Part shown: one piece after another, positions 1 to 64,000 of the stretch
How the letters are laid out: every line of letters starts with the position of its first letter
Position numbering within the stretch: the stretch's first letter is position 1
Source of the DNA: Nemertoderma westbladi
Taxonomy: Eukaryota; Animalia; Xenacoelomorpha
NCBI GenBank assembly: GCA_032718475.1
Contig: JAUCBJ010002693.1
Span: 1 to 64,000 of the forward strand
DNA length: 64,000 bases
Direction of reading: 5' to 3'
The notes under the pieces: model-generated
The model's database searches: none
Seen by the model: the letters and a program-made list of their open reading frames with translations, nothing else
What the model was told of the DNA's origin: nothing
Made by a program: the position numbers and the translations under genes

Positions 1-748
1 AGTGAGGCATAGTCTATGCCTCAGTGAGTCATAGTCTATGCCTCAGTGCCTCAGTGGGGCAGTGAGGCATAGTCTATGCCTCAGTGAGGCATAGTCTATG
101 CCTCAGTGAGTCATAGTCTATGCCTCAGTGAGTCATAGTCTATGCCTCAGTGCCTCAGTGAGGCCTAGTCTATGCCTCAGTGAGGCCTAGTCTATGCCTC
201 AGTGAGGCCTAGTCTATGCCTCAGTGAGGCATAGTCTATGCCTCAATGAGTCATAGTCTATGCCTCAGTGAGGCATAGTCTATGCCTCAGTGCCCCAGTG
301 AGGCATAGTCTATGCCTCAGTGAGGCATAGTCTATGCCTCAGTGAGTCATAGTCTATGCCTCAGTGTCTCAGTGAGGCATAGTCTATGCCTCAGTGAGGC
401 CTAGTCTACGCCTCAGTGAGGCATAGTCTATGCCTCAGTGCCTCAGTGAGGTATAGTCTATGCCTCAGTGAGGCATAGTCTATGCCTCAGTGAGTCATAG
501 TCTATGCCTCAGTGCCTCAGTGAGGCATAGTCTATGCCTCAGTGAGGCATAGTCTATGCCTCAGTGAGTCATAGTCTATGCCTCAGTGAGTCATAGTCTA
601 TGCCTCAGTGAGTCATAGTCTATGCCTCAGTGCCTCATAGTCTATGCCTCAGTGCCTCAGAGAGGCATAGTCTATGCCTCAGTGCCTCAATGAGGCATAG
701 TCTATGCCTCAGTGAGTCATAGTCTATGCCTCGGTGAGGCATAGTCTG
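1..748. repeat. Tandem minisatellite, 22-bp palindromic unit (AGTGAGGCATAGTCTATGCCTC) with interspersed 8-bp CAGTGCCT-type inserts
   Basis: Directly visible tandem array running off the left edge; each unit contains the inverted repeat TGAGGCATAG-T-CTATGCCTCA. Confidence 0.97.
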
Positions 749-811
749 TGTCAAGTCTTAAATGAGAGTCTTACAAATTCGAGCGTCAACGAGCAAATTC
801 GAAGGTTACTG

Positions 812-905
812 TTCCACCTTGGTGTAGTGGTTGCGTTGAATTCACATCTCCCGTATGTCATGGGTTCGATCCCCGCATGAACCAGGGCAGTTTTCGTTCG
901 GTCAG
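812..905 (+). mobile_element. tRNA-derived SINE-like fragment
   Basis: Pol III A box TGGTGTAGTGG and B box GGTTCGATCC followed by CAGGGCAGTTTT; a related copy lies at ~31075-31150. Confidence 0.55.
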
Positions 906-2119
906 CAATAGGCCTAACGTTGCAAAATGCAGTATTATTGCCTAGTAACCAATTCATGGCTATCGTATGGTTTTCACTTTGAGACATTTCGCCCTCTAGC
1001 GGCAGACGGGGGAACTTCATACTACTCTGTGACTCTGCAAAAGATATAGCCTATGCCATAGTAGATGCCGATTGGGGGGTCAAAATTAAGTAATAATATA
1101 TCTAAATAAGTCTCAAACATCTTGCCTCATGGCTCGCCCCTTAGAACTCTTGAGCAATATAACTTCATAGTTTTTAAGGAAAACTGGTAAATGGGATGTG
1201 TTAATTACGCAACCTCGCAGTCTTAAGTAATTAATTATACAGTAGGTTAGATCGTTTTGAGAATAGGACCATTGGAAAGAGCGCCCTCGATAACCTCAGT
1301 ACAAAGAAAATTAATACGGATTAACCGGATATAGCTTGTTATTATAAAACATAAATTACAGTAGAACAATTAGGGTTGTAAATAAAACAAATTAAATTGA
1401 AGATAAACTGTATATATATATATAAACTTATGTATTAAAAGAGGGCCCTATTTAATTATACAGTATACTGAAAATGGTTAGCGATACCATAATTAGATTA
1501 TCGATAGGGATGCGTGGCTGTATAACAGAAGCAGGTCTGGTGCAAAGGAAAGGGATTAGTAGAGAGGAATGCGTGATTAGAGGCGCTTCATTGTTATGAT
1601 ACGGGCTGCCTGGATATAGGAAAGGGACAAAGCGATGCCGGCTATAATGAGAACAATAGAGGGCCGCTGGAGCATTAGCCTTGGGCGATATACGAATTTG
1701 CTGTAGTCATCGATGGGGCTGCTAACAGACGGGACCGCTCATTTATATTTGCCTTGGGGTATACGTGTAGATTCACTGCCTGTCGTATCTAGTTAATGAA
1801 TAATGAGGACAGAGGAGGGGCCCCCCGCCGATGAACGCAGTTGATAGTTGCCAGTAGGGAGCCGTATACCATAGCCATTATAAAGTTAAAAATAGATATT
1901 ATGTCATAGTGATCTCGTTGGTAATATAAAAACTAATTAATCTAAAAATAGAAATCAATGTATAAAGTAAAAGTAATATATACAATTAATTAATTTAAAA
2001 TAAAGTACAAATGAATAAATAGAATAAAATAAAATAGCAAATAATTAATTAAAATTAGGTACAAATAAATAAGTATTAATGAATAAAAGAGCTGCGGTGT
2101 CACTTATGACACCCTCTTC

Positions 2120-2420
2120 CCCCTTCTCTGCGACAGTTGGACAACACTGATGACCCATTGTGTGTCAGGGCGCTAATCAGTCTGATTAATTAGGATAATC
2201 AATTAAACCCTAATTAGGAGTCATATGACACCTGTTAGGGTTTAATTGTACTAATTAATTGATGACACCTTTCAATTAGGGTCTAATTAGCCTAATTGGG
2301 AGGTGTCACCCAGACAGTCTGGCGCCAATGACACCCAATGACACCCATAGGGTGATAATTGGGTGTCATATGACACCCAATGGGTGTCAGTGGGGTCCAA
2401 CTGTCACAGAGAGGAGGAAG
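2120..2420. mobile_element. MITE-like fold-back element
   Basis: Imperfect terminal inverted repeats (CTCTGCGACAGTTGGAC...CACTGA / TCAGTG...GTCCAACTGTCACAGAG) and internal ATGACACC repeats. Confidence 0.5.
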
Positions 2421-3443
2421 ACCCTACTACTAACGTGGTGGTGAGCAGTTGACATTCCTGAATGTTTGCTCAAAGTCACTCAATCCATTCTTGATATTGC
2501 AGATGAATTTTTGATTTACATGGCCGTGGAGGTCTTGTATTGTGGGGTTGGCGCATGAAATCCATCCTGCTGGCCAGGATGTTTATCGACAACATCTTGA
2601 TTTTTCTGACCTTGGTCCAATTCGGATCTTCATCCTGGAACCGCAGAATAAGGTAGAATAAAGTAAAATACTTACACACAAAGTCGAATAATTATATAAT
2701 CAACCTGCATATTAATAGGGTAGGGTAGTTCTTGTCAAGAGATGAGCAGTTCAAAAAACACGATGTGGTTGGTTATATGTGTGTGTACGTATAACCATAA
2801 CTAATCCAATATCTCAAAAACTCAAGCAGGTACGCAAAATTTTTAAAAGCAAACTCTACATGAATTTTGGTTGCGAAGAAGACTGTATATTTTTTGTGGC
2901 GTTTCGACCACAGGATTACTGAAAAATAGCGATTTTGAAACTTTAATGTCCAATTTTAACGATTTCAACTTGTCGAGTATGTACCAACTTTTTTTTGGGA
3001 TATTGAGTCATCTGAGCAACATATTTTAGCCTCAGAATATTTTCAAATATCGCCAAATATCCAAAAACGCACAACTTCGTCTAAACTAGAAAGGCAGCAA
3101 GCTGGCTATAAGGAGACCGTCCATATAGACAAACGTAGTGTTAGTTGGGTCCCTCCTCATTCATTATCATCAACCTATAAAATATTTAAACGGCCCAGTG
3201 CTTAAATTTCAATCAGGTTGCGAGTAAGTAACCTTATAGATATTCCCATAGGATTCACTGGGAAGAGCTATTCAGCTGACGGGGTAATACAATACAAAGT
3301 AACAGTTGATGTTTGCTTACTGTCTGGGATAGAGGGAGAGAGTAATAAACTTGGCAAGTAATATACTTCTCTGCAGGGTACTGGTTTGGGGGGCAGGTTT
3401 GTTTAAAGCCAGCTTGCTGTTTTTCTAGTGACAAAGAAAGAGG

Positions 3444-3989
3444 CTACTACTACTACTACTAGGATCGGCATGCTGCATTGCAGCTGCATTTTTAAGAATG
3501 CTGTGCCGGCTTATCGACAAAATTGCACCGCCACAACTCCCTATCACCCATGACATTTGCTAGATCATCCGCATCTTCAAGGCCAGTGTCCTTTAAGATG
3601 CGTCTCAAGAAAGTCATGGGCTGTCCACCATGCTTATTCACTCCATGAGGCTGCCAAAGTACAAGATTATGCACTGGCTGGTCCTCACGGCGAAAGCAAT
3701 GTCCTGCAAAGCGGAGGCGATTTTGTTCTAGTGTCAAGCTTGGGGGAACCAATGAGACACCTCCAATGTTATATAGTGTCTGGTTGGAGATGTGTGCATT
3801 GTACTTGACACAATGAACCCGGCGTAGCATTCTTGTGAATGTGCCATCCAGAGATTTGGTGTCCTCAGCAGTTAGAGCCCAGCATGGACTCCCGTAGAGG
3901 AGTACTGGAACTACTGCTGCTCTAAATAATCGGACCTTAAGTTTCCGATTAATTCTCGGTGACTTCCAAATCCTGGAAAGCCTATTCAG
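3444..3989 (-). mobile_element. 5'-truncated RTE-clade LINE (3' end of ORF) with (TAG)n tail
   Basis: Translation LLYGSPCWALT...RLRFAGHCFRR...LVLWQP is typical of the RTE C-terminus; CTA repeats at 3444-3461; near-identical copy at 22282-22860. Confidence 0.88.
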
Positions 3990-4275
3990 AGATGCACACT
4001 TGAATGAAGAGAAGAACGAATCCTAACGTTATAGCTATATCGATTCTCCTCACACAGATTATGATATACTGAGTGTTTGCAATAAATTAATTGATCATTA
4101 ATTAGGAGTTAGGTCTATATATATCATACTCCCTGGGGAATCCTTTAGTCTAATAAAATAAAAATGAAAATGATATATAATTTATTGTATATAATTTATT
4201 GTCCTGTATATCAAGAATGTGACCAACATTTATTTCTATTACTTTCATATTCCACAATACCACTTTTTTTTATAG

Positions 4276-4371
4276 GAGATGTTGACAAAGAAATTGCTGT
4301 TTATCTTTTAAACAAGGATACTGAGTCAACTATAACTAAAGACGAATTTGGTTTCGATGTTATAGATGATG
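4276..4371 (+). CDS. FREM2: FREM2-like exon (end of last CSPG repeat)
   Basis: tatag|GA GAT GTT...GAT GAT G|gtaag; DVDKEIAVYLLNKDTESTITKDEFGFDVIDD. Confidence 0.8.
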
Positions 4372-7300
4372 GTAAGTTGATTAGGTGTATAAAACTGCCA
4401 AACAATTGGAGGCCAATACTTCCTCACCATTTTTAGCACTATTTAGCAAAATAGTTTGATTTCAAAAAGACATTCACGTACCATTTGTCTTTTATTCTCG
4501 AGTCTATTTAATTTCTAGAAGAAATTTAATAAATGAATATAAGGACACCAATTATAATGCCTGTGTGTTTGGAGCTCTTCATCCGATCTGTTCGCGGTAT
4601 TTCAACTTTCCATAACGCGAGTTGAATATTTTTGTATTTTATTAAAATTGATTATTCCGATATTACTACTGGGTGCGGGACCATGGGTTTTGGGCACATT
4701 CTATAAACTGGGGGCGATTTATGGGCGAATTTTGGGGCAACTTACAGGGTACGGGAATAATTTCATAGTTATAAGGGCCAGGGGGGGATGGAAAATGCAA
4801 GCAGTATTCAGGTTAGCCTGAGTACTATTAGGCCCTGGCCAACTTCCTGCTGTCTGTAGGGGTGGATTTGGTAATGCGCCAGGCCTAAAGGACAAGGACT
4901 GCCCTTAGCAGTCCCTGGCCAACAGCAGCCATTACGAGACTGAAAAGAACTCGGACCGCTGACTGCTTGTGTCAGGGATTTGCGACGGGAAACGACGGCC
5001 CCTTAGTAGCCAAGCCGTTCTGGTTCTCGATGATCGAACCCTTCGGGGTTCATGAGGGGTGGAGCGGACACGCGAATGGGTGGCCAACTAACGACTGCCC
5101 CCTGAGCTAAGCCGTACTGGTTCTCGATGACCGATCCCTTCAGGGTTCGCGAGGGGTGGGACGGACATGCGAAAGGGCTGGCCACAGGACGGGTTTGACG
5201 AGGACTGCCCTTAGCGGTCTCTGGTCAACGGCAGCTACTACGAGACTGAAAAGAACTCGGAACGCTGACTGCTTGTACCGGGATCTGCGACGGGAACCAA
5301 CGACAGACCCCTTAGCCAAGCCGTACTGGTTCTCGATGATCGTTCCCTTCGGGGTTCGTGAGGGGTGGAACGGACACGCGATGGGGTCGAAAGACAAAGG
5401 ACTAGACTCGACTAGACTCTACTGGCCTACCGACTGTTCGGAGCAGTTTCTCGGCTGCCGAAGCGACTACGAGCCTGAAAGGGACTCGGAAAGCCTAGGT
5501 GGTTGGGTTTCTGTGATGAACCGACGGACCCCTAGCCAAGCCGTTCTGGTTCTCGATGATCGAACCCTTCGGGGTTCGTGAGGGGTGGAACGGACACGTG
5601 AACGGGTCCACCGACACGACAGACTCCTAGCCAAGCCGTACTGGTTCTCGATGACCAATCCCTTCGGGGGTCGAGAGGGGTGGTACGGATACGCGACAGA
5701 GTCTACCGACTGGACCGACCCTTAGCCAAGCCGTGCTGGTTCTCGATGATCGTTCCCTTCGGGGTTCGTGAGGGGTGGAACGGACACGTGACAGGGTCGA
5801 CCGACACCGACACTACGGTACTAAGACTAGGACCGAGGGAAAATCTGGGGAACATTAGGTAGGCTAAAATCTGAGCGAACAGTGGATAATTAAATAATAT
5901 ACTGTAGGGATTTATATTATCGTGTATAATTATTGTGAATATTTGGTGTATATTGATTTGGGGAAGCCCAAAATTATTCTTAATCAAGGTTCAACAGAGT
6001 TCAGTTACATTAAAGAGTATATCCAACTAATGCAGCTTTTTCTCAACCGCAACCCTGCATCTCAGAAATCATTCCTTCTCCAAAATCAATATCCGGTGAC
6101 TGGCCGGGGCTCAGTGGTCTGTAAAGTCACGTCGCCAGCATCGGCGTTTTTCCCCCCTGGTGTTGGGATAACGGCAACAAAATTAAGAATAATTAATGCG
6201 GTTAATTTTGACAGGGTGTCAAAATTAAGAATAATTACGGTCAACTTCAACTGGTGGAAGTTGAGAATCCTTCAATACTCTTCAAAACTCTCTACGTGCT
6301 TGCCAGCACCCACTACGAGGAAACTCTGGTATTTGAGTTGAGACGAAGTCGTGGTTTAATTAATCAACAAACTCGATCTAACCAACTCATAGTCGGCAGA
6401 TCACATATTTGGAGAGTTGTTAACAGGGAATGGAAGTATCGATCACACCCATTGATATAATCCAAGTTGAGCCAGGAATCTGGCACGTCGAAGTTGAAGT
6501 ACAAGGAACGAACGTCGGACGATTCAGGATTACCGTTCGGGTGGTCCAAGCTGAGTACAATACCTACGAGGAACTGTTTTATGACATCGCGTATCTAGCT
6601 ATCGACGAGGCGTTACAATGACGACAAATAACGTATCCGATACCGACGAGATGGATCACCACACAGACTCGGAAGCCGACGAGGTACCAAACGTCAAGAA
6701 CATGACCCATCGGCTAGGGGCTCTTAAAGGCGGAGTAACCCGAGCGTATCAACGGATGGAGAAACAACTCAAGGGAGTCAAAACCCCCCTCAATGAGGTA
6801 CAAACTCAGCTTCAAAGTATCCGAAATATCCTACAGCGGTACGAAAGAATGATACAGGCGTACCAAGAGCTCGTTCCCCCCACTGATCAGGAAAACTACC
6901 CCAAGTTGGAAGAACACGTTGTACATCTAGATGGGTTCCGCAAACAACACCGGAGGACCCTCAGCCTTGTGAGAGGCTATGAAGAACAGTATTACAAGAG
7001 GGCTGAAAGAACAGACGCGGAATCAGTACGATCCTCCAGCATCAGGACAGCAGTACATCGAAAGAGAACGGGGTCCGCTAGAAATCAGCACTCCAGCGCT
7101 AGGAGCGAGATATCCGGCTCAGCGCGCAGTTCTCAAGGGGCGCCGCCACTCCGAGACCAACTGCGAGAACGGAAGGCATTAGCCCTCAAAGCTCGGATGG
7201 AAGATGAGTATATTCAACTACAAGCCGAGCAAGATGTATTAGCCGCCGAAACACAAAAGCGAGAGGCCGAACAAGCGGCCGAACGGCAGGCCGAACAACG

Positions 7301-10300
7301 CGAACAGGAGGCCGAACAACATAGACGAGAGGCCGAACGGCAGGCCGAACAACGCGAACAGGAGGCTGAACAACATAGACGAGAGGCTGAACGGCATGCC
7401 GAACAACGCAAACAGGAGGCCGAACAACGCGGACGAGAGGCCGAACGAGAGATCGAACAACGTAAATGGGAAGCAGAAATGCGTAAACAACACGCCGAGG
7501 CCCAAGCAATTCTCATCCACAAAAAGAATGCGGATATTGCAAAACTCGCGGAATACGAAGCCGCACTTATAGAACGAGATATTCAACTCTACGAGGACTG
7601 GGAAAGGGATATAGATCAGGAATATGAACCAATCCCGGTACCGGAGTTAGAAAAGTCATTTACACCGACAGCGGCGAACTTTCCGAAACCCGAGATCCCG
7701 CCTACCAAACAGTCTATGCTATCGGCACAAGCACCGGTGTTCCATCCCCCACCGGCTACGCTAAAGAATGATGAACCTTATTTCCCATCCAACACCACGA
7801 CAGCGAGTGTACCCAAGTACGAGCCTGAAAAGGACTCGGAACGGGACGCCACTCCCCGATCGAACAACCCATTTACATCAACACCACAAACTCGTAGCCG
7901 CGTCATTATTAAAACTCCACCTATTATTGATCCATCAAGTATGGGAGTGAGTGCCAATAACTATAACCCTCCGAGTCACTCCAGTTCAGACGACGTCAGC
8001 ATCATCCGGGCGTTGGAGAACCGCCTTGCCATGCCTAAGATGGAGATTCGCACCTTCGAAGGAGATCCCGTCGATTACCTCAGATTCAAGAAACGGTTCT
8101 TTGCGCAGATCGGATCAACGGACATAGCCGACGCACAGAAATTGGTATATTTATCGCAATACTTGGGTGACAAACCACGCAGAATTATTGCATGTTTTGA
8201 AGGAGGTTCTCATGAGGCATACTATGACGCATGGAAAACTCTAGATAAAAGATACGGAAATACTGGAACTATAATTAATAAAACTCTAGAGAGACTGATA
8301 CAGGACGCGGGATCACTAGGGGACCCACAGAACATACAGGAATTCTCCGACTCTATGAAGGATGCCTACTATACTCTGAAACCCTTAAATAAGGAGGACC
8401 AGGTGAACAACATTCTAAACCTCCGACAGATCGCCCGGAAGTTCCCCGGATGGCTACAAAGTAAGTGGGCTTATAAATGTGTAGATCTCCGGCGCAGACA
8501 TCCAGATCGAGATCCTAGCTTCCTTGAAATGTCGGCATTCCTGGACGATATCTCCGAATCCATGAATGACTCGATGTTTTCAAAACATAGTCTCGCAAAG
8601 TTGGACGGAATAGAGAGCAACTCCAGGAGTAAGATAACCCCTCCGAAACCGAGATTCCGCCCCCCACCGGTAAGTACGATGGCCATTACCATGGCCGAGG
8701 ATTCCGACGACGAAGACTACGAGGAACCGACATCCGCCGAGGAATGGGCATGTTATCTCGCGAGTTGGGCACCCGAAAGGGAAGGCATCACAAATTCCCT
8801 GCTCTGTCTCTTCTGTGGGGAGAAACATAAAGTGGAATTCTGCAGAAAGTTTCAGTTCGCCGAACTCGTCCCACGCTTCGAGGCGATAATGAAACACCGA
8901 GGATGCTTCCGGTGTCTTGGAACAGGTCACTATGTTCGGGAGTGCGACCAAAGATCATGCTGTGCTGTCTGTAACGACCAACGCCATCACACGCTCCTCC
9001 ACATCCCCGCGAACTTCGATTTTACTACCCTCCCCTTTCGGATCGAAGCCAGGCGAAGAGGAGAAACAAACCACGTCTTCAAAGGAACCCGGACAACCCA
9101 ACGGAGAGAAACCAACCCGTTTAAAATCTCCACCGATACACCACAAGTAACAAATATTTCGGCCACGATTAATCTTATAAATCGCCGCTACATGGTCTTC
9201 GCAAAGGTAATCCCAGTAAGGATCCAAGGAGTCGGCAAATCTTTGACGACACTCGCGTTCCTCGATAACGGGTCCGACGGAACCATCATCGACCGGGATT
9301 TCCTCGAGCAACTCGGCCTAGAATATGAACCTTGTAAACGGCCCATACAAACCATCACCGATAACAGAGAGGTAGAGTCCGGGGAGGTGCAACTCCAGAT
9401 GGAAGGAGTGATGAAGGGCTACGAAACGGCTAAGTTAACCATCAAGAACGCCTTGGTACACACAGACCTCCGGGTGCGGTTCCGACAATCAGCCGAGTAC
9501 CCCCCCTCATACAATTGGACCGAGACGATGTAGACCTGAGGTGTCCGCAGTTGGACGTAAACCGTATCACCCTACTGATCAGACTTGATACACCGGAACT
9601 ACACATCCCCACCGGAGATATCGCCCGATCTATAAACCAGGATGACGGATTTTATGCTGAACGAACAATAATGGGATGGACACTCTGCGGCATTAAGGAG
9701 GAAACTACGGACACCTATACCTACCTTCCCAAATGTCAGATTAAAGAGAATGTAACCTCTGTGGGTTATTGCTCAGCTTCGGATCTTGACGAGGATTTGT
9801 TTCTGGAAACCGAGAAAACCCAACGAGAGATGACGAAATATTTTAATTTGGAGACCCAGGAGTTCGCGGAAAAGGACGAAAACCCATCCGAAGAGGACCA
9901 ATATTGTATGGACGTTCTCGACCAGGCCACGTTTAAAGACGGACACTGGTGTTCACCTATGTTATGGAAGGACCCAAACAAACCAATGGCAAACAACGCC
10001 AGCATGGCACTTAGGCGACTTAAAGGGATTCTACGCCGGCTGAATGACCAACCCGAGATAAAGGAGAAGTATAATACCGTAATCCAAGGATATCTCGATG
10101 ATGGATTAGCAGAAATGGTACCACGGAACGAACTGCAAGGTGGTAAAAGAACATATTATCTCCCAACCCACTATGTAGTAGAAGCCCGCAAAGGTGGGAA
10201 AATCCGAGTGGTAAATGATGCTGCCGCTATGTACCAGGGCGAATCCCTAAACAGTCAACTTTACACGGGACCCAACATATATAGCACACTCATCGGCGTA

Positions 10301-13300
10301 TTGATCAGGTTCAGGGAAAACCGGGTAGCATTCACCTGTGACATCAAGGCCATGTTTCATCAAGTTCGTACGTTACCAAGAGACTCGGACTGTCTACGTA
10401 TCCTATGGACAGATAAAACGCTTACTCAACAGGAGATTAGCCAACTCACGATAAAGGACGTAGACGTAATGCGTATGGTCGTCAGGATCTTCGGCGCTAA
10501 GGACTCGCCGGTAGCATGCAGTGACATGCTAAAGAGGACGGCAACTATGTGCGAAAACGAGTTCCCTCCAACCGTCATAGAAACCATTCAACGATGCTTC
10601 TACGTGGACGACGGATGCGACGGCGCGGATAATGTAGATGAGGCGTATCGGCTAGCAATGGGGATGGTAGAATGTCTAAAGAAAGGAGGGTTTCCGCTCG
10701 TGAAGTTCAGATCCCATGACAAAATACTTATGGAAAAGTTTCCGCAGGACATCCGGCTGGAAAATAACAAAATGTATTCGGAGGATGTGGAACACCGTGT
10801 ACTCGGAATTGAATGGGACATAGAATCAGACGAATTCATCTTCAAATATAAACCCTTACCCAAGCCTATGACAAAAAGGGGATGTTTGTCGATAAAAAGC
10901 GCCATCTTCGACCCACTAAATTTCATATCTCCAGTAACCTTGGCCGGAATGAACCTGATTAAGGAAATGTGGATAGAAGGACTGGGATGGGACGAAGAGC
11001 TCCCCCCACACCTCAGCGTCAAATGGAGAAAATGGACGGAGCAGCTCGAACACCTACATCTTATGCGGATACCTAGACCGTTCTTCCTCGATAAATTGCC
11101 CACAGATATCTTCCAGCTCCACACCTTTTCGGATGCTTCAAATACCGGAATCGGCGTAGTCACCTTCTTACGGAGACTAAGTAACGATGGAAACGGCGAT
11201 ACAAGCTTCTTATTCTCCAAAGCAAAGACAGTATCCGGGGAATTCGTAGCAACGATTCCGAGACTCGAGCTACAAGCTGCGGTTTGGGCAGTAAGACAGA
11301 ATCGCATGGTCATGCGAAATCTACGGATCCCCATAGAATCTCAACACTTCTGGGTCGATTCGAGTATAGTTCTCTATTATCTCCACTCTCCATCACGGCG
11401 CCACACCACGTTTGTTGCAAACCGAGCCACGGAGATTAAACAGTGTACCGGCCGAGAACAGTGGCATCACGTGAACAGGAAGGAAAACCCAGCGGACTTA
11501 TCAAGCCGAGGCGCCACCCCAAAACAACTCGGCAAAAGTAAACTCTGGCTTACAGGCCCGGAATTCCTACGGCAGCCACAATTAACATGGAGTACACGAT
11601 TCGACCCCGAGCTCGATAGCGGAAAATACTCCGAGGACGATAAAGAGATCCGTAAAATCCATCGAAGCAACGCGGTGGAAATTTATAGTTGTCTGACTGA
11701 GCCTGCAAAGGACTCGGGCAGGCACTATAACGTCGCGACGATCACTCAACTAGCGGCGTCTTTACATCGGTTGATCGAGCGAACTTCATCCATGAGACGG
11801 CTCGTCCACCACGTTATAACCCTTCGCAACTTCCTACGGTGGAAAAACAACAAACCGATAGTTCAACGGAATATACAAGAACTCATTATCGCGGAGAAGT
11901 GTATTGTTAGATATGTCCAGAAAGAAAGTTTCCCCGATGAATGGGAACAACTTAGTGCGGGCAAAACATTGAAACCGGACAGCCCAGTCTACCAACTGAG
12001 ACCAATGATGGGAGAGGACGGACTGATCCGACTGAATACCCGGATGGCAAACGCCCCGGTCGAATATGAGGTTAAATACCCGGCGCTTCTGCCCGGAACG
12101 TCGACACTAGCTAAGCTATTAATTCTACAATGTCACGAGGACAACCACCACGCAGGACAGAATTGGATTATAGCTAATATAAGACAAAGATATTGGATCA
12201 CCCACATCCAGCCACTGATCCGGAAAGTGTTGAAACGTTGCTTCACCTGCAGACGTTACCTAGCGCCACCAATCACCCAAAAGATGGCCGACTTACCAGC
12301 CACCCGTCTACAAGCGGATTCCCCACCATTCTACGTCACCGGAGTGGACTGTTTCGGACCGTTCACAGTTATTGAACGACGATCCAACATCAAATGCTGG
12401 GGAGCCATCTTCACCTGCCTGAGGTCTAGGGCAATTTACCTAGATATCGTGGTAAATCTGACACAACACGCATTCATCAACGCTCTGCGTCGGTTCGTGG
12501 CGAACAACGGGACATGCCGCCACATGTATTCCGATAATGGTACAAACTTCGTGGGAGGAGAAAGAGAACTTAGAGAAGCGATCGAGGGATGGTTTACCGA
12601 TAACACCGCATCCCAAGTCTGGAAGGAACACCAGATACAGTGGCACTTCCAGACCCCCTTAGCACCCCATACGAGCGGGGTATGGGAGAAACTGATCGAC
12701 CTAGTAAAACGATCCATGCGCGTCGCTCTAGGTGATACCCGGGTAACCCATGACACCCTCCGCACAACATTCTGCGAGATCACGGCTACCCTGAACAACC
12801 GACCCATTGTCCCTATCCGCGACGACCCCACAGACCTGGAGCCCCTCACTCCTAACCACCTACTGGGGAGACCCAAAACCCACGTTCTCCCGGAAACCAT
12901 GTTCCCGGATCCCAACGAGATCGCGAAACATACAAACTGGAAAAAGGCCCAAGCGTTGGCAGCGCATTGGTGGAGAATTTGGGCCCAGGAGTACCTCATA
13001 ACCCTCCGGACCAGGAGGAAATGGAACAACACCTACCGGAACGTCGCAGTTGGCGACATGGTACTAGTTAAAGAAGATCTCAAAGACCGCGTTCACTGGC
13101 CTGTGGCGCGGGTCGTGACCATACACCCAAGCAAAGACGGACTTGCGAGGACTGTGACGATACGAACGTCAAAGGGCCACTACCAACGCCCTATCCAGAA
13201 GCTGTGCCTTCTTGAAGGCAATGATAGCGGTGACTCTACGAGAGGTGATAAGATCCCTACTCAAGATCCTGCTGTGGACATTGGTGACAATTACAAACCC

Positions 13301-16300
13301 GTGTAACCCTTCTCATCATGTTGACAAACTCTTATAAAACTGTGATTTATCGACAACGAGTTATGGACCCCCTTTAAACCAACTGTAACCACGCAATGGT
13401 ATTTGTGTTTCCTCGTGTGTTATGTGGAGTCCAGCATCACCCTGCAGATGTTTCGACTGACGCAGGGTCGTTTATGCATTGTTTACCCTGATTTTGGTCA
13501 TCAGGACCTACGATATTGGATTATTGGAAATGGAAAAGATTTGAAGTGGAATTCATTGTATTCATCGCAGTATGTTATGTTGTCCGTTGCGTGCGCAGTT
13601 CGGGGCGTAGGCGGTGTAACAAGTCCAGCTGTAGGCGCAACACCCCCTCTATCCCGTTATTCTGGTGGGTCCATGGTGCATCCACATGACTTCGACGATA
13701 GAGGGTTTTATGTTTCTCAGTCGCGTTATTCTGGTGGGACCGTTACGTGGATTTTGGGGCGTAGGCGGTGTAACGAGTCCAGCTGTAGATCCCAGAATGT
13801 TGCGTAGCCCCATCCCACATGACTTCGTCGACTGAGCTTTATGTTGTTGGGAGTGTTATTCTGGTGGGTCCCTGGTGCATCCACGTGACTTCACTCCCAG
13901 CGTCGTCATTGTCCGTTACGTGCGCAGTTTGGGGCGTAGGCGGTGTAACGAGTCCAGCTGTAGATCCCAGATTGCCGCGTAACACCCCTTCCACGACAAA
14001 GATTAACCAAAGAAAATGATTGAATATAGTTGGAAATGATGAAAAGGATCAGACAACTCTGCTATAAACCTGAATGATGACGCGTATGCTGATGAAAATG
14101 AAATGATGCGCACCCTGGTGCTGCGCTTATAACCAATGATGATAGCCGGGGGGCTATAAACCCAATGATGATGTGGAAATAAATAAATGTGAAATAAATG
14201 GTGGAAATAAATGTTGAAATATATGTGGAAATAAATGAAATGAGATAAAATAATAATGAAATGAAAAAAGACAAAAAAAGGTATAAAAAAGTCTAAAGAA
14301 AAGAATTGGAAAAAAGAAAGGACAAAAAGGTCATAAAAAACTGGTTGGATATTAATGTATAGCTATAGTAACTGTAAATGCTGAATGTATTAGCAATAAG
14401 ATGATAGATGTCTATATAGCAATATTATTTAATAAACTGAATTAAATAAAAAACTGAATTATTCTGCTATCGCTATAGTTTCAGACTTTCTGGACTTATA
14501 ATTAACTGATCTAATTTGTAACGGATATAATCGTAAATATGGACCCAAATCGCCAAATTATCGGCGAATTACGTAACACGATAGATCTACTGGAATATTC
14601 GCAACCTGGATCCCCTGACTTTGATACAAATTGGAGCACCCTGCTAAATGAGAACATGCGAGTCATTAAATTCACCGGGCGAGAGGGACCGGATTCTAAG
14701 AATCTACGAGCCCTCCGGTTAGCCGATGCTAGTACGAGACTGAAAAGAACTCGGAACGCAAAGGCAACCGGAGGGGACGATTCGTCGTTTTGGGAAACGT
14801 TCCGGCAGAGCGTCTACAGATCCCGATGTTTGATCTACGACAACGAGGGAAACGCGACGCCCACCTCGAAAGCGATTACGTTGGCGAGATGTCAAAGTTT
14901 CGTCGACGACAAGAGTACGTACCTCGCCCACTGGGGAAACCTGTCGGAGTGTACGGCGACGCTTCGAGAGGAACGCGTATCGATTATCCAGAACCGAGAC
15001 GACTACCAGGAAAAGTACGGGGCGAAAGAATACGGTCGATCCTTAGTCGTCGTCCTCGGAACCCTGGACGGTTTGGTACTTGTGTGCCGAATATTCCCGA
15101 CACCCAGACAGGAAGTGCAGGCAGCCGGAGCGATCTGGTTGCTGCCTCCAGAAATCCAAAAGATCCTCTTCGACTTCGACGTCATTAAAATCGGGTCGGA
15201 TATCAAGGCGGACGTCCGGAACGACTACGCGAACGCCCCTGCAGGAAGAAACCGACGAGACGACCTCAACGCCCTTAGCCATTGCATCGACACTCAAACG
15301 CTACTAGCCTGGTTACGATTCGCCGAGTTCATGTGAGGATTCCAAGAGGTGAGACCGACGAAATCCGGGATCGGCTACCTCGCTGTGCTAAACGGCGGTA
15401 TCGACTTCAAACCCCAGAAATTCCGGGACTATAATAAAATATACGGTGGATACCCGGGATTAGAAATAAAGAGCGAGCGAGAGGGTCGATGGAAGGACGT
15501 TGATCGGAAGTGGACGATACACCAAAGGTGGGAGAATCCCGATCGACGGAACTACGTTTACGTCGTTATGGAGTGCTACACCGTCGCTAAGTTTATCTGT
15601 AAAACTCTCGATAACCTTATTACGGCGGTCCCCCTTTCCTTCGTCGACTACGACTGGAACGAGGTCATACACCACGCGTTCAAAGCGGTCGAGAACATCG
15701 CACCGGGAGAGACTAAAACGCTCGCCGTTATCGATTCCTGGGACGAGAGCGGGCCTTACGACATCCCTACGATTACCAAACTTCTCGGTGCGGAGGAGCC
15801 TCTGATCTCTTCGGAAGGGGAAGAGATATGGCTAAACGAGGGTGTTCTACTCTCCACCCCGAAGCGACAACTCGAGCCGGAGGCCGCGTATGGACCGGCC
15901 GCCAAACGGGTTGCCTCGGCCGAACCGATGAAGAGAGCAGGCGTTTACACCCCACGCGGCTCCGGTAGCCCCGCGAGGGAGGTAGCCACTACAGCTGCAT
16001 TGAGCGACTTCGGCAACATATGCCAACGGTTATCCCCGTATCCTTTCCCGGGTGGCGAAGATTGGTCGTCGGAGATTCCGAGTACCAGCCACCAACGGAC
16101 CCGCTCAGCGATACTGGTCGAGGAGGGCCCCAGCGATGCGCCGACCCCCGACGATCTCCTCGGTATCCCTCCGTCTAAAACCCCGGCACCTCTTCGCCGA
16201 CCAGCGGTGGCTACTACACCCGCCGTTCCTCAGGACCCTATGCGACTAACCCGTTGGTACGCCGAGCAAACTGAATGGATCCACCGCCAGAAACGGTCGT

Positions 16301-19300
16301 CTGAGTTGAGACCAGCGGGACACAAAGAAGGTTATCGGAGCGAGAACCTACTACGCAAAAGCCTAGCATTCCGCGGGCTACCGACCACCGCGAATATTCC
16401 GAAGAGCGACCGACGACTCGAGTATCACGTCGGCGTCCCGATTCCGATATTTCCTGGTCGAGAGATGCAGTTGGAGGTATGCGGCGACTGTGGTTCGGAG
16501 CAGTGCCCACGCGGTAGAAGGAATCGGGTTACCGATTCTTGCCTCCAGCTCCTCGGGATACTCTATTGCCCATACTGCGCGACATCGGGCCACGACGTTT
16601 CCGTCTGTCCGATCCTTTATAACCTCTGCACCACGTGCGGTTTCCGTGGACATTCCTCTAGCCCCCGCTGCTATATCAAATGTCCAACCAAAGACGTTAC
16701 CGCTATGGGAAATATGGTCATGTTTGAAACATACGCAAACAGCCACTTAAAGACCAAGGTTCGGAGAAACGCTCGGAATATCGCGCAGGAGATGGCGTGC
16801 GGGTATTTCTCTTTCCCGGAACGCCTCCACACGTCGGCCACGCTACCTTTCCATTACGTGGATCTGCTACTGAGCGCCGGATTATTCGGTCCATTTGAAG
16901 TCATTAGACGGTTATACTCGTATAAAGAGGAGTTCGGTGACGGAGAGTGGTTCCTAGAGGCAGGCAAGTCTGAGTTGGAGAGACGAACCGACATGATCCC
17001 TATGCCATCGAAAGGAAGAGCCGCCAGGAGACAAGCCGAAGCGTTACTCACGATGGACGTTGACGCTCCTCTACCAGCCATAGCGATCGATGAGAGTCGA
17101 CGGGCGAAGAGACGAAAGGCGTATCAGAGAAAGAAATAGTGGATCGGGATATTCCAGGAACATTTATCAAACATTTATTTTTATACAAACTCTAGGCCAA
17201 ATTAATTAAAAACTATGCAATATTAAATTTGGGTTTTTTATATTGGGAATGACCTACGCAAACTCAATCGACCGACAGACTTCACGAAGGTCATTGGGGG
17301 GGACTGTTCGCGGTATTTCAACTTTCCATAACGCGAGTTGAATATTTTTGTATTTATTCAAAATTGATTATTCCGATATTACTACTGGGTGCGGGACCAT
17401 GGGTTTTGGGCACATTCTATAAACTGGGGGCGATTTATGGGCGAATTTTGGGGCAACTTACAGGGTACGGGAATAATTTCATAGTTATAAGGGCCAGGGG
17501 GGGATGGAAAATGCAAGCAGTATTCAGGTTAGCCTGAGTACTATTAGGCCCTGGCCAACTTCCTGCTGCCTGTAGGGGTGGATTTGGTAATGCGCCAGGC
17601 CTAAAGGACAAGGACTGCCCTTAGCGGTCCCTGGCCAACAGCAGCCATTACGAGACTGAAAAGAACTCGGACCGCTGACTGCTTGTGTCAGGGATTTGCG
17701 ACGGGAAACGACGGCCCCTTAGTAGCCAAGCCGTTCTGGTTCTCGATGATCAAACCCTTCGGGGTTCGTGAGGGGTGGAGCGGACACGCGAACGGGTGGC
17801 CAACTAACGACTGCCCCCTGAGCTAAGCCGTACTGGTTCTCGATGACCGATCCCTTCGGGGTTCGCGAGGGGTGGGACGGACATGCGAAAGGGCTGGCCA
17901 CAGGACGGGTTTGACGAGGACTGCCCTTAGCGGTCTCAGGTCAACGGCAGCTACTACGAGACTGAAAAGAACTCGGAACGCTGACTGCTTGTACCGGGAT
18001 CTGCGACGGGAACCGACGACAGACCCCTTAGCCAAGCCGTACTGGTTCTCGATGATCGTTCCCTTCGGGGTTCGTGAGGGGTGGAACGGACACGCGATGG
18101 GGTCGAAAGACAAAGGACTAGACTCGACTAGACTCTACTGGCCTACCGACTGTTCGGAGCAGTTTCTCGGCTGCCGAAGCGACTACGAGCCTGAAAGGGA
18201 CTCGGAAAGCCTAGGTGGTTGGGTTTCTGTGATGAACCGACGGACCCCTAGCCAAGCCGTTCTGGTTCTCGATGATCGAACCCTTCGGGGTTCGTGAGGG
18301 GTGGAACGGACACGTGAACGGGTCCACCGACACGACAGACTCCTAGCCAAGCCGTACTGGTTCTCGATGACCGATCCCTTCGGGGTTCGAGAGGGGTGGT
18401 ACGGATACGCGACAGAGTCTACCGACTGGACCGACCCTTAGCCAAGCCGTGCTGGTTCTCGATGATCGTTCCCTTCGGGGTTCGTGAGGGGTGGAACGGA
18501 CACGCGACAGGGTCGACCGACACCGACACTACGGCACTAAGACTAGGACCGAGGGAAAATCTGGGGAACATTAGGTAGGCTAAACTGAGCGAACAGTGGG
18601 TAATTAAATAATATACTGTAGGGATTTATATTATCGTGTATAATTATTGTGAATATTTGGTGTATATTGATTTGGGGAAGCCCAAAATTATTCTTAATCA
18701 AGGTTCAACAGAGTTCAGTTACATTAAAGAGTATATCCAACTAATGCAGCTTTTTCTCAACCGCAACCCTGCATCTCAGAAATCATTCCTTCTCCAAAAT
18801 CAATATCCGGTGACTGGCCGGGGCTCAGTGGTCTGTAAAGTCACGTCTCCAGCATCGGCGTTTTTCCCCCCTGGTGTTGGGATAACGGCAACACGATCCA
18901 TATAGACATCCGTATAGAACTAATTAGCTGGTATCGACCCCAGTGGATAAAAGGGTGAGTGCACCCTGGAGAGATACAGCATTACATTTTTTTTTATTCC
19001 TTATTATAAACTTTGTTGTTTTTCTTCCTCTAGGTGGTAACGCCTTACAAAGCCAAAAATTTACTCTCGAGTGGTCCTGGATTTACATGGATACAAAGGA
19101 AGTTATAGTTAATGAATCCAATGCTTATATCGATGTGAAGTTAATAAGGAATGGCTATCTGGGAGAGCAATCTGTTATAGGTGAGTGAAAGATGCTAAAC
19201 GTGGAAATATATTAAATATATAAATTGTTGGTCTATATTTTGAATTATTAATTTGCTTGAAACAAAACAACTTTATGAAGCTTTATTTCAAAAAATGTGC

Positions 19301-22300
19301 CGCCATAATAATATGTTTTGACCTAAATAAAACATATATCTGTGCAGTAACTGTGCATCAAATCTTACCGCTCTATCGAAATTAAATATGTACAAATCTA
19401 TGATTTTACCGATAATAACCTATGCATCACCATGTTGGTCTCCAAATAAACACGACCTATCACGTATAGAGAGTCTACAACGACGTGCCACTATCTGGAT
19501 ACTACGAGATAATGAATCGACCTACACAGATCGGCTCAAATCACTTAACATTCTCCCCCTTTCTCTCTACCTACAACTCCTAGATTTGATGACGCTGTCG
19601 AAGATTATCGCTGGAAAATGCGATATCAACTGGGAAGAACACCTCAAACTAAGCAGACCATCAAACCAAAATACTCGTTCAAATGATCGGATTTTATTTA
19701 ATGTTGCGCGGCCGAAGAAATGCAAGTCAGAAAAAAACTTTTGGTTCCGAGTACCTTACATTGCAAATGTATTACCTAATCGAATCAATTTCACAAACCA
19801 TTTAGGGCTTAAATCTCGTCTGATCGATTTATTTTGGAGGTACTTCATTAAACACTACTCAATTGATATTCCCTGTAGCTGGTCGGTGTGCTGCAGCTGC
19901 GTCTTGATGAACTGTAGAAATAATAACTCTCGTCTCGATGATTTATACCCATAGATAACGACTTATATTCTATAATGCTTTATTTAATTAATACAAATTT
20001 TATTTCACTTCACATCCACTCTGACCCTTTTAATACGTATTTACTGCATCTCATTTTAAATTTAATACGCATATATTTTATCTCATTTTTACGACATCAG
20101 AGACCGACCCTTTTATTAATACGTATATATACGTATATGTCATCGTATTTAAATACAAATATTTCTATCTAATTTCATATAACATCCAGTCTTCTGACCC
20201 TTTTAACTTCTTCGTTTAATCTCATAATTAGCACGGCCTTTTTGAGACCAATTACATACAGTAATAATTTTAATTCGGTGTATTTTAATGTACCTTAATT
20301 AATTATTAACTCATATTTTAAACTAAGTAATGTATGAAATGTATGTAATGTATCTTTTATGGGGGAAACCCCATCCCCATATAATACTATAGTTAAATCT
20401 GTCGACATATGCTGTCTTTGTTCGGTTCTAAGTTATGGTGTAAATTTATATTAATAATAATAATAATAATATATTATCTGTATAGGCTGTGGTAAAGTCT
20501 TATCGGTAGGTAGTGGGGCTTCATGGCCTAAGATGTGGTAGGCAGACTCCATATGTAACTTATTCTCAATGCAATCGCGTGCTGGTGAGTTTCAGCCCCC
20601 CCCCCCCCCCCCCCCCCCCCCCACTCCAACACCAACACCAACACCAACACCAACAACTGGCAATGGTATATTAACTGATGTACCAAAGGAACCTAAACTC
20701 GCACCAAGTTCCCAAATTCCTAAAATATATTCATAAATTCGTCTTGATGTAATAACAGTAATTTGAGAACCTAATTTCTAATTACGGGGTCCTAAATTCG
20801 TAGTTTGGTAGACATTCGCAATTCTAGACATTCTCTGCAAACCCTAATTGGTTAATTACTTCTCTACTAAAATTAATATCAATTAAAGGTATGCTCTTCC
20901 TGAAGAACTACTCAAATGTAGTTAGCCGCCCGACCATGATATTGACTAACGTTCTAGAAATCGGTTAACAAATAATTCCCATCAAACTGAGGAGAACATA
21001 CACAATCGCCATACCAAAATGACGAAACAATATTCGTCTTTCTAGGAAACTGAAAATGTATGTGGCTTTTCCACAAATTTCCTCATATATTCCATAAATG
21101 ATATACCAACCCAGACGAAACAAAAATGGACAAGTAGCGAGCGAGCGGAAACAAGAATATTTAGAAACCAATGATTAATAATTAATTTGAACGATTTTAC
21201 ATTTTTCCTCTATAAGTTTTTCTCTTATCTCGGTTATCCTCCTCCAGTTATCAGGTTGAGGCTTCCCGGGGGATTAGCGAGATGGGAGAGACTATTGTAT
21301 AATCGGTTCCTCTCTGGATTTCGAGTAAATCTTCCCCAACATTCTGAGGTATTACTGAAGGAAATAAGTATATTCCTGACGTCTCTTATTTTTGCTGGAT
21401 TGGGGGGAGGCTGCGGCAATCACTACTATCCCACAAAATGCCCCTCTCTCTCTCTTGGTAGCTGCTACATTAGCGCTAATGCGATGTGCATCTGATGGAC
21501 GGACTGGGAGCTGGCGAGAGTAGCCACTGGCCCAGAGATACTCAAGCCTTTTATTCCCTGCCGTTATCTCCCCAGCCCTAGTAGTGCCACCTGGTCGTTA
21601 GTTTTATCAGCAACCCGGGGAAAGAAAGTTCGGGATATTTCGGGTTGGCAGGATAGATAATCATCCTAACTGTAGTTTGGTATTTTAGATTTGGGGTTTT
21701 CTATCAATTTTCTAACTGGTGCGCTGAAGCACGGGATTTTGTCAAGGCTATTTGTATACCGTAGTACTTACGCAAAGTGTTATAAATGGGAAAGACTAAA
21801 AAAAGGGTTTAATAGTTATGGAGTGTTTACGTTGGGAGTTAGTGTGGCGCCCTCAATTCCAAGAAAAGGGAGCTTTCTGCTTCCTCTGGTGATTCATTTT
21901 TCATTTCCACCGATAAATTTTTTCCAAGTTCCAGAAACAGAAACAGTACTTGTATAATATACAAAAAGTATCGTTGAGTTCTCTCTATAAACATCTGACC
22001 ACGAAAAGTTTAGAAACAACTGGTGTTTATTATGTTATCCTGAGACAAGATTTATATAGTTTAAGGGTTTGATAATAAATTTGGCCTACTTAAAAATTAC
22101 CCATTTTAGTAGACATAATGAAATACTATGATAGACTATACTACTGTATGATCGATTTAGGGACTGTAACATATGTCCCTAAACATCTTTGAGTAATATT
22201 ATCACAAATACAAACTACAATATGTGTTGAATGCTTTTAAAAGTTTAATATAATTTAATTTAAAATATTAAGGGAAAGGAGCTAGGATCGGCATGCTGCA

Positions 22301-25300
22301 TTGCAGCTGCATTTTTAAGAATGCTGTGCCGGCTTGTCAACAAAATTGCACCGCCACAACTCCCTATCACCCATGACATTTGCTAGATCATCCGCATCTT
22401 CAAGGCCAGTGTCCTTTAAGATGCGTCTCAAGAAAGTCATGGGCTGTCCACCATGCTTATTCACTCCATGAGGCTGCCAAAGTACAAGATTATGCACTGG
22501 CTGGTCCTCACGGCGAAAGCAATGTCCTGCAAAGCGGAGGCGATTTTGTTCTAGTGTCAAGCTTGGGGGAACCAATGAGACACCTCCAATGTTATATAGT
22601 GTCTGGTTGGAGATGTGTGCATTGTACTTGACACAATGAACCCGGCGTAGCATTCTTGTGAATGTACCATCCAGAGATTTGGTGTCCTCAGCAGTTAGAG
22701 CCCAGCATGGACTCCCATAGAGGAGTACTGGAACTACTGCTGCTCTAAATAACCGGACCTTAAGTTTCCGATTAATTCTCGGTGACTTCCAAATCCTGGA
22801 AAGCCTATTCAAGGCTGCCCATGCCTTTCCCTTACGTATTCGAAGGTCCTCACCTGACTTCCGTTACAATAAAAAAACTTTATGCGACCAATTTGCTTTT
22901 TTACGCACTTTTTATCAATTGCTGTCAATTTGCGCCGTCAATGTTAATATTCTTGATGTAGTCAATGTATCTGTATGGCCAAGAAATTTACGCGAAATTC
23001 TGAGATTAAATACGATGAAAGTGACTCATGCAGCTGATATGCCAACGAAGCTGAGAACGAATTGTAAAACGATACTTGCAAACGCGATAATTTGATGAGA
23101 TTGATCGTGCTAAATGCGGCCTTTAACGGTCTTCAAAGTTCTCGAATGTCACCAAGTTGTACGAGTTCACAAAGCCACTATATCTTTACTTAATTTATTT
23201 CCGGTAGGCCTAAGTGAGTAAGATAAAATATAGCCTACTCCCACCGTTACTGGGTGACTACAGTAGTATGTATAAGGTAATCGGATACCTCAATTATTTT
23301 TTAATTTCGAATTTCTGAGAAATACTGTAGTTTGTAATATACTGCGATATTGGGAGAATCGAAATTGCGACAACTATGGAGAATCGGGGAGACGGGATGG
23401 ATCTAATTTCCACTGTCCGAGATCGCTTGAATAACACCCACAAACACAGCTACTGTATATGCTTGCTTGGTCTCGTTTATAAATTGATTTTCTAATGTAG
23501 GACTAGTTGAACTATAATATGTTAATTTCTAGCGTTTCCTTGTGTTTTCGTTTAGGCGAATATTTGAGTCGGCTTTTTACTTTTTTAAATTTTTTTTTAG
23601 ACATACAGTGACATACAGTAGACATACTGTGGTCCCACATTATTTAATTTTAATTAGTTTTTTATTTTATTTTACTCCGTATTATTCCTCATGTCCGACC
23701 TTTTAACCACATTTTTCCGAGTTCCGTTTCTTTTTTTAAACGGCCTCGATTCAGACAACTCGCCACAAAGGTTTACAATTGATTAATTAAATATTAAATA
23801 ATCCATAATTAATTACTTTAAATTAATTAAACTAAATTAATTGATTACATATATTCTGGTGCAGTTTATTATTAACTTTCGTCTTTCTGGGTGAATTTAG
23901 TCGTAAAACATTTAAAAAATTTATTTTTTTATTTTTATATATTTTTATTTATTTTCTTATTTATTCTTATTATTTATTTATTTTATTTTATTATTTCTTT
24001 GTATAAAATTGATGGCCACAATGGGCCACCATAATTAACCCTCAATATTACACTAATTTATGATTAGGTTATAAACATATTATTTAATTTTGACATTTCC
24101 TACTGTACTACTGTATAGGTCCATCAATACCAGAATTTATAAATTGCATCTGGTTCACTCCACCCAACTAAAGTTTCCATTAATGATTCCACATTAAATA
24201 TGCAAATGGGCCGGTAACGACGCCCTAGGTGAGCGACAAACTTGATTCCAGATTGTGGATTAATTCGAATATTAAATTACTATTTTGACCGCCGGCCGTG
24301 ACCTTTCTTTCCGGTGGGGCGATAGTGTTCCAACGCCACCAGAAACCCCAAGAGGTTAAAACTGACCTTAAATCTACCCTGTAGAGCTCCCTAATAGTGT
24401 AGGACTACAGTAAACACAGGGGAACCGACGGAATCATACCTTCTAGCTGTTTGCAACTCAACGCCAAATGAATTAACACATGTCGCCTCTCCATAGCAAC
24501 AACATAAGAAAAGTAAATTATGTGGGTCTCTGAATGTCAGTGGTTGTTGAGGATTTCTCTAATAGGAAATGTTTTCCATCTTGCTGCATCATGCATTTAG
24601 GCATTGACTCCTTGAGTCTGACAACGGAAGCTTTCACGACGAGCTGTAGGCCTATAATCTGATTACTGCCTTTACCGTTGTAAATAGTTACATTCCATTG
24701 TAATGGATTGCTACAGTACGTTATAGGGGACCCTTTTAACGCTAATGGTATATGTTGCCGCTGTGCTGACTATTCAGTACATAACCGACTTCCCCCAAAC
24801 CAAAACCTTTCTTCAGCTGAAGTTAGACATTTTTTAACCCCCAAAGGAAATCACAGTCCTGTTGTTTTTCTCATCAGATTATCTGAGATTTCCGCGGTCC
24901 TCAGGTTGTTCCTGCGCTGAATCTTTTGTCTCATTTTTCATCCCGAATTTTGCCCGAATAATGGAAGGATTAAGCCCAATTCGTATGTGTACAACCCGCG
25001 CTTTAGCTATTGCTGGGATGAATTGGCAGTTTCAATCATATCTTTTGGCTGATTAAATTTTTTAACAACTCTTAATATTATTTATTGTTATTTAACTTTT
25101 ACTTTTGTAATAATACCAGTTCAAGATGTGACGTCATCTATCACATAGCCCGTAGTCTTTTTATTGGTCTATTATTTGTAGATATAATAATAATTTAATA
25201 TCAATAAAGATATTCCCAGACTGCTCAGAAAATTGTTTATTTATTTAATTTATTTTTCATCTTGTTTTATTGGCTAATACTAATACAATCAATATATTTA

Positions 25301-28300
25301 TAACAATCAATATCTGTGTGTTTTGGTATATACTGTATCATAGTACTGCGGCATACAGTAAGAGCTACAGTGACTGCGACAGAGCAACAGCACCTACAGT
25401 ACGCAACTAGGGCACACCAAACAAACGGTTTTTATAGACACACCCCGTGAGTTCATTAAATAAATGACATTTCTCTTTCACTTTCAGTTTAAAAAATTGC
25501 TCGAATATGAAATAAACTTATTATTACTTAATTAGTTATAAGGCCCATGTGAAGAATACCAGACTTTCTGCCGTTATATTTCACTTTGCAGTTACCCCCA
25601 TGTGAAGAATACCAGGTTTTCACCAAAACCACAGGTTACAGAAGGGCTGAATCTAACCAAAACAATAAGCGAATTAGTATATGTACAGATTATAAGACAG
25701 AAATAAGCGCTATAAAACACTTAATAAAGATAAATTAAAAAAAATAAAAAATCTTCATATATAAAATTCCAATAAAAAGTCGACCGAAAAGTGAAATCCT
25801 GGTATTCTTCACATGGGCGAGTTATAAAATCCGCCTCTGCAACTTGCTCCTTTCCCTTAATGTTTTAAACGAAAATAAATAAATTTTTTTAAACCCATTA
25901 ATGACATTTTTGTGTTTGCGGTTATTTTGCGTCATTAACGCCGTAATTTATCTCTAATCAACCACCCAACATTGATCTCCACTGAAAATAACTCATAAAC
26001 GTCATGACTAGGAGACAATTAATTAATACTCGCTTTTATTGAACAAACGATGGGGCCGTTTTCATCATGCAAATTAAGTGGCGACGCCACGGCTAAAAGG
26101 CAAAGCCGATTATGAGAAAAGATGCGCATTTACATATTGCAAGATTGCGTGGTAAATGAGTTTGCCTCACATCCATGTCTATGTTTACAATGGACACTAC
26201 AACTGCTCCTCTGCTTACAGTAGTAGTACTACCGTGTACTGATGCAGTTGTCTCCGTACCATTCCCCATTGCGCATACCAAATTAGGCTCCCCACTCAAT
26301 CAGCCTAACGCCGGTGTAATGAATTAATGTGCGCAGATCCCTCTTAATTCAGCAACATGGCACCTCATAATCTCCAGCTCACGTTTACAGCCGCAAGAAA
26401 GTTCTTCTTTCGCGCATCTTATAAGTCTCAAAGGTCTCATTATGGTCTTATATAAATTCTCGTATTATAACAATAGTATAACATTATGAATCTAGAAGGG
26501 CTTCTTGAATTCATATTTTTAATCATGATTTAGTAGCCCACTCCTAACACAGGCGGTATAAATAAGCTAGATTAACGCCAAACTCCATCATCTACTATCT
26601 ATTAATTATGTGTCGTTTGTTGCTGAGAGATTAAACTGGTTTTCTGCGACGCACCTGCTCCACGAACTAACTGCCTTGTAGTTGTTGTAGTAGTAGGGCT
26701 CCATTAACTTATTGTATTTGGGGGCACCACAATAGTGCGCTATGGGCTTACTAACAGGTACCATTCTTAAAATCCAGACACCTAATTAACTATTCCTTTT
26801 GCACCGTTGCATTTTTTTTACATCGCATGTACACAGCTGCAAGTTACAGCCGCTGATTACAAAGTTGCTACTTTTATATTATTTCTTGTTAAGTTGGATG
26901 CGCTGAACTCGGATTATTTGGGCTTCTCCTAACGAACATCACAGTTGCCTCGGATATGGTAGGAAGGAGGCAGTGTCTAAGTCTTACCATTCCAAATATA
27001 AATTTCAATTTTTCAATGGAATGCAGTGTGCCTGCTTATAATGCACACTTCCATCCAATTTTTGAAATTCCGTAACACCTCTTGAAAATTAATTTATTTT
27101 ATTATCACACTACCTTCTGTAGCATTAGTTACAACAACACGTAAAATACATGTTAAATACGTACTGTAGTTGGGCCCATGTGAAGAATACCAGACTTTCT
27201 GCCGTTATATTTCACTTTGCAGTTACCCCCATGTGAAGAAAGAATACCATTGTTTCACCAAAAACACAGGTTATAGAAGGGCTGAATCTAACCAAAACAA
27301 TAAACGAATTAGTATATGTACAGATTATAAGACAGAAATAAGCGCTATAAAAAACTTAATAAAGATAAATTAAAAAAAAATAAAAATCTTCATATATAAA
27401 TTTCCAATTAAAAGTCGACCGAAAAGTGAAATCCTTGTATTCTTCACATGGGCGCGTAGTTGATTAAATACAGTAGGAAAATGTCGATATTAATTTCGTA
27501 AATTTTATTTTGCACATATAAACTCTCCCTTCCAAAGGATGGGTGGTAAAGATGTCACCTGGTATTCTTAATTACAACTTGATTATGATTTTTTATCTGT
27601 AACTACAAGCAGGATTTAACTAACTCCCATTAGACGGCCTGTGATGTTGATTACTTCCCTACTGCAATAAAATATACAACAACAAACTATTCCATGGAAC
27701 AACCTCGCAGTTATCAGGACTGGACCTGTCAGCTTACTGTGTCAATAGTGACGTTTATACCCTGTGATCTGATTGCATTGTCCCTCGGGTAACACAAAAC
27801 CTCTGATCAAACGCCTTAATCACCACTTCCAAGGGCACAATTACAGCATCTTGGGGTGACCCATTCGGCAGCATGGTCCCGTCGGAACTACAGAGAGACC
27901 ACCCACTATATGCCATGAGTCCCCAACCCAACAATTCTTCCGTGCCATTCTACCAATTGGGTAATCCATTTCTCAAACTGTAAAATTTGATGAGTTCTTC
28001 TAAAATCAAAGTTTACTGGGAACTTGTTGCAACCATAACCAATTAATTATATTCAAAGGAAGTATGTATATAATATATACACGATCCCTCGCTAAGTTTA
28101 TGGAATCCTAAAGGGATTGACGTTAACTTCTTACGACTTTTATGATTATTTTTCCCCACCGGGGCTTCACTGCCGAAGCTCCCGGTGGCTTAATGAATCT
28201 GTCCCTAATCAAGCTATGCTCCGTGATCAAGTGTTGTACCTGCAGGCGACTTAAGATAATTGCATTTAGGATTTGTTTGTGCACCGTCGATTCGACTGAG

Positions 28301-31300
28301 TTATGGAGGCATGTATGTATGTCTGTATGTATGTACTGTAATGTCAGTCATGTACGTTAGCATTTTGTATATAGAAAGCAACAATCACATATCACGCACA
28401 TGTTGTTGTACGATGTATATTGTTGTAATCCAAGTAGTTTAACATTATCTGGTCCGGAGGAATTTAAGAAATTTAAGGGTCATTTTAGAAATTTTTTAGA
28501 TCTTGGCTCAAAAATTACAATTTTGATGGTATAAGGGATTTCGAGGTCGCTGATCACGATGACACTAGTTATAAATATTTCCGGTAATGCAAACCCAATT
28601 TTGGTGCCATTCTGGTGCCCCAGAACGAAAAGTACTAGTAGCACAATATTATAAGCTGTTACATTTTGCCTTTGGTTTGGTAATTCTGAAGATATACTGG
28701 TTTTCAAGGTCGCTAATCACGATACAACTCTTTACAAATCATGAGGTAACGCAACTATCACTTTCTTTTGGTGCTTGTCTGGTGGGGCGAAAAATGCAAG
28801 TAGCATAAAATGTCAAACGGCAAAAATCGAATTTGTTTGGATAATACGATATTTTTGAGTGTCATATTCGTGATCAGCATTATAAAAAACCTATATGTTG
28901 ATAAAATTGAGTCGATTTTGTGGTGATTTTTAGTTATCATATTTGTACTACTTGTTTTTTTCGTGCCGCCGGGGGCATATTCAAAATTACCACAAATGTT
29001 CTCGAATATTATATTTGAGTTCTATAATCGTGATCAGCATCCAAAAAACCTCTATGTACCGCAAATAAATTAATTTTAGTGAGCCATAAAATTTTTTAGA
29101 AAATTTTAGCACGAAAAGTGCTGGAGATGGGTGCCAGAAAGGGACCATAGCACGAAAACTAACATAGCCATGTAAATGGCATTTTCGCTGCTGTGGATAG
29201 CCCATTAAATTTTAGGTAAAGTCACATAATTTCGGTTTTCCGAACAAACCTGACTGAAGGATACAGATGATTTACAAAAAAATTTCTAATATGACCCCTC
29301 CCCCCCCCCCCCCCCGGGCCAATTAGTGTTAAGGTCTATCATTACATACCATACATTACAATGCATATTTATTTCAAATATGATAAATATTTTGACGAAC
29401 TTTATACAGCTTGCTACCTACCTACATACCTTTTTAATTATTTTCTGTTTTGTGTTATCTCATCTATATATCCAGTATGTAGGCCTACGAATCTACTCAA
29501 TCTCAAAAGTAAATAGCTAATAAACACTACATGTTTGGGGGTAATCAGCCGTTATTATCATTAATTTTCCACGCGGGAGGATTTCAAATTTATTTCGTCG
29601 AAAATCATCGACAACCACCCCACCCCCCCCCCCCCCCCCCCCCACACTATATTAGATCATTAGAACTGACACATTATATTCCCACTACAGACGCCAATTG
29701 TTTGGCATTAGTCGCGGTCGCTAAAACCACTACTGGCTCATTCAATGCCACTGATTTGTTTGAAAAAATTGCTGTTTAAAATATAAATTAACAAATCCAC
29801 GAATCCGCAAATCTGCGAAATCATCGAATCATATTTTCGAATAGAGCATGACACTGAAACCCTATAGATGCTTTTTACTACTGCACTACTGTCCGGCTCT
29901 ACTCCATTTGATGTACGTGGGAATGCCATGGCAGTGGCTCATTACTAATTATAATATATTAAAAGTCAGATTTTATTAAAGCTGTTGAATTCACGCTTTT
30001 AACTTTCAATTTCTTTAATGTCTCGTTAGATTTGTCAATATTAAGTGATAATTATAATATTTAATTAATTGTTAAGCAAGTTAAATAAAGAAACCTTACC
30101 GGTGGGTATGCAAGGACCAAAGAATGTAAAATCTAACAAGCAACTGGACCTAGACGGTTGCATGCAATCAGAGATCAGCTGATCGGTAGGATTCGCCTCA
30201 CGAAGGAAGGCATTATCAGGAGGCCAAGCCAAGAGATGACATTTAGAGTGTGGAGTTAGGGAGAAGGAACGGGGAATGAAACAAAGAGATACCCGCAGAA
30301 TACTTCTATATCTAAAGTCTTCAAACATTGGGTAACAGACCAACAGAAAGACCAAACCGTCAGTCATTCACAGTCAATGATTGAAACAATAGAACAATAG
30401 TTAGTACGAGTAGGCGCACCGGTATGCTAATAAGCTAGCTTACTTGTTCACCCTCTCCACAACTAGAACTTCAACTTCCAACTGCAAAGATACACCCTCT
30501 GCTGATACTGCAGCACTAAACTACAACTATGTACCAGTAGGTGATAAAGAGTATGGTACTGAATTATGAGTTGACTGTTGTCACGACATTTGATTCTTGT
30601 CCCCGAGATTCAGATGTTTCACTGTTTTCCTGCTTCTTACCGCAAAATTTTGAGGAATTACGTTTTGTACACCGATCTACTGTTATTCACCTTGTACGTG
30701 ATCATTTTTTACTGTGGTCATCTGCCAATTGGCCCCCATAAATCAATTGAACTAGTGACAGTTTATCAAGTAACCACATACATAAATTTATGTAGGCCTA
30801 TCTTATCTCGAAATTTCAAGAAAACACGCGCCCAATTAGGCAAGTACTACAAAGGATTCTACTGTAGTTATCTACAAGAGATTGCGGATGAATTCTTTCA
30901 ATCTTTGGATTCCAAGCTTTTAGCTTGAATCTCTATAATACAGTAATAATCTGGTGCAAATATACTGCAATTGTTGAAACGTTGCGTTGAAACGAATCGA
31001 ACGCACTGTGAACGTACTGTGTAGGTATTCATTCGGTGTTCATTAAACTAATCACGTTGGGAAGCGGTTTATTCCGTTGAATTCATATCGCTCTGGAGGT
31101 CGTGGGTTCGATACCCGCATGGGAAACAGGGCAGTTTTAGTTCAGTTCATGCTTTGAAGGGACTAGCCTGAGCTCATATCTGGCTTGCATCCTTAAATGG
31201 TAGCTAATTGAGTCTCAGTTTCATCCGAGGACCGCACTGGAAATAATTCGTCAGACTTTGTGCGTAATTTCTGACCTGACAGCTGAATAAAACTTTATTA

Positions 31301-34300
31301 CGTGTTTGTAAGTTATAATTATATTTCATAGAGTATATCTAATCGATTTTCATTTCATTGTTTTATTTCCTACACATACACCCTATGTATATTTTACTAG
31401 ATATCTCAGTATCTGATATATCAACTACACCAGCGGACTACATACAGACCGGCCGTTCCAGTGTTGTCTTCTATCTCGGTAACTCGGTCCAGACATGGCG
31501 TCTTCAACTCGTCGACGATTCCGAATACGAGGTCTCTCAACAGGTCAAGGTCTCTCTCTTCAACCCTACCGACGCTCTCTTACACTCCCCCCTGGAGACT
31601 GTTGTAACCATAGTCGACCCGGAGGATGGTGAGTTGGAGATATTAGGAAGGACGTAAAGTCGACCCCCCCAGTGACGCCACAGGACCCCCAGTGACGCCA
31701 CAGTGACCCCCCAGTGACGCCACAAGACCCCCAGTGAAGCCACAGTGGCCCCCAGTTTAACATGAAATCAATCACAATAGAATAGATTCCTTTAAGATAA
31801 TAAGTAACAAGCATTATTATTTCTTTGTTTTTTTTAATTGTATTTCCTGGTAGTCAAATAAGCTTAAATATTTTTTTTTTAACTTTTCTTTAATCATTTT
31901 TTTCTTGTTTGTAAAATATGCTTAATTTTTTTTAACAATAAAGTAAGTTAATCAAAGTATCTGGTGAAGTAATTTCTTTGAATGTTGTTAAAAAATGTGA
32001 TTAACGAATTTAAATGTTCGCTAAATTAAATTCATCAGTTAATTTGAAATAAAGCCACATACACCAATAATACACTTGTTTACCATACATTATTGTACAA
32101 GTTAGTACATAAATTTTCATAATATTCTACATTTACTTTTTTTCTACAGTATTATTATTTTAGCCAATAAAAGACAAGAATCTAAGTTGAGCCTGATCAT
32201 ACTTTTTCTCACTTATTGCCTTTTCCTTTCACACAAAATACCATAATAATAATTATTATAACATTTATATTTCAGAACCGACTCTCTACTTTATAAATTC
32301 AACTTATTGGTTTACTGAAGATGTCGGCGTTGCTAGTATGACGGTGTCAAGGCGAGGTGATCCCAGAAAGGCGATGAGCGTGCAATGCTATACTTACGTA
32401 GGTTAGTGCTATACCGCTATATTCATTATATTTATCAATTCGAATTGATATAATTTAAAAAAAGTGCACGGCACAAATTAAACATGAGTATATAGATAGT
32501 CAGTGACAGTCGGCCAATGTGAAGAATACCAGACATTCTGCCGTTATATTTCACTTTGCAGTTACCCCCATGTGAAGAATACAAGGTTTTAACCAAAAAC
32601 ACAGGTTGCAGAAGGGCTGAATCTAACCAAAACAATAAACGAATTAGTATATTCACAGGTTATAAGACATAAATAAGCGCTATAAAACACTTAATAAAGA
32701 TAAATTAAATCTTTATATATAAAATTCCAATAAAAAGTCGACCGAAAGAAAAGTGAAATCCTGGTATTCTACACATGGGCGTGACAGTGGGCGGTAGCTA
32801 AATTAGCATGGTAATGATACCATATTGGTGCCATATAATTCTTAGATATATGTAATACTATAAAATAATTGATATATTTATCTATTTATTTAATTTAAAT
32901 TAACACGTCATACCTGAATACTGTAGGCCTATATATATAAAAGTGCACAGAACTGCTCAAGTACCATAAAATAATAAAAAAATAGACTGCATGAATAACC
33001 CCGGCTTATGGCATTTATGTTTGGAGAACCCCCCCTCCCCCCATCCCCGATTGTTTCAAGGATAGATTAGTGACATTCAGCCCCAATATTATCTTACAGT
33101 CTTACAGTTTTTATCTTATAGTCTTACAATATTAACCTTTTATTATATCAACTTTTCTATCTTTAATTAAATGTTTGCTGTACTGTAGTACGTACGTTTT
33201 ACATTAAGGGTTATTTATGATTACTGTAGCTTTAGGCTACTACAGTAGGGCCTACTGCAGTTAATATCTAAATCATATAGAATAAATAATATAAAACTAA
33301 GAAAATTTTAATTAAAAAATAATTAAATTCTTCATACAATCACAACGAATCCTTAATCGCACATATTTTAGTTCAAACCTAATAAATTAGGTAGCGGCAG
33401 AACTATAGTTGTGTCAGCGGGAGATTGCAATCGAGAAAAATTCAACGGGCATCCCAAATCAATAACTTTATTAATCTAAAGCCAATGCATCCCGGCCCTG
33501 GAATCAATTGTTAATGTTTAACTGTTTGGCTATTCAAGTAGCTCTGGTAGCAAAGTTAAATACCGCCAAATGTCAATCAATTACAAACTAATGTAATCAT
33601 TTACTATAACATGTAGTATGTACAGTAGTTATAAAGTATTATGCTATTGGTACATAACATACTACATTACATATACATAACAGCCAAAAGGGTTCGTGCT
33701 CAATGGATTAAAAAGGAATGTAAAGTTATAGACAATAGGCCTACAACTGTACAGTTGTAGGCTTGTACAGTAGGTTGTACTGTACAGTAGGCTATATGAT
33801 GTTAGGATAAAAAATGTTTATTTTTTAGTTTCATATTTGTTGAATAATAACATTTGACACTAATAAACATAAATTCATTCTCCCAAAGTTTATGTATAAA
33901 ATACATAAATGTCTAAAATTATTGCCAATAAATTATTAATTATAGAAAAGGAACAGGACAATTAAAGGATGTTTAAAAATTAACCTTAATTAATTAATTA
34001 TTTACAAATTTGACATATGCTATCCGATAGTATAAATAATTATTCAGTAATTTAAACTCAATAGCGAAAAAAAGAAATCGCCACTGGCGAGCAATTTATT
34101 TTGAAGTCTGTTTGGATAGATCGATTGATTCATTGTTTTCTTTTTCTTTTTCCAAATACAGTAATACGTATTTATAGTAGAGATAAACCAATTACATAAC
34201 AGGACGGCCCTAACCAGGGCCATAGACAGACCTTCTAACATTTGGTGGTAAAGTGAGCCGTTTTTGGTGGATTTGGTTTGTTTGGTGCAAAAATGTATCT

Positions 34301-37300
34301 AATTTTAAATATAGGTGTGAAAATAATTTGTTGAGATTTTTTATTATGTTTTGTTAATACATTTTTGTACATAAATTTACATTTATAGCTAAGTTTCCAC
34401 TGCTGGTTGTTTCTTAGAGACAAGGGGAGGGGGACGAATTTATTGTTTCTTTGGTCCCGAACATACTACCCCCCCCCCCCCCCCACCGCCACTGATTGTT
34501 AGATTTACCTTGCAGGGGACAGAGGATTGGATAACAGTTCACATTATTGGCAACAATATTTTGTACAATAAATCGGAGAATCACGGTTTGGTTAAATCAC
34601 TAGTCCAATTACAGTATAAATTGTATATGTAATTGTATGTATAAATTATTATATCATGTATAAATTGTACGTACAGTATAAGACAATTAAGGATTATCAG
34701 GAGATATGGTCTGAAGATCAGATTATGTAGGCCTACAGTATAGGTTTTTGTGTCTTAGTTTCTTGGTAATATAGAACACGCGAATGTACATTCCATCAAG
34801 ACTCCATTTACTGTTTTCAATATGGTTTAATCTGCAGATTAGATTGATAGACATGGTCTGGTCGTCATGTATGCTCCAATTAAAAAGCGAGTAACCTGCT
34901 ACCAATATGACAGAAAACTTTGTTTTTGCTAAAAAAAATTGGGGGTGTGCCCCCCCCCCCCCCCCCCCCCCCTTTCCCCCTACCCTTGGTGGTGAAATGT
35001 GGGATAGTTCTGAAAGAGGACACTTACCGAAATTGAACTAAATCAGCCAAAACTGCGAATGCTATCAACAAAGGTGCAATAGGGGCGTAAGCTATCCATT
35101 TACTGAAAGGGAGCTGATTTGGCACTTCTATTATCCAATTTCTTTAATAAACAAATTATTTCCATCCAACGCCAACAACACATTTTAACCCGCTTAAACT
35201 GACCGTGTACCTCCTTAAACCTCCTCGAAAGATCGATGGCCACTTGTTTTTCGCAACAAATTATTTTACTAATATATTATATTATTGCGATTTTTACCTT
35301 CATCAGAACTACATGTTTACCGAAATATATTATAATCTAACACGTCCCTTTTTACCAAAGGATTTTATATCCTTTGGATAACAAATATAGAATCAATTAT
35401 TATTATATTAATAAACAAATAGATAGGAGCCAAAATTTATATAATGATATTGTCAGCTATATTTAGTGAATTTTTATTTCGCGTATGTTTATTTGAAATA
35501 ATACTGCTATTATTTGAATTATCTCTTATCTTTTTGTTATTAATGAAATAGAATGCCGAAGAATGTTTATTGTTTTGGTTAGAATAATGTGCCATTGTAT
35601 AACCTGCTCCTTTCCCTAAATTATAATTGATAGTTTAATATTGAGACGAGATATTAATTCGCCGAGATGGGATTTGCATCAAGTCCCCCCCCCCCCCCCC
35701 CCCCTCCGCCCCCTTCTCGGTTTTTTATACTGAAATAAACACCTCGAAATTAAATAGTAATTTTAACTTTTTTAGGCGAATCTTCCGAAACGAACCTTCT
35801 TCCTGCCACCATCGATAAGGACTACACTGCCATCCCTATGGCAACTGGCGGAGGTCGCACTATTAGCTTAGCGGCCGGTGCCATGGAGACCAGTTGCGAC
35901 ATCTACGTAACCGACGATGATAAGTTCGAAGACTTCGACGAGTACCTTATGGTCGGATTGGCCAATCCGAAGGGCGGAGTTATAGACGAAGGCCGGAGTA
36001 GTTCCATGTTGGTTATAACTCCGGATTATCGAGACGGTAAGTACATGGAGTGGTTACTAAAAGGTGGGGTAAAGGAAAAAAAACATACTATTTTAATTCC
36101 TATTTGTTTTATAATTAATATTTCAGGATCATTAGTCGAGGAAAGGAGCAGGTTACGGCATATAAAAGTATTGTTATCGGACTGTTAAAACAGTAGAGAG
36201 GGCGCCACACTAACTCCCAAGATTTAATACTCTACGCTATCCAACCTTTTTCTTATATTATATTCTAGAACCGCGGTTTAACTTCCGCCAACGGGTTTAT
36301 GAAGTTTCAGAATCGTCGTCTTCCGTAACCATTGAGGTCGCCAGATTCGGCACTGACCTCAACCACACGTCTACGGTGCATATTGTTACCGTGGAAACTG
36401 GGAATGTTACCAACGCAACCTGTTAGTAAACAACATAACAATAAATTAATATGTGACAATATTCTATTTTTGGTTTATTTTCTGTGTTTTTTTTTAATTT
36501 CCATAAAACATGGCAAGGTTACTGTCAAGTCAAACGGGATCCCGAGAAATTGGGTTTCCGGCTCAAATTGCTGACGAATTTTATAACTTATTAATTTATA
36601 ATTTATGACGAAATTAATTTTACTGTTATTTTATCGCAAATGTTTCATAGTGGGAAATAAAGTAATATATTAGGTTGCCCAAAACCTGATTCATACTTTT
36701 TACAGTCATACTAAAATGTTAAGTAAATTCAATTTAAAATTGCAATCCCGATCCCTAAAGATAAGTCCGATCCCGTTTAAACACTAAACAGTAGCTAAAA
36801 TCTGGAATTAGCTAACATGTCGCGAACATTTCCTATTTACTCACTAACTATCAATTCTACTTAGAATTCACAATATTTTGGTAGAATTTACCAAATTACA
36901 GTTTATCCACCACCAAATCAAGCAACTATAAATTATTGTGTCCACCTCCTTCTTCCAATAATGTTTCCCTAACGATATGAATAATATCCGAATTTATATG
37001 TATTTTTCTTGTCTCAGCCAATTCGGATTACATTCCCATCGATACCGTGTTAACGTACCAACCCAATGAAGGGCTCCAGTTGGTTACCATCACTATCATC
37101 GATGACGTCACAGTGACGCGGTTGGAGGGTCGCGAGTCCGTTCAGTTGTTGCTAAGCAACCCGTATAACGGTCGCCTTGACAACCAGAAGGACGCTGTTG
37201 TTATAATAGACGACCGCCTCGACGACGGTGGGTTATAAATAGACTTCCGACAAAAAGTAGCTCTCGGCCTTAGGATGGCAGTAATTCTTATTTTATATAA

Positions 37301-40300
37301 CTATTTTTGTGATTTTCACGATTGTTGAAATTTTTGACGACTTTTTTTGACTGTAATTTTACGTACTTTGTGTGTAAACCGTAAAGTATCACTTTTCAGT
37401 GTGTAAATCCGTGTGGTTTGTTACACGAACGGACGAATTGAGTGAATGCAAAAAATATGGGATGGTCCATATTTTATATTATTTGATTTGAACAATAAAT
37501 TTGATGTCATTTAATCCACAAAGTTATAATAAAGTAATTTCATATGACATTATTAAAATCATTTTTAGAACTGATTTAGTTACGTTTTAAAGTTATTCGT
37601 AAATTCATATTATTATTTTTTCACTGAAAATATTAAAATATTGATATTATTTGCAATCAATCAAAATTTCTAAATATTCATTCGATTCGATTTTTGGACT
37701 ACCCGACCTCCCAGAATTAATATTAATTACTGTATCCTCAATTATTTTAATGTATTCCTCGCTATTGAACTCGGTGTTATCTTTCAGTTCCTCTTATCAA
37801 CTTCGCCGTTTCAACCGTGGACTTCAATGAGTCGGATATCAACATCGGACTGCCGATATCTCGTAGCGGCGATCTCAGACTCGACTCCACGGTTCTCTGC
37901 ACAATCCAATACAGCCCGGTCCAACCCCCGCGACAATCCAACACCGGACCGGCTGACTTCAAGAGCCCACAGACACAGTCTATAACCTTCTTAGGGGGTT
38001 AGAACTTATTCTTACTATATTAATTATAATTCGCGGAGAAACAGGGGCGGGATACTCGCCGCCTCAATGTTAAATTCTACATTTAGGGAAATGGACTGGT
38101 TACAGGGACATGTTATTCTAACCAAAACAATAAACCAAAGTCGATAGAACAGGTTACAGTTATATTTTTGGCTATATTCGGATATATTTTTACAGCTCTA
38201 GTTATTCCCCTAGAGAAGGATGAATTTTTATTGTCCCTCCTTATCTGAATTCGCAAAGTACTTGATTTTGTGATAATTTACCACTATAAAAGATTAAGAT
38301 TCGGCCGCCTTAATCTTACCTAAATTGATTGTAAGTAAAAAAAATACTGGTTTGCACTAAAAATGAAATGTATAAAAAATATAACTGTAAATCGAAAGGA
38401 ATAGGATATTGCGCTGAATTACCAGTGTTATTGGAGGGAAATTCAAATAATATCTGCCAACTGTTACAGAAATCTAGGTATTGCTTACATAATTACATAT
38501 ATTGGCCCAATCGCCTGTGGTAGATCGATATCACGCGTACGTGATGTGTTCTACTATTGCAGTCTTAGGAAAGACTCATCCGTTGTACCTGTAGGGTGCT
38601 GCTTGGCTTTGATATTATGTTAGTATCGAGATTATACAACTCCTCATTTGTTAGTTGAGCGTTGCTTATGACATGAATATCTAGCGTAGCGTCCTTGTGT
38701 ACATGCCATCTATGGGTCTGGCAGTAATAGTCAATCAGGGGATAAACCTGCACAACTCTACTGCTGTCCGGAATAAACTTACCTCCAGAGGGCATTTGAT
38801 TTTATTTCTCAGCCATTATTATTATTATTAGGGTAAACTTTATATTTTACAGAATTGGAAGAAACCACGAAGAACTGCCAGATTGTTCTAATAGACGACG
38901 GAGAGTTTGAGGGAATGGAGCACTTTAAGGTTTCCCTAAAGGCCCCTAACAACCCCGTCACTCCGGTTAACTTTGGCGACAATCTTACAGTCAACGTTAA
39001 TGTTCTTGATGAAGACGATAGTTAGTTAATATATCCCTTGATCTAATTGTCATTGTGTTTAGATTGTGCCTAAATGTTTTTTTATTTTTTTTCAAATAAT
39101 TGTTATTTTGTGGGCGTCAATGAATATGACAGGCAATCTCAACAATATTATTGGACGTAACCTTCGTAATTTAGTTGCAACGAAATAGACCTGATCTAGG
39201 ATCGAACCCAGTACTCTCGCTTTACCGAATGAACCTGTTGGGATAAATCACTACCACAACAACAACAACAACAACAACTACCCACACCTCTAAAGAGGTA
39301 GTTTCGATATAATTGGGATCATATTATGATATTATATTAGTTTATACTTTGAGTATTAATTTAATTAATAACCGTAAAATAAAGTGTTACTTTTTCCTAT
39401 ATTCATTTTACCGATTTTTCATTATTAGGACCGCGAATAACTTTAGGCGAGAGTTCCTATGTGTGGCGGGAGTCCAAGGACCCGTCCAGACTGAGTCTAC
39501 TCCCTATCCGGGTGTTGGGTCTGGGGGACCTGGGCCTACCGGTACAGGCTAGGCTGTACACTGCCACTAATAGTTACCAGACCGCATTGGCTAACATTGA
39601 CTATCAACCAATTGTAAACAATAGTAAGTTTATCTTCAAACTGTATTATTATTATTTCAGTAATATTTTATTATTACTAAATTAAAAGAATTACGGTTAC
39701 CGAATAATTAGCGAACAATTTTACAAAGATTTGCTTTCATTATTGCGCTTTCCATAACTAATATTTTAACATCTTTTAATTTAGTTTTTATTTTGAATTC
39801 GACGACGAATGTTATGGAATTCAACATAAAGATTGAACCCGATGAAGTTCGCGAAGATATGGAGAACTTTACTGTCGTTCTGGAGTTATTATCAGGGCAC
39901 GGAATCACCGAGATTCTTATCAGTGCGGCCGACATATATATTATAGGTGAGTGAGGTATTGTCCGGTCGTTAAAGGCCAATATGCGGTTGTTAAGGGTTA
40001 ATGTTCGGTAGATAAGGACTGATGCCCGGTCGTTAAATAATGGTGGTCTGTTGTTAGGGGTTAATATCCGATCGTGAAAGGCTAATAATGTTCGCTATAA
40101 ATGTCCATTACTATTCATATTCTGTACGCAATGAGGACAGCCACAAAGGGTGAAGATCTGGGATTCACACTTCAAGAACGCAGAAGTAGTAGATATCCGG
40201 CAACTACAGTCACAGACACCGACTTTGCGGGTCGACATCGCCCTGCTCTCTAATACGCTAGCAGATGCACAGCTTCTACTAAATAAAGTGGAGAGGGCTG

Positions 40301-43300
40301 CTAAGGAGGTTGGATTGCATATAAATGCTACCAAGACCGAATTCATGACCTTTAATGTTGATGGAAACTTGACAACCATTGATAATAATCAACTAAGGAA
40401 GGTCGAGGACTTCCAGTACCTTGGATCGTGGATAGAGAGTAGCAAAAAGGACATAGAAGTTAGGAAAGCAAAGGCTTGGGTAGCTCTATCAAAAATGGAT
40501 ACCATCTGGAAATCAGATCTCTCCAGGCACCTGAAGACTAAGTTCTTTCTAGCCACAGTGGAAAGAGTATTTTTATACAGGGGTTGAGACCTGGACACTG
40601 ACTAAATCACTTGAACAACGAATTGATGGTTGCTACACAAGACTATTAAGGGCAGCCCTAAACATCAGCTGGAGACAACACATGACAAACGCCGAGCTTT
40701 ATGGTTCAATACCACCTGTATCAACCACCCTCCGTGAACGCAGATTAAGATTCAGTGGGCACTGCTGGCGAAGTAAAGACGATGTCATACCAGATCTACT
40801 TCTCTGGCAACCAACTCATGGAAAGCGTAGTCGTGGACGACCGGCCATAACATATATAGATCAACTTGAAAGGGATACTGAACTTGGGAGAAACGAAATT
40901 GCGACAACTATGGAGAATCGGGAAGCCTGGAAGGATCTCATTTCCACTGTCCGAGTTCGCTCGATCTAGTTAATACTTATTTCTATAAATAATTACATTT
41001 TGTTTTTTTAGACAGTGACGCCCATCTAGTTCCTAAATTCCCGGATGAGCCGCTAGTTGTCTCTCTGTTGGATTACGGCAGCGGTGCCCCCCCTAGCGGA
41101 ACGATACCGTCTGGATATCCGGTTGTCTGCGTTTCGGTAAGTTAATCTTAATGAATACTGGTTTTAAATTTAATATTCATGGCTCGTCCCACAATATATT
41201 TTGTGTCGCCACTATTTTTTATTGCATAAATATCACATTAATGATACTTAAAAATATATTTACATAACAGTGCCTGTTAGTTGCTAGGTTACCACACAAG
41301 TAGTTCCCCCATTTGGAAATATTCAAGAATTTGTAATTGTAATTATTTAATTTAAAATGACTTAACTATATCTAAATAAATGAGTGAGATATTTTATTGC
41401 AATATTAACAGCACATTTGACAAAACAACGAAACTGATGCATTTTTGAAACCTGATGTATTGTTTGAAATTGCGAAATCTTAAATATTGGGAGGCCATTT
41501 TGATAAAAAATCAGTATTTTCTTAAACCACATTTTGATATAAGGAAAATTAATCGTGTAATTAATACATAATATATTCGAGTGGAAATAATATTGCGTAA
41601 ATTTGAAACTGTATTCCTCCTTGCAGAGTGAGTCATAATCCACTCTCTGCTATAATACTCATTGAGTTATGGCTAATTATTTTACACAACTATTTTGAAT
41701 TTTGAAATTTGAAATTTGAGATTCTAATTTATTTTTAACTTAAAAAATAATTTTGTTTCATTGTGTGTTAATATTGTATTTAATTTAGTAGTAATATATT
41801 TAATTGCTCTTCCCATTGATAGGCTTGCGACCAGGGCCATCCAAGATATGGCGAGAATAAACGGAAATGTCGGACTCAATGGATAGACAACAGCAAAACT
41901 CGTTACAAGTGGGATGTTAAACCGAGTCACAGTCTGGAGTATCGGTAAGTCGTCTAATATGGTTGGTAAAGTAGTCTAATATGGTTGGTAAAGTCGTCTA
42001 ATATGGTTGGGAAAGTAGTCTAATAGGGTTGGTAAGTCGTCTAATATGGTTGGTAAAGTAGTCTAATATGGTTGGTAAAGTCGTCTAATATGGTTGGGAA
42101 AGTAGTCTAATAGGGTTGGTAAGTCGTCTAATAGGGTTGGTAAGTCGTCCAATATGGTTGGGAGAGTAGTCTAATAGGGTTGGTAAGTCGTCTAATATGG
42201 TTGGTAAAGTCGTCTAATAGGGTTGGTAAGTCGTCCAATATGGTTGGGAAAGTAGTCTAATAGGGTTGGTAAGTCGTCTAATATGGTTGGTAAAGTCGTC
42301 TAATAGGGTTGGTAAGTCGTCCAATATGGTTGGGAAAGTAGTCTAATAGGGTTGGTAAGTCGTCTAATATGGTTGGTAAAGTCGTCTAATAGGGTTGGTA
42401 AGTCGTCCAATATGGTTGGTAAAGTCGTCTAATAGGGTTGGTAAGTCGTCCAATAGGGTTGGGAAAGTTGTCTAATAGGGTTGGTAAGTCGTCCAATATG
42501 GTTGGTAAAGTCGTCTAATAGGGTTGGTAAGTCGTCCAATATGGTTGGTAAAGTTGTCTAATAGGGTTGGTAAGTCGTCTAATATGGTTGGTAAAGTCGT
42601 CTAATAGGGTTGGTAAGTCGTCCAATATGGTTGGGAAAGTAGTCTAATAGGGTTGGTAAGTCGTCTAATATGGTTGGTAAAGTCGTCTAATAGGGTTGGT
42701 AAGTCGTCCAATATGGTTGGGAAAGTAGTCTAATAGGGTTGGTAAGTCGTCTAATATGGTTGGTAAAGTCGTCTAATAGGGTTGGTAAGTCGTCCAATAT
42801 GGTTGGTAAAGTCGTCTAATAGGGTTGGTAAGTCGTCCAATATGGTTGGGAAAGTAGTCTAATGGGGTTGGTAAGTCGTCTAATATGGTTGGTAAAGTCG
42901 TCTAATAGGGTTGGTAAGTCGTCCAATATGGTTGGTAAAGTTGTCTAATAGGGTTGGTAAGTCGTCTAATATGGTTGGTAAAGTCGTCTAATAGGGTTGG
43001 TAAGTCGTCCAATATGGTTGGGAAAGTAGTCTAATAGGGTTGGTAAGTCGTCTAATATGGTTGGTAAAGTCGTCTAATAGGGTTGGTAAGTCGTCCAATA
43101 TGGTTGGTAAAGTCGTCTAATAGGGTTGGTAAGTCGTCCAATAGGGTTGGGAAAGTTGTCTAATAGGGTTGGTAAGTCGTCCAATATGGTTGGTAAAGTT
43201 GTCTAATAGGGTTGGTAAGTCGTCTAATATGGTTGGTAAAGTCGTCTAATAGGGTTGGTAAGTCGTCCAATATGGTTGGGAAAGTAGTCTAATAGGGTTG

Positions 43301-44945
43301 GTAAGTCGTCTAATATGGTTGGTAAAGTCGTCTAATAGGGTTGGTAAGTCGTCCAATATGGTTGATAAAGTCGTCTAATAGGGTTGGTAAGTCGTCCAAT
43401 ATGGTTGGGAAAGTCGTCTAATAGGGTTGGTAAGTCGTCTAATAGGGTTGGTAAGTCGTCCAATATGGTTGGGAAAGTAGTCTAATAGGGTTGGTAAGTC
43501 GTCTAATATGGTTGGTAAGTCGTCCAATATGGTTGGGAAAGTAGTCTAATAGGGTTGGTAAGTCGTCTAATATGGTTGGTAAGTCGTCTAATATGGTTGG
43601 TAAGTCGTCCAATATGGTTGGGAAAGTCATCTAATAGGGTTGGTAAGTCGTCAAATATGGTTGGGAAAGTAGTCTAATAGGGTTGGTAAGTCGTCTAATA
43701 TGGTTGGTAAGTCGTCTAATATGGTTGGTAAGTCGTCCAATATGGTTGGGAAAGTCATCTAATAGGGTTGGTAAGTCGTCAAATATGGTTGGGAAAGTCG
43801 TCTAATAGGGTTGGTAAGTCGTCCAATATGGTTGTGAAAGTAGTCTAATAGGGTTGGTAGGTCGTCTAATATGGTTGGTAAAGTCGTCTAATAGGGTTGG
43901 TAAGTCGTCCAATATGGTTGGTAAAGTCGTCTAATAGGGTTGTTAAGTCGTCCAATATGGTTGGGAAAGTCGTATAATAGGGTTGGCAAGTCGTCTAATA
44001 TGGTTGGTAAAGTCGTCTAATAGGGTTGGTAAGTCGTCCAATATGGTTGGTAAGTCGTCTAATAGGGTTGGTAAGTCGTCCAATCTGTTTGGTAAGTCGT
44101 CTAATAGGGTTGGTAAGTCGTCCAATATGGTTGGTAAAGTCGTATAATAGGGTTGGTAAGTCGTCCAATATGGTTGGTAAGTCGTCTAATAGGGTTGGTA
44201 AGTCGTCCAATAGGGTTGGGAAAGTCGTCTGATAGGGTTGGTAAGTCGTCCAATATGGTTTGTAAAGTCGTCTAATAGGGTTGGCAAGTCGTCTAATATG
44301 GTTCGTAAGTCGTCCAATATGGTTGGTAAGTCGTCCAATATGGTTGGTAAGTCGTCCAATATGGTTGGTAAGTCGTCCAATGGCGATGGTAAAATAGTCT
44401 AATATGGTTGAGAAAGTCGTCCAATAGAGTTGGTAAGTCGTCCAATATGGTTGGTAAGTCGTCTAATAGGGTTGGTAAGTCGTCCAATGTGTTTGGTAAG
44501 TCGTCTAATATGGTTGGTAAGTCGTCCAATATGGTTGGTAAGTCGTCCAATATGGTTGGTAAGTCGTCCAATATGGTTGGTAAGTCGTCCAATGGCGATG
44601 GTAAAATAGTCTAATATGGTGGAGAAAGTCGTCCAATAGAGTTGGTAAGTCGTCCAATATGGTTGGTAAGTCGTCCAATGGCGATGGTAAAATAGTCTAA
44701 TATGGTTGGGAAAATCGTCAAATAGAGTTGGTAAGTCGTCCAATATAGTTGGTTCTAAGTCTTACAATGGTATTGGTTAAATAGTCCAATATAGTTGGTA
44801 AAATCGTAATTATTTATTTCTAGGGAGGCGAAAGGTGTTTTTCTCTTTCTCACCCCTACGACGATGGTTCTAGACAGCGCTTATTTCAGCCCCTCGAGTC
44901 GTCTTCGTTGCTTGGCAACAGCAGTCAGCAGGGATGATGAAGTCG
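4276..44945 (+). CDS. FREM2: FREM2/ECM3-like extracellular matrix protein (Calx-beta repeats), partial multi-exon gene; exons 4276-4371, 19034-19180, 31401-31628, 32276-32401, 35776-36036, 36269-36421, 37018-37227, 37788-37997, 38853-39020, 39429-39623, 39785-39946, 41012-41136, 41823-41944, 44824-44945
   Basis: All exons have AG/GT boundaries and compatible phases. The joined translation (DVDKEIAVYLL...VIDDGGNALQSQKFTLEWSWI...NGYLGEQSV; Calx-beta DDSEYE, DDDKFED, DDGEFEGME; FPDEPLVVSLLDY...SGYPVVCVSAC...LDSAYFSPSSRLRC) is collinear with FREM2 as I remember it. The gene continues beyond the recognised exons on both sides. Confidence 0.88.
4702..4707 (+). promoter_or_regulatory. Candidate LTR TATA box
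   Basis: TATAAA ~115 bp into the LTR, upstream of the hairpin array; position only, no transcript evidence. Confidence 0.3.
4902..5799 (+). ncRNA. Array of nine structured RNA hairpin modules in the 5' LTR (6 K-turn/UUCG type A, 3 loop-E/GNRA type B)
   Basis: Conserved cores with different but still complementary closing stems (GACCCC/GGGGTC, GGACCC/GGGTCC, AGACTC/GAGTCT); cTTCGg loops; G-U pairs favour the + strand. Confidence 0.75.
6430..6621 (+). CDS. 63-aa upstream ORF whose stop overlaps the gag start (ATGA)
   Basis: ATG-initiated ORF with protein-like composition; TGA 6619-6621 overlaps ATG 6618-6620; no recognisable domain. Confidence 0.35.
   Translation: MEVSITPIDIIQVEPGIWHVEVEVQGTNVGRFRITVRVVQAEYNTYEELFYDIAYLAIDEALQ
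6618..9533 (+). CDS. gag: BEL/Pao Gag (coiled coil, DUF1759-like capsid region, 3 zinc knuckles) plus N-terminal part of aspartic protease
   Basis: FEGDPVDYLRFKKRF...AQKLVYLSQYL; CLFCGEKHKVEFC, CFRCLGTGHYVREC, CAVCNDQRHHTLLH; protease AFLDNGSDGT. Confidence 0.95.
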   Translation: MTTNNVSDTDEMDHHTDSEADEVPNVKNMTHRLGALKGGVTRAYQRMEKQLKGVKTPLNEVQTQLQSIRNILQRYERMIQAYQELVPPTDQENYPKLEEHVVHLDGFRKQHRRTLSLVRGYEEQYYKRAERTDAESVRSSSIRTAVHRKRTGSARNQHSSARSEISGSARSSQGAPPLRDQLRERKALALKARMEDEYIQLQAEQDVLAAETQKREAEQAAERQAEQREQEAEQHRREAERQAEQREQEAEQHRREAERHAEQRKQEAEQRGREAEREIEQRKWEAEMRKQHAEAQAILIHKKNADIAKLAEYEAALIERDIQLYEDWERDIDQEYEPIPVPELEKSFTPTAANFPKPEIPPTKQSMLSAQAPVFHPPPATLKNDEPYFPSNTTTASVPKYEPEKDSERDATPRSNNPFTSTPQTRSRVIIKTPPIIDPSSMGVSANNYNPPSHSSSDDVSIIRALENRLAMPKMEIRTFEGDPVDYLRFKKRFFAQIGSTDIADAQKLVYLSQYLGDKPRRIIACFEGGSHEAYYDAWKTLDKRYGNTGTIINKTLERLIQDAGSLGDPQNIQEFSDSMKDAYYTLKPLNKEDQVNNILNLRQIARKFPGWLQSKWAYKCVDLRRRHPDRDPSFLEMSAFLDDISESMNDSMFSKHSLAKLDGIESNSRSKITPPKPRFRPPPVSTMAITMAEDSDDEDYEEPTSAEEWACYLASWAPEREGITNSLLCLFCGEKHKVEFCRKFQFAELVPRFEAIMKHRGCFRCLGTGHYVRECDQRSCCAVCNDQRHHTLLHIPANFDFTTLPFRIEARRRGETNHVFKGTRTTQRRETNPFKISTDTPQVTNISATINLINRRYMVFAKVIPVRIQGVGKSLTTLAFLDNGSDGTIIDRDFLEQLGLEYEPCKRPIQTITDNREVESGEVQLQMEGVMKGYETAKLTIKNALVHTDLRVRFRQSAEYPPSYNWTETM
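7805..7854 (+). promoter_or_regulatory. Type-B RNA hairpin copy inside gag
   Basis: GAGTG..CCC-AAGTA-CGAG-CCT-GAAA-AGG-A-CTCG-GAAC-GGG..CACTC, same core as the LTR type-B module. Confidence 0.65.
9515..13306 (+). CDS. pol: BEL/Pao Pol: C-terminal protease, reverse transcriptase, RNase H, integrase (-1 frame relative to gag)
   Basis: RT YYLPTH, KIRVVNDA, DIKAMFHQV, FYVDDG; RNase H FSDAS, TIPRLEL, WVDS, NPADLSSRG; IN HHAG..CFTC, GVDCFGP, SDNGTNFVG, GVWEKLI, RPIQKLCLL. Confidence 0.96.
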   Translation: MDRDDVDLRCPQLDVNRITLLIRLDTPELHIPTGDIARSINQDDGFYAERTIMGWTLCGIKEETTDTYTYLPKCQIKENVTSVGYCSASDLDEDLFLETEKTQREMTKYFNLETQEFAEKDENPSEEDQYCMDVLDQATFKDGHWCSPMLWKDPNKPMANNASMALRRLKGILRRLNDQPEIKEKYNTVIQGYLDDGLAEMVPRNELQGGKRTYYLPTHYVVEARKGGKIRVVNDAAAMYQGESLNSQLYTGPNIYSTLIGVLIRFRENRVAFTCDIKAMFHQVRTLPRDSDCLRILWTDKTLTQQEISQLTIKDVDVMRMVVRIFGAKDSPVACSDMLKRTATMCENEFPPTVIETIQRCFYVDDGCDGADNVDEAYRLAMGMVECLKKGGFPLVKFRSHDKILMEKFPQDIRLENNKMYSEDVEHRVLGIEWDIESDEFIFKYKPLPKPMTKRGCLSIKSAIFDPLNFISPVTLAGMNLIKEMWIEGLGWDEELPPHLSVKWRKWTEQLEHLHLMRIPRPFFLDKLPTDIFQLHTFSDASNTGIGVVTFLRRLSNDGNGDTSFLFSKAKTVSGEFVATIPRLELQAAVWAVRQNRMVMRNLRIPIESQHFWVDSSIVLYYLHSPSRRHTTFVANRATEIKQCTGREQWHHVNRKENPADLSSRGATPKQLGKSKLWLTGPEFLRQPQLTWSTRFDPELDSGKYSEDDKEIRKIHRSNAVEIYSCLTEPAKDSGRHYNVATITQLAASLHRLIERTSSMRRLVHHVITLRNFLRWKNNKPIVQRNIQELIIAEKCIVRYVQKESFPDEWEQLSAGKTLKPDSPVYQLRPMMGEDGLIRLNTRMANAPVEYEVKYPALLPGTSTLAKLLILQCHEDNHHAGQNWIIANIRQRYWITHIQPLIRKVLKRCFTCRRYLAPPITQKMADLPATRLQADSPPFYVTGVDCFGPFTVIERRSNIKCWGAIFTCLRSRAIYLDIVVNLTQHAFINALRRFVANNGTCRHMYSDNGTNFVGGERELREAIEGWFTDNTASQVWKEHQIQWHFQTPLAPHTSGVWEKLIDLVKRSMRVALGDTRVTHDTLRTTFCEITATLNNRPIVPIRDDPTDLEPLTPNHLLGRPKTHVLPETMFPDPNEIAKHTNWKKAQALAAHWWRIWAQEYLITLRTRRKWNNTYRNVAVGDMVLVKEDLKDRVHWPVARVVTIHPSKDGLARTVTIRTSKGHYQRPIQKLCLLEGNDSGDSTRGDKIPTQDPAVDIGDNYKPV
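11683..11730 (+). promoter_or_regulatory. Type-B-related RNA hairpin inside pol (RNase H-integrase linker)
   Basis: TTATAG-T-TGTCTG-A-CTGAG-CCT-GCAA-AGG-A-CTCGG-G-CAGGCA-CTATAA; GNRA loop and bulged A retained. Confidence 0.55.
13582..14125 (+). ncRNA. Cluster of repeated structured RNA modules in the pol-ORF3 spacer
   Basis: 3x GTTATTCTGGTGGG...CCAC(A/G)TGACTTC and 3x GGGGCGTAGGCGGTGTAAC(A/G)AGTCCAGCTGTAG, enclosed by different complementary stems. Confidence 0.65.
14539..17139 (+). CDS. ORF3: DEDDy (WRN/EXD/MUT-7/RNase D-like) 3'-5' exonuclease domain, Pro-rich linker and C-terminal zinc knuckles; one in-frame TGA at 15334-15336
   Basis: The 265-aa and 596-aa ORFs are in the same frame. 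ExoI LIYDNEG, ExoII LPPEIQKILFDFDVIKIGSDIKAD, IDTQ, SGIGYL, ExoIII-like W...YVVME; CGDC, CPYCATSGHDVSVC, CTTCGFRGH..C. Confidence 0.8.
14711..14775 (+). promoter_or_regulatory. Type-B RNA hairpin copy inside ORF3
   Basis: CCCTCCGGTT-A-GCC..GC-TAGTA-CGAG-ACTGAAAAGAA-CTCG-GAAC-GC..GGC-AACCGGAGGG; perfect 10-bp basal stem. Confidence 0.7.
17296..17304 (+). other. Polypurine tract
   Basis: GGGGGGGA immediately before the 3' LTR TG. Confidence 0.75.
17305..18893 (+). repeat. 3' LTR (contains second copy of the hairpin array, ~17618-18515)
   Basis: Direct repeat of 4589-6179 followed by TSD CGATC. Confidence 0.97.
19034..19180 (+). CDS. FREM2: FREM2-like exon (start of Calx-beta 1)
   Basis: ctag|GT GGT AAC...GTT ATA G|gtgag; GNALQSQKFTLEWSWIYMDTKEVIVNESNAYIDVKLIRNGYLGEQSVI. 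Confidence 0.88.
19365..20472 (+). mobile_element. 5'-truncated CR1/L2-like LINE (ORF2 C-terminus 19388-19954, 3' UTR, (AAT)n tail)
   Basis: YKSMILPIITYASPCWSP...IESLQRRAT...YTDRLKSLNILPL is the CR1-group post-RT region; AAT repeats at ~20452-20470. Confidence 0.8.
22282..22860 (-). mobile_element. 5'-truncated RTE LINE, second copy
   Basis: Near-identical to 3461-3989; ORF 22315-22812. Confidence 0.88.
25542..25819. mobile_element. ~280-bp MITE, copy 1, 8-bp TSD AGTTATAA
   Basis: TIR GCCCATGTGAAGAATACCAG / CTGGTATTCTTCACATGGGC; three copies in the window. Confidence 0.85.
27173..27454. mobile_element. ~280-bp MITE, copy 2
   Basis: Same TIRs; flanks TGTAGTTG / CGTAGTTG. Confidence 0.85.
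28475..29298. mobile_element. ~820-bp non-autonomous TIR element
   Basis: GGGTCATTTTAGAAATTTTTT at the left end versus AAAAAATTTCTAATATGACCC at the right end; internal GCTGATCACGA/TCGTGATCAGC inverted motifs. Confidence 0.6.
31075..31150 (+). mobile_element. tRNA-derived SINE-like fragment
   Basis: GTTGAATTCA...GGGTTCGATACCCGCATG...CAGGGCAGTTTT, related to 812-905. Confidence 0.5.
31401..31628 (+). CDS. FREM2: FREM2-like exon (Calx-beta)
   Basis: ctag|AT ATC...GAG GAT G|gtgag; DYIQTGRSSVVF...LVDDSEYEVSQQVKVSL. Confidence 0.88.
31666..31755. repeat. Short tandem repeat (~21-bp CCCCAGTGACGCCACA units, ~4 copies)
   Basis: Directly visible. Confidence 0.8.
32276..32401 (+). CDS. FREM2: FREM2-like exon (Calx-beta)
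   Basis: tttcag|AA CCG...GTA G|gttag; PTLYFINSTYWFTEDVGVASMTVSRRGD. Confidence 0.85.
32512..32781. mobile_element. ~270-bp MITE, copy 3
   Basis: Same family; flanks TGACAGTC / TGACAGTG. Confidence 0.8.
35776..36036 (+). CDS. FREM2: FREM2-like exon (Calx-beta)
   Basis: tttag|GC GAA...GAC G|gtaag; ATIDKDY...CDIYVTDDDKFED. Confidence 0.85.
36269..36421 (+). CDS. FREM2: FREM2-like exon (Calx-beta)
   Basis: ctag|AA CCG...ACC T|gttag; PRFNFRQRVYEVSESSSSVTIEVARFGTDL. Confidence 0.85.
37018..37227 (+). CDS. FREM2: FREM2-like exon (Calx-beta)
   Basis: ctcag|CC AAT TCG GAT TAC...GAC G|gtggg; VTITIIDD...LEGRESVQLLL. Confidence 0.85.
37788..37997 (+). CDS. FREM2: FREM2-like exon (Calx-beta)
   Basis: tttcag|TT CCT...GGG G|gttag; PISRSGDLRLDSTVLC. 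Confidence 0.85.
38853..39020 (+). CDS. FREM2: FREM2-like exon (Calx-beta)
   Basis: tacag|AA TTG...GAT A|gttag; KNCQIVLIDDGEFEGMEHFKVSL. Confidence 0.85.
39429..39623 (+). CDS. FREM2: FREM2-like exon (Calx-beta)
   Basis: ttag|GA CCG...AAT A|gtaag; LPIRVLGLGDL...TALANIDYQP. Confidence 0.82.
39785..39946 (+). CDS. FREM2: FREM2-like exon (Calx-beta)
   Basis: ttag|TT TTT...ATA G|gtgag; IKIEPDEVREDMENFTVVL. Confidence 0.8.
40140..40972 (+). mobile_element. 5'-truncated RTE LINE (end of RT to C-terminus, in-frame stop at 40585-40587)
   Basis: DIALLS...GLHINATKT...FQYLGS...RRLRFSGHCWRS...RGRP. Confidence 0.88.
41012..41136 (+). CDS. FREM2: FREM2-like exon
   Basis: tttag|AC AGT...GTT TCG|gtaag; FPDEPLVVSLLDY...SGYPVVCVS. 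Confidence 0.87.
41823..41944 (+). CDS. FREM2: FREM2-like exon
   Basis: atag|GCT TGC GAC...TAT CG|gtaag; ACDQGHPRY...C...IDNSKTRYKW. Confidence 0.85.
41944..44805. repeat. 21/22-bp minisatellite (GGTAAGTCGTCYAATAKGGTT and variants) filling an intron
   Basis: Directly visible ~2.85-kb array beginning exactly at the exon's splice donor. Confidence 0.97.
44824..44945 (+). CDS. FREM2: FREM2-like exon
   Basis: ctag|G GAG...GTC G|gtatg; MVLDSAYFSPSSRLRCLATAV. Confidence 0.85.
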
Positions 44946-46088
44946 GTATGTAAGCCCTCTCTCTCTGTCTCGTATAATATATAAAACAGTTTAGTTTGAG
45001 AGAAATTTAATTTTAATTAATTATGTGGACTTCATTTCCTCTATTTCTCTGCAAATAAATGGGCGGATTTTACAAACATGTCAAAATTTTAATTCAATTG
45101 TCAAAAATTAGAAAGTGCACCACATCGCTAAAAATTTCAAGCACTGACTATACACATACCGGCAACTATAATGTTTTTCAAACAGATTATCCGCGGCTTT
45201 TTCTAAGTCTTTCCAGAAATTGTTATTGAGTAAAGCTTAGTATGCTTGCTTCGTCGGCTGTCTGTGTTCTTCTCAGCTCTGGGTTTTGATAGTCAGACTG
45301 ACTGACGTTTGGACAGACCGAAAGTTACACGGTCATAGTAACAGTATAAAAAATGAGAAACTGACATTGGTAATTAAATTCGTCGCCCAATAAATAATTA
45401 GTGGAACTGGAAAGGTAGCGAAAAATTTAGCTTTAGGTTTTATGTTGCCCTTACTGATCTTTTAACTTAAAGGTAAACACAAGAGTCTCACACCCTTAAA
45501 CTACAAAGAAATACAGAATCAGGGCATTAAGCCCAAATTAGTAACTCATAACTCAGACGATAGGGCCATCAAAGGACACAAACAAAACAAACAAAAAACA
45601 CAAAAACGTCAAACAAAAATAACTTAATAACACGCTCCACATACAGCTGTATGTATATCGCAACCCTAACCCCTAACCTAACCGCCATACACTAAATGAT
45701 ACCGGTAATAAACTGCACGATAGCTAAGCCTATATTCTATAAGAAAATATATGACAATTTTGTCGCCGTGAAAGGGGTAGGACTAGGGAAAAAATAATTA
45801 ATTTGTGAAAAATATGGTTGCGTTTCGGCGTCTGAGACCCAGTACGCGCTAATCCTCGACACCTCGTCAGCTGGACAGGGAATTAGCCAAGCCTATCTAT
45901 ATTGCAGGTCTCGGCCACAGAAAGTGAAAAAAAAAACGAAACGTAGCTGTCAAAATATATATTTTTTTTAAATTAGTAAAAGTATATATCATTCGATTGC
46001 ATTTCTTCCACTGATTGCGAATCTGACAATAAAACAAAGATATTCAAAAGCTAAGAAAATATGGGCAAAAAACGTAAACTTGCAGTCG

Positions 46089-46834
46089 AACTCTACTTTT
46101 CCTGGTGTAGTGTTTGGATTCCTTTCCCAAACTCTACTTTTCCTGGTGTAGTGTTTGGATTCCTTTCCCAAACTCTACTTTTCCTGGTGTAGTGTTTGGA
46201 TTCCTTTTCCAAACTCTACTTTTCCTGGTGTAGTGTTTGGATTCCTTTTCCAAACTCCACTTTTCCTGGTGTAGTATTTGGATTCCTTTTCCAAACTCCA
46301 CTTTTCCTGGTGTAGTGTTTGGATTCCTTTTCCAAACTCTACTTTTCCTGGTGTAGTGTTTGGATTCCTTTTCCAAACTCCACTTTTCCTGGTGTAGTGT
46401 TTGGATTCGTTTTCCAAACTCTACTTTTCCTGGTGTAGTGTTTGGATTCCTTTTCCAAACTCTACTTTTCCTGGTGTAGTGTTTGGATTCCTTTTCCAAA
46501 CTCCACTTTTCCTGGTGTAGTGTTTGGATTCCTTTTCCAAACTCTACTTTTCCTGGTGTAGTGTTTGGATTCCTTTTCCAAACTCTACTTTTCCTGGTGT
46601 AGTGTTTGGATTCCTTTTCCAAACTCTACTTTTCCTGGTGTAGTGTTTGGATTCCTTTTCCAAACTCTACTTTTCCTGGTGTAGTGTTTGGATTCCTTTT
46701 CCAAACTCTACTTTTCCTGGTGTAGTGTTTGGATTCCTTTTCCAAACTCTACTTTTCCTGGTGTAGTGTTTGGATTCCTTTTCCAAACTCTACTTATCCT
46801 GGTGTAGTGTTTGGATTCCTTTTCCAAACTCTAC
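46089..46834. repeat. 41-bp tandem satellite (~18 copies)
   Basis: AACTCTACTTTTCCTGGTGTAGTGTTTGGATTCCTTTTCCA repeated with very few variants. Confidence 0.97.
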
Positions 46835-47206
46835 AATTTTGTGTCGAGTTTGGTCTTTGCTCCTATCGAGAAGCCAGAAAATAATTCCAATTTTTCCAAT
46901 AATCCAATAATTCCAAAACAATTCCCTGTGATCTGATTGGATAATATCATCATTTCTTGTTAAATAATCACATCAAATTTGATATATTCCGAGAATCCTC
47001 AAGACTCATTAAGCCGGGCAATGCCACCATGGATGGGCGATCTTCCTTTATAGTGTTTTCTACATGTTACCGCAAGTGAAAAAGGTGACCTCCAGTGCAA
47101 ATTAACTGAAAGTGAAAATACGTTTTGGTTATTGTTTTGGTTAGAAAACACCGCCGCTATAACCTGCTCAGCTTATTTCCCCTAATGTTTTAAATTAAAT
47201 TAAACT

Positions 47207-47506
47207 AATTATAAGTAATTAAACAGGACTAAGGATGATCCAACTCTATAGCAAATGGAGCGGAAAAAATGAATTCGCCACCAGCGGGGATCGAACCCGC
47301 GTCTCCCGATAAACGTTCAGGTATGCTAACCACTACACCACGGAGCATACCTGAAGCATACCTGAACGTTTATCGGGAGACGCGGGTTCGATCCCAGCTG
47401 GTGGCGAATTCATTTTTTCCGCTCCATTTGCTATAGAGTTGGATCATCCTTAGTCCTGTTTAATTACTTATAATTTATACAATCTATGGATGTCAAACAC
47501 ATATAC
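47207..47506. mobile_element. Inverted (head-to-head) tRNA-derived SINE insertion with 14-bp flanking duplication
   Basis: Minus strand reads GCTCCGTGGTGTAGTGGTTAGCA...GGGTTCGATCCCCGCTGGTGGCG; ~120-bp inverted arms; AAATTAAACTAATT at 47197-47210 and 47507-47520. Confidence 0.75.
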
Positions 47507-48039
47507 AAATTAAACTAATTTTTATTTTTACGCCACCGTTTTTGTTCGCTATTTCTTTTCTGTCTCTGTTGAAGGGCGATGTTAGGATCCGCGCAAACTT
47601 TAATCTTTTGTTTATCTCTTATTGCCTGCCGCCTTTTGCGTTGAGCCTACTTTTCACGATTGTAACACGAGGATTATCCCTTCTGTAAATTCTCTTCGCT
47701 GACAGGGTTCTAAGTAGTTTATCGCAGATTGTCGACTTAGTGGTTCTTTCGGTGTAGTAAGAGTTGCACGCAAAGCTTATGGCAAAACCTTTCCTTCTCA
47801 TGATTCTCAACGGGTTGGCAGACGGGCGAATGTCGGCGAATTCGGCGGATGAGTAAAGTAAAGTTTTCTTTTCGTTTTCCTTCGTAGATACATTTCGTTT
47901 TGGTTTGGATTTCTTGATAATATTATTAAGAGCTTTATTGTGTTCTGTTAATTTGTCTTTCTCTTTCCTCAATGTGCGCGCCATCCAACACTTAAATAAG
48001 TGTTGGATGGTTAGTTAGGATAGTTGGATAGTTGGATAG

Positions 48040-48692
48040 TTAGGTACCACAACCAGCCTGTAAGTAATCTACCGGTATCTTAATATCTGGCAGTAAACCA
48101 CGCTTCTTGAACTGGGTTCCAGCCGAAAACAATCTATTTCCAGAGATAAAATCCTGAAGATGGACGGAATTTCGGTTAACACTATTGCTATAGACCCAGG
48201 GCGATGTAGGTGATTGATGCTGACTTGCATTAATGTCTCCCAGGAATGTTAAGAATGCATGCTGATCCACTCCATCAGTAGCTGCTTGTAGATTGTGGTA
48301 GAAATTTTCCACCTCCTCTACAGGGGCAACACTAGTTGGAGAGTAGCACACAGTGAGAACCACCTTAGGAAACTTCTTAGCCAGTCTTCCAGAACATGAG
48401 AAGTGGCAACGGATGATGCGGTTAGAGATTTTGTCTATTTTGTCCAATGCTGCATGTGCAGTTGGATTCTTCAATAGACCAATTCCACCATTGCCACTAT
48501 CATCTGCTGACGCGAGGGCGAGTCGCCAACCGCCCACCATGTCCTTAATCAGAACCTCATCAGTCTTTCCAGTCTGCATTCGGTGCTCTTGAACACCCAC
48601 TTCGCTAAGAGAAAGCTTATCTGCCAAGGCAGTCAGCTCACCTTGTCACATTGGGGACCCGAGTGTTAGGGTGTTTACTGAGGCTAGTCTAG
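48040..48692 (-). mobile_element. RTE-like LINE fragment: AP-endonuclease domain (decayed)
   Basis: LASVN..., VGVQEHR, GGIGLL, VCYSPT, FLGDINA; in-frame stop upstream of 48627; same family as 63145-64000. Confidence 0.8.
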
Positions 48693-50292
48693 TGATTTTG
48701 ATTTGATTTGATTTAGTTTAATTCACATATAGTGACAATGACACATACACATAAACACAATACACATAATGTTTAATATATATAGTAAAATGCTTAGTAA
48801 AAACTGTTAGTTCAGACTATTAAAAGCACGAAAATTAAAATTGCTAAATGTTGAAAAAGTCGGTAATATGTTTGTGCTTAGCACTGAAAGTGTTCCCTGA
48901 TAATTTATAAATCTGTTGTATAAATCGCGCTTCTTCAGCGTGTTGTGGTGATGCGGTTGGTGGGGATAAACGTTGGAATAAATTTTTAGTATGGTACTCG
49001 TAATTGCAGAGTGATGTAATGGAGGGTAGTCCGTAACTTACGACCGATTTTCTGTGCATGCTCCCCAGTCCTTGATACTCAGAACGATGGTTAGATTGCA
49101 ATGTAATCCGGAGGGATTCTTGGACATTTGTGTTGGGGCATTTTAGCGCACGAAGCAACGTACCCAAACATGATTTGTAACCCTCTAGCGACAGTGTTCC
49201 AGTTCCAAACAGATGATAAAGGGTCTCATTGGATACGTAGCATCCTAAGTGCAGGATCCCCCGTAATTGTTTCCTGTAATACAATTCCACAGTTTCAGTG
49301 TCCTTTTTGGATAGCTCCCCAATGCGAAACTTGAGTCGGTATAACAAGGATGATAGGGCAACAGTCCGCCATAACATTGCCACCGTCTGTACAGGATAGT
49401 GTTTCGTCGTCCACCCGTTTCTGTGGAACGAGTCTGTGAGAGCGGCGATCGATTGTATGATGTCTGAGGCCCCTGTTTTGTTATGTCCCGGACTTCCATA
49501 GATTGTGACCCCAAGAAATGTTAGGAACGGTGATGCTGCATGAAGATGGTCATTAATGGAAATCATGAGTGGTGGGCTCTGATTTTTTTTATTATGGTAT
49601 GGTTCTTTGAATATCCAATTCACTTTGGTTGTTTCCAAGACAAGGTTTAGATTAGTCAGTTTGGATTGTATGAGAGTGGTCATCTGTTTGATTTCGTTGT
49701 CGGAGGTTCCCAGCAGCAGTATGTCATCAGCATAAGATAGCGCGCTTATAATCAAATGAAAAATTCGGCAACCTCTACTGTCTGGACCCCCATCGTGTAG
49801 TTGTGAGAGAACACCATTCGTGTAGAAGTTAAATAAAATTGGTGATATGATTGATCCTTGTTTCAAGCCATTGTGCATTGCGAATCCATTTACATCTACT
49901 GAGCCGTTGATGTTTATGAATACTGTGCTCAAATTATAGTATACAGCCAGAAGTCGACATATATGGGGATTCATATGACCTGATAGTTTCTTGAACAAGA
50001 GGTAATGGTTGACTGAGTCAAATGCTGATGCAATGTCCATTTGGCAGACATAGACCCTGGACCCCCTGCTGCGATAGAATTCAATATATTCCAGTATGGC
50101 ACTGATTATGATATCAGACCCTATGAGCTTTTGGTAGGCAAATTGCTTTCCGTCAGGCTGTAAGTCAGCTAAGTAATCCTTCAGTATTACACCTTCAAGA
50201 ATTTTTGCGAATAGACTGATAGATGCAATAGGGCGGTAGGATGAAGGATTTAGAGTGTCTTTGCCTTTACCTTTGTAGAGACACTTGATAAC
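48693..50292 (-). mobile_element. LINE RT fragment (L2/CR1-group-like) with (AAATC)n tail
   Basis: SYRPIASISLFAKILE, QFAYQK, DIASAFDSVNH, GLKQGSIISPILFNFY, LSYADD; the frame is open up to the LTR edge at 50292; GATTT repeats at ~48695-48715. Confidence 0.88.
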
Positions 50293-51541
50293 TGTACGCG
50301 CTTTTGAAGACCTTTAGCAGTTTAACCTGCCAAAATTTATATGTCTTTTGGTTTATAAATAGACTTTAGAAGTTGACAAATATTTAATACCAATAAACAC
50401 AACATTAGCAGAAGCCAGCCTAGTGCGCGTCCATTCACCCGCTGGATATACCCGGGAGACTGGATTCTGAGGGCTTAGATTATTATTGCAGTGTAAGCTT
50501 ACTGTATTATTCGATTGATCGTTAATAAATAATTTCTGACCAATATTATTCACTTTCGGGAAATATTAACAGTTCCTTTAGGACGTGGCGCTCTATCTAG
50601 GTAAACAGAGATATGACTTATACTAATCACAACGGTAAGTCGGTAAGGCTTATGATTCACGTATGAGGCGCATTCTTTAGGAAATGCTTAGTTATCAGCC
50701 ACAATCATGCACACTACCGGTAACACACAATACTGCTCACTAATTTGCCGACCGTCAATGTATTTTATCATATATAAAGAGAACAGCAACGGACTCATGT
50801 AGTGCTTATCAAATAGCATTAAATTCACTACAAACCACAATAATATAAGTCGCAATCGCTATATATAACCCGTCTCTCTAACCTGTAGTGTATCAAGAAA
50901 ATTGGGAAATTTGGGTTCTTTATATATGTTCTCCAAATAATATTCAACCAAAACACAACAGTAAACATTAAGACGGTATGTTAAGTTATGATATGAACTG
51001 ATTTGGACCGATATGTGATATGAGTTGTTAAGATAACAGTTATACGCTCTATAATTTAAGCCTACTAATATTTCTTCTAAAGTATGAAAACGAATTGACT
51101 CTAGAGCCGGTGTTCCTGGCCTAGATAGCAACAACACAACGGTATCACAAAAACAGTAAGACTGAACACTCCTAGTATGATCGGCCGAATATCTACACGT
51201 CGACAGAAAAAATCGCTCTGATTGGCTCAAGCCAAACAAAGAACCATGCGTCCAATGGCTGTTTCCATGCCAGCAACCAGCTGCTAGATGTCGCAATCTG
51301 AATCATCAAGGCCAAGCCGTGTAAAGGTATTTGGTGCATTGCGGGTTTTTTGCCTTACCATGTCCGCCAAAGCACGTATATAGAAGAATGACTTTTATGT
51401 CCGTTAAAACACCTGTAACGGTACCTTGCGGGCGAGGGGAATATATATACAGTTAGAGAGCCTTTTAGAGTATTCCAGCGCCTGGGGGGAAACTGGATTG
51501 CAAAGCAAAGGGGCCAGTTATATCCCACAGAAGCTTTTACA
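50293..51541 (-). repeat. 3' LTR of element 2
   Basis: Minus strand TGTAAAAG...CGCGTACA preceded by purine-rich TGGGAGCGG; the 51541 boundary is inferred because the partner LTR is truncated. Confidence 0.7.
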
Positions 51542-51812
51542 CCGCTCCCAGAAAATGGGATTTGAGTCTATAAAATATACAAAATCACAGTTTCTAATAT
51601 ACGTAAATACTCTAAACAGTTAGTCTTTCTTGCGCGGACGGCGTTTACGCAGTTTTTTAAAGCTAGCCAGAGTCCTTTTCTCTTTGGGGCGAGCCACTTT
51701 ACAAGGAGGGCTATAACTCCTGGGTGAAGGGTGCAATATGATTGCATCAGAGGGTGTAGGATTATGGTCGGTGTATCCGCCAGTCGAAGTACCGGGTTGA
51801 TTGACATCAATG

Positions 51813-53050
51813 TCAGGGGAGAGGAGCTCGTTTCAAGACAGCCGCTCTTACGGGTCCTTTACGAGTGGTCTGAATGAGGGCCGTGGGTGGACCATAGGCA
51901 GTTAGAAACCTCCGGGGTTTAATGGTTCTTTCCAACTCGCGTTCGCGGGCTCGGTATTCGTAAGGCCGTCGATATACTTCCTGTAACTCGGGGTGTGAGT
52001 TAACAAACAAGTCTCCATAGTCCGGATCCTGACGGATATAATTGATTAAGTTATAGGAATGAAGGTCGCTAGGATTAACACTCCTGAGAAATTTGCGTAC
52101 GAATTTGGTTGAAATACATTCTCCGACTCGCTTCAGTAGCTCGTAACTCGATATGCGTGATTTCTGTTCAACCGAAGCGAATAGATAAGGATGGAACGCA
52201 TAAACTCCTTCGTAAGCGCGTCCGGGATAATAGCGATGGCGCGAATCACAATGTAAATCAGCGTTCGCTTCCCAAGCTCTGATGTAACGTAGTGTGATCA
52301 TTTCATCTACGCTTTCCAAATCGTGATTAAAAGGGCAATCGAAACTGGCGTGTCCCTTTAGTTGACAATGGTGACATTGAGTCATAAATTGAGGGCAAAC
52401 CGCAAAAATGTGCAAGTTATTGAGTCCGCAATACGCACAATAAATTTCCATAGTCGGTTGTTCTTGGAAATAGGAACAGCGGACGTTTGTGTCCACTGCG
52501 TATCATGGTCTCTCGATGCGCATAACCGACAACGTTGTCTAGAAACATAGTTGGCATGTCGATAATCGTACGCAGTGAGACACTGTGGACCTTGATACCA
52601 TTCTATGATGTAGTCGTTGTCGCTGTTCCGGGCGCGATAGGCTGAATCTCCTCAGATTCTAGGCATATTGGTTCGTCTTCCCAGTCTGTTACGAATAGAA
52701 TTTTCGTGATCTATTCTCGGTTTACCGTTACAACTCCGCTGGGTATGATATTTAAATAGAACCATTTCCCTTTCGGTGTCTACATCGTCCGTATCATGTA
52801 AATCGATAGGATGGCCGGTAGTTAGGAAGTCCATATACGTACTATTACGATGCGTATAGCGAGCGGTGAATTTTCGATAGTCCAATTCACGCGTAAGTTG
52901 CTCTTGGGACATCGGCGGTTCGATATAACGACCATCGTCCTCCGTAATGGTTGGATCGGTTTCACCGCGTATCAAGCTATCCACAAATGCTTGTAAAGGT
53001 AGAGTATATCGCTCCCTGATACCAAGATCATCTTCTATCAGCTCCGTCAT
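51813..53050 (-). pseudogene. Degenerate ORF3 homologue (zinc-finger region)
   Basis: CRLCASRDH...YCAYCGLNNLHIFAVCP...CHHCQLKGHASFDC...WEANADLH aligns with element-1 ORF3; in-frame TGA at 52652-52654 and a frameshift near 52496. Confidence 0.75.
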
Positions 53051-54681
53051 ATCTGCTATCTGAGTTTATTAATATCGAAATGAGTTTATGTTTAGGCGAG
53101 CGGACGTCGCTGCCTACCTCTCTTTGCCCCCGGACAGTGGGATTCTCAGCGCCGATGTACCGTCGTCGCGGTGTTTACGCCAACATGTAGCAACAGCACG
53201 ACAACGATAACCGGCACAAGTCACTCCACTGTCCGTCCCAAAGGCTTGAATCCACTTTAGGTTCTTTCTATAGGAGAGTTGGGCTACTTTCACAATTGCG
53301 ACTAGCTACTGTAAACACACCTTAGCAGTAACATTCACCTACAAACGCACAAATTCCACACAACTGTCACCAATTGTACACATACAGGCCATTTGTCCGT
53401 TAGTCAGTGCCTTCCAGAATGTCACGTTATTACTGTGTATCCTTGGATACTAACAGTGTGCTATGTATTCTCTATGCTATGCAATGTGACAAGCTTTCTA
53501 TTGTTCTTTTAACTTGCTTCTAATTCTAGCGTGGGTGTTGCTATGGTGACATTATGGAATGCTAGCGGTAGAATTAGGGTAATTCTCATGCATACAGATC
53601 TGGGATGCTATTTAATAATAATTCTTTAATTGTCAATATCCTCTTTATGCATGATTTTATTAATTTTATCGGCTATTGACTATATGTTGGAGATTCTCGC
53701 ACTCCAATACACTCAATAGGATGAATCTCCGCTCCCATGATCTATTAATTAATGGAATTTTGGGGATGTTATAAATTGCATAAAACGACAATTTATGAAA
53801 TTCATTTAAAATATGAATTTAAATTTATTCCCATGAATTTTATTATTTGATGTTAAAATTGACACAATTTGATTCCAGAGCAGGTCTGGGGACATAGGAT
53901 CCTTAATTCTATGAAATTTGTCTTTTAAGAATATCGGTAAGTGCTACGATATCTTAATCGACTAGAATTGTTAACGGATCTGAATTTTACAGATTTTACT
54001 AAATATTAAATTAATATTTAAGATGGGCACCGATTTATTCCAGAGCTTGTCTGGGGACGTTAACCACTGATTCTAGAATTTGTCTTTCAAGTATATCGGT
54101 GGGTGCCGCGATATCTTAATCGACTAGAATTACAGATGGTCAAAAGGTTTAACAGATTTATTTGCATTTTACGCTACTGTTAGAGGGACATCACGCTACT
54201 ATATGTATTATTTAATATAAGGTAGAAGAGCAATATCGCACGAAGCAATGTCAGTGTGAAGAGGCAAGTCGTTTCCAAGGTCTACCCAGAGCTTGGTTTA
54301 GCTGAGACACGAGGATCTGAACTTTGCATTCCTAATACTCTGCCTACCAATAATACTTAAATATAGTAGGGGCTTTATTGTACTTTAATAAGTACGGACA
54401 TTTCATCTTACTGTAGTCACGTATTTATAATATGATACGGACAGTAAGGAAAGAGAAAAATAATTATTTTCTCGCCGTCGCACTAAATATATATTATAAG
54501 TAATTACGTACGTAATAAACACTAATATATTGCACTAATCTACTAAATAATCACCAAAATAACATTCTACTAAATAAAATTAAAGAAAACGATTATAATA
54601 AAATTACATAATAATACATACATAAATATAAAATAAAAACAAACATAAAATGATATAGTCACACGCCCACTCCATATGTTA

Positions 54682-55002
54682 TTACGTTATGGAGTCCCTA
54701 GATATTTGTCGGATTAGGGAAGTGGTCGTAGGAAGAGTATCTTGCCTTCCATAGTTTCCGGACAGTTTTCGGTCTCTTTCCAGTAAACATAAACGACCAG
54801 CTGGGCGATTGAGTTGTTGTGTTACTTTCTCCGCTCCCTTGGCCTGTCTAATCTCCGCCGGGGTAAGATGAGGAGGCCATTCTTCTTCTTCTTTACTTAA
54901 GAAGTCGGATCCACCTAACCAGCCTGGAGTATCTATCAGTTCTTGAGGAGTTGCTCCTCTGGAAGCGATGTCGGCTGGATTAATCGTCCCAAGGCAATGT
55001 CT
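54682..55002 (-). pseudogene. pol: Fused pol remnants (RNase H end joined to integrase C-terminus)
   Basis: In frame with gag after the TAG: RHCLGTINPADIASRGATPQELIDTPGWLGGSDFL...WP...LNRPAGRLCLLE. Confidence 0.85.
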
Positions 55003-58000
55003 CTATTGATCTACATTGGAGTTAATATCGTCATTATCTGAGGAGTATGGTGTTCCCTCAGTTGGATCGTCCACATCACTGCTCTCCACTTCCCATTCCT
55101 TTACTTGGTATACCTGTTGTTGAGGTAATCTCTCTTTGAGAGTTCTACGGGAAGGGCCAGTGAAGTACCAACCTACTCTAGTTCTTACCGCATAGGTTTG
55201 TAGTGGCTGCGGTTGAGCAGGCCGTTTCTCCAATGTCTCGAGCGTCTCATGCGCGTTTTGGCCGATGAGTATTTGCACTCCAGGATAATCTGTCTGGAGC
55301 CGAGGTATCTTAAGATGTTGGATGCTCTCATCCTCGTCCCAATTATAAAGGTCTGCTTGGGTAGCAGCTAAGTTCTTTATAGCCACCATTTTTACCGACC
55401 TTATACCTTGTGCTCCTAATTTATCCTGGGGGGTGGACAACACACCTACATAGTAGTCTGCCGTTAGGGTAGATTTCCAAACCTGCATAATTCCTGACAT
55501 ATTCAATTTAGTCCGGAATTTGGGTTGTCCAGCAAAAATATCTTCGGCTAGTTCTTGATCGATGAATGTTCCTGTGCTGCCGAAGTCAAGGAGGGCATTC
55601 ACTATGTAACTTTTGTTAGGACCATGAACTCTTACCTGCACTACAGGAAATTCTCTGATTCCTACGTTGGAAGTTGGAGCTTTCCAAGATGGTTGTCTGG
55701 CAAAAGTAGTTGGGGGGAACTCATTGTCGGTGTCCTTTTCATAAGTGAGTGCTCGATACACTGAGGTATTTATTAGGTAACAGGATTCGTTGGCGTCGGA
55801 GAATTCGTCAGTATAGAATCCTTCCATCTCAGACTCTTGATCAGTGTCATTTACATCACTGAATTGGACATGTAGTTCGGGCTCACTTACCTGACTCGGG
55901 GTGTCTCGTTCGAACTCACTGTGTAACAAGATGTGATGTTTCGCGCCACACTTTGCACACTTTACGTCGGAGTAACAGGTTCGCCGTTGGTGTCCTGATC
56001 TGAGGCAATTATAGCATAACCGCTTATTCCACAGGACTGTACGTCTGTCTACAAGGGATTTCTTTAGAAATTCAGCACACGCACTCAAACGGTGGGGCCC
56101 GTCGCACAGCGCACATTTTGGTTTGATGTTACTCACTTTACCTTGGGTAACGTTATGCACTCTCGTTCTTTCTTCGGGCTTTCTTCCGTGAATTCTCTTA
56201 GGAGACATAGGAGGAGTTGTTGTTACCTGTTCTCTCCTGTCACTGGTTCGAGACTTATATTTACTTACGTCTTTATAGGTCTTGTTGTCATAGTAAGATT
56301 TTGCTGTGTCTTTCCCGCTGTCCTCTTCTTGAGAAGCTTGGCTTTCGCCGTCGTCAGTATAACACACTGGTATTATCCTTCTCCTAGAAACGGGTTTCTC
56401 ACTTACCTTATTTTCCGATGTTTTCTCTCTGGACTGCTTTATGAGTTGTAATTTTACTTCACTATCTAAGAAGGACATGAGATCAGCCATAGTAGGGCTT
56501 CGTCGTTGTTGTTCATTCATATACAACACTTTCTTGTCCCAGCGTGTACATACTCCACCCTTTGGTAAAGTAGAGACTACTGCTCCAATAACCATGGAAC
56601 TCTGATATTCATGAGACTTACCTAACCAGTCCAATTGTCTACAGATCTCCTGAATCTCATCGGAAAACTCTATAATCCCGCTACTAAGGAAGTTTCGGGG
56701 GGCTACTAATTTTGCATACAAATACTTAGCTATGTTATCCTTGTTACCATACCTGATGTTTAATGTATCCCAAACTTGTCTTAATCCTTCTGGATGTCCA
56801 ATAAACTTTAACGCCATTAACTTGGGAGGTCCTTCCAAGCACTTGATGAGGAACCTAAGTTTCTCTCCGTTAGATAGTACAGAGTTCTGTATGCTGTCTT
56901 TGTAATATTCATTGAAAGGTAACCATTTCATCTCATCTCCATTGAATTTGACGATCTCTCCCACTTTGACCGCTTGGCGGGCTTCTGTTCTAGCCATCTG
57001 ACGCGTAAAGCTTTCTTGGGCCATCGTGTTATTTAATATCGAATTATCGGCATATAAATTTCTCGGATCATTATCAGGTCTATAGGGAATATCATTAACA
57101 ACAGGTTTATAATCACCCTTAATAGGGTTTGCTATAGGAGTTTCTACTTCACTAGCAGTATAGATGCGTGTAGGCTCCACACCTTGCGCATGTAATACTT
57201 CAGACCTAACAGGTTGACACAATGTTACAGGGGGTATTGATATACCATTTTGTATATTGACTAATTTGTCGCGTTCTAGCGCGATACTTTGCTGCACTTC
57301 TTGCAATTCGGCCCTACCTTCCCTTACTGTTCCCTTAAGTTGGTGGACAGTCTCCTGCATCTGTCCGAGCAGGAGATTCATCCCCCGCCGTCCCTCCTCT
57401 ACCCACTCGACCGCCGAAGCGGGAGTCGCCAACATTGTAGCGGGCTGACGCGGGACGACGGGAGACAAATCTTTGATTTCTCTCTCAGCTTCCAGGACAG
57501 GGATATTCTCATGGACTGTTCTACCGGGTACAGGCAGTGTAGTACTGTGTAGAGGGAATTTAGAGTTAAGCTCTGGAAGTACAGGGGTCTCTAGCACAGG
57601 AGTGACTTTGTGAACGACAGGCCTAATTATTTCAGGCTCATCAACTATTGTAGGGAGTCTTTTGACCTGAATAATTTGTTCTGTAGGTTCTGTACCACCT
57701 AAGTCTGTGCTAGCTAGTTGTCTTCTAACCGCTGGGGGCAAATCAGGCAATTTGTAACGGTGAGATGTTTTTCTACGCCTGCTTAGACGAGATCTATTTC
57801 CTCCGCCTTCAGGATCGGTGGTCTCGCCTTCCTCCGATGATGTGTATCCTTGGCGCTTGGGAGTAGATCGACTCCTCATCTGCATTTGACTAGCAGTTAA
57901 CTGTTTATTTATGCAGTCTTGCGTCTCTTGAAGATTTTCCAACTCCAGTTGTGTGATCTCCTCAGACGCTCTCCGTTCTGCTTCTGCCACCGCTGCATTT

Positions 58001-58830
58001 CTTTTTGCTTCTGCCTCTGCCGCCGTTGCTTTTCTTTTTGCTTCTGCTTCTGCCGCCGCTGCCTTTCTTTTTGCTTCTGCTTCTGCCGCCGCTGCCTTTC
58101 TTTCTGCTTCTGCTTCTGCCGCCGTTACTGCTGCTGCCTTTCGGTCCTCTATCTGTTTTTTCTTTATTTGTTCTTCTTGGACTCTAACGAGGCGGAGTCG
58201 TTCATCAAATTTAGCTTGGTTCGCAGCTAACATTTCCGCATCGATTGCGTCCAACACAAGCTTGGTTCCTTCACTATTAGGGCGAAGTCCAGACAGTCGT
58301 CTCCTCAACTCTTCGTCTCCTAGGAATCGCTGATAGTCTGACAGATAGATGTCAATGGCGTCTCTAGTTCGCGGCTTCTCTGCTGCTGTTAATTCGCTTT
58401 CCACTTCGCTTTCCACTTGAGAAGAAGTGGCGTCGGTTGATTCTTCATAGGTTGGCTGTTCATCATAAACCGTATCCACCATCTTCGCTCCGCGTTCGGG
58501 CGTCCGCTCAGCAGTATCCGAACTACTGGAGCTATCGGGCCGCTGGGAACTAGGTTCTAGGATAGGATGTTGCTGCTGTTTGACAGCTGCTTCTTGATCC
58601 CGCTTGACTTGGGCCCGAGTACCGATGATAGACCTACGTTGTTCTAATAGCCTAGGGTCTGACACTACTACTGTAGGGATGGCCTTTTTGACAATAGTAG
58701 GTGACTTAGACTTGGATCTAGGATGTTCTATACTTGGATCTGGGTCACTGATCTTTTTAAGACACTGTCTAACAGTCATTCTAACACTTTCTAAGAGACT
58801 ATCCGACAGTGATTGGGTTGTGTCAGACAT
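55003..58830 (-). CDS. gag: BEL/Pao Gag-protease polyprotein (1275 aa)
   Basis: KFNGDEMKWLPF...GEKLRFLIKCL; CALCDGPHRLSAC, CYNCLRSGHQRRTC, CAKCGAKHHILLH; ALLDFGSTGT...ILIGQN...TRVGW. Confidence 0.93.
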   Translation of the reverse strand: MSDTTQSLSDSLLESVRMTVRQCLKKISDPDPSIEHPRSKSKSPTIVKKAIPTVVVSDPRLLEQRRSIIGTRAQVKRDQEAAVKQQQHPILEPSSQRPDSSSSSDTAERTPERGAKMVDTVYDEQPTYEESTDATSSQVESEVESELTAAEKPRTRDAIDIYLSDYQRFLGDEELRRRLSGLRPNSEGTKLVLDAIDAEMLAANQAKFDERLRLVRVQEEQIKKKQIEDRKAAAVTAAEAEAERKAAAAEAEAKRKAAAAEAEAKRKATAAEAEAKRNAAVAEAERRASEEITQLELENLQETQDCINKQLTASQMQMRSRSTPKRQGYTSSEEGETTDPEGGGNRSRLSRRRKTSHRYKLPDLPPAVRRQLASTDLGGTEPTEQIIQVKRLPTIVDEPEIIRPVVHKVTPVLETPVLPELNSKFPLHSTTLPVPGRTVHENIPVLEAEREIKDLSPVVPRQPATMLATPASAVEWVEEGRRGMNLLLGQMQETVHQLKGTVREGRAELQEVQQSIALERDKLVNIQNGISIPPVTLCQPVRSEVLHAQGVEPTRIYTASEVETPIANPIKGDYKPVVNDIPYRPDNDPRNLYADNSILNNTMAQESFTRQMARTEARQAVKVGEIVKFNGDEMKWLPFNEYYKDSIQNSVLSNGEKLRFLIKCLEGPPKLMALKFIGHPEGLRQVWDTLNIRYGNKDNIAKYLYAKLVAPRNFLSSGIIEFSDEIQEICRQLDWLGKSHEYQSSMVIGAVVSTLPKGGVCTRWDKKVLYMNEQQRRSPTMADLMSFLDSEVKLQLIKQSREKTSENKVSEKPVSRRRIIPVCYTDDGESQASQEEDSGKDTAKSYYDNKTYKDVSKYKSRTSDRREQVTTTPPMSPKRIHGRKPEERTRVHNVTQGKVSNIKPKCALCDGPHRLSACAEFLKKSLVDRRTVLWNKRLCYNCLRSGHQRRTCYSDVKCAKCGAKHHILLHSEFERDTPSQVSEPELHVQFSDVNDTDQESEMEGFYTDEFSDANESCYLINTSVYRALTYEKDTDNEFPPTTFARQPSWKAPTSNVGIREFPVVQVRVHGPNKSYIVNALLDFGSTGTFIDQELAEDIFAGQPKFRTKLNMSGIMQVWKSTLTADYYVGVLSTPQDKLGAQGIRSVKMVAIKNLAATQADLYNWDEDESIQHLKIPRLQTDYPGVQILIGQNAHETLETLEKRPAQPQPLQTYAVRTRVGWYFTGPSRRTLKERLPQQQVYQVKEWEVESSDVDDPTEGTPYSSDNDDINSNVDQ

Positions 58831-60199
58831 GTTTGTTTGTACAGTTGAATGCCTACTGCTATGATTACAGCTAAAGCAAGTCTAGCAATTCAGTATCACT
58901 GTTAGCCTAGTAATTAATTACCGATACTGCTACTCAGTGTAGCGTGATATATATATAATATATTAGAATACCGGTATGCTTATAGTCTATATATAAGTAT
59001 TATTACAGACTAGATTTGTCACAGAGTACCGGTATATAATTTTAGCACAAATATATATAAATATATAATAGGCCTATCGTGAATACCGGTATGCAGCTTA
59101 CACTTATAGTATATATAAGTATAATTATGAACTAGAATTAATTACAGAATACCTGTATGATTTCAGCCCAACCTTATAGAAATAAATGTAATAAGCCTAT
59201 GGTAAATACCGGTATGTCAATTATTTTAGAATAATTGAATTTCTGAATATTTCAGGGTTACTTGTTACTTTAACTTACTTTATTACTGTTATTTAAGCAG
59301 TAGACCAACTGATATTGGGACCTAGTTGTTGTATGGCAGGCCTACTATTTATAAATCGTTGAGTTGATTTATAATATATATATACCCGTTTAAAAAGGGG
59401 TTTTGTCAATATTTGAAATAAATGTTATTATTTCTGGGGGAGTCACTACACAGAAGCTGTGCGCTCTCAGTGAAGTGCTACCTATGGGACACTAAAACAG
59501 ATAATTCTAATTTACCTAAGTTACTTAATCCTACAAATTACTTACGATACGGGTGAGATTAAATCTCTAATTAAACACAACAAAAATATTACGTACGAAA
59601 TTTTTTTAGGGTAATTTTACAGGAAGTCTACAAACCAGCCTAACAAAGGGTTAGAATTCTGGTTATTACAAAGGACAGGGTACTACGGTATTTGAAAATA
59701 ATAAGTAGTAGTAAATATATTGCACTGTCCAGATAGGAAAATACCACCGCCTGACGACCTATAGCCGTATCGCTATAGGTACTACGTTATGTATCACGGA
59801 GTGTTCCTACCTGGAAGTTAATTACCGCGGACTACCAGATCCAACGTGCCTATTAACCACTTTACAACACAAATATACTGCCTACACACTAATTACCTTC
59901 GGAAAGCACTGTACACTAAACCCTAAATTAGGTACAAATACTGGTACAACAAATAATCAGTAGTTAAATATACTTGAACAGTTAAAAGAACCACGGCATC
60001 TGCTGGAGTGACCGGTGCACAAAATCACCAGTCTTTACCTATGCCAAGCAGCCCGTGTAGTACCGGGGTTAATTTAACTATAACGGTATGTGTAACAAAC
60101 ACAATTACTGTAGGAATAAACTTGGGGACATGAATGTTGCGAATAATCGCATAAACTCTGAATAATAAATATTACGCTACCCGTACAGAATACTCAAAC

Positions 60200-60735
60200 A
60201 AAATACAACCCAAACGCTGGCAGACTACCACCAAGCCTAAATAAACTACAGTATGTGCAGATTCCAAAATGGTTAGTTAGTATGCGTTCTAACACGGTAG
60301 TACGACTTAATCTTTAAGAGGGGATTGACCTTACATCTATGGCTGCCCCAACTTACTAACTGGCACTCTATCGGACAAACTCTACACACGCAGCAATCTC
60401 TTCAGACCTAATAATAGCTAGACAACAATCCAGCCTACAAAATATCTGAGTAATAACTATTACGGTACCTGAACAGACCACACAAACAAACACAGACCAA
60501 AACGCTGGCAGAATACTGTCAAGCCTAAATAAACTACAGTATGTGCAGATTCCAAAATGGTTAGTTAGTATGCGTTCTAACACGGTAGTACGACTTATTC
60601 TTTAAGAGGGGATTGACCTTACAGCTATGGCTGCCCCAACTTACTAACTGGCACTCTATCGGACAAACTCTACACACGCCGTAATCTCTCCAAACCCAAC
60701 AACAATCTGACAACAGTCCAGCCTACAATTATCTG
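60200..60735. repeat. ~288-bp tandem duplication in the element-2 leader
   Basis: AAACGCTGGCAGA...CTCTACACACGC at ~60212 and ~60500. Confidence 0.85.
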
Positions 60736-61100
60736 AACAATCTGAGCAGACTTACACGTCTTCAGCTCAATATTAACTTACTAGGAAATAAAACTGACAG
60801 AAATAAGTAAAGTCTCAATAAAAACCAGGGCTGCAGTCCCTGGTTAAGATACTAAGACCTACCGGTATACAATAATCAAAATCGAATAATACTAATGTAC
60901 TTATACTGGAAGTACCGGTTAGGACAGTTGGGCCTACGGACCTACAGAAGTACCGGTTCTGGCAGTTGGACCTACGGACCTACCGCAGTACCGGTTCTGG
61001 CAGTTGGGCCTACTGACCTACAGAAGTACCGGTTCAGGTTTACCGGTCGACCGGTACTTTCAACTTTATTGCTTACTGCAATAAAGACAATAACTGTTAT

Positions 61101-61735
61101 TGTACGCGCTTTTGAAGACCTTTAGCAGTTTAACCTGCCAAAATTTATATGTCTTTTGGTTTATAAATAGACTTTAGAAGTTGACAAATATTTAATACCA
61201 ATAAACACAACATTAGCAGAAGCCAGCCTAGTGCGCGTCCATTCACCCGCTGGATATACCCGGGAGACTGGATTCTGAGGGCTTAGATTATTATTGCAGT
61301 GTAAGCTTACTGTATTATTCGATTGATCGTTAATAAATAATTTCTGACCAATATTATTCACTTTCGGGAAATATTAACAGTTCCTTTAGGACGTGGCGCT
61401 CTATCTAGGTAAACAGAGATATGACTTATACTAATCACAACGGTAAGTCGGTAAGGCTTATGATTCACGTATGAGGCGCATTCTTTAGGAAATGCTTAGT
61501 TATCAGCCACAATCATGCACACTACCGGTAACACACAATACTGCTCACTAATTTGCCGACCGTCAATGTATTTTATCATATATAAAGAGAACAGCAACGG
61601 ACTCATGTAGTGCTTATCAAATAGCATTAAATTCACTACAAACCACAATAATATAAGTCGCAATCGCTATATATAACCCGTCTCTCTAACCTGTAGTGTA
61701 TCAAGAAAATTGGGAAATTTGGGTTCTTTATATAT
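61101..61735 (-). repeat. 5' LTR of element 2 (outer part missing)
   Basis: No difference seen from 50293-50927; identity stops abruptly in a TATATA run at 61735. Confidence 0.92.
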
Positions 61736-63144
61736 AGTCTACCTGCCAACTCCCGAAAATTAAGTTTAGATGGCATTTTTTGTTAATGGTTGGCATCCAC
61801 CTGATTTTTGTACTTCAAGACATGGCGAATCCAGCTAGGCCGGATGCCACCTCTGCATTTTTGATTTAATGCCTTTTTTTGGGCTTCAAAGTTTTTCGCT
61901 CAAAAATGTTTTTTTTTCAATTTTAGGATACAAGTTCATGGTGAATGTTAGTGAATCTCGTCTCATTACCAGTGTATAAATCTAAAGTTAATAAAAATGC
62001 ATCCATGTTGTCCTGAAACTGTTATAAACACTTTGGTAAAGAAGAAAATTTCCGAAATTCCCTTGCAGTCCGCCAACCCGGCCCTAGTAACCGCCTTAGC
62101 AACAGATTTATGAAATTTAAATTATCAATTTCTTTGTCTCACCTTTCCTTTTCCTGAGAAAACATACAAACAGTTTTAAAAATCCAAAAAACCCATCACA
62201 CAACTTAATAACATCTTGAGAACACATCAAGGGCAATATAAAATCAAATATCGTCCAATGTCGCAGACACAGACCCATTATTTGGACCAGAGTAATTTAC
62301 ACAAGTATCAAAATATTAAGTTTAAGTGGAGAATTCGTGTACCTTTACTCAACTATTTGCTTCCATATTTGTAATTATTTGAAAATATCACTACAGCTAA
62401 GAAGCATGGTGATACTTCCCGTCATATTGTACACATTCGGGTGACATTTACAGTCCACGTTACCATAGCAACAGACCAAATAAGACAATTTAACAAGAAT
62501 TTAATTTACAGTATAACTATAATGCAGTATTCCCTAGGCCTACCTTACCAGAGTTTTGAGAGATTAAATGTAACACACGTCGCATAGCTATAACCTTCGA
62601 CTGTTAGTCAACATCATATCGTGACTTGGGGGGATATTCATATATAAATATGAATTTTAAAGTATCTCAGGCGTTTATCGAAACCTAAAGTTAATAGTGA
62701 ACTCACTCTAAATTCTGCTAAGATATTAGTTTTGGAACAGTCAGGTCCATCACACTATGCACCGTCGAGACAGGGGAGGGGGGGGGGGGGGGGCAATTCC
62801 ATTTCGGCGAATTAATATTTTGTATCAATGTTAAATTATCAATTTAAGGAAAGGAGCAGTTTACAGTGGCACGTTATTCGGAACAAAACAATAAACGAAT
62901 CTCAACAAAACAGATAGAAGTTTAATTTTTGAGAGTAATCAGGTGTTATTTGCGTCGATTTTCACCCCGGAGAGGGATCAATTTTGATTGCGTCGAAACT
63001 ATCACTTTCATTTGCCTATTATTATTATGACTTGATGGAAATGGATGGTGACGAACATATTGCCACTCTTAAAGGTAAACTTTCCCAATGTGATTTGTGA
63101 AGAGACTTGCATAGTATGTGGAACAAGAAGAAGTGTGCAGAAAG

Positions 63145-64000
63145 ATGAAGTGGAAAATTTCTACTACAATCTACATGCATCTACTGATGGAGTGGATCAG
63201 CATGCATTCTTAATTTGCCTGGGTGACTTTAATGCAAGTCTACATCACTCATCTATATTTCATACTGGACCAAGTGGTCACACGTCCCAGATATACCATA
63301 TTCTGTTTCGTGGGAACGAAACAGGAGCTCTATTCTGTACAAGACTGAAGTATATTTGCACTTCCACCCTTATCCAGGTATTACCTATTATTGTGGCCAA
63401 GGTAAGACTTAGTCACCACGCTAGCAGAATTGGCAAGGAATGACTGGTCATCTTTGTTGCAACAGCCCAGTTGTGAGATCCAGCTTCACACTACAGTTGA
63501 ACAACAGGTATGAGGTTCTCGCCTCTGAGGCGGCAAATCACTGCGTGGGCTATACAGCCTTTACAGAAGCAGTTAATTTAGCAGCTGCTGAAACAGATCC
63601 TGTATACCCTCGAAACAGGAAATAGCCCCCCCCCCCGCACTGATCACAGAATTCAGAAGTGCCGAAATGACCTCAAATGGCGCAGAATAAGTCCCGCCGA
63701 CTAGGGCACACGAAGACAGACAATGCTAAAGGAGCTTATCAATAAGTAGGGCCGAGGTTGATGCCATTAACGCTGATGATAGCAGGCAATCAGCTCAGGC
63801 ATAGCAATCAGTAAACCTGCTCACTGGGAGGAAAGCCAACCAACCACCAAGGTTAATGCTGAATCTCCTGAACTCCTCAATTATGGTTGGAAGGCCTACT
63901 TTGAGAAGCAGCTTCCAAACATAACAGGGTATTGCCTGATAACTTTGAGGTACATCGTGTATCTGATTCTGTGCTCACAGATATCCACATCTCATTTGCT
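63145..64000 (+). mobile_element. Decayed RTE-like LINE fragment (endonuclease end and linker)
   Basis: EVENFYYNLHASTDGVDQHAFLICLGDFNA nearly matches 48040-48627; FTLQLNNRYEVL. Confidence 0.7.

Follow-up and report, generated by a model that had tools for sequence, protein, structure and literature searches.

A BEL/Pao retrotransposon of Nemertoderma westbladi with candidate RNA docking modules and a likely accessory RNA-binding protein

Little is understood of how BEL/Pao retrotransposons replicate (PMC8742986), and the means by which LTR retrotransposons lacking Rev export and select their unspliced RNA are largely open. The stretch of DNA analyzed here (the window; 64,000 nt of the forward strand of Nemertoderma westbladi contig JAUCBJ010002693.1, assembly GCA_032718475.1) carries an element, E1, for which a preliminary description had proposed a protein-RNA regulatory system. 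What do the repeated hairpins and the third gene of this element do? The explanation that we favor, at a probability of roughly 45%, is that the hairpins would act on the RNA as docking modules that serve to protect, export or package it, and that ORF3, the product of the third gene, is likely an accessory RNA-binding factor.

By its sequence, E1 (4589-18893, + strand) is a young, multi-copy BEL/Pao retrotransposon of 14.3 kb with LTRs of 1.59 kb:

4589..6179, +, 5′ LTR (TG...CA), 98.8% identical to the 3′ LTR (14 mismatches)
6618..9533, +, gag-protease ORF with DUF1759, CCHC fingers and aspartyl protease (domain matches)
9434..13306, +, pol with RT (YVDD), RNase H and integrase, Peptidase_A17 and DUF5641 (domain matches, motifs)
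17296..17304, +, polypurine tract (sequence)
17305..18893, +, 3′ LTR with nine modules as in the 5′ LTR (repeat comparison, module profiles)

A 5-bp target-site duplication, CGATC, flanks the element (4584-4588 and 18894-18898). The pol order is PR-RT-RH-IN with YVDD, DAS and integrase motifs present, and the best pol matches were BEL/Pao proteins at 32-37% identity, the named ones being from fish, coral, oysters, echinoderms and a tunicate. E1 has these features of the Belpaoviridae: an LTR-flanked provirus, a target duplication, a polypurine tract and BEL/Pao-type Gag and Pol as judged from domains, motifs and best matches. The gag/pol frame break lies inside the protease region and is missing from some other copies. 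While the LTRs, the DUF1759 and CCHC fingers of gag, the pol order and the polypurine tract are those of the family, E1 departs from the Belpaoviridae profile of 4.2-10 kb elements with LTRs of 0.2-1.2 kb (PMC8742986) in its length, its longer LTRs, its RNA module arrays and a third gene that is not env-like. In Belpaoviridae the 5′ LTR is followed by a primer-binding site of 18 nt that pairs with tRNA-Arg or tRNA-Gly (PMC8742986); no TGG adjoins the LTR in E1 or in E2, a second element of the window. Self-priming was not indicated, as the E1 leader holds no complement of the first 7-12 bases of the transcript. Rfam and ARAGORN scans found nothing inside E1 or E2, and neither E1 pol nor the core of the A hairpin described below matched the viral contigs searched.

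Nine hairpin modules had been proposed for each LTR, and each was indeed found to contain three A and six B hairpins:

4913-4975, 5219-5281 and 5448-5510, +, A hairpins of the 5′ LTR (z -3.2, -3.6 and -2.0 against shuffles)
5003, 5098, 5306, 5526, 5621 and 5716 (span 5003..5799), +, B hairpins of the 5′ LTR (z -0.7 to -3.3)
17632-18226, +, A hairpins repeated in the 3′ LTR (A profile)
17725-18507, +, B hairpins repeated in the 3′ LTR (B profile)

The A hairpin is built from a loop-E-like internal loop, a CGAG/CUCG stem and, in the LTR copies, a GAAA cap; all A copies have a GNRA cap, and the copy in pol carries the GCAA variant. The B hairpin combines a GAU bulge, a tandem G.A/A.G kink-turn pattern, a UUCG cap and a 4x4 lower loop. 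The bulge, the G.A/A.G pairs and a C:G pair at -1b:-1n were present in 12/12 B copies of both LTRs, and C:G at 4b:4n in 11 of the 12. All 12 copies hence contain the core of the standard kink-turn, outlined as a 3-nt bulge, G.A and A.G pairs and two flanking helices (PMC5061560, PMC5689011). The search patterns were defined post hoc from the tested sequences; with this limit, the strict kink-turn pattern with full helices was found in five of the six 5′ LTR B copies and in at most 6 of 3000 shuffles, the loop-E-like pattern in at most 4 of 3000 shuffles for each of four A copies tested, while 2-5% of shuffles contained the relaxed kink-turn pattern, which also occurred 11 times within 45.6 kb of flanking sequence. 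The outer stems of B3-B6 retain pairing despite differing sequence. In three B copies the folding does not exceed that of shuffles (z -1.1, -0.7 and -0.8). The C:G pairs at -1b:-1n and 4b:4n resemble Kt-7 and differ from box C/D kink-turns, where 4b:4n is G:C. Unlike Kt-7, U4 and box C/D, the kink-turn sequences of E1, known here from sequence alone, come six per LTR in a retrotransposon transcript; among the papers listed in the literature search, titles and abstract openings yielded no report of kink-turn arrays in LTRs.

Copies of A had also been proposed inside all three ORFs. When a profile was made solely of the three A copies in the 5′ LTR, it found full modules in gag and ORF3, and in pol only the apical hairpin:

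7800..7860, +, A module in gag (E 1.4e-6; z -2.1), canonical in its AGUA/GAA loop and closed by a stem of its own
11685..11730, +, partial A module in pol (E 0.034; z -4.6), with GCAA cap and without the loop-E-like loop
14710..14775, +, A module in ORF3 (E 1.6e-7; z -6.6), with its own 10-bp closing stem

The three copies share a common core within unrelated closing stems that still pair: 90% of the cells in these stems were paired, a value reached in 1 of 500 shuffles, and their covariation score was reached in 2 of 500. The ORF3 copy lies in a different reading frame from those in gag and pol, so two frames are used in all. These unrelated yet pairing stems, together with the two frames, argue for selection on the in-ORF copies as RNA rather than as protein. 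GNRA hairpins in general were not enriched in gag or pol.

Ahead of ORF3, where a separate hairpin family had been noted, there are in fact two, given here together with putative signals for transcription and splicing:

4770-4775 and 4799, +, TATA-like box and likely transcription start (sequence; one contig end)
5857..5864, +, candidate splice donor directly after the last B module, the only motif match between 4799 and 6620
13588, 13741 and 13916 (cluster 13588..13985), +, three C hairpins (repeat comparison)
13645, 13712 and 13845, +, three D hairpins, of which D2 (13712) nests C2
14470..14484, +, candidate splice acceptor after an A-rich tract, 55 nt before the ORF3 start (motif)

The folding of the C and D hairpins ranged from z +0.2 to -3.6, C1 (+0.2) being no better than shuffles. 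One contig of run X4, a weak and single case, has a loose end before 4799 that matches a template-switch oligo. With a start at 4799, all nine LTR modules would lie in transcribed sequence, and the leader would be 1819 nt long with 16 upstream AUGs. No splice joint was found among 15 joints listed of 64. In E2 and in L001, another ORF3-family locus, the start of ORF3 likewise follows a tract that ends in AG.

These modules could instead form a self-assembling RNA architecture, in which the A caps dock in the B lower loops and the kink-turns bend the helices into compact or dimeric RNA, ORF3 being a separate matter; dimerization or internal ribosome entry past the long, AUG-rich leader would be possible uses. 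Besides that leader, the GNRA nature of all A caps, the pol variant included, speaks for such an architecture, as do the C:G pairs at -1b:-1n and 4b:4n of B, the pattern given for kink-turns that need nothing but ions to fold (PMC5689011). The B2 lower loop (CUAAG/CAUG) further resembles the 11-nt GAAA receptor (CCUAAG/UAUGG), at whose bulged base a U-to-C change is described as tolerated (PMC11381326). However, 10 of the 12 B copies read CCAAG instead of CUAAG. Given the geometry of the receptor, this would presumably disturb its U.A pair. Moreover, the kink-turn arm is capped by an inert UUCG loop and the in-ORF A copies lie kilobases away from any B, and we regard this architecture as rather unlikely.

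The preferred reading, docking modules with an accessory factor, depends further on the nature of ORF3:

14539..17139, +, ORF3, 866 codons with one in-frame stop, in env position
14974, 15187 and 15550, +, ExoI, ExoII and ExoIII of a DEDDy-like domain (homologue alignment)
16480-16680, +, three zinc knuckles after a low-complexity linker (motif, alignment)
from 16723, +, conserved C-terminal motif (alignment)
17098-17136, +, basic tail (composition)

The in-frame stop (TGA, 15334-15336) is private to this E1 copy: it was absent from other copies in three of four runs, the fourth having no depth there. ORF3 had been described as a DEDDy exonuclease with CCHC knuckles in place of env. Its position and three Cys/His knuckles (two of them CCHC) were confirmed, whereas the DEDDy-like domain was recognized indirectly and without the ExoI acids. 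No convincing membrane helix was found, the best 19-residue hydropathy (2.08) falling in a strand of the nuclease-like domain; the hydropathy scan thus revealed neither the signal peptide nor the membrane anchor of an envelope protein, and no env family matched. Pfam gave no match and word-index searches no relatives, while a HMMER search returned eight matches forming an unnamed family. Its members retain D-x-E, D and Y-x3-D/E motifs. The ExoI D-x-E is intact in three of the five homologues with the domain, and its D and E are partly replaced in P0123 and P0126; in ORF3 the aligned residues are Q and R. The ExoII D is retained, and ExoIII reads Y-x3-E where the active DEDDy pattern is Y-x3-D. 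Because the ExoI acidic pair is missing, E1 ORF3 is likely a pseudo-nuclease with an inactive exonuclease domain; two aspartates after the aligned positions may provide another ExoI register. This probable inactivity also weakens a 3′-trimming role for E1 ORF3.

The ORF3 family profile matched EXD2 at E 0.0036, which was not repeated with a six-sequence profile. Its top PDB match was the RNase D of Trypanosoma brucei, TbRND (7C42/7C45; E 0.0005), mostly from the fingers. A fold search with ORF3 models, which were poor (pLDDT 32 and 40), gave no match at E <= 0.001. Atlas look-alikes were DNA_pol_A_exo1 clusters (0.91, below the recognition threshold), the top cluster being mostly from Rotifera, and for the zinc region the leads were DUF8363 (0.86) and AIR2-like knuckles (0.75-0.77). 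This region varies least within the family, being present in seven of the eight matches plus E2, and its knuckles resemble those of Lin28 and HIV NC. At least 10 K/R occur within the last 40 residues of 6/9 family proteins, ORF3 included. With these features, ORF3 is likely an accessory RNA-binding protein.

The relation of ORF3 to the modules was assessed in the second element:

50293..61735, -, E2, a divergent non-autonomous BEL/Pao relative without A, B, C or D modules
55003-58830, -, gag-protease ORF within E2
53859..54147, -, spacer hairpin unit of E2 in two copies (z -2.8 and -4.3)
51813..53050, -, broken ORF3 of E2, in which the zinc region and the C-terminal motif but no exonuclease-like domain were detected

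E2 has almost no pol. Its LTR segments (635 bp) are 100% identical and yet its ORF3 is broken, and therefore ORF3 is not needed in cis. As the preliminary description had stated, E2 shares the ORF3 zinc region (E 4.3e-9, profile built without window sequences) and has repeated spacer hairpins, although these are unrelated in sequence to the E1 modules. The expectation that ORF3 and the modules occur together failed at both other readable ORF3-family loci: E2 and L001 encode the zinc region without an A or B match, and L001 has no repeated hairpin in 3685 bases. The proposed protein-RNA system is thus partly supported, by modules that look like RNA-level elements, an ORF3 that looks RNA-binding and a precedent in CERV (see below), while no tie between ORF3 and these modules emerged. 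This tie is the weakest step of our explanation and is doubtful.

Family proteins without A/B also suit an ORF3 that acts independently as an anti-silencing or RNA-end factor, either an EXD1/Maelstrom-like pseudo-nuclease mimic or, in relatives, an active trimmer, the hairpins serving Gag or host proteins only. The three homologues that retain D-x-E are in line with this, and inactive piRNA-pathway nucleases and 3′-end processing have been raised for DEDDy ORF3s (PMC5408684, in part). Nevertheless, apart from the weak EXD2 match no connection by sequence with EXD1, Maelstrom or MUT-7 was found, and an A module is kept within ORF3 itself; such an independent role is rather improbable. Still less probable is an origin of the copies from one or two ancestral hairpins by template switching and unequal recombination, in which neither their number nor their spread, the in-ORF copies included, would have a selected role. 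The LTR repeats are tandem, with periods of 95 nt and 306 nt, and contig joints skip 306-716 nt between E1 modules, with a 342-nt back-step in the C/D cluster. Since contigs join module copies to one another, module number varies among E1 copies, which is expected from recombination alone. The B core is 10% diverged, and its covariation was not above shuffles (167/500). Against this, plain duplication would have copied the flanks, whereas the in-ORF A copies have new, unrelated stems in differing frames, and in B the loop positions vary no more than the paired positions do (24/34 vs 31/50 invariant). That B is SECIS-like, recoding the ORF3 UGA as selenocysteine, or that the modules are self-cleaving ribozymes, has a negligible chance: an AUGA/GA quartet is present in B and an in-frame UGA lies 5′ of it, but that UGA is absent from other copies and sits in a variable loop rather than at a conserved Cys, the B upper stem has 7 bp with UUCG and no apical AA, unbranched B cannot make a hammerhead junction, and no Rfam match of either kind appeared at E <= 1, the sole match of the window lying outside both elements. 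By-eye comparison with consensus features likewise led us to drop selenocysteine recoding, hammerhead, twister, HDV-like, H/ACA and ENE readings.

Under the docking-module explanation, the modules would aid the protection, export and packaging of unspliced genomic RNA, and ORF3 would likely be an accessory factor in the nucleus. The LTR kink-turns may bind a host L7Ae-family protein (Snu13/15.5K), or self-fold and compact the RNA ends; for B, the sequence points to these two at least as much as to ORF3. The A hairpins, which occur in the LTR and in all ORFs, could be dispersed binding or packaging marks for Gag or the ORF3 knuckles. Because it lies upstream of the candidate ORF3 splice acceptor, the C/D cluster would be present on unspliced RNA only; if any of the modules is an export element like RRE or CTE, this cluster is the foremost candidate. 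ORF3, whose mRNA is likely spliced, would use its knuckles to bind RNA as Rev or CERV does. HIV Rev/RRE exports unspliced RNA, and the same is proposed for E1 by analogy.

DEDDy ORF3s of other LTR elements and a Rev-like factor, CERV, are already known. An exonuclease-like domain is noted for some nematode Cer BEL elements, which our literature search did not confirm. DEDDy-type ORF3s occupy the env position in bdelloid Juno/Vesta LTR retrotransposons and Terminons; these are Gypsy-like, not BEL/Pao by clade names, and keep their catalytic residues, and Vesta2/5 have a zinc motif (PMC5408684, in part). In E1, by contrast, ExoI is lost and the conserved part is the triple knuckle plus the C-terminal motif; hairpin arrays like those of E1 go unmentioned in the available portion of that paper (PMC5408684). 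CERV of C. elegans Cer1 is a Rev-like accessory protein that exports unspliced RNA and joins an enzyme-like domain, thought to be inactive, to a cysteine-rich RNA-binding part, and its splicing, nuclear location and export role are reported as demonstrated (PMC10309623, in part). The likeness of ORF3 to CERV is one of description, with no sequence relation seen and with splicing, nuclear location and export inferred for ORF3, and Cer1 is Gypsy-type whereas E1 is BEL/Pao. In TbRND, CCHC fingers are described as supplying RNA binding to the DEDD domain (PMC7797062); that protein is active and cellular with a short linker, whereas in E1 ORF3 the ExoI acids are missing, the linker measures ~280 residues and a C-terminal motif is added.

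A bolder version, a complex BEL/Pao lineage whose genomic RNP is assembled through kink-turn arrays at both ends of the RNA that recruit Snu13/15.5K, loop-E/GNRA hairpins in every ORF that act as dispersed assembly signals and a pseudo-nuclease with a new triple-knuckle domain that exports RNA in the manner of Rev by recognizing the intron-only C/D cluster, is unlikely, though conceivable. If this four-part RNA code were true, no retroelement before it would have had a cis system based on kink-turns, and an unnamed protein family would gain a function; the LTR arrays, if true, would mean that a transposon uses RNA signals of the snoRNP/spliceosome type. The RNA motifs of E1 are short and have exact boundaries, so that they and the candidate protein domain lend themselves directly to tests in vitro, and the exonuclease-plus-knuckle family widens the accessory gene pool known from rotifer retroelements.

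The window holds a young BEL/Pao element with hairpin modules (E1) and a divergent, non-autonomous relative (E2), with the following features:

4589–18893, forward strand: E1, whole element
4589–6179 and 17305–18893, forward strand: LTRs of E1, starting with TG and ending with CA
6618–9533, forward strand: gag-protease of E1
9434–13306, forward strand: pol of E1
Between pol and ORF3: spacer of E1, 1.2 kb
14539–17139, forward strand: ORF3 of E1
50293–61735, reverse strand: E2

The LTRs of E1 are 98.8% identical, and the target CGATC is duplicated on both sides. A 530-bp direct repeat (99% identity; 3459–3988 and 22282–22811) flanks the element. Gag and pol were of BEL/Pao type by Pfam, and the best 120 pol relatives were 32–37% identical to E1 pol, those with names belonging to aquatic animals. 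The E1 family is multi-copy, because thousands of variant-rich contigs in two DNA runs (16390 and 7308) matched the element.

Each E1 LTR contains nine hairpin modules, in agreement with the preliminary description; three are of family A and six of family B. B is an unbranched 85-nt hairpin, composed of an outer stem, a 4x4 loop, a stem, a GAU bulge, tandem G.A/A.G pairs, and a 7-bp stem, with a UUCG cap in 11 of the 12 copies and UUCA in one. This layout is the standard kink-turn pattern (PMC5061560). C:G occupies -1b:-1n in all 12 copies and 4b:4n in 11, while 3b:3n is U.U in eight, C.C in two, and C.A in two. By the criteria of PMC5689011, the B sequence resembles self-folding kink-turns more closely than those of the box C/D type, although both types are bound by L7Ae proteins. 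Among 3000 shuffles of each copy, no more than 6 produced the strict pattern, and 2–5% a relaxed one. The B core is nearly invariant, with covariation no higher than in shuffles; the outer stems differ in sequence yet keep their pairing in B3–B6 only.

A has an A-N-U-A/GAA internal loop, which we take to be of loop-E or sarcin-ricin type, a CGAG/CUCG stem, and a GNRA cap. Copies of A were indeed found in all three ORFs: a profile built solely from the three 5' LTR copies matched ORF3, gag, and, weakly, pol. These copies have mutually unrelated closing stems, lie in two reading frames, and gave the strongest structural signal (1 of 500 shuffles as high for pairing, 2 of 500 for covariation score), in a test where related sequences alone can outscore shuffles. 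The separate hairpins ahead of ORF3 form two spacer families, C and D, with three copies each. No Rfam match was obtained for A, B, C, or D of E1. The only Rfam match in the window was tmRNA, far below the cut-off, from an inverted repeat at 47196–47486 (132 nt, 95% complementary, 27-nt loop) that is probably a MITE-like element. The window also contains satellite arrays (units of 22, 43, and 41 nt; 1–750, 41944–44753, and 46089–46834) and a ~280-bp element, bounded by terminal inverted repeats, that occurs three times (25542–25822, 27173–27457, and 32512–32792).

A transcript start at 4799, with a TATA-like box 29 nt upstream, is weakly hinted at by one contig end in sequencing run X4, preceded by what is presumably adapter. 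If this start is right, all nine LTR modules would be transcribed. In the same run, one contig terminates at 14289 in a stretch of A residues, as would result from internal priming or from a poly(A) site inside the element, and the interval 14170–14470, between the C/D cluster and ORF3, is A-rich with six AATAAA signals.

ORF3, read through its stop as X, has 866 positions and no Pfam match. HMMER found eight relatives among 1.84 billion representatives, none informatively named; four have exonuclease-like and zinc regions, one the exonuclease only, and three the zinc region only. ExoI D-x-E, ExoII D, and ExoIII Y-x3-D/E are kept in three of them. Of the proposed DEDDy exonuclease, a DEDDy-like fold is likely on sequence grounds, but catalysis by ORF3 is unlikely, since its ExoI residues are Q and R. 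The family profile matched TbRND, Lin28, EXD2, and HIV NC (E 0.0005–0.02); a second profile retained the knuckle matches and lost EXD2, and an Atlas comparison pointed weakly to DNA_pol_A_exo1 clusters. The conserved core of the family is the triple knuckle and the motif after it. In this copy the frame is uninterrupted from the zinc knuckles to the ORF3 end (16480–17139).

ORF3 was rejected as an env gene, in contrast to the third genes of BEL/Pao in the ICTV profile, which are env-like only (PMC8742986). DEDDy ORF3s are described in Terminons and in LTR elements of bdelloids (PMC5408684; PMC5718144; PMC6431247), and a Rev-like protein in Cer1 (PMC10309623). TbRND, which pairs a DEDD nuclease with fingers of the CCHC type, has the same nuclease-plus-knuckle layout as ORF3 (PMC7797062). 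Our literature search, to which most subscription papers were out of reach, found neither an LTR kink-turn array nor an exonuclease/knuckle ORF3 like that of E1 in BEL/Pao. Some nematode Cer elements may carry an exonuclease domain.

Co-occurrence of ORF3 and the modules, as expected for the regulatory system suggested for this 'complex' element, was not seen in either of the two other loci compared. E2 has the ORF3 zinc region and two spacer hairpins, as described previously, but these hairpins are unrelated to the E1 modules, and searches of E2 yielded no A, B, C, or D. Its gag-protease frame is intact at 1276 codons, pol is nearly all lost, ORF3 is broken, and the LTR segments are 100% identical. 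L001, the only locus of an ORF3 homologue whose DNA was recovered, lacked A, B, and any repeated hairpin. The E2 and L001 proteins are each only ~20% identical to ORF3, which leaves room for a change of RNA partner. In E1, E2, and L001 alike, a tract ending in AG lies ahead of the ORF3 start, a weak sequence sign of a spliced ORF3 mRNA; in E1 the candidate acceptor is at 14484 and a candidate donor lies near 5859.

E2 adjoins a LINE-type RT frame (48844–50313), and its 2.2-kb leader has tandem repeats of 38, 123, and 288 nt. The L001 homologue (L001:124–2025) carries its zinc module twice in tandem; 3' of it, L001:2152–3685 has a purine tract and TG, a possible LTR start, with an acidic open frame, possibly the start of gag, 1.2 kb beyond. 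Neither E1 (6180–6290) nor E2 (60990–61100, reverse strand) has a TGG-type primer-binding site beside the 5' LTR, and priming in this lineage may therefore be unusual. The first part of both leaders is A/T-rich and carries short hairpins or repeats.

The modules very probably act at the RNA level, and ORF3 is probably an accessory, RNA-binding protein; that it binds the modules directly is doubtful. An RNA-only architecture of the modules is unlikely, as is an independent role of ORF3 in silencing or end processing. Array length differs among E1 family copies, as seen from joints between module copies in contigs; neutral expansion of the arrays is nevertheless quite improbable. Modules serving recoding or acting as ribozymes can be given next to no weight. 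Of the two lesions in E1, the protease-region frame break is not common to all copies, and the ORF3 stop occurs in almost no other copy, which rules it out as a recoding signal.

We favor, with a probability of about 0.45, a combined picture in which B would act at the RNA ends, A would mark the genome RNA, and C/D would be an export-element candidate. B, at both ends, would bind a host L7Ae-family protein or fold unaided. A, along the whole genome RNA, would be a mark read by a zinc-knuckle protein. The C/D cluster would be removed by splicing from the ORF3 mRNA and is the best candidate for an export element, its placement being like that of the IAP and MusD elements, which sit downstream of pol.

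Follow-up and report, generated by a model that had tools for sequence, protein, structure and literature searches.

Two predicted RNA hairpin modules in a BEL/Pao retrotransposon: a candidate multi-copy landing platform for an RNA-binding protein

A preliminary description of this locus reported six kink-turn (k-turn)/UUCG hairpins in each LTR of a retrotransposon and proposed that they form a selected RNA scaffold, recruiting L7Ae-family proteins to the ends of the element RNA. The locus raises two questions: whether the hairpins are kept as RNA structures, and what such an array may do for the element. RNA handling is little known in the BEL/Pao group, whose replication is described as poorly understood in its ICTV profile (PMC8742986). 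The two hairpins considered below, A and B, are single hairpins of less than 90 nt, open to direct probing and pull-down. K-turns are known from rRNA, snoRNA, U4, SECIS and riboswitches, and an array of them in the RNA of a mobile element would widen this list; hairpin B would be a first candidate cis-signal for the BEL/Pao group.

The host element and its LTRs

The retrotransposon that carries the modules is of the BEL/Pao LTR type and is 14.3 kb long (Table 1; positions are those of the window, the whole 64-kb stretch of DNA analysed). Its LTRs have TG...CA ends, are 98.8% identical (14 substitutions) and lie between the two copies of a 5-bp target duplication (4584-4588 and 18894-18898); a G-run polypurine tract is present at about 17296-17303, just upstream of the 3' LTR. 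The gag-pol domains are of the Pao type, in the order PR-RT-RH-INT, and the 109 protein relatives found for pol are BEL/Pao-type, with 33-37% identity among the top-ranking ones. Domain order, LTR ends, polypurine tract and overlapping gag and pol frames (permitted in the family) are as in the Belpaoviridae, whereas the 1.59-kb LTR and the total length are above the 0.2-1.2 kb and 4.2-10 kb given for the family (PMC8742986). BEL/Pao elements are a metazoan group, and the host is accordingly presumed to be an animal. By eye, no primer-binding site of the tRNA-Arg/tRNA-Gly type was seen adjoining the 5' LTR, the first TGG being about 70 nt beyond the LTR end. A third ORF, upstream of the 3' LTR, has no env match. 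The ORF3 product has Cys/His knuckles and a basic C-terminus, and judging by eye only it may be DEDDy-exonuclease-like; homologue searches detected no relative, and a comparison with Pfam gave a weak zf-CCHC_4 match alone (E 1.9).

Table 1. Coordinates of the element, its candidate transcription signals and its predicted hairpin modules
Feature	Position	Strand	Folding z	Remarks
5' LTR	4589..6179	+		1591 nt, TGTT...AACA ends
Candidate promoter	4770..4826	+		TATAAG at 4770; 10-bp hairpin from 4803 as candidate +1
Module B1	4908..4982	+	-4.9	long stem, loop-E-like internal loop, CGAG/CUCG stem, bulged A, GAAA loop
Module A1	4997..5085	+	-2.3	closing stem, 4x4 CAAG/ACAC loop, stem, k-turn, UUCG cap
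Module A2	5097..5178	+	-0.6	3b:3n C·C; 4x4 loop UAAG/ACAU; loop UUCA (5' LTR), UUCG (3' LTR)
Module B2	5214..5288	+	-3.5	
Module A3	5306..5388	+	-1.7	predicted misfold with neighbours in whole-array model
Module B3	5444..5512	+	-1.5	
Module A4	5526..5609	+	-3.3	
Module A5	5621..5704	+	-3.6	3b:3n C·A; two compensatory pairs relative to A4
Module A6	5716..5799	+	-0.6	k-turn/UUCG hairpin
Candidate poly(A) signal	5889..5894	+		ATTAAA, then U/GU-rich stretch; candidate second ATTAAA at 6009
gag-protease ORF	6618..9533	+		971 aa; DUF1759, zf-CCHC (below cut-off), Asp_protease_2
Module B in gag	7801..7856	+	-2.5	low-complexity linker; exact AGUA/GAA loop-E strand pair
pol ORF	9515..13306	+		1263 aa; Peptidase_A17, Integrase_H2C2, DUF5641; frame differs from gag
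Module B variant in pol	11684..11729	+	-5.4	GCAA loop, no loop E; aa 728
ORF3	14539..17139	+		866 codons, in-frame TGA at 15334-15336
Module B in ORF3	14708..14782	+	-6.5	frame other than that of the gag and pol copies
3' LTR	17305..18893	+		same B-A-A-B-A-B-A-A-A array at offset +12716

Module A and its k-turn

The six A modules are present where the preliminary description had placed them, with six more in the 3' LTR. They share one layout: a closing stem, a two-pair stem, a 4x4 loop (YAAG/AYAY), a stem, the k-turn signature and a 7-pair helix under the UUCG loop, the cap reading CCC-UUCG-GGG. A covariance model found all 12 copies at 91-109 bits, matches that hold by construction as the model was built from these copies; the next best score in the 64-kb window was 16 bits, and no match fell outside the two LTRs. 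The four closing stems quoted in that description (GACCCC/GGGGTC, GGACCC/GGGTCC, AGACTC/GAGTCT and CGACCCT/AGGGTCG) are present and complementary. The string given there as common to all modules is departed from in A2 and A5, and its U·U pair, at 3b:3n, occurs in four of the six copies, the same two having C·C and C·A; nor is the UUCG tetraloop universal, since the 5'-LTR copy of A2 deviates (Table 1).

The variation among copies was then compared with shuffled controls. In the alignment of 10 distinct rows, 88.6% of cells pair, a proportion as high in 2 of 500 shuffles, and the covariation score was reached by none of 500. The number of pairs with a double change (4) was reached by 161 of 500 shuffles. 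All these statistics are liable to inflation by the relatedness of the copies. Three opposing column pairs co-vary among the 12 variable columns of the 65-nt core (permutation p 0.03): one changes from C·C to U·U in the 4x4 loop, one takes U-A, A-U and purine mismatches in the stem, and one changes from U·U to C·C or C·A beside the G·A pairs. Since the cores differ at just 1-9 of 65 letters (86-98% alike), their invariance may largely reflect recent descent.

Folded singly, half of the A modules have z-scores weaker than -2 (Table 1) and are thus not unusual alone. For each of the six, the nearest-neighbour model (Vienna), which gives zero credit for sheared G·A pairs, puts an unkinked, shifted register 1.5-3.6 kcal/mol ahead. 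When the whole 3'-LTR array was modelled, the probabilities that A1 to A6 form their own cap stems were 0.84, 0.36, 0.0, 1.0, 0.01 and 0.70, the cap stems of A3 and A5 being lost. The sense strand folded better than the antisense strand in the two copies tested.

The k-turn signature itself (C-G, 3-nt bulge GAU, G·A, A·G) does not vary among the six modules. At the sequence level all six have what defines a standard k-turn, namely a 3-nt bulge, tandem G·A and A·G pairs and paired C and NC helices, the C-stem having 4/4 pairs, two of them G·U. A generic scan for k-turn hairpins, the criteria of which were chosen after the motif had been seen, matched 9 of the 12 modules, no other site of the element and two places in the remaining 49.8 kb of the window (both strands); shuffles of the 935-nt array gave a match in 22 of 300.

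The earlier assignment to the box C/D type is contradicted by the pair at 4b:4n, C:G in 6/6 modules, as box C/D k-turns strongly keep G:C there, together with U:U at 3b:3n, and fold only with protein (PMC5689011, in the part consulted). Box C (RUGAUGA) and box D (CUGA) are also absent from the modules, and we rejected box C/D membership. According to the consulted parts of PMC5689011 and PMC4382518, C:G at 4b:4n, C:G at -1b:-1n and C at 3b favour Mg2+ folding without protein. As A has the first two in all six modules and the third in two, its k-turn is predicted to be of a self-folding, architectural type. With standard k-turns, ion-folding (Kt-7, SAM-I) or protein-dependent (box C/D, U4), it shares the 3-nt bulge, the tandem G·A/A·G and C:G at -1b:-1n, and with Kt-7 also C:G at 4b:4n; four of the six modules have the 3b:3n U:U of box C/D, and none has its G:C at 4b:4n. 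Most riboswitch k-turns have G at 3n, which is never the case in A. Unlike standard k-turns, A is closed by a UUCG cap without evident tertiary partner and occurs as a six-fold array in an LTR.

What, then, of the L7Ae-family proteins? Binding of such a protein to A is possible, as L7Ae folds even poor k-turns (PMC4382518 and PMC5689011, consulted parts). It is, on the other hand, quite unlikely that A exists in order to recruit 15.5K/Snu13, SBP2 or eL30 by mimicry of a snoRNP or SECIS, whether for cap hypermethylation, for export or for recoding of the ORF3 UGA. The standard k-turn is invariant, L3 is U in 6/6, U·U is kept in four, and the array does lie 3' of an ORF with an in-frame TGA; however, such recruitment is at odds with the C:G at 4b:4n and the missing boxes, and it would leave hairpin B unexplained. 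SECIS elements combine an AUGA/GA core with an apical AA about 11-12 bp away. A core-like AUGA/GA string is present in A, but the helix is short and UUCG-capped and has no apical AA, and neither a SECIS nor a C/D family of Rfam matched the array at E up to 5; SECIS membership was rejected.

More generally, the Rfam covariance models placed no family on the modules and gave three weak matches elsewhere (E 0.78-0.86) in positions 4000-19500; both the A and the B motif are absent from Rfam. Other retroelements carry ribozymes, and the compact fold with invariant internal loops raises the idea that A, B or the A+B pair is a new self-cleaving ribozyme. No ribozyme family of Rfam matched at E up to 5, and, as ribozymes, the copies of B in coding regions and the nine modules upstream of the poly(A) site would sever the genomic RNA, which makes this idea barely credible. 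By eye, none of the hammerhead, hairpin, twister and pistol cores fits the modules.

Module B and the evidence for RNA-level selection

Between the A modules sits a second hairpin, B, that the preliminary description had not mentioned; each LTR has three B and six A in the order B-A-A-B-A-B-A-A-A. The B core consists of a GAG/CUC stem followed by a bulged A and a GNRA loop, mostly above a loop-E-like internal loop. Its LTR sites are 4936, 5242 and 5471, each with a 3'-LTR twin; gag has it at 7821, pol at 11699 and ORF3 at 14736. This makes six distinct sites, all on the sense strand and spaced along the element at about 2.4-3.9 kb; with up to one mismatch the core occurs nowhere else in the 64 kb. 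None of 500 shuffles of the element interior contained any B core, against three observed. The loop E (sarcin-ricin) motif has AGUA facing GAA between helices. This strand pair is exact in the gag and ORF3 copies, the three LTR copies have ACUA or AUUA instead of AGUA, and the pol copy lacks the motif.

At 6-17 of 40 flanking letters, the agreement of the coding copies with the other copies is near chance; nevertheless each coding copy has its own long stem, built from unrelated but self-complementary flanks (z in Table 1). Double changes affect 7 of the 17 predicted pairs among five copies, and the loop change from GAAA to GCAA in pol keeps the GNRA form. B is read in two frames, and its coding copies lie in variable linkers: the pol linker (aa 721-740) has an identity of 0.05 and an occupancy of 0.47 among 30 homologues. 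B cores in three ORFs, each with its own complementary flanks, would be hard to obtain from drift or from a DNA enhancer, and these copies are the best evidence for selection at the RNA level.

A covariance model of B recovered the eight expected places in the 64-kb window, the pol variant at E 0.29 and three weak matches. A second BEL element in the window (50293-61735) had one weak match to this model only (E 1.6). In a folding scan of 255 windows, 21 had z < -2.5 on either strand, and among the roughly ten inspected a B copy was found only at 11684-11729. Pattern scans beyond the window gave no B match and one chance match for A in viral contigs, four matches in metagenome contigs, none of which folds like a module, and six B matches in prokaryote genomes, about what chance gives for a 19-letter pattern, none with a long flanking stem. 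An alignment of pol with viral contigs found no relative among 23 candidate stretches.

Related sequences were available from one public run, X1, the kind of which is guessed (contigs only, share 0.11) and which says nothing on expression; no RNA run was listed as a carrier of the sequence. An 886-nt contig of this run covers an LTR in which 17735 is followed directly by 18452, the two sites sharing 16 letters; a single B and a hybrid A remain. The A copies differ among themselves more than the contig differs from the window, so that the short LTR is probably a deletion; an assembly shortcut may lie behind the junction. Compared with the window, its modules have 1 difference in 208 letters and its flanks 26 in 665 (Fisher p 0.010; a single-contig test, with 2 of 8 upstream differences, unlisted, assigned to the flank); set against the other six contigs (42/1541), p is 0.053. 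By these counts the modules are better kept than the flanks in the related LTR. A more diverged contig of 223 nt has 40 of the 42 letters of the k-turn hairpin, within new flanks, and keeps the strand of the 4x4 loop. By eye, and with the positions of the two differing letters unseen, the 5' strand of its C-stem gives 4/4 pairs in the k-turn register and a C·A mismatch in the rival register. Judging from equal depth and a joint, a B-like 24-mer lies upstream of this hairpin.

Could the modules instead be repeats without RNA function, arising from template-switch duplications of a GC-rich hairpin or serving as an enhancer array in DNA, with the RNA motifs as by-products? The likeness of the A cores, the change of copy number by recombination, the loose k-turn pattern in 7% of shuffled arrays and the weak folding z of three A copies all fit such an origin. 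It leaves unexplained the B cores in three ORFs with their own complementary flanks, the loop change that keeps GNRA and the better conservation of modules than flanks, and we hold it to be improbable. The earlier claim of a selected RNA scaffold, as opposed to a neutral repeat, is supported by the covariation, by the coding B copies and by the conservation of modules relative to flanks; A and B are very probably selected RNA structures.

Position of the array in the transcript and candidate roles

Two promoter models place the array differently. In model 1 (TATAAG at 4770, hairpin at 4803 with -13.2 kcal/mol, ATTAAA at 5889) it would lie inside a 1.1-kb R, and in model 2 (TATAA at 5925, TCAGT at 6001, ATTAAA at 6009) inside U3. 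In an X1 contig the candidate promoter of model 1 has no listed substitution and one 1-nt deletion (17497, between TATAAG and the hairpin), and neither ATTAAA hexamer has a listed difference; the model-1 signals are thus kept, while TATAA and TCAGT of model 2 are changed. Against model 1 stands the 1.8-kb leader with 16 upstream AUGs that it would produce. On balance we favour R slightly over U3. Under both models the sense array would fall in the 3' part of the transcript, within its 3' UTR. Of the earlier proposal that it marks the ends of the element RNA, the 3' end therefore stands under either model, whereas the 5' end depends on the array being part of R.

HTLV RxRE (in the LTR), HIV RRE and MPMV CTE are retroviral RNA export elements. 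By analogy with them we tentatively propose, as the likeliest of the readings considered, that the two predicted hairpin modules form a multi-copy landing platform, which would load an RNA-binding protein onto the unspliced RNA for its export and protection. This reading draws on the presence of sites on every transcript, their concentration in the LTR, their recombination-variable number and the accessory Cys-rich basic ORF. A and B would fold as drawn under RNA-level selection. B would be the core recognition site along the whole element, with the ORF3 product, Gag or a host factor as partner; the ORF3 product is a guess, this ORF having a stop and no detected relative. The k-turn of A would probably self-fold in Mg2+ and set the UUCG arm beside the 4x4 loop; an L7Ae-family protein may bind it but need not. 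Recombination between modules would shift the number of copies per LTR, more copies meaning more sites, and since a related LTR has a single A and a single B, the full set of nine may be dispensable. We note that the present data fit export, packaging, stability or translation alike.

In common with RxRE, RRE, CTE and the CERV system of Cer1, the array lies within or close to an LTR of a reverse-transcribing element and is a structured RNA, predicted to act in cis through multiple binding sites, and the element has an extra Cys-rich basic ORF. It differs in lacking any sequence or Rfam match and in consisting of discrete k-turn/UUCG and loop-E/GNRA modules. Cer1 is described, in the consulted part of PMC10309623, as an LTR element whose CERV is a Rev-like export protein. 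LTR elements with structured RNA signals are already known: in the plant Copia element Evade (Copia93) an ENE triple-helix near the 3' end raises RNA stability and mobility (PMC12501189, consulted part). Both are RNA structures near the 3' end of an LTR element, but A and B lack the U-rich internal loop that would bind poly(A), their loops being CAAG/ACAC and purine-rich, and we rejected ENE membership. Searches of the literature, in which most candidates were judged by listing and subscription papers were little covered, turned up neither a description of k-turns in an LTR nor one of structured RNA from BEL/Pao LTRs.

The main rival of the landing platform is that B, and A with it, are dispersed packaging or dimerisation signals, Gag nucleocapsid binding the GNRA hairpins and condensing the genomic RNA into the particle. 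One B each in gag, pol and ORF3, about 3 kb apart, would suit this, and the retroviral psi uses small stable tetraloop hairpins. We consider it somewhat unlikely: any subgenomic ORF3 RNA would carry the B copies of ORF3 and the LTR as well, although such an RNA should lack a packaging signal, and neither A nor B has a self-complementary kissing loop. The 4x4 loop of A is, moreover, not a GAAA receptor by published energies. It does map onto the 11-nt receptor (C2-G10 pair, AA platform, A8), and B supplies GAAA loops, but positions 3 and 7, U in the U3·A8 core pair and the U7·G6 wobble of the receptor, are each C in five of six A modules. All five 3C double mutants covered, among them 3C7C, 3C9C, 3C11C and 1G3C, are at the detection limit, where no GAAA binding is seen, and 1G7C costs +3.25 kcal/mol; these values come from the first of three parts and from five rows of dataset 1 of PMC10243134, with no triple or higher mutants among them. 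Docking of A and B as 11-nt receptor and GAAA tetraloop was rejected on these values.

A two-part code, in which the tandem k-turns capture host L7Ae-family proteins (15.5K, SBP2, eL30) while B serves, along the whole element, as the site of the element's own accessory protein, perhaps with recoding of the ORF3 UGA, appears unlikely. If true, this copy-number-tunable RNP code would be a plug-and-play RNA scaffold evolved from ribosome- and snoRNP-style motifs.

Lastly, the array may be thought of as a translation element (an IRES, a shunt or a 3' translation enhancer) by which the element copes with a long structured leader. Copies of B deep within gag, pol and ORF3 are in the wrong location for such an element, and no IRES family of Rfam matched, so this role seems very unlikely. 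IRES domains often contain loop E and GNRA motifs, and under model 1 the leader would be 1.8 kb long, with 16 upstream AUGs and a predicted structure of about -400 kcal/mol per kb.

CpG decay in the LTRs

Comparison of the two LTRs of the 14.3-kb BEL/Pao retrotransposon (4589-6179 and 17305-18893) showed that CpG transitions make up eight of their 14 differences (p 1.6e-4), and in seven of these eight it is the 5' LTR copy that carries the decayed CpG. The adjoining host DNA nevertheless has a CpG observed/expected ratio of 0.92, suggesting that methylation was targeted to the 5' LTR. Directly downstream of this LTR, at 6180-6250, a 12-bp inverted repeat lies between the copies of a duplicated AT-rich 16-mer, and this structure occupies the expected location of the primer-binding site.

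Coding regions and the pol-ORF3 spacer

The gag and pol frames differ and overlap within 9500-9533, with a run of C nearby; the frame change may be a lesion or a programmed frameshift. No relatives of ORF3 (14539-17139) were detected. Judged by eye, its first third looks similar to a degenerate DEDDy exonuclease fold; Cys/His knuckles and then an Arg/Lys-rich terminus follow. ORF3 also contains a single in-frame TGA, which may be either a lesion or a recoding site. DEDDy ORF3s are known from bdelloid LTR elements (PMC5408684).

Within the spacer, positions 13580-13994 hold three imperfect repeats (about 55-165 nt), one of which is predicted to form a long hairpin (13889-13988, z -2.5). Further downstream, several AUGAUGA and CUGA boxes are present at 14030-14175, with a weak Rfam match to a C/D snoRNA at 14032-14094 (E 0.78); these boxes are probably chance occurrences in a TGA-rich tract.

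Other repeats in the window

When covariance models of the two LTR hairpin modules (the predicted k-turn/UUCG and loop-E-like/GNRA hairpins) were scanned over the 64-kb window, both modules were absent from the second BEL/Pao-type element, where one weak match to the latter model was obtained (E 1.6). The 530-bp repeat pair is possibly part of a larger element into which the 14.3-kb element inserted.

Additional retroelements and repeats
Feature	Position	Strand	Details
Second BEL/Pao-type element	50293-61735	minus	gag with DUF1759; direct repeat
gag of this element	55003-58830	minus	DUF1759
Direct repeat of this element	starts 50293 and 61101		635 bp, 100% identical
Reverse-transcriptase ORF fragment	48844-50040	minus	RVT_1, E 1e-19
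530-bp direct repeat	3459-3988 and 22282-22811		99% identical; brackets 14.3-kb element at a distance
Inverted repeat, MITE-like	47196-47486		132 nt
Satellite array	41944-44753		period 43
Satellite array	46089-46834		period 41
Satellite array	1-750		period 22

Follow-up and report, generated by a model that had tools for sequence, protein, structure and literature searches.

Cis-acting RNA elements have been described mainly in vertebrate retroviruses, murine retroelements, and yeast Ty elements. RcRE of HERV-K, RxRE of HTLV-1, RmRE of MMTV, MTE of MusD, and PTE of MLV are structured RNAs situated in the 3' LTR/U3 or in coding regions (PMC2577329; PMC4588558). RcRE lies in U3-R, RxRE in the 3' LTR, and RmRE at env-U3 (PMC2577329), and the MLV export element sits in pro-pol (PMC4588558). 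Another relevant system is the bdelloid rotifer LTR elements Juno and Vesta, which have an extra ORF behind pol that encodes a DEDDy fold; the role of this ORF3 was left open in that report (PMC5408684). At the level of RNA motifs, the sarcin/ricin motif is a 4x5 internal loop, the prototype of which consists of U2-C12, A3-A11, G4, U5-A10, and A6-G9 (PMC8450098). Here we describe a short RNA module with a predicted sarcin-ricin-like (loop E) internal loop that is repeated in the LTRs, gag, and accessory gene of a retrotransposon. The window, that is, the whole stretch of DNA analysed, is 64,000 nucleotides long.

The host BEL/Pao element

The element at 4589-18893 is a full-length, young BEL/Pao LTR retrotransposon. 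This assignment was made because its ORFs carry DUF1759, an aspartyl protease, Peptidase_A17, and DUF5641. DUF1759 in gag, Peptidase_A17, DUF5641, TG..CA LTRs, and a 5-bp target duplication (4584-4588 and 18894-18898, one on each flank of the element) were all found. The LTR pair (1591 and 1589 bp) differs at 19 positions. The CCHC zinc knuckle of gag was detected with an E value of 0.0085, below the curated cut-off. The features of the element, and a second element in the window, are as follows.

4589..6179, plus strand: 5' LTR, TG...CA, 1591 bp, from the alignment to the 3' LTR
5972..5984, plus strand: candidate self-primer of 13 bases, complementary to the primer-binding position
6182..6194, plus strand: primer-binding position, 2 bases past the 5' LTR end and complementary to 5972-5984
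6618..9533, plus strand: gag-protease ORF with DUF1759, zinc knuckle, and aspartyl protease
9515..13306, plus strand: pol ORF with Peptidase_A17, integrase zinc finger, and DUF5641
14539..17139, plus strand: accessory gene, ORF3 and ORF4 in one frame, with a likely DEDDy-type exonuclease fold and zinc knuckles
17305..18893, plus strand: 3' LTR, 1589 bp, 3' of a G-rich polypurine tract at 17296-17303
50293..61735, minus strand: second BEL/Pao element with near-identical LTRs of 635 bp, a long gag ORF, and only a remnant of pol

Among the best 120 of 939 matches, Pol showed 34-43% identity to BEL/Pao proteins of corals, fish, molluscs, and echinoderms, and no near kin of this Pol lineage is recorded among them. 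Since the named nearest proteins come from these animals, the host of the element is probably an animal. When viral contigs were searched with Pol, no relative was found. The summed contig depth was tens of thousands over the element compared with ca. 25-32 in its left flank (two DNA runs), indicating a many-copy family, although the depth figure itself is not a copy number.

In the rest of the window, satellite-like tandem arrays were observed at 1-800 (unit of 22 bases), 41900-44300 (unit of 21-22/43), and 45966-46962 (unit of 41). A 132-bp inverted repeat (95%) is located at 47196-47486; it overlaps a weak tRNA-like Rfam hit (47276-47346), and ARAGORN detected no tRNA in it. Regions 48040-50313 (minus strand) and 19388-19954 resemble, by eye, the endonuclease and reverse transcriptase of non-LTR retrotransposons, and the former adjoins the second LTR element.

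Copies and predicted fold of module B

The original prediction described a loop-E plus GNRA hairpin (module B) that occurs three times in the 5' LTR, interleaved with K-turn-like hairpins (type A) in the order B-A-A-B-A-B-A-A-A, and once more in ORF3. The coordinates, order, and core pattern are all present in the sequence, as are the rewritten outer stems of the third copy, the basal loop common to B and type A, and the ORF3 string. Every predicted copy was found, and the list was extended by a copy in gag (7815-7842) and the repeats in the 3' LTR, both of which it had lacked.

4902..4989, plus strand: module B1; sarcin-ricin loop 4930-4934/4954-4957; inner helix and UGAAA cap 4935-4953
5208..5294, plus strand: module B2; sarcin-ricin loop 5236-5240/5260-5263; lower pair U-C, bulge C
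5436..5521, plus strand: module B3; sarcin-ricin loop 5465-5469/5489-5492; lower pair G-A, bulge C; unrelated outer stems
4997..5085, 5097..5182, 5306..5388, 5526..5609, 5621..5704, and 5716..5799, plus strand: six type A hairpins (K-turn-like), interleaved with B
7798..7862, plus strand: lone B in gag, codon 400; sarcin-ricin loop 7815-7819/7839-7842; lower pair A-C, bulge G
14707..14778, plus strand: lone B in ORF3, codon 64; prototype sarcin-ricin loop 14730-14734/14754-14757; own outer stem of 10 pairs
17618..18237, plus strand: B1', B2', and B3' of the 3' LTR, with cores at 17649, 17955, and 18184

The core of module B comprises 32 bases, 23 of which are invariant across five settings (B1, B2, B3, gag, and ORF3). 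A window-wide scan with the core pattern gave eight exact matches (0 mismatches), all on the plus strand, and none of 100 shuffled sequences contained any match. Each LTR has three copies, gag and ORF3 have one each, and pol has none. The B core is the only sequence common to the LTR and the interior of the element. Because the gag and ORF3 copies are read in different reading frames, protein constraint cannot account for the identity of the core. B2 and the ORF3 copy are identical at 31 of the 32 bases, a near-identity that recent transfer would also give. The covariance-model search suggested with the original prediction was run on the window with a model of the five settings; of its 14 matches, the eight known copies scored 58-66 bits and the other six 15 bits or less, so that just the known copies were recovered.

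No match to the B pattern was found in viral contigs or prokaryote genomes, collections that contain little animal DNA, and the type A pattern had none in the viral contigs. Two metagenome matches to the B pattern were rejected as chance, since both fell in a bacterial gene that looks by eye like parB and had no outer stems. Rfam gave no hit at E<=10 over 4400-6700 and three weak hits over 6100-19000, none of them on any module. Contigs aligned on B2 (n=162; only positions far from contig ends) contributed two substitution rows and two length rows, which are no gauge of conservation, and the contig-variation rows, 40 of 1048 being listed, were uninformative on the B cores.

In the predicted fold of B, the outer stem leads inward to a 5x4 internal loop, which is followed by four pairs that never vary and then by a bulged A; a C-G pair carrying the cap UGAAA(A/G) completes the hairpin. 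Beside the bulged A there is A-A or, in the inner helix of B3, C-G, with both sides changing together. Outer stems of B1/B2, of B3, of gag, and of ORF3 bear no relation to one another, yet all of them pair. In all eight copies, the pair probability was 0.81-0.99 for the pair closing the loop and 0.99 for the inner pair. When the core was fixed and the flanks were shuffled, sequences as stable as the natural one numbered 0 (B1), 6 (B2), 1 (B3), 0 (gag), and 0 (ORF3) in 1000 each. Among 1000 synonymous recodings each, none reached the natural stability for ORF3 and 52 did so for gag, the latter being borderline. The folding z-scores were -3.8 for B1 and -5.8 for the ORF3 copy. All nine LTR modules (A and B) fold better on the plus strand, each holding two to eight G-U pairs; the ORF3 copy folds nearly evenly on both strands, and for the gag copy the minus strand gives the better fold. 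A descriptor of the loop matched the window at 16 sites on both strands, namely the eight B copies, seven sites that had no folding support, and one AT-rich site (0.55/0.67).

Watson-Crick covariation within the core did not exceed that of shuffles (256/500), since there is no variation in the inner helix. Its four inner pairs, and likewise the cap, stay constant even though the outer stems are replaced, as expected if the sequence and not the shape alone is read. In addition, an 8-base arm of the ORF3 stem was unchanged in two diverged contig lines, in which 6 and 9 of 15 upstream bases differ; these lines are loose ends counted by eye and are mutually related, and thus count as one observation. 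Taken together, module B is very probably, as judged from the predicted folds, a sense-strand RNA structure under selection. On its 3' strand, the outer stem of B1/B2 (4910-4980) is interrupted by a one-base bulge every three to four pairs; such regular bulges would avoid long perfect double-stranded RNA.

The 5x4 loop is closed by helices on both sides in all eight copies. Loop positions A3, U5, A6, G9, and A10 are invariant, and position 11 is A or C. The upper sheared A-G, the U-A reverse Hoogsteen, and the A-A/A-C tHH pairs could all be assigned from the sequence. The lower tSH pair is C-C in B1, U-C in B2, G-A in B3, A-C in gag, and U-C in ORF3, all of which are in the isosteric set. C-C, U-C, G-A, and A-C are the four most stable lower-pair combinations measured in PMC8450098. 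G-A of B3 is a double change from U-C, and the first change alone (U2G) is the disrupting control of that study (PMC8450098). The sarcin-ricin loop of B1 combines the C-C lower pair with a bulged U and A-C; its A3-C11 is a common bacterial variant, and both A-C at the tHH pair and a bulged C or U are found in the natural motifs described there (PMC8450098). The bulged base is G in two of the eight copies (both coding copies), C in four (B2, B3, and their repeats), and U in two (B1 and its repeat). The bulged base of viroid loop E is also C, as in B2. According to PMC8450098, U or C at this position, as in B1, B2, and B3, is natural but rarer and less stable than G. The ORF3 copy thus has the prototype of the sarcin/ricin motif, and the other copies correspond to listed single or double variants (PMC8450098). 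Variation in the internal loop is confined to positions where sarcin-ricin motifs tolerate change, and the AGUA/GAA and cap positions do not mutate freely among the five settings. The predicted loop-E module in RNA was therefore borne out at the sequence level, where its identity is well supported.

The cap reads C-UGAAA-R-G in all copies. RNAfold closes it as a GAAA tetraloop on a U-A pair in four settings or a U-G pair in one; the U never changes, so there is no covariation under GAAA. T-loops have extruded base(s). As an alternative to GNRA, the cap could be a T-loop, with UGAAA as the pentaloop and one extruded purine on the C-G pair. UGAAA is the T-loop sequence in two loops of the FMN riboswitch, where the gap takes an intercalating base (PMC3764141).

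The original prediction also noted that the ORF3 copy reads like the rRNA sarcin-ricin sequence with a 13-base insertion. Compared with the rat 29-mer (PMC4227780), 21 of 23 central bases of the ORF3 copy match if one C-C pair and the 13-base insert are left out of the count, and the match takes in three stem pairs below the loop that had not been counted. Seven of the bases are forced by the motif. The remaining agreement would arise by chance in ca. 1 in 40,000 to 1 in 260,000 per comparison (hand estimate), or ca. 1 in 200 to 1 in 1,500 when four settings, ca. 15 known motif instances, and gap freedom are allowed for; these estimates are post hoc and refer to the rat loop, which may differ from the 28S loop of the host itself. 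The likeness of the string is thus longer than stated, but it has no structural counterpart at the tip. A single pair lies between GAGA and the bulged G of the rat loop (PMC4227780), whereas in the predicted fold of B, GAG is base-paired to the 13-base insert and the cap is thereby displaced to a distance of six to seven pairs; one C-C pair is missing, and the LTR copies have no bulged G. Because the match reaches into the flanking stem, descent of B from 28S rRNA is possible, albeit doubtful on balance. If it did so descend, a ribosomal motif would have been recycled as a retroelement signal. A fuller scenario, in which a 28S loop of the host was captured, disarmed by the 13-base fold-back insert, and domesticated as an address tag read by the accessory nuclease-fold protein, as one of at least four three-dimensional RNA cassettes that the element shuffles among its arrays and genes, appears quite unlikely.

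Arrangement of module B in the predicted transcripts

Type A and B modules share a (Y)UA/GA(N) basal loop, as seen in B1. Four of the 28 pairs of type A are changed on both sides, all of them in the basal stem. No A module is present near the gag and ORF3 copies of B. Single-stranded linkers between the modules (4887-5838) are rich in GAC, with 24 in 199 bases (0/500 shuffles as high), and also in CGAC; this is possibly a second, single-stranded binding motif. m6A-type DRACH in the linkers was not enriched over shuffles (451/500). Immediately 5' of the array, two hairpins are predicted at 4803-4888, the first of which is a 10-pair stem after a TATA-like box at 4770; they could form the 5' end of a separate array-derived RNA.

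The primer-binding position and its complement within the LTR suggest that this BEL/Pao element is a candidate for self-priming, a mode known from Tf1/Sushi and also predicted in certain plant lineages (PMC6317226). Self-complementarity of 13 bases was reached in one of 5000 locally shuffled LTRs. A repeat (6220-6237) and a hairpin (6202-6228) were observed near this position. The RNA would then start near 5972, and the array would belong to U3 and thus be present only at the RNA 3' end. Close to 5972 are TCAGTT (6001), which resembles an initiator, and ATTAAA (6009); a start there leaves four upstream ATGs instead of 16-18. TATA-like boxes are located at 4702 and 4770 and may serve a second transcription start 5' of the array.

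The frame of the accessory gene is split into ORF3 and ORF4 by a stop (15334-15336), which is absent from the aligned contigs among the rows listed. Read-through of this stop as selenocysteine via the K-turn modules was considered and dropped on account of this absence. Residues 110-265 of ORF3 gave Atlas clusters with DNA_pol_A_exo1 (PF01612) at a score of 0.94 (183/256 features); the best cluster has this family on 17% of its members, mostly Rotifera, and serves as a lead only. The C-terminal part of the accessory protein gave zinc-knuckle Atlas clusters with scores below 0.9. Searches of Pfam, PDB, and homologs gave no hit for the accessory protein, and two single-sequence structure models of it had pLDDT of 31-35. 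The Atlas lead points to a probable DEDDy-type exonuclease fold in the accessory protein. Inactive DEDD domains can retain RNA binding (PMC5408684).

The spacer before ORF3 (14063-14484) contains seven of the ten AATAAA of the element, two TATAAA, and a TTTCAG 55 bases 5' of the ATG. These signals hint that gag-pol and the accessory gene are transcribed separately, in which case both transcripts would include a copy of B. The spacer may represent an internal poly(A) site together with a separate or trans-spliced accessory mRNA; it is A-rich, and chance could also yield such signals. A second structured RNA array was observed before ORF3 at 13580-13990. It contains two further module types in three copies each, with differing outer stems, and in the middle copy one type is nested inside the other. 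The z-scores were -2.1 to -3.2 for four of its five pieces and -0.2 for the first, and Rfam gave no match for this array.

Possible roles of module B and comparison with known systems

Module B behaves like a protein-binding tag, because its loop, helix, and cap are preserved to the base, any outer stem is accepted, copies stand alone in two genes, and the module is multiplied in the LTR. Although we place it somewhat short of an even chance, our tentative reading is that B serves as a stand-alone, sequence-specific protein-binding tag for export or stabilisation of the element transcripts. The outer stems would merely present the loop, and the invariant loop, helix, and cap would be the surface read by a protein. 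The array in U3 would provide copies at the RNA 3' end in addition to one copy per coding unit, and the multiple copies would confer higher avidity. The candidate reader is the accessory nuclease-fold/zinc-knuckle protein of the element or a host factor. A fixed pairing of protein and module is disfavoured, since the second BEL/Pao element has a related zinc-knuckle accessory ORF (51813-52502; E 1e-6) and no B module. The original prediction of a protein-binding or tertiary-docking module holds insofar as a binding or docking site is most likely, and obligate docking on type A is weakened by the lone gag and ORF3 copies.

The structural evidence for the tag applies equally to a dispersed packaging or assembly signal, in which the Gag zinc knuckle would bind copies on the genomic RNA and nucleate the particle. 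Dispersed packaging signals occur in RNA viruses, copies of B occur all the way from gag to the 3' end, and gag has a CCHC knuckle, albeit at an E value of 0.0085, below the curated cut-off. However, pol has no copy, and the putative separate accessory-gene RNA would carry four of the five copies and compete; packaging is thus unlikely. The alternation of A and B with a common basal loop and the invariant cap would also fit RNA-RNA docking, in which the cap, as a GAAA tetraloop or a UGAAA T-loop, would contact either another B or the type A basal loop. Docking of this kind could make the array more compact or could bring the RNA ends, or two genomes, together. UGAAA being a T-loop sequence with an intercalation gap in the FMN riboswitch (PMC3764141) would suit such a contact. 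However, two copies are alone in ORFs, and docking alone leaves the invariant inner helix unexplained. The A-A platform found in the 11-nt receptor is also missing from the basal loop, and we consider docking distinctly improbable.

The remaining explanations are less probable still. A mimic of the sarcin-ricin loop, binding elongation factors or ribotoxin-like nucleases and so tuning translation or acting as a decoy, could draw on the 21 of 23 central rat-loop bases in the ORF3 copy and on viroids, which recruit host factors with such loops (PMC6633198). Because GAGA is paired in the predicted fold and six of the eight copies have no bulged G, working of B as a sarcin-ricin loop was not supported, and mimicry is very unlikely. 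Arrays in U3 are often enhancers, the inner stem of B is an inverted repeat, and B2 and the ORF3 copy are near-identical, all of which would suit repeats acting as DNA, either as a palindromic transcription-factor site in a U3 enhancer or as neutral copies made by template switching. Neither predicts the strand-specific, G-U-rich folding, the independent outer stems, the covariation of non-canonical pairs, or the ORF3 stem arm kept in diverged contigs, so that action as DNA is largely refuted and even less probable than mimicry. The hairpin ribozyme contains a loop E, and B, alone or with A, might be a self-cleaving ribozyme of an undescribed class; yet no Rfam family matched, no hammerhead or hairpin core could be read (by eye, against the consensus), and self-cleavage inside gag and ORF3 would cut the mRNA. 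This explanation is extremely improbable.

An open-access literature search found no such RNA module or cis-acting element for BEL/Pao. The component motifs are textbook ones, and there is precedent for the likely function; for BEL/Pao, the cassette-and-array design appears undescribed. Module B is small, repeated, and self-annotating, in that its five natural settings reveal which bases matter, including a non-canonical compensatory change. It also provides a candidate for what the DEDDy-type accessory proteins of retrotransposons bind. Juno and Vesta likewise have an extra ORF behind pol, the DEDDy fold of which is putative in the present element, and the latter is BEL/Pao; in the main text of PMC5408684, the terms "stem-loop", "hairpin", and "secondary structure" do not occur. 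Viroid loop E is likewise a sarcin-ricin variant in a parasitic RNA and recruits host factors (PMC6633198), but it is a single copy in a circular plant pathogen, whereas B is repeated in a retrotransposon. For the tag reading, a parallel is offered by the Rev/Rex/Rec-type response elements, with which the position of B would fit; a relation in sequence to the known retroviral elements is not to be expected. Like RcRE, RxRE, RmRE, MTE, and PTE, B is a predicted structured RNA in the LTR and in coding regions, and as with the retroviral response elements, an accessory gene is present in the element, although its protein is predicted to be nuclease-like and not Rev-like. In the accounts cited here (PMC2577329; PMC4588558), the known export elements are not shown as arrays of this kind, whereas B is a short cassette repeated in many settings.
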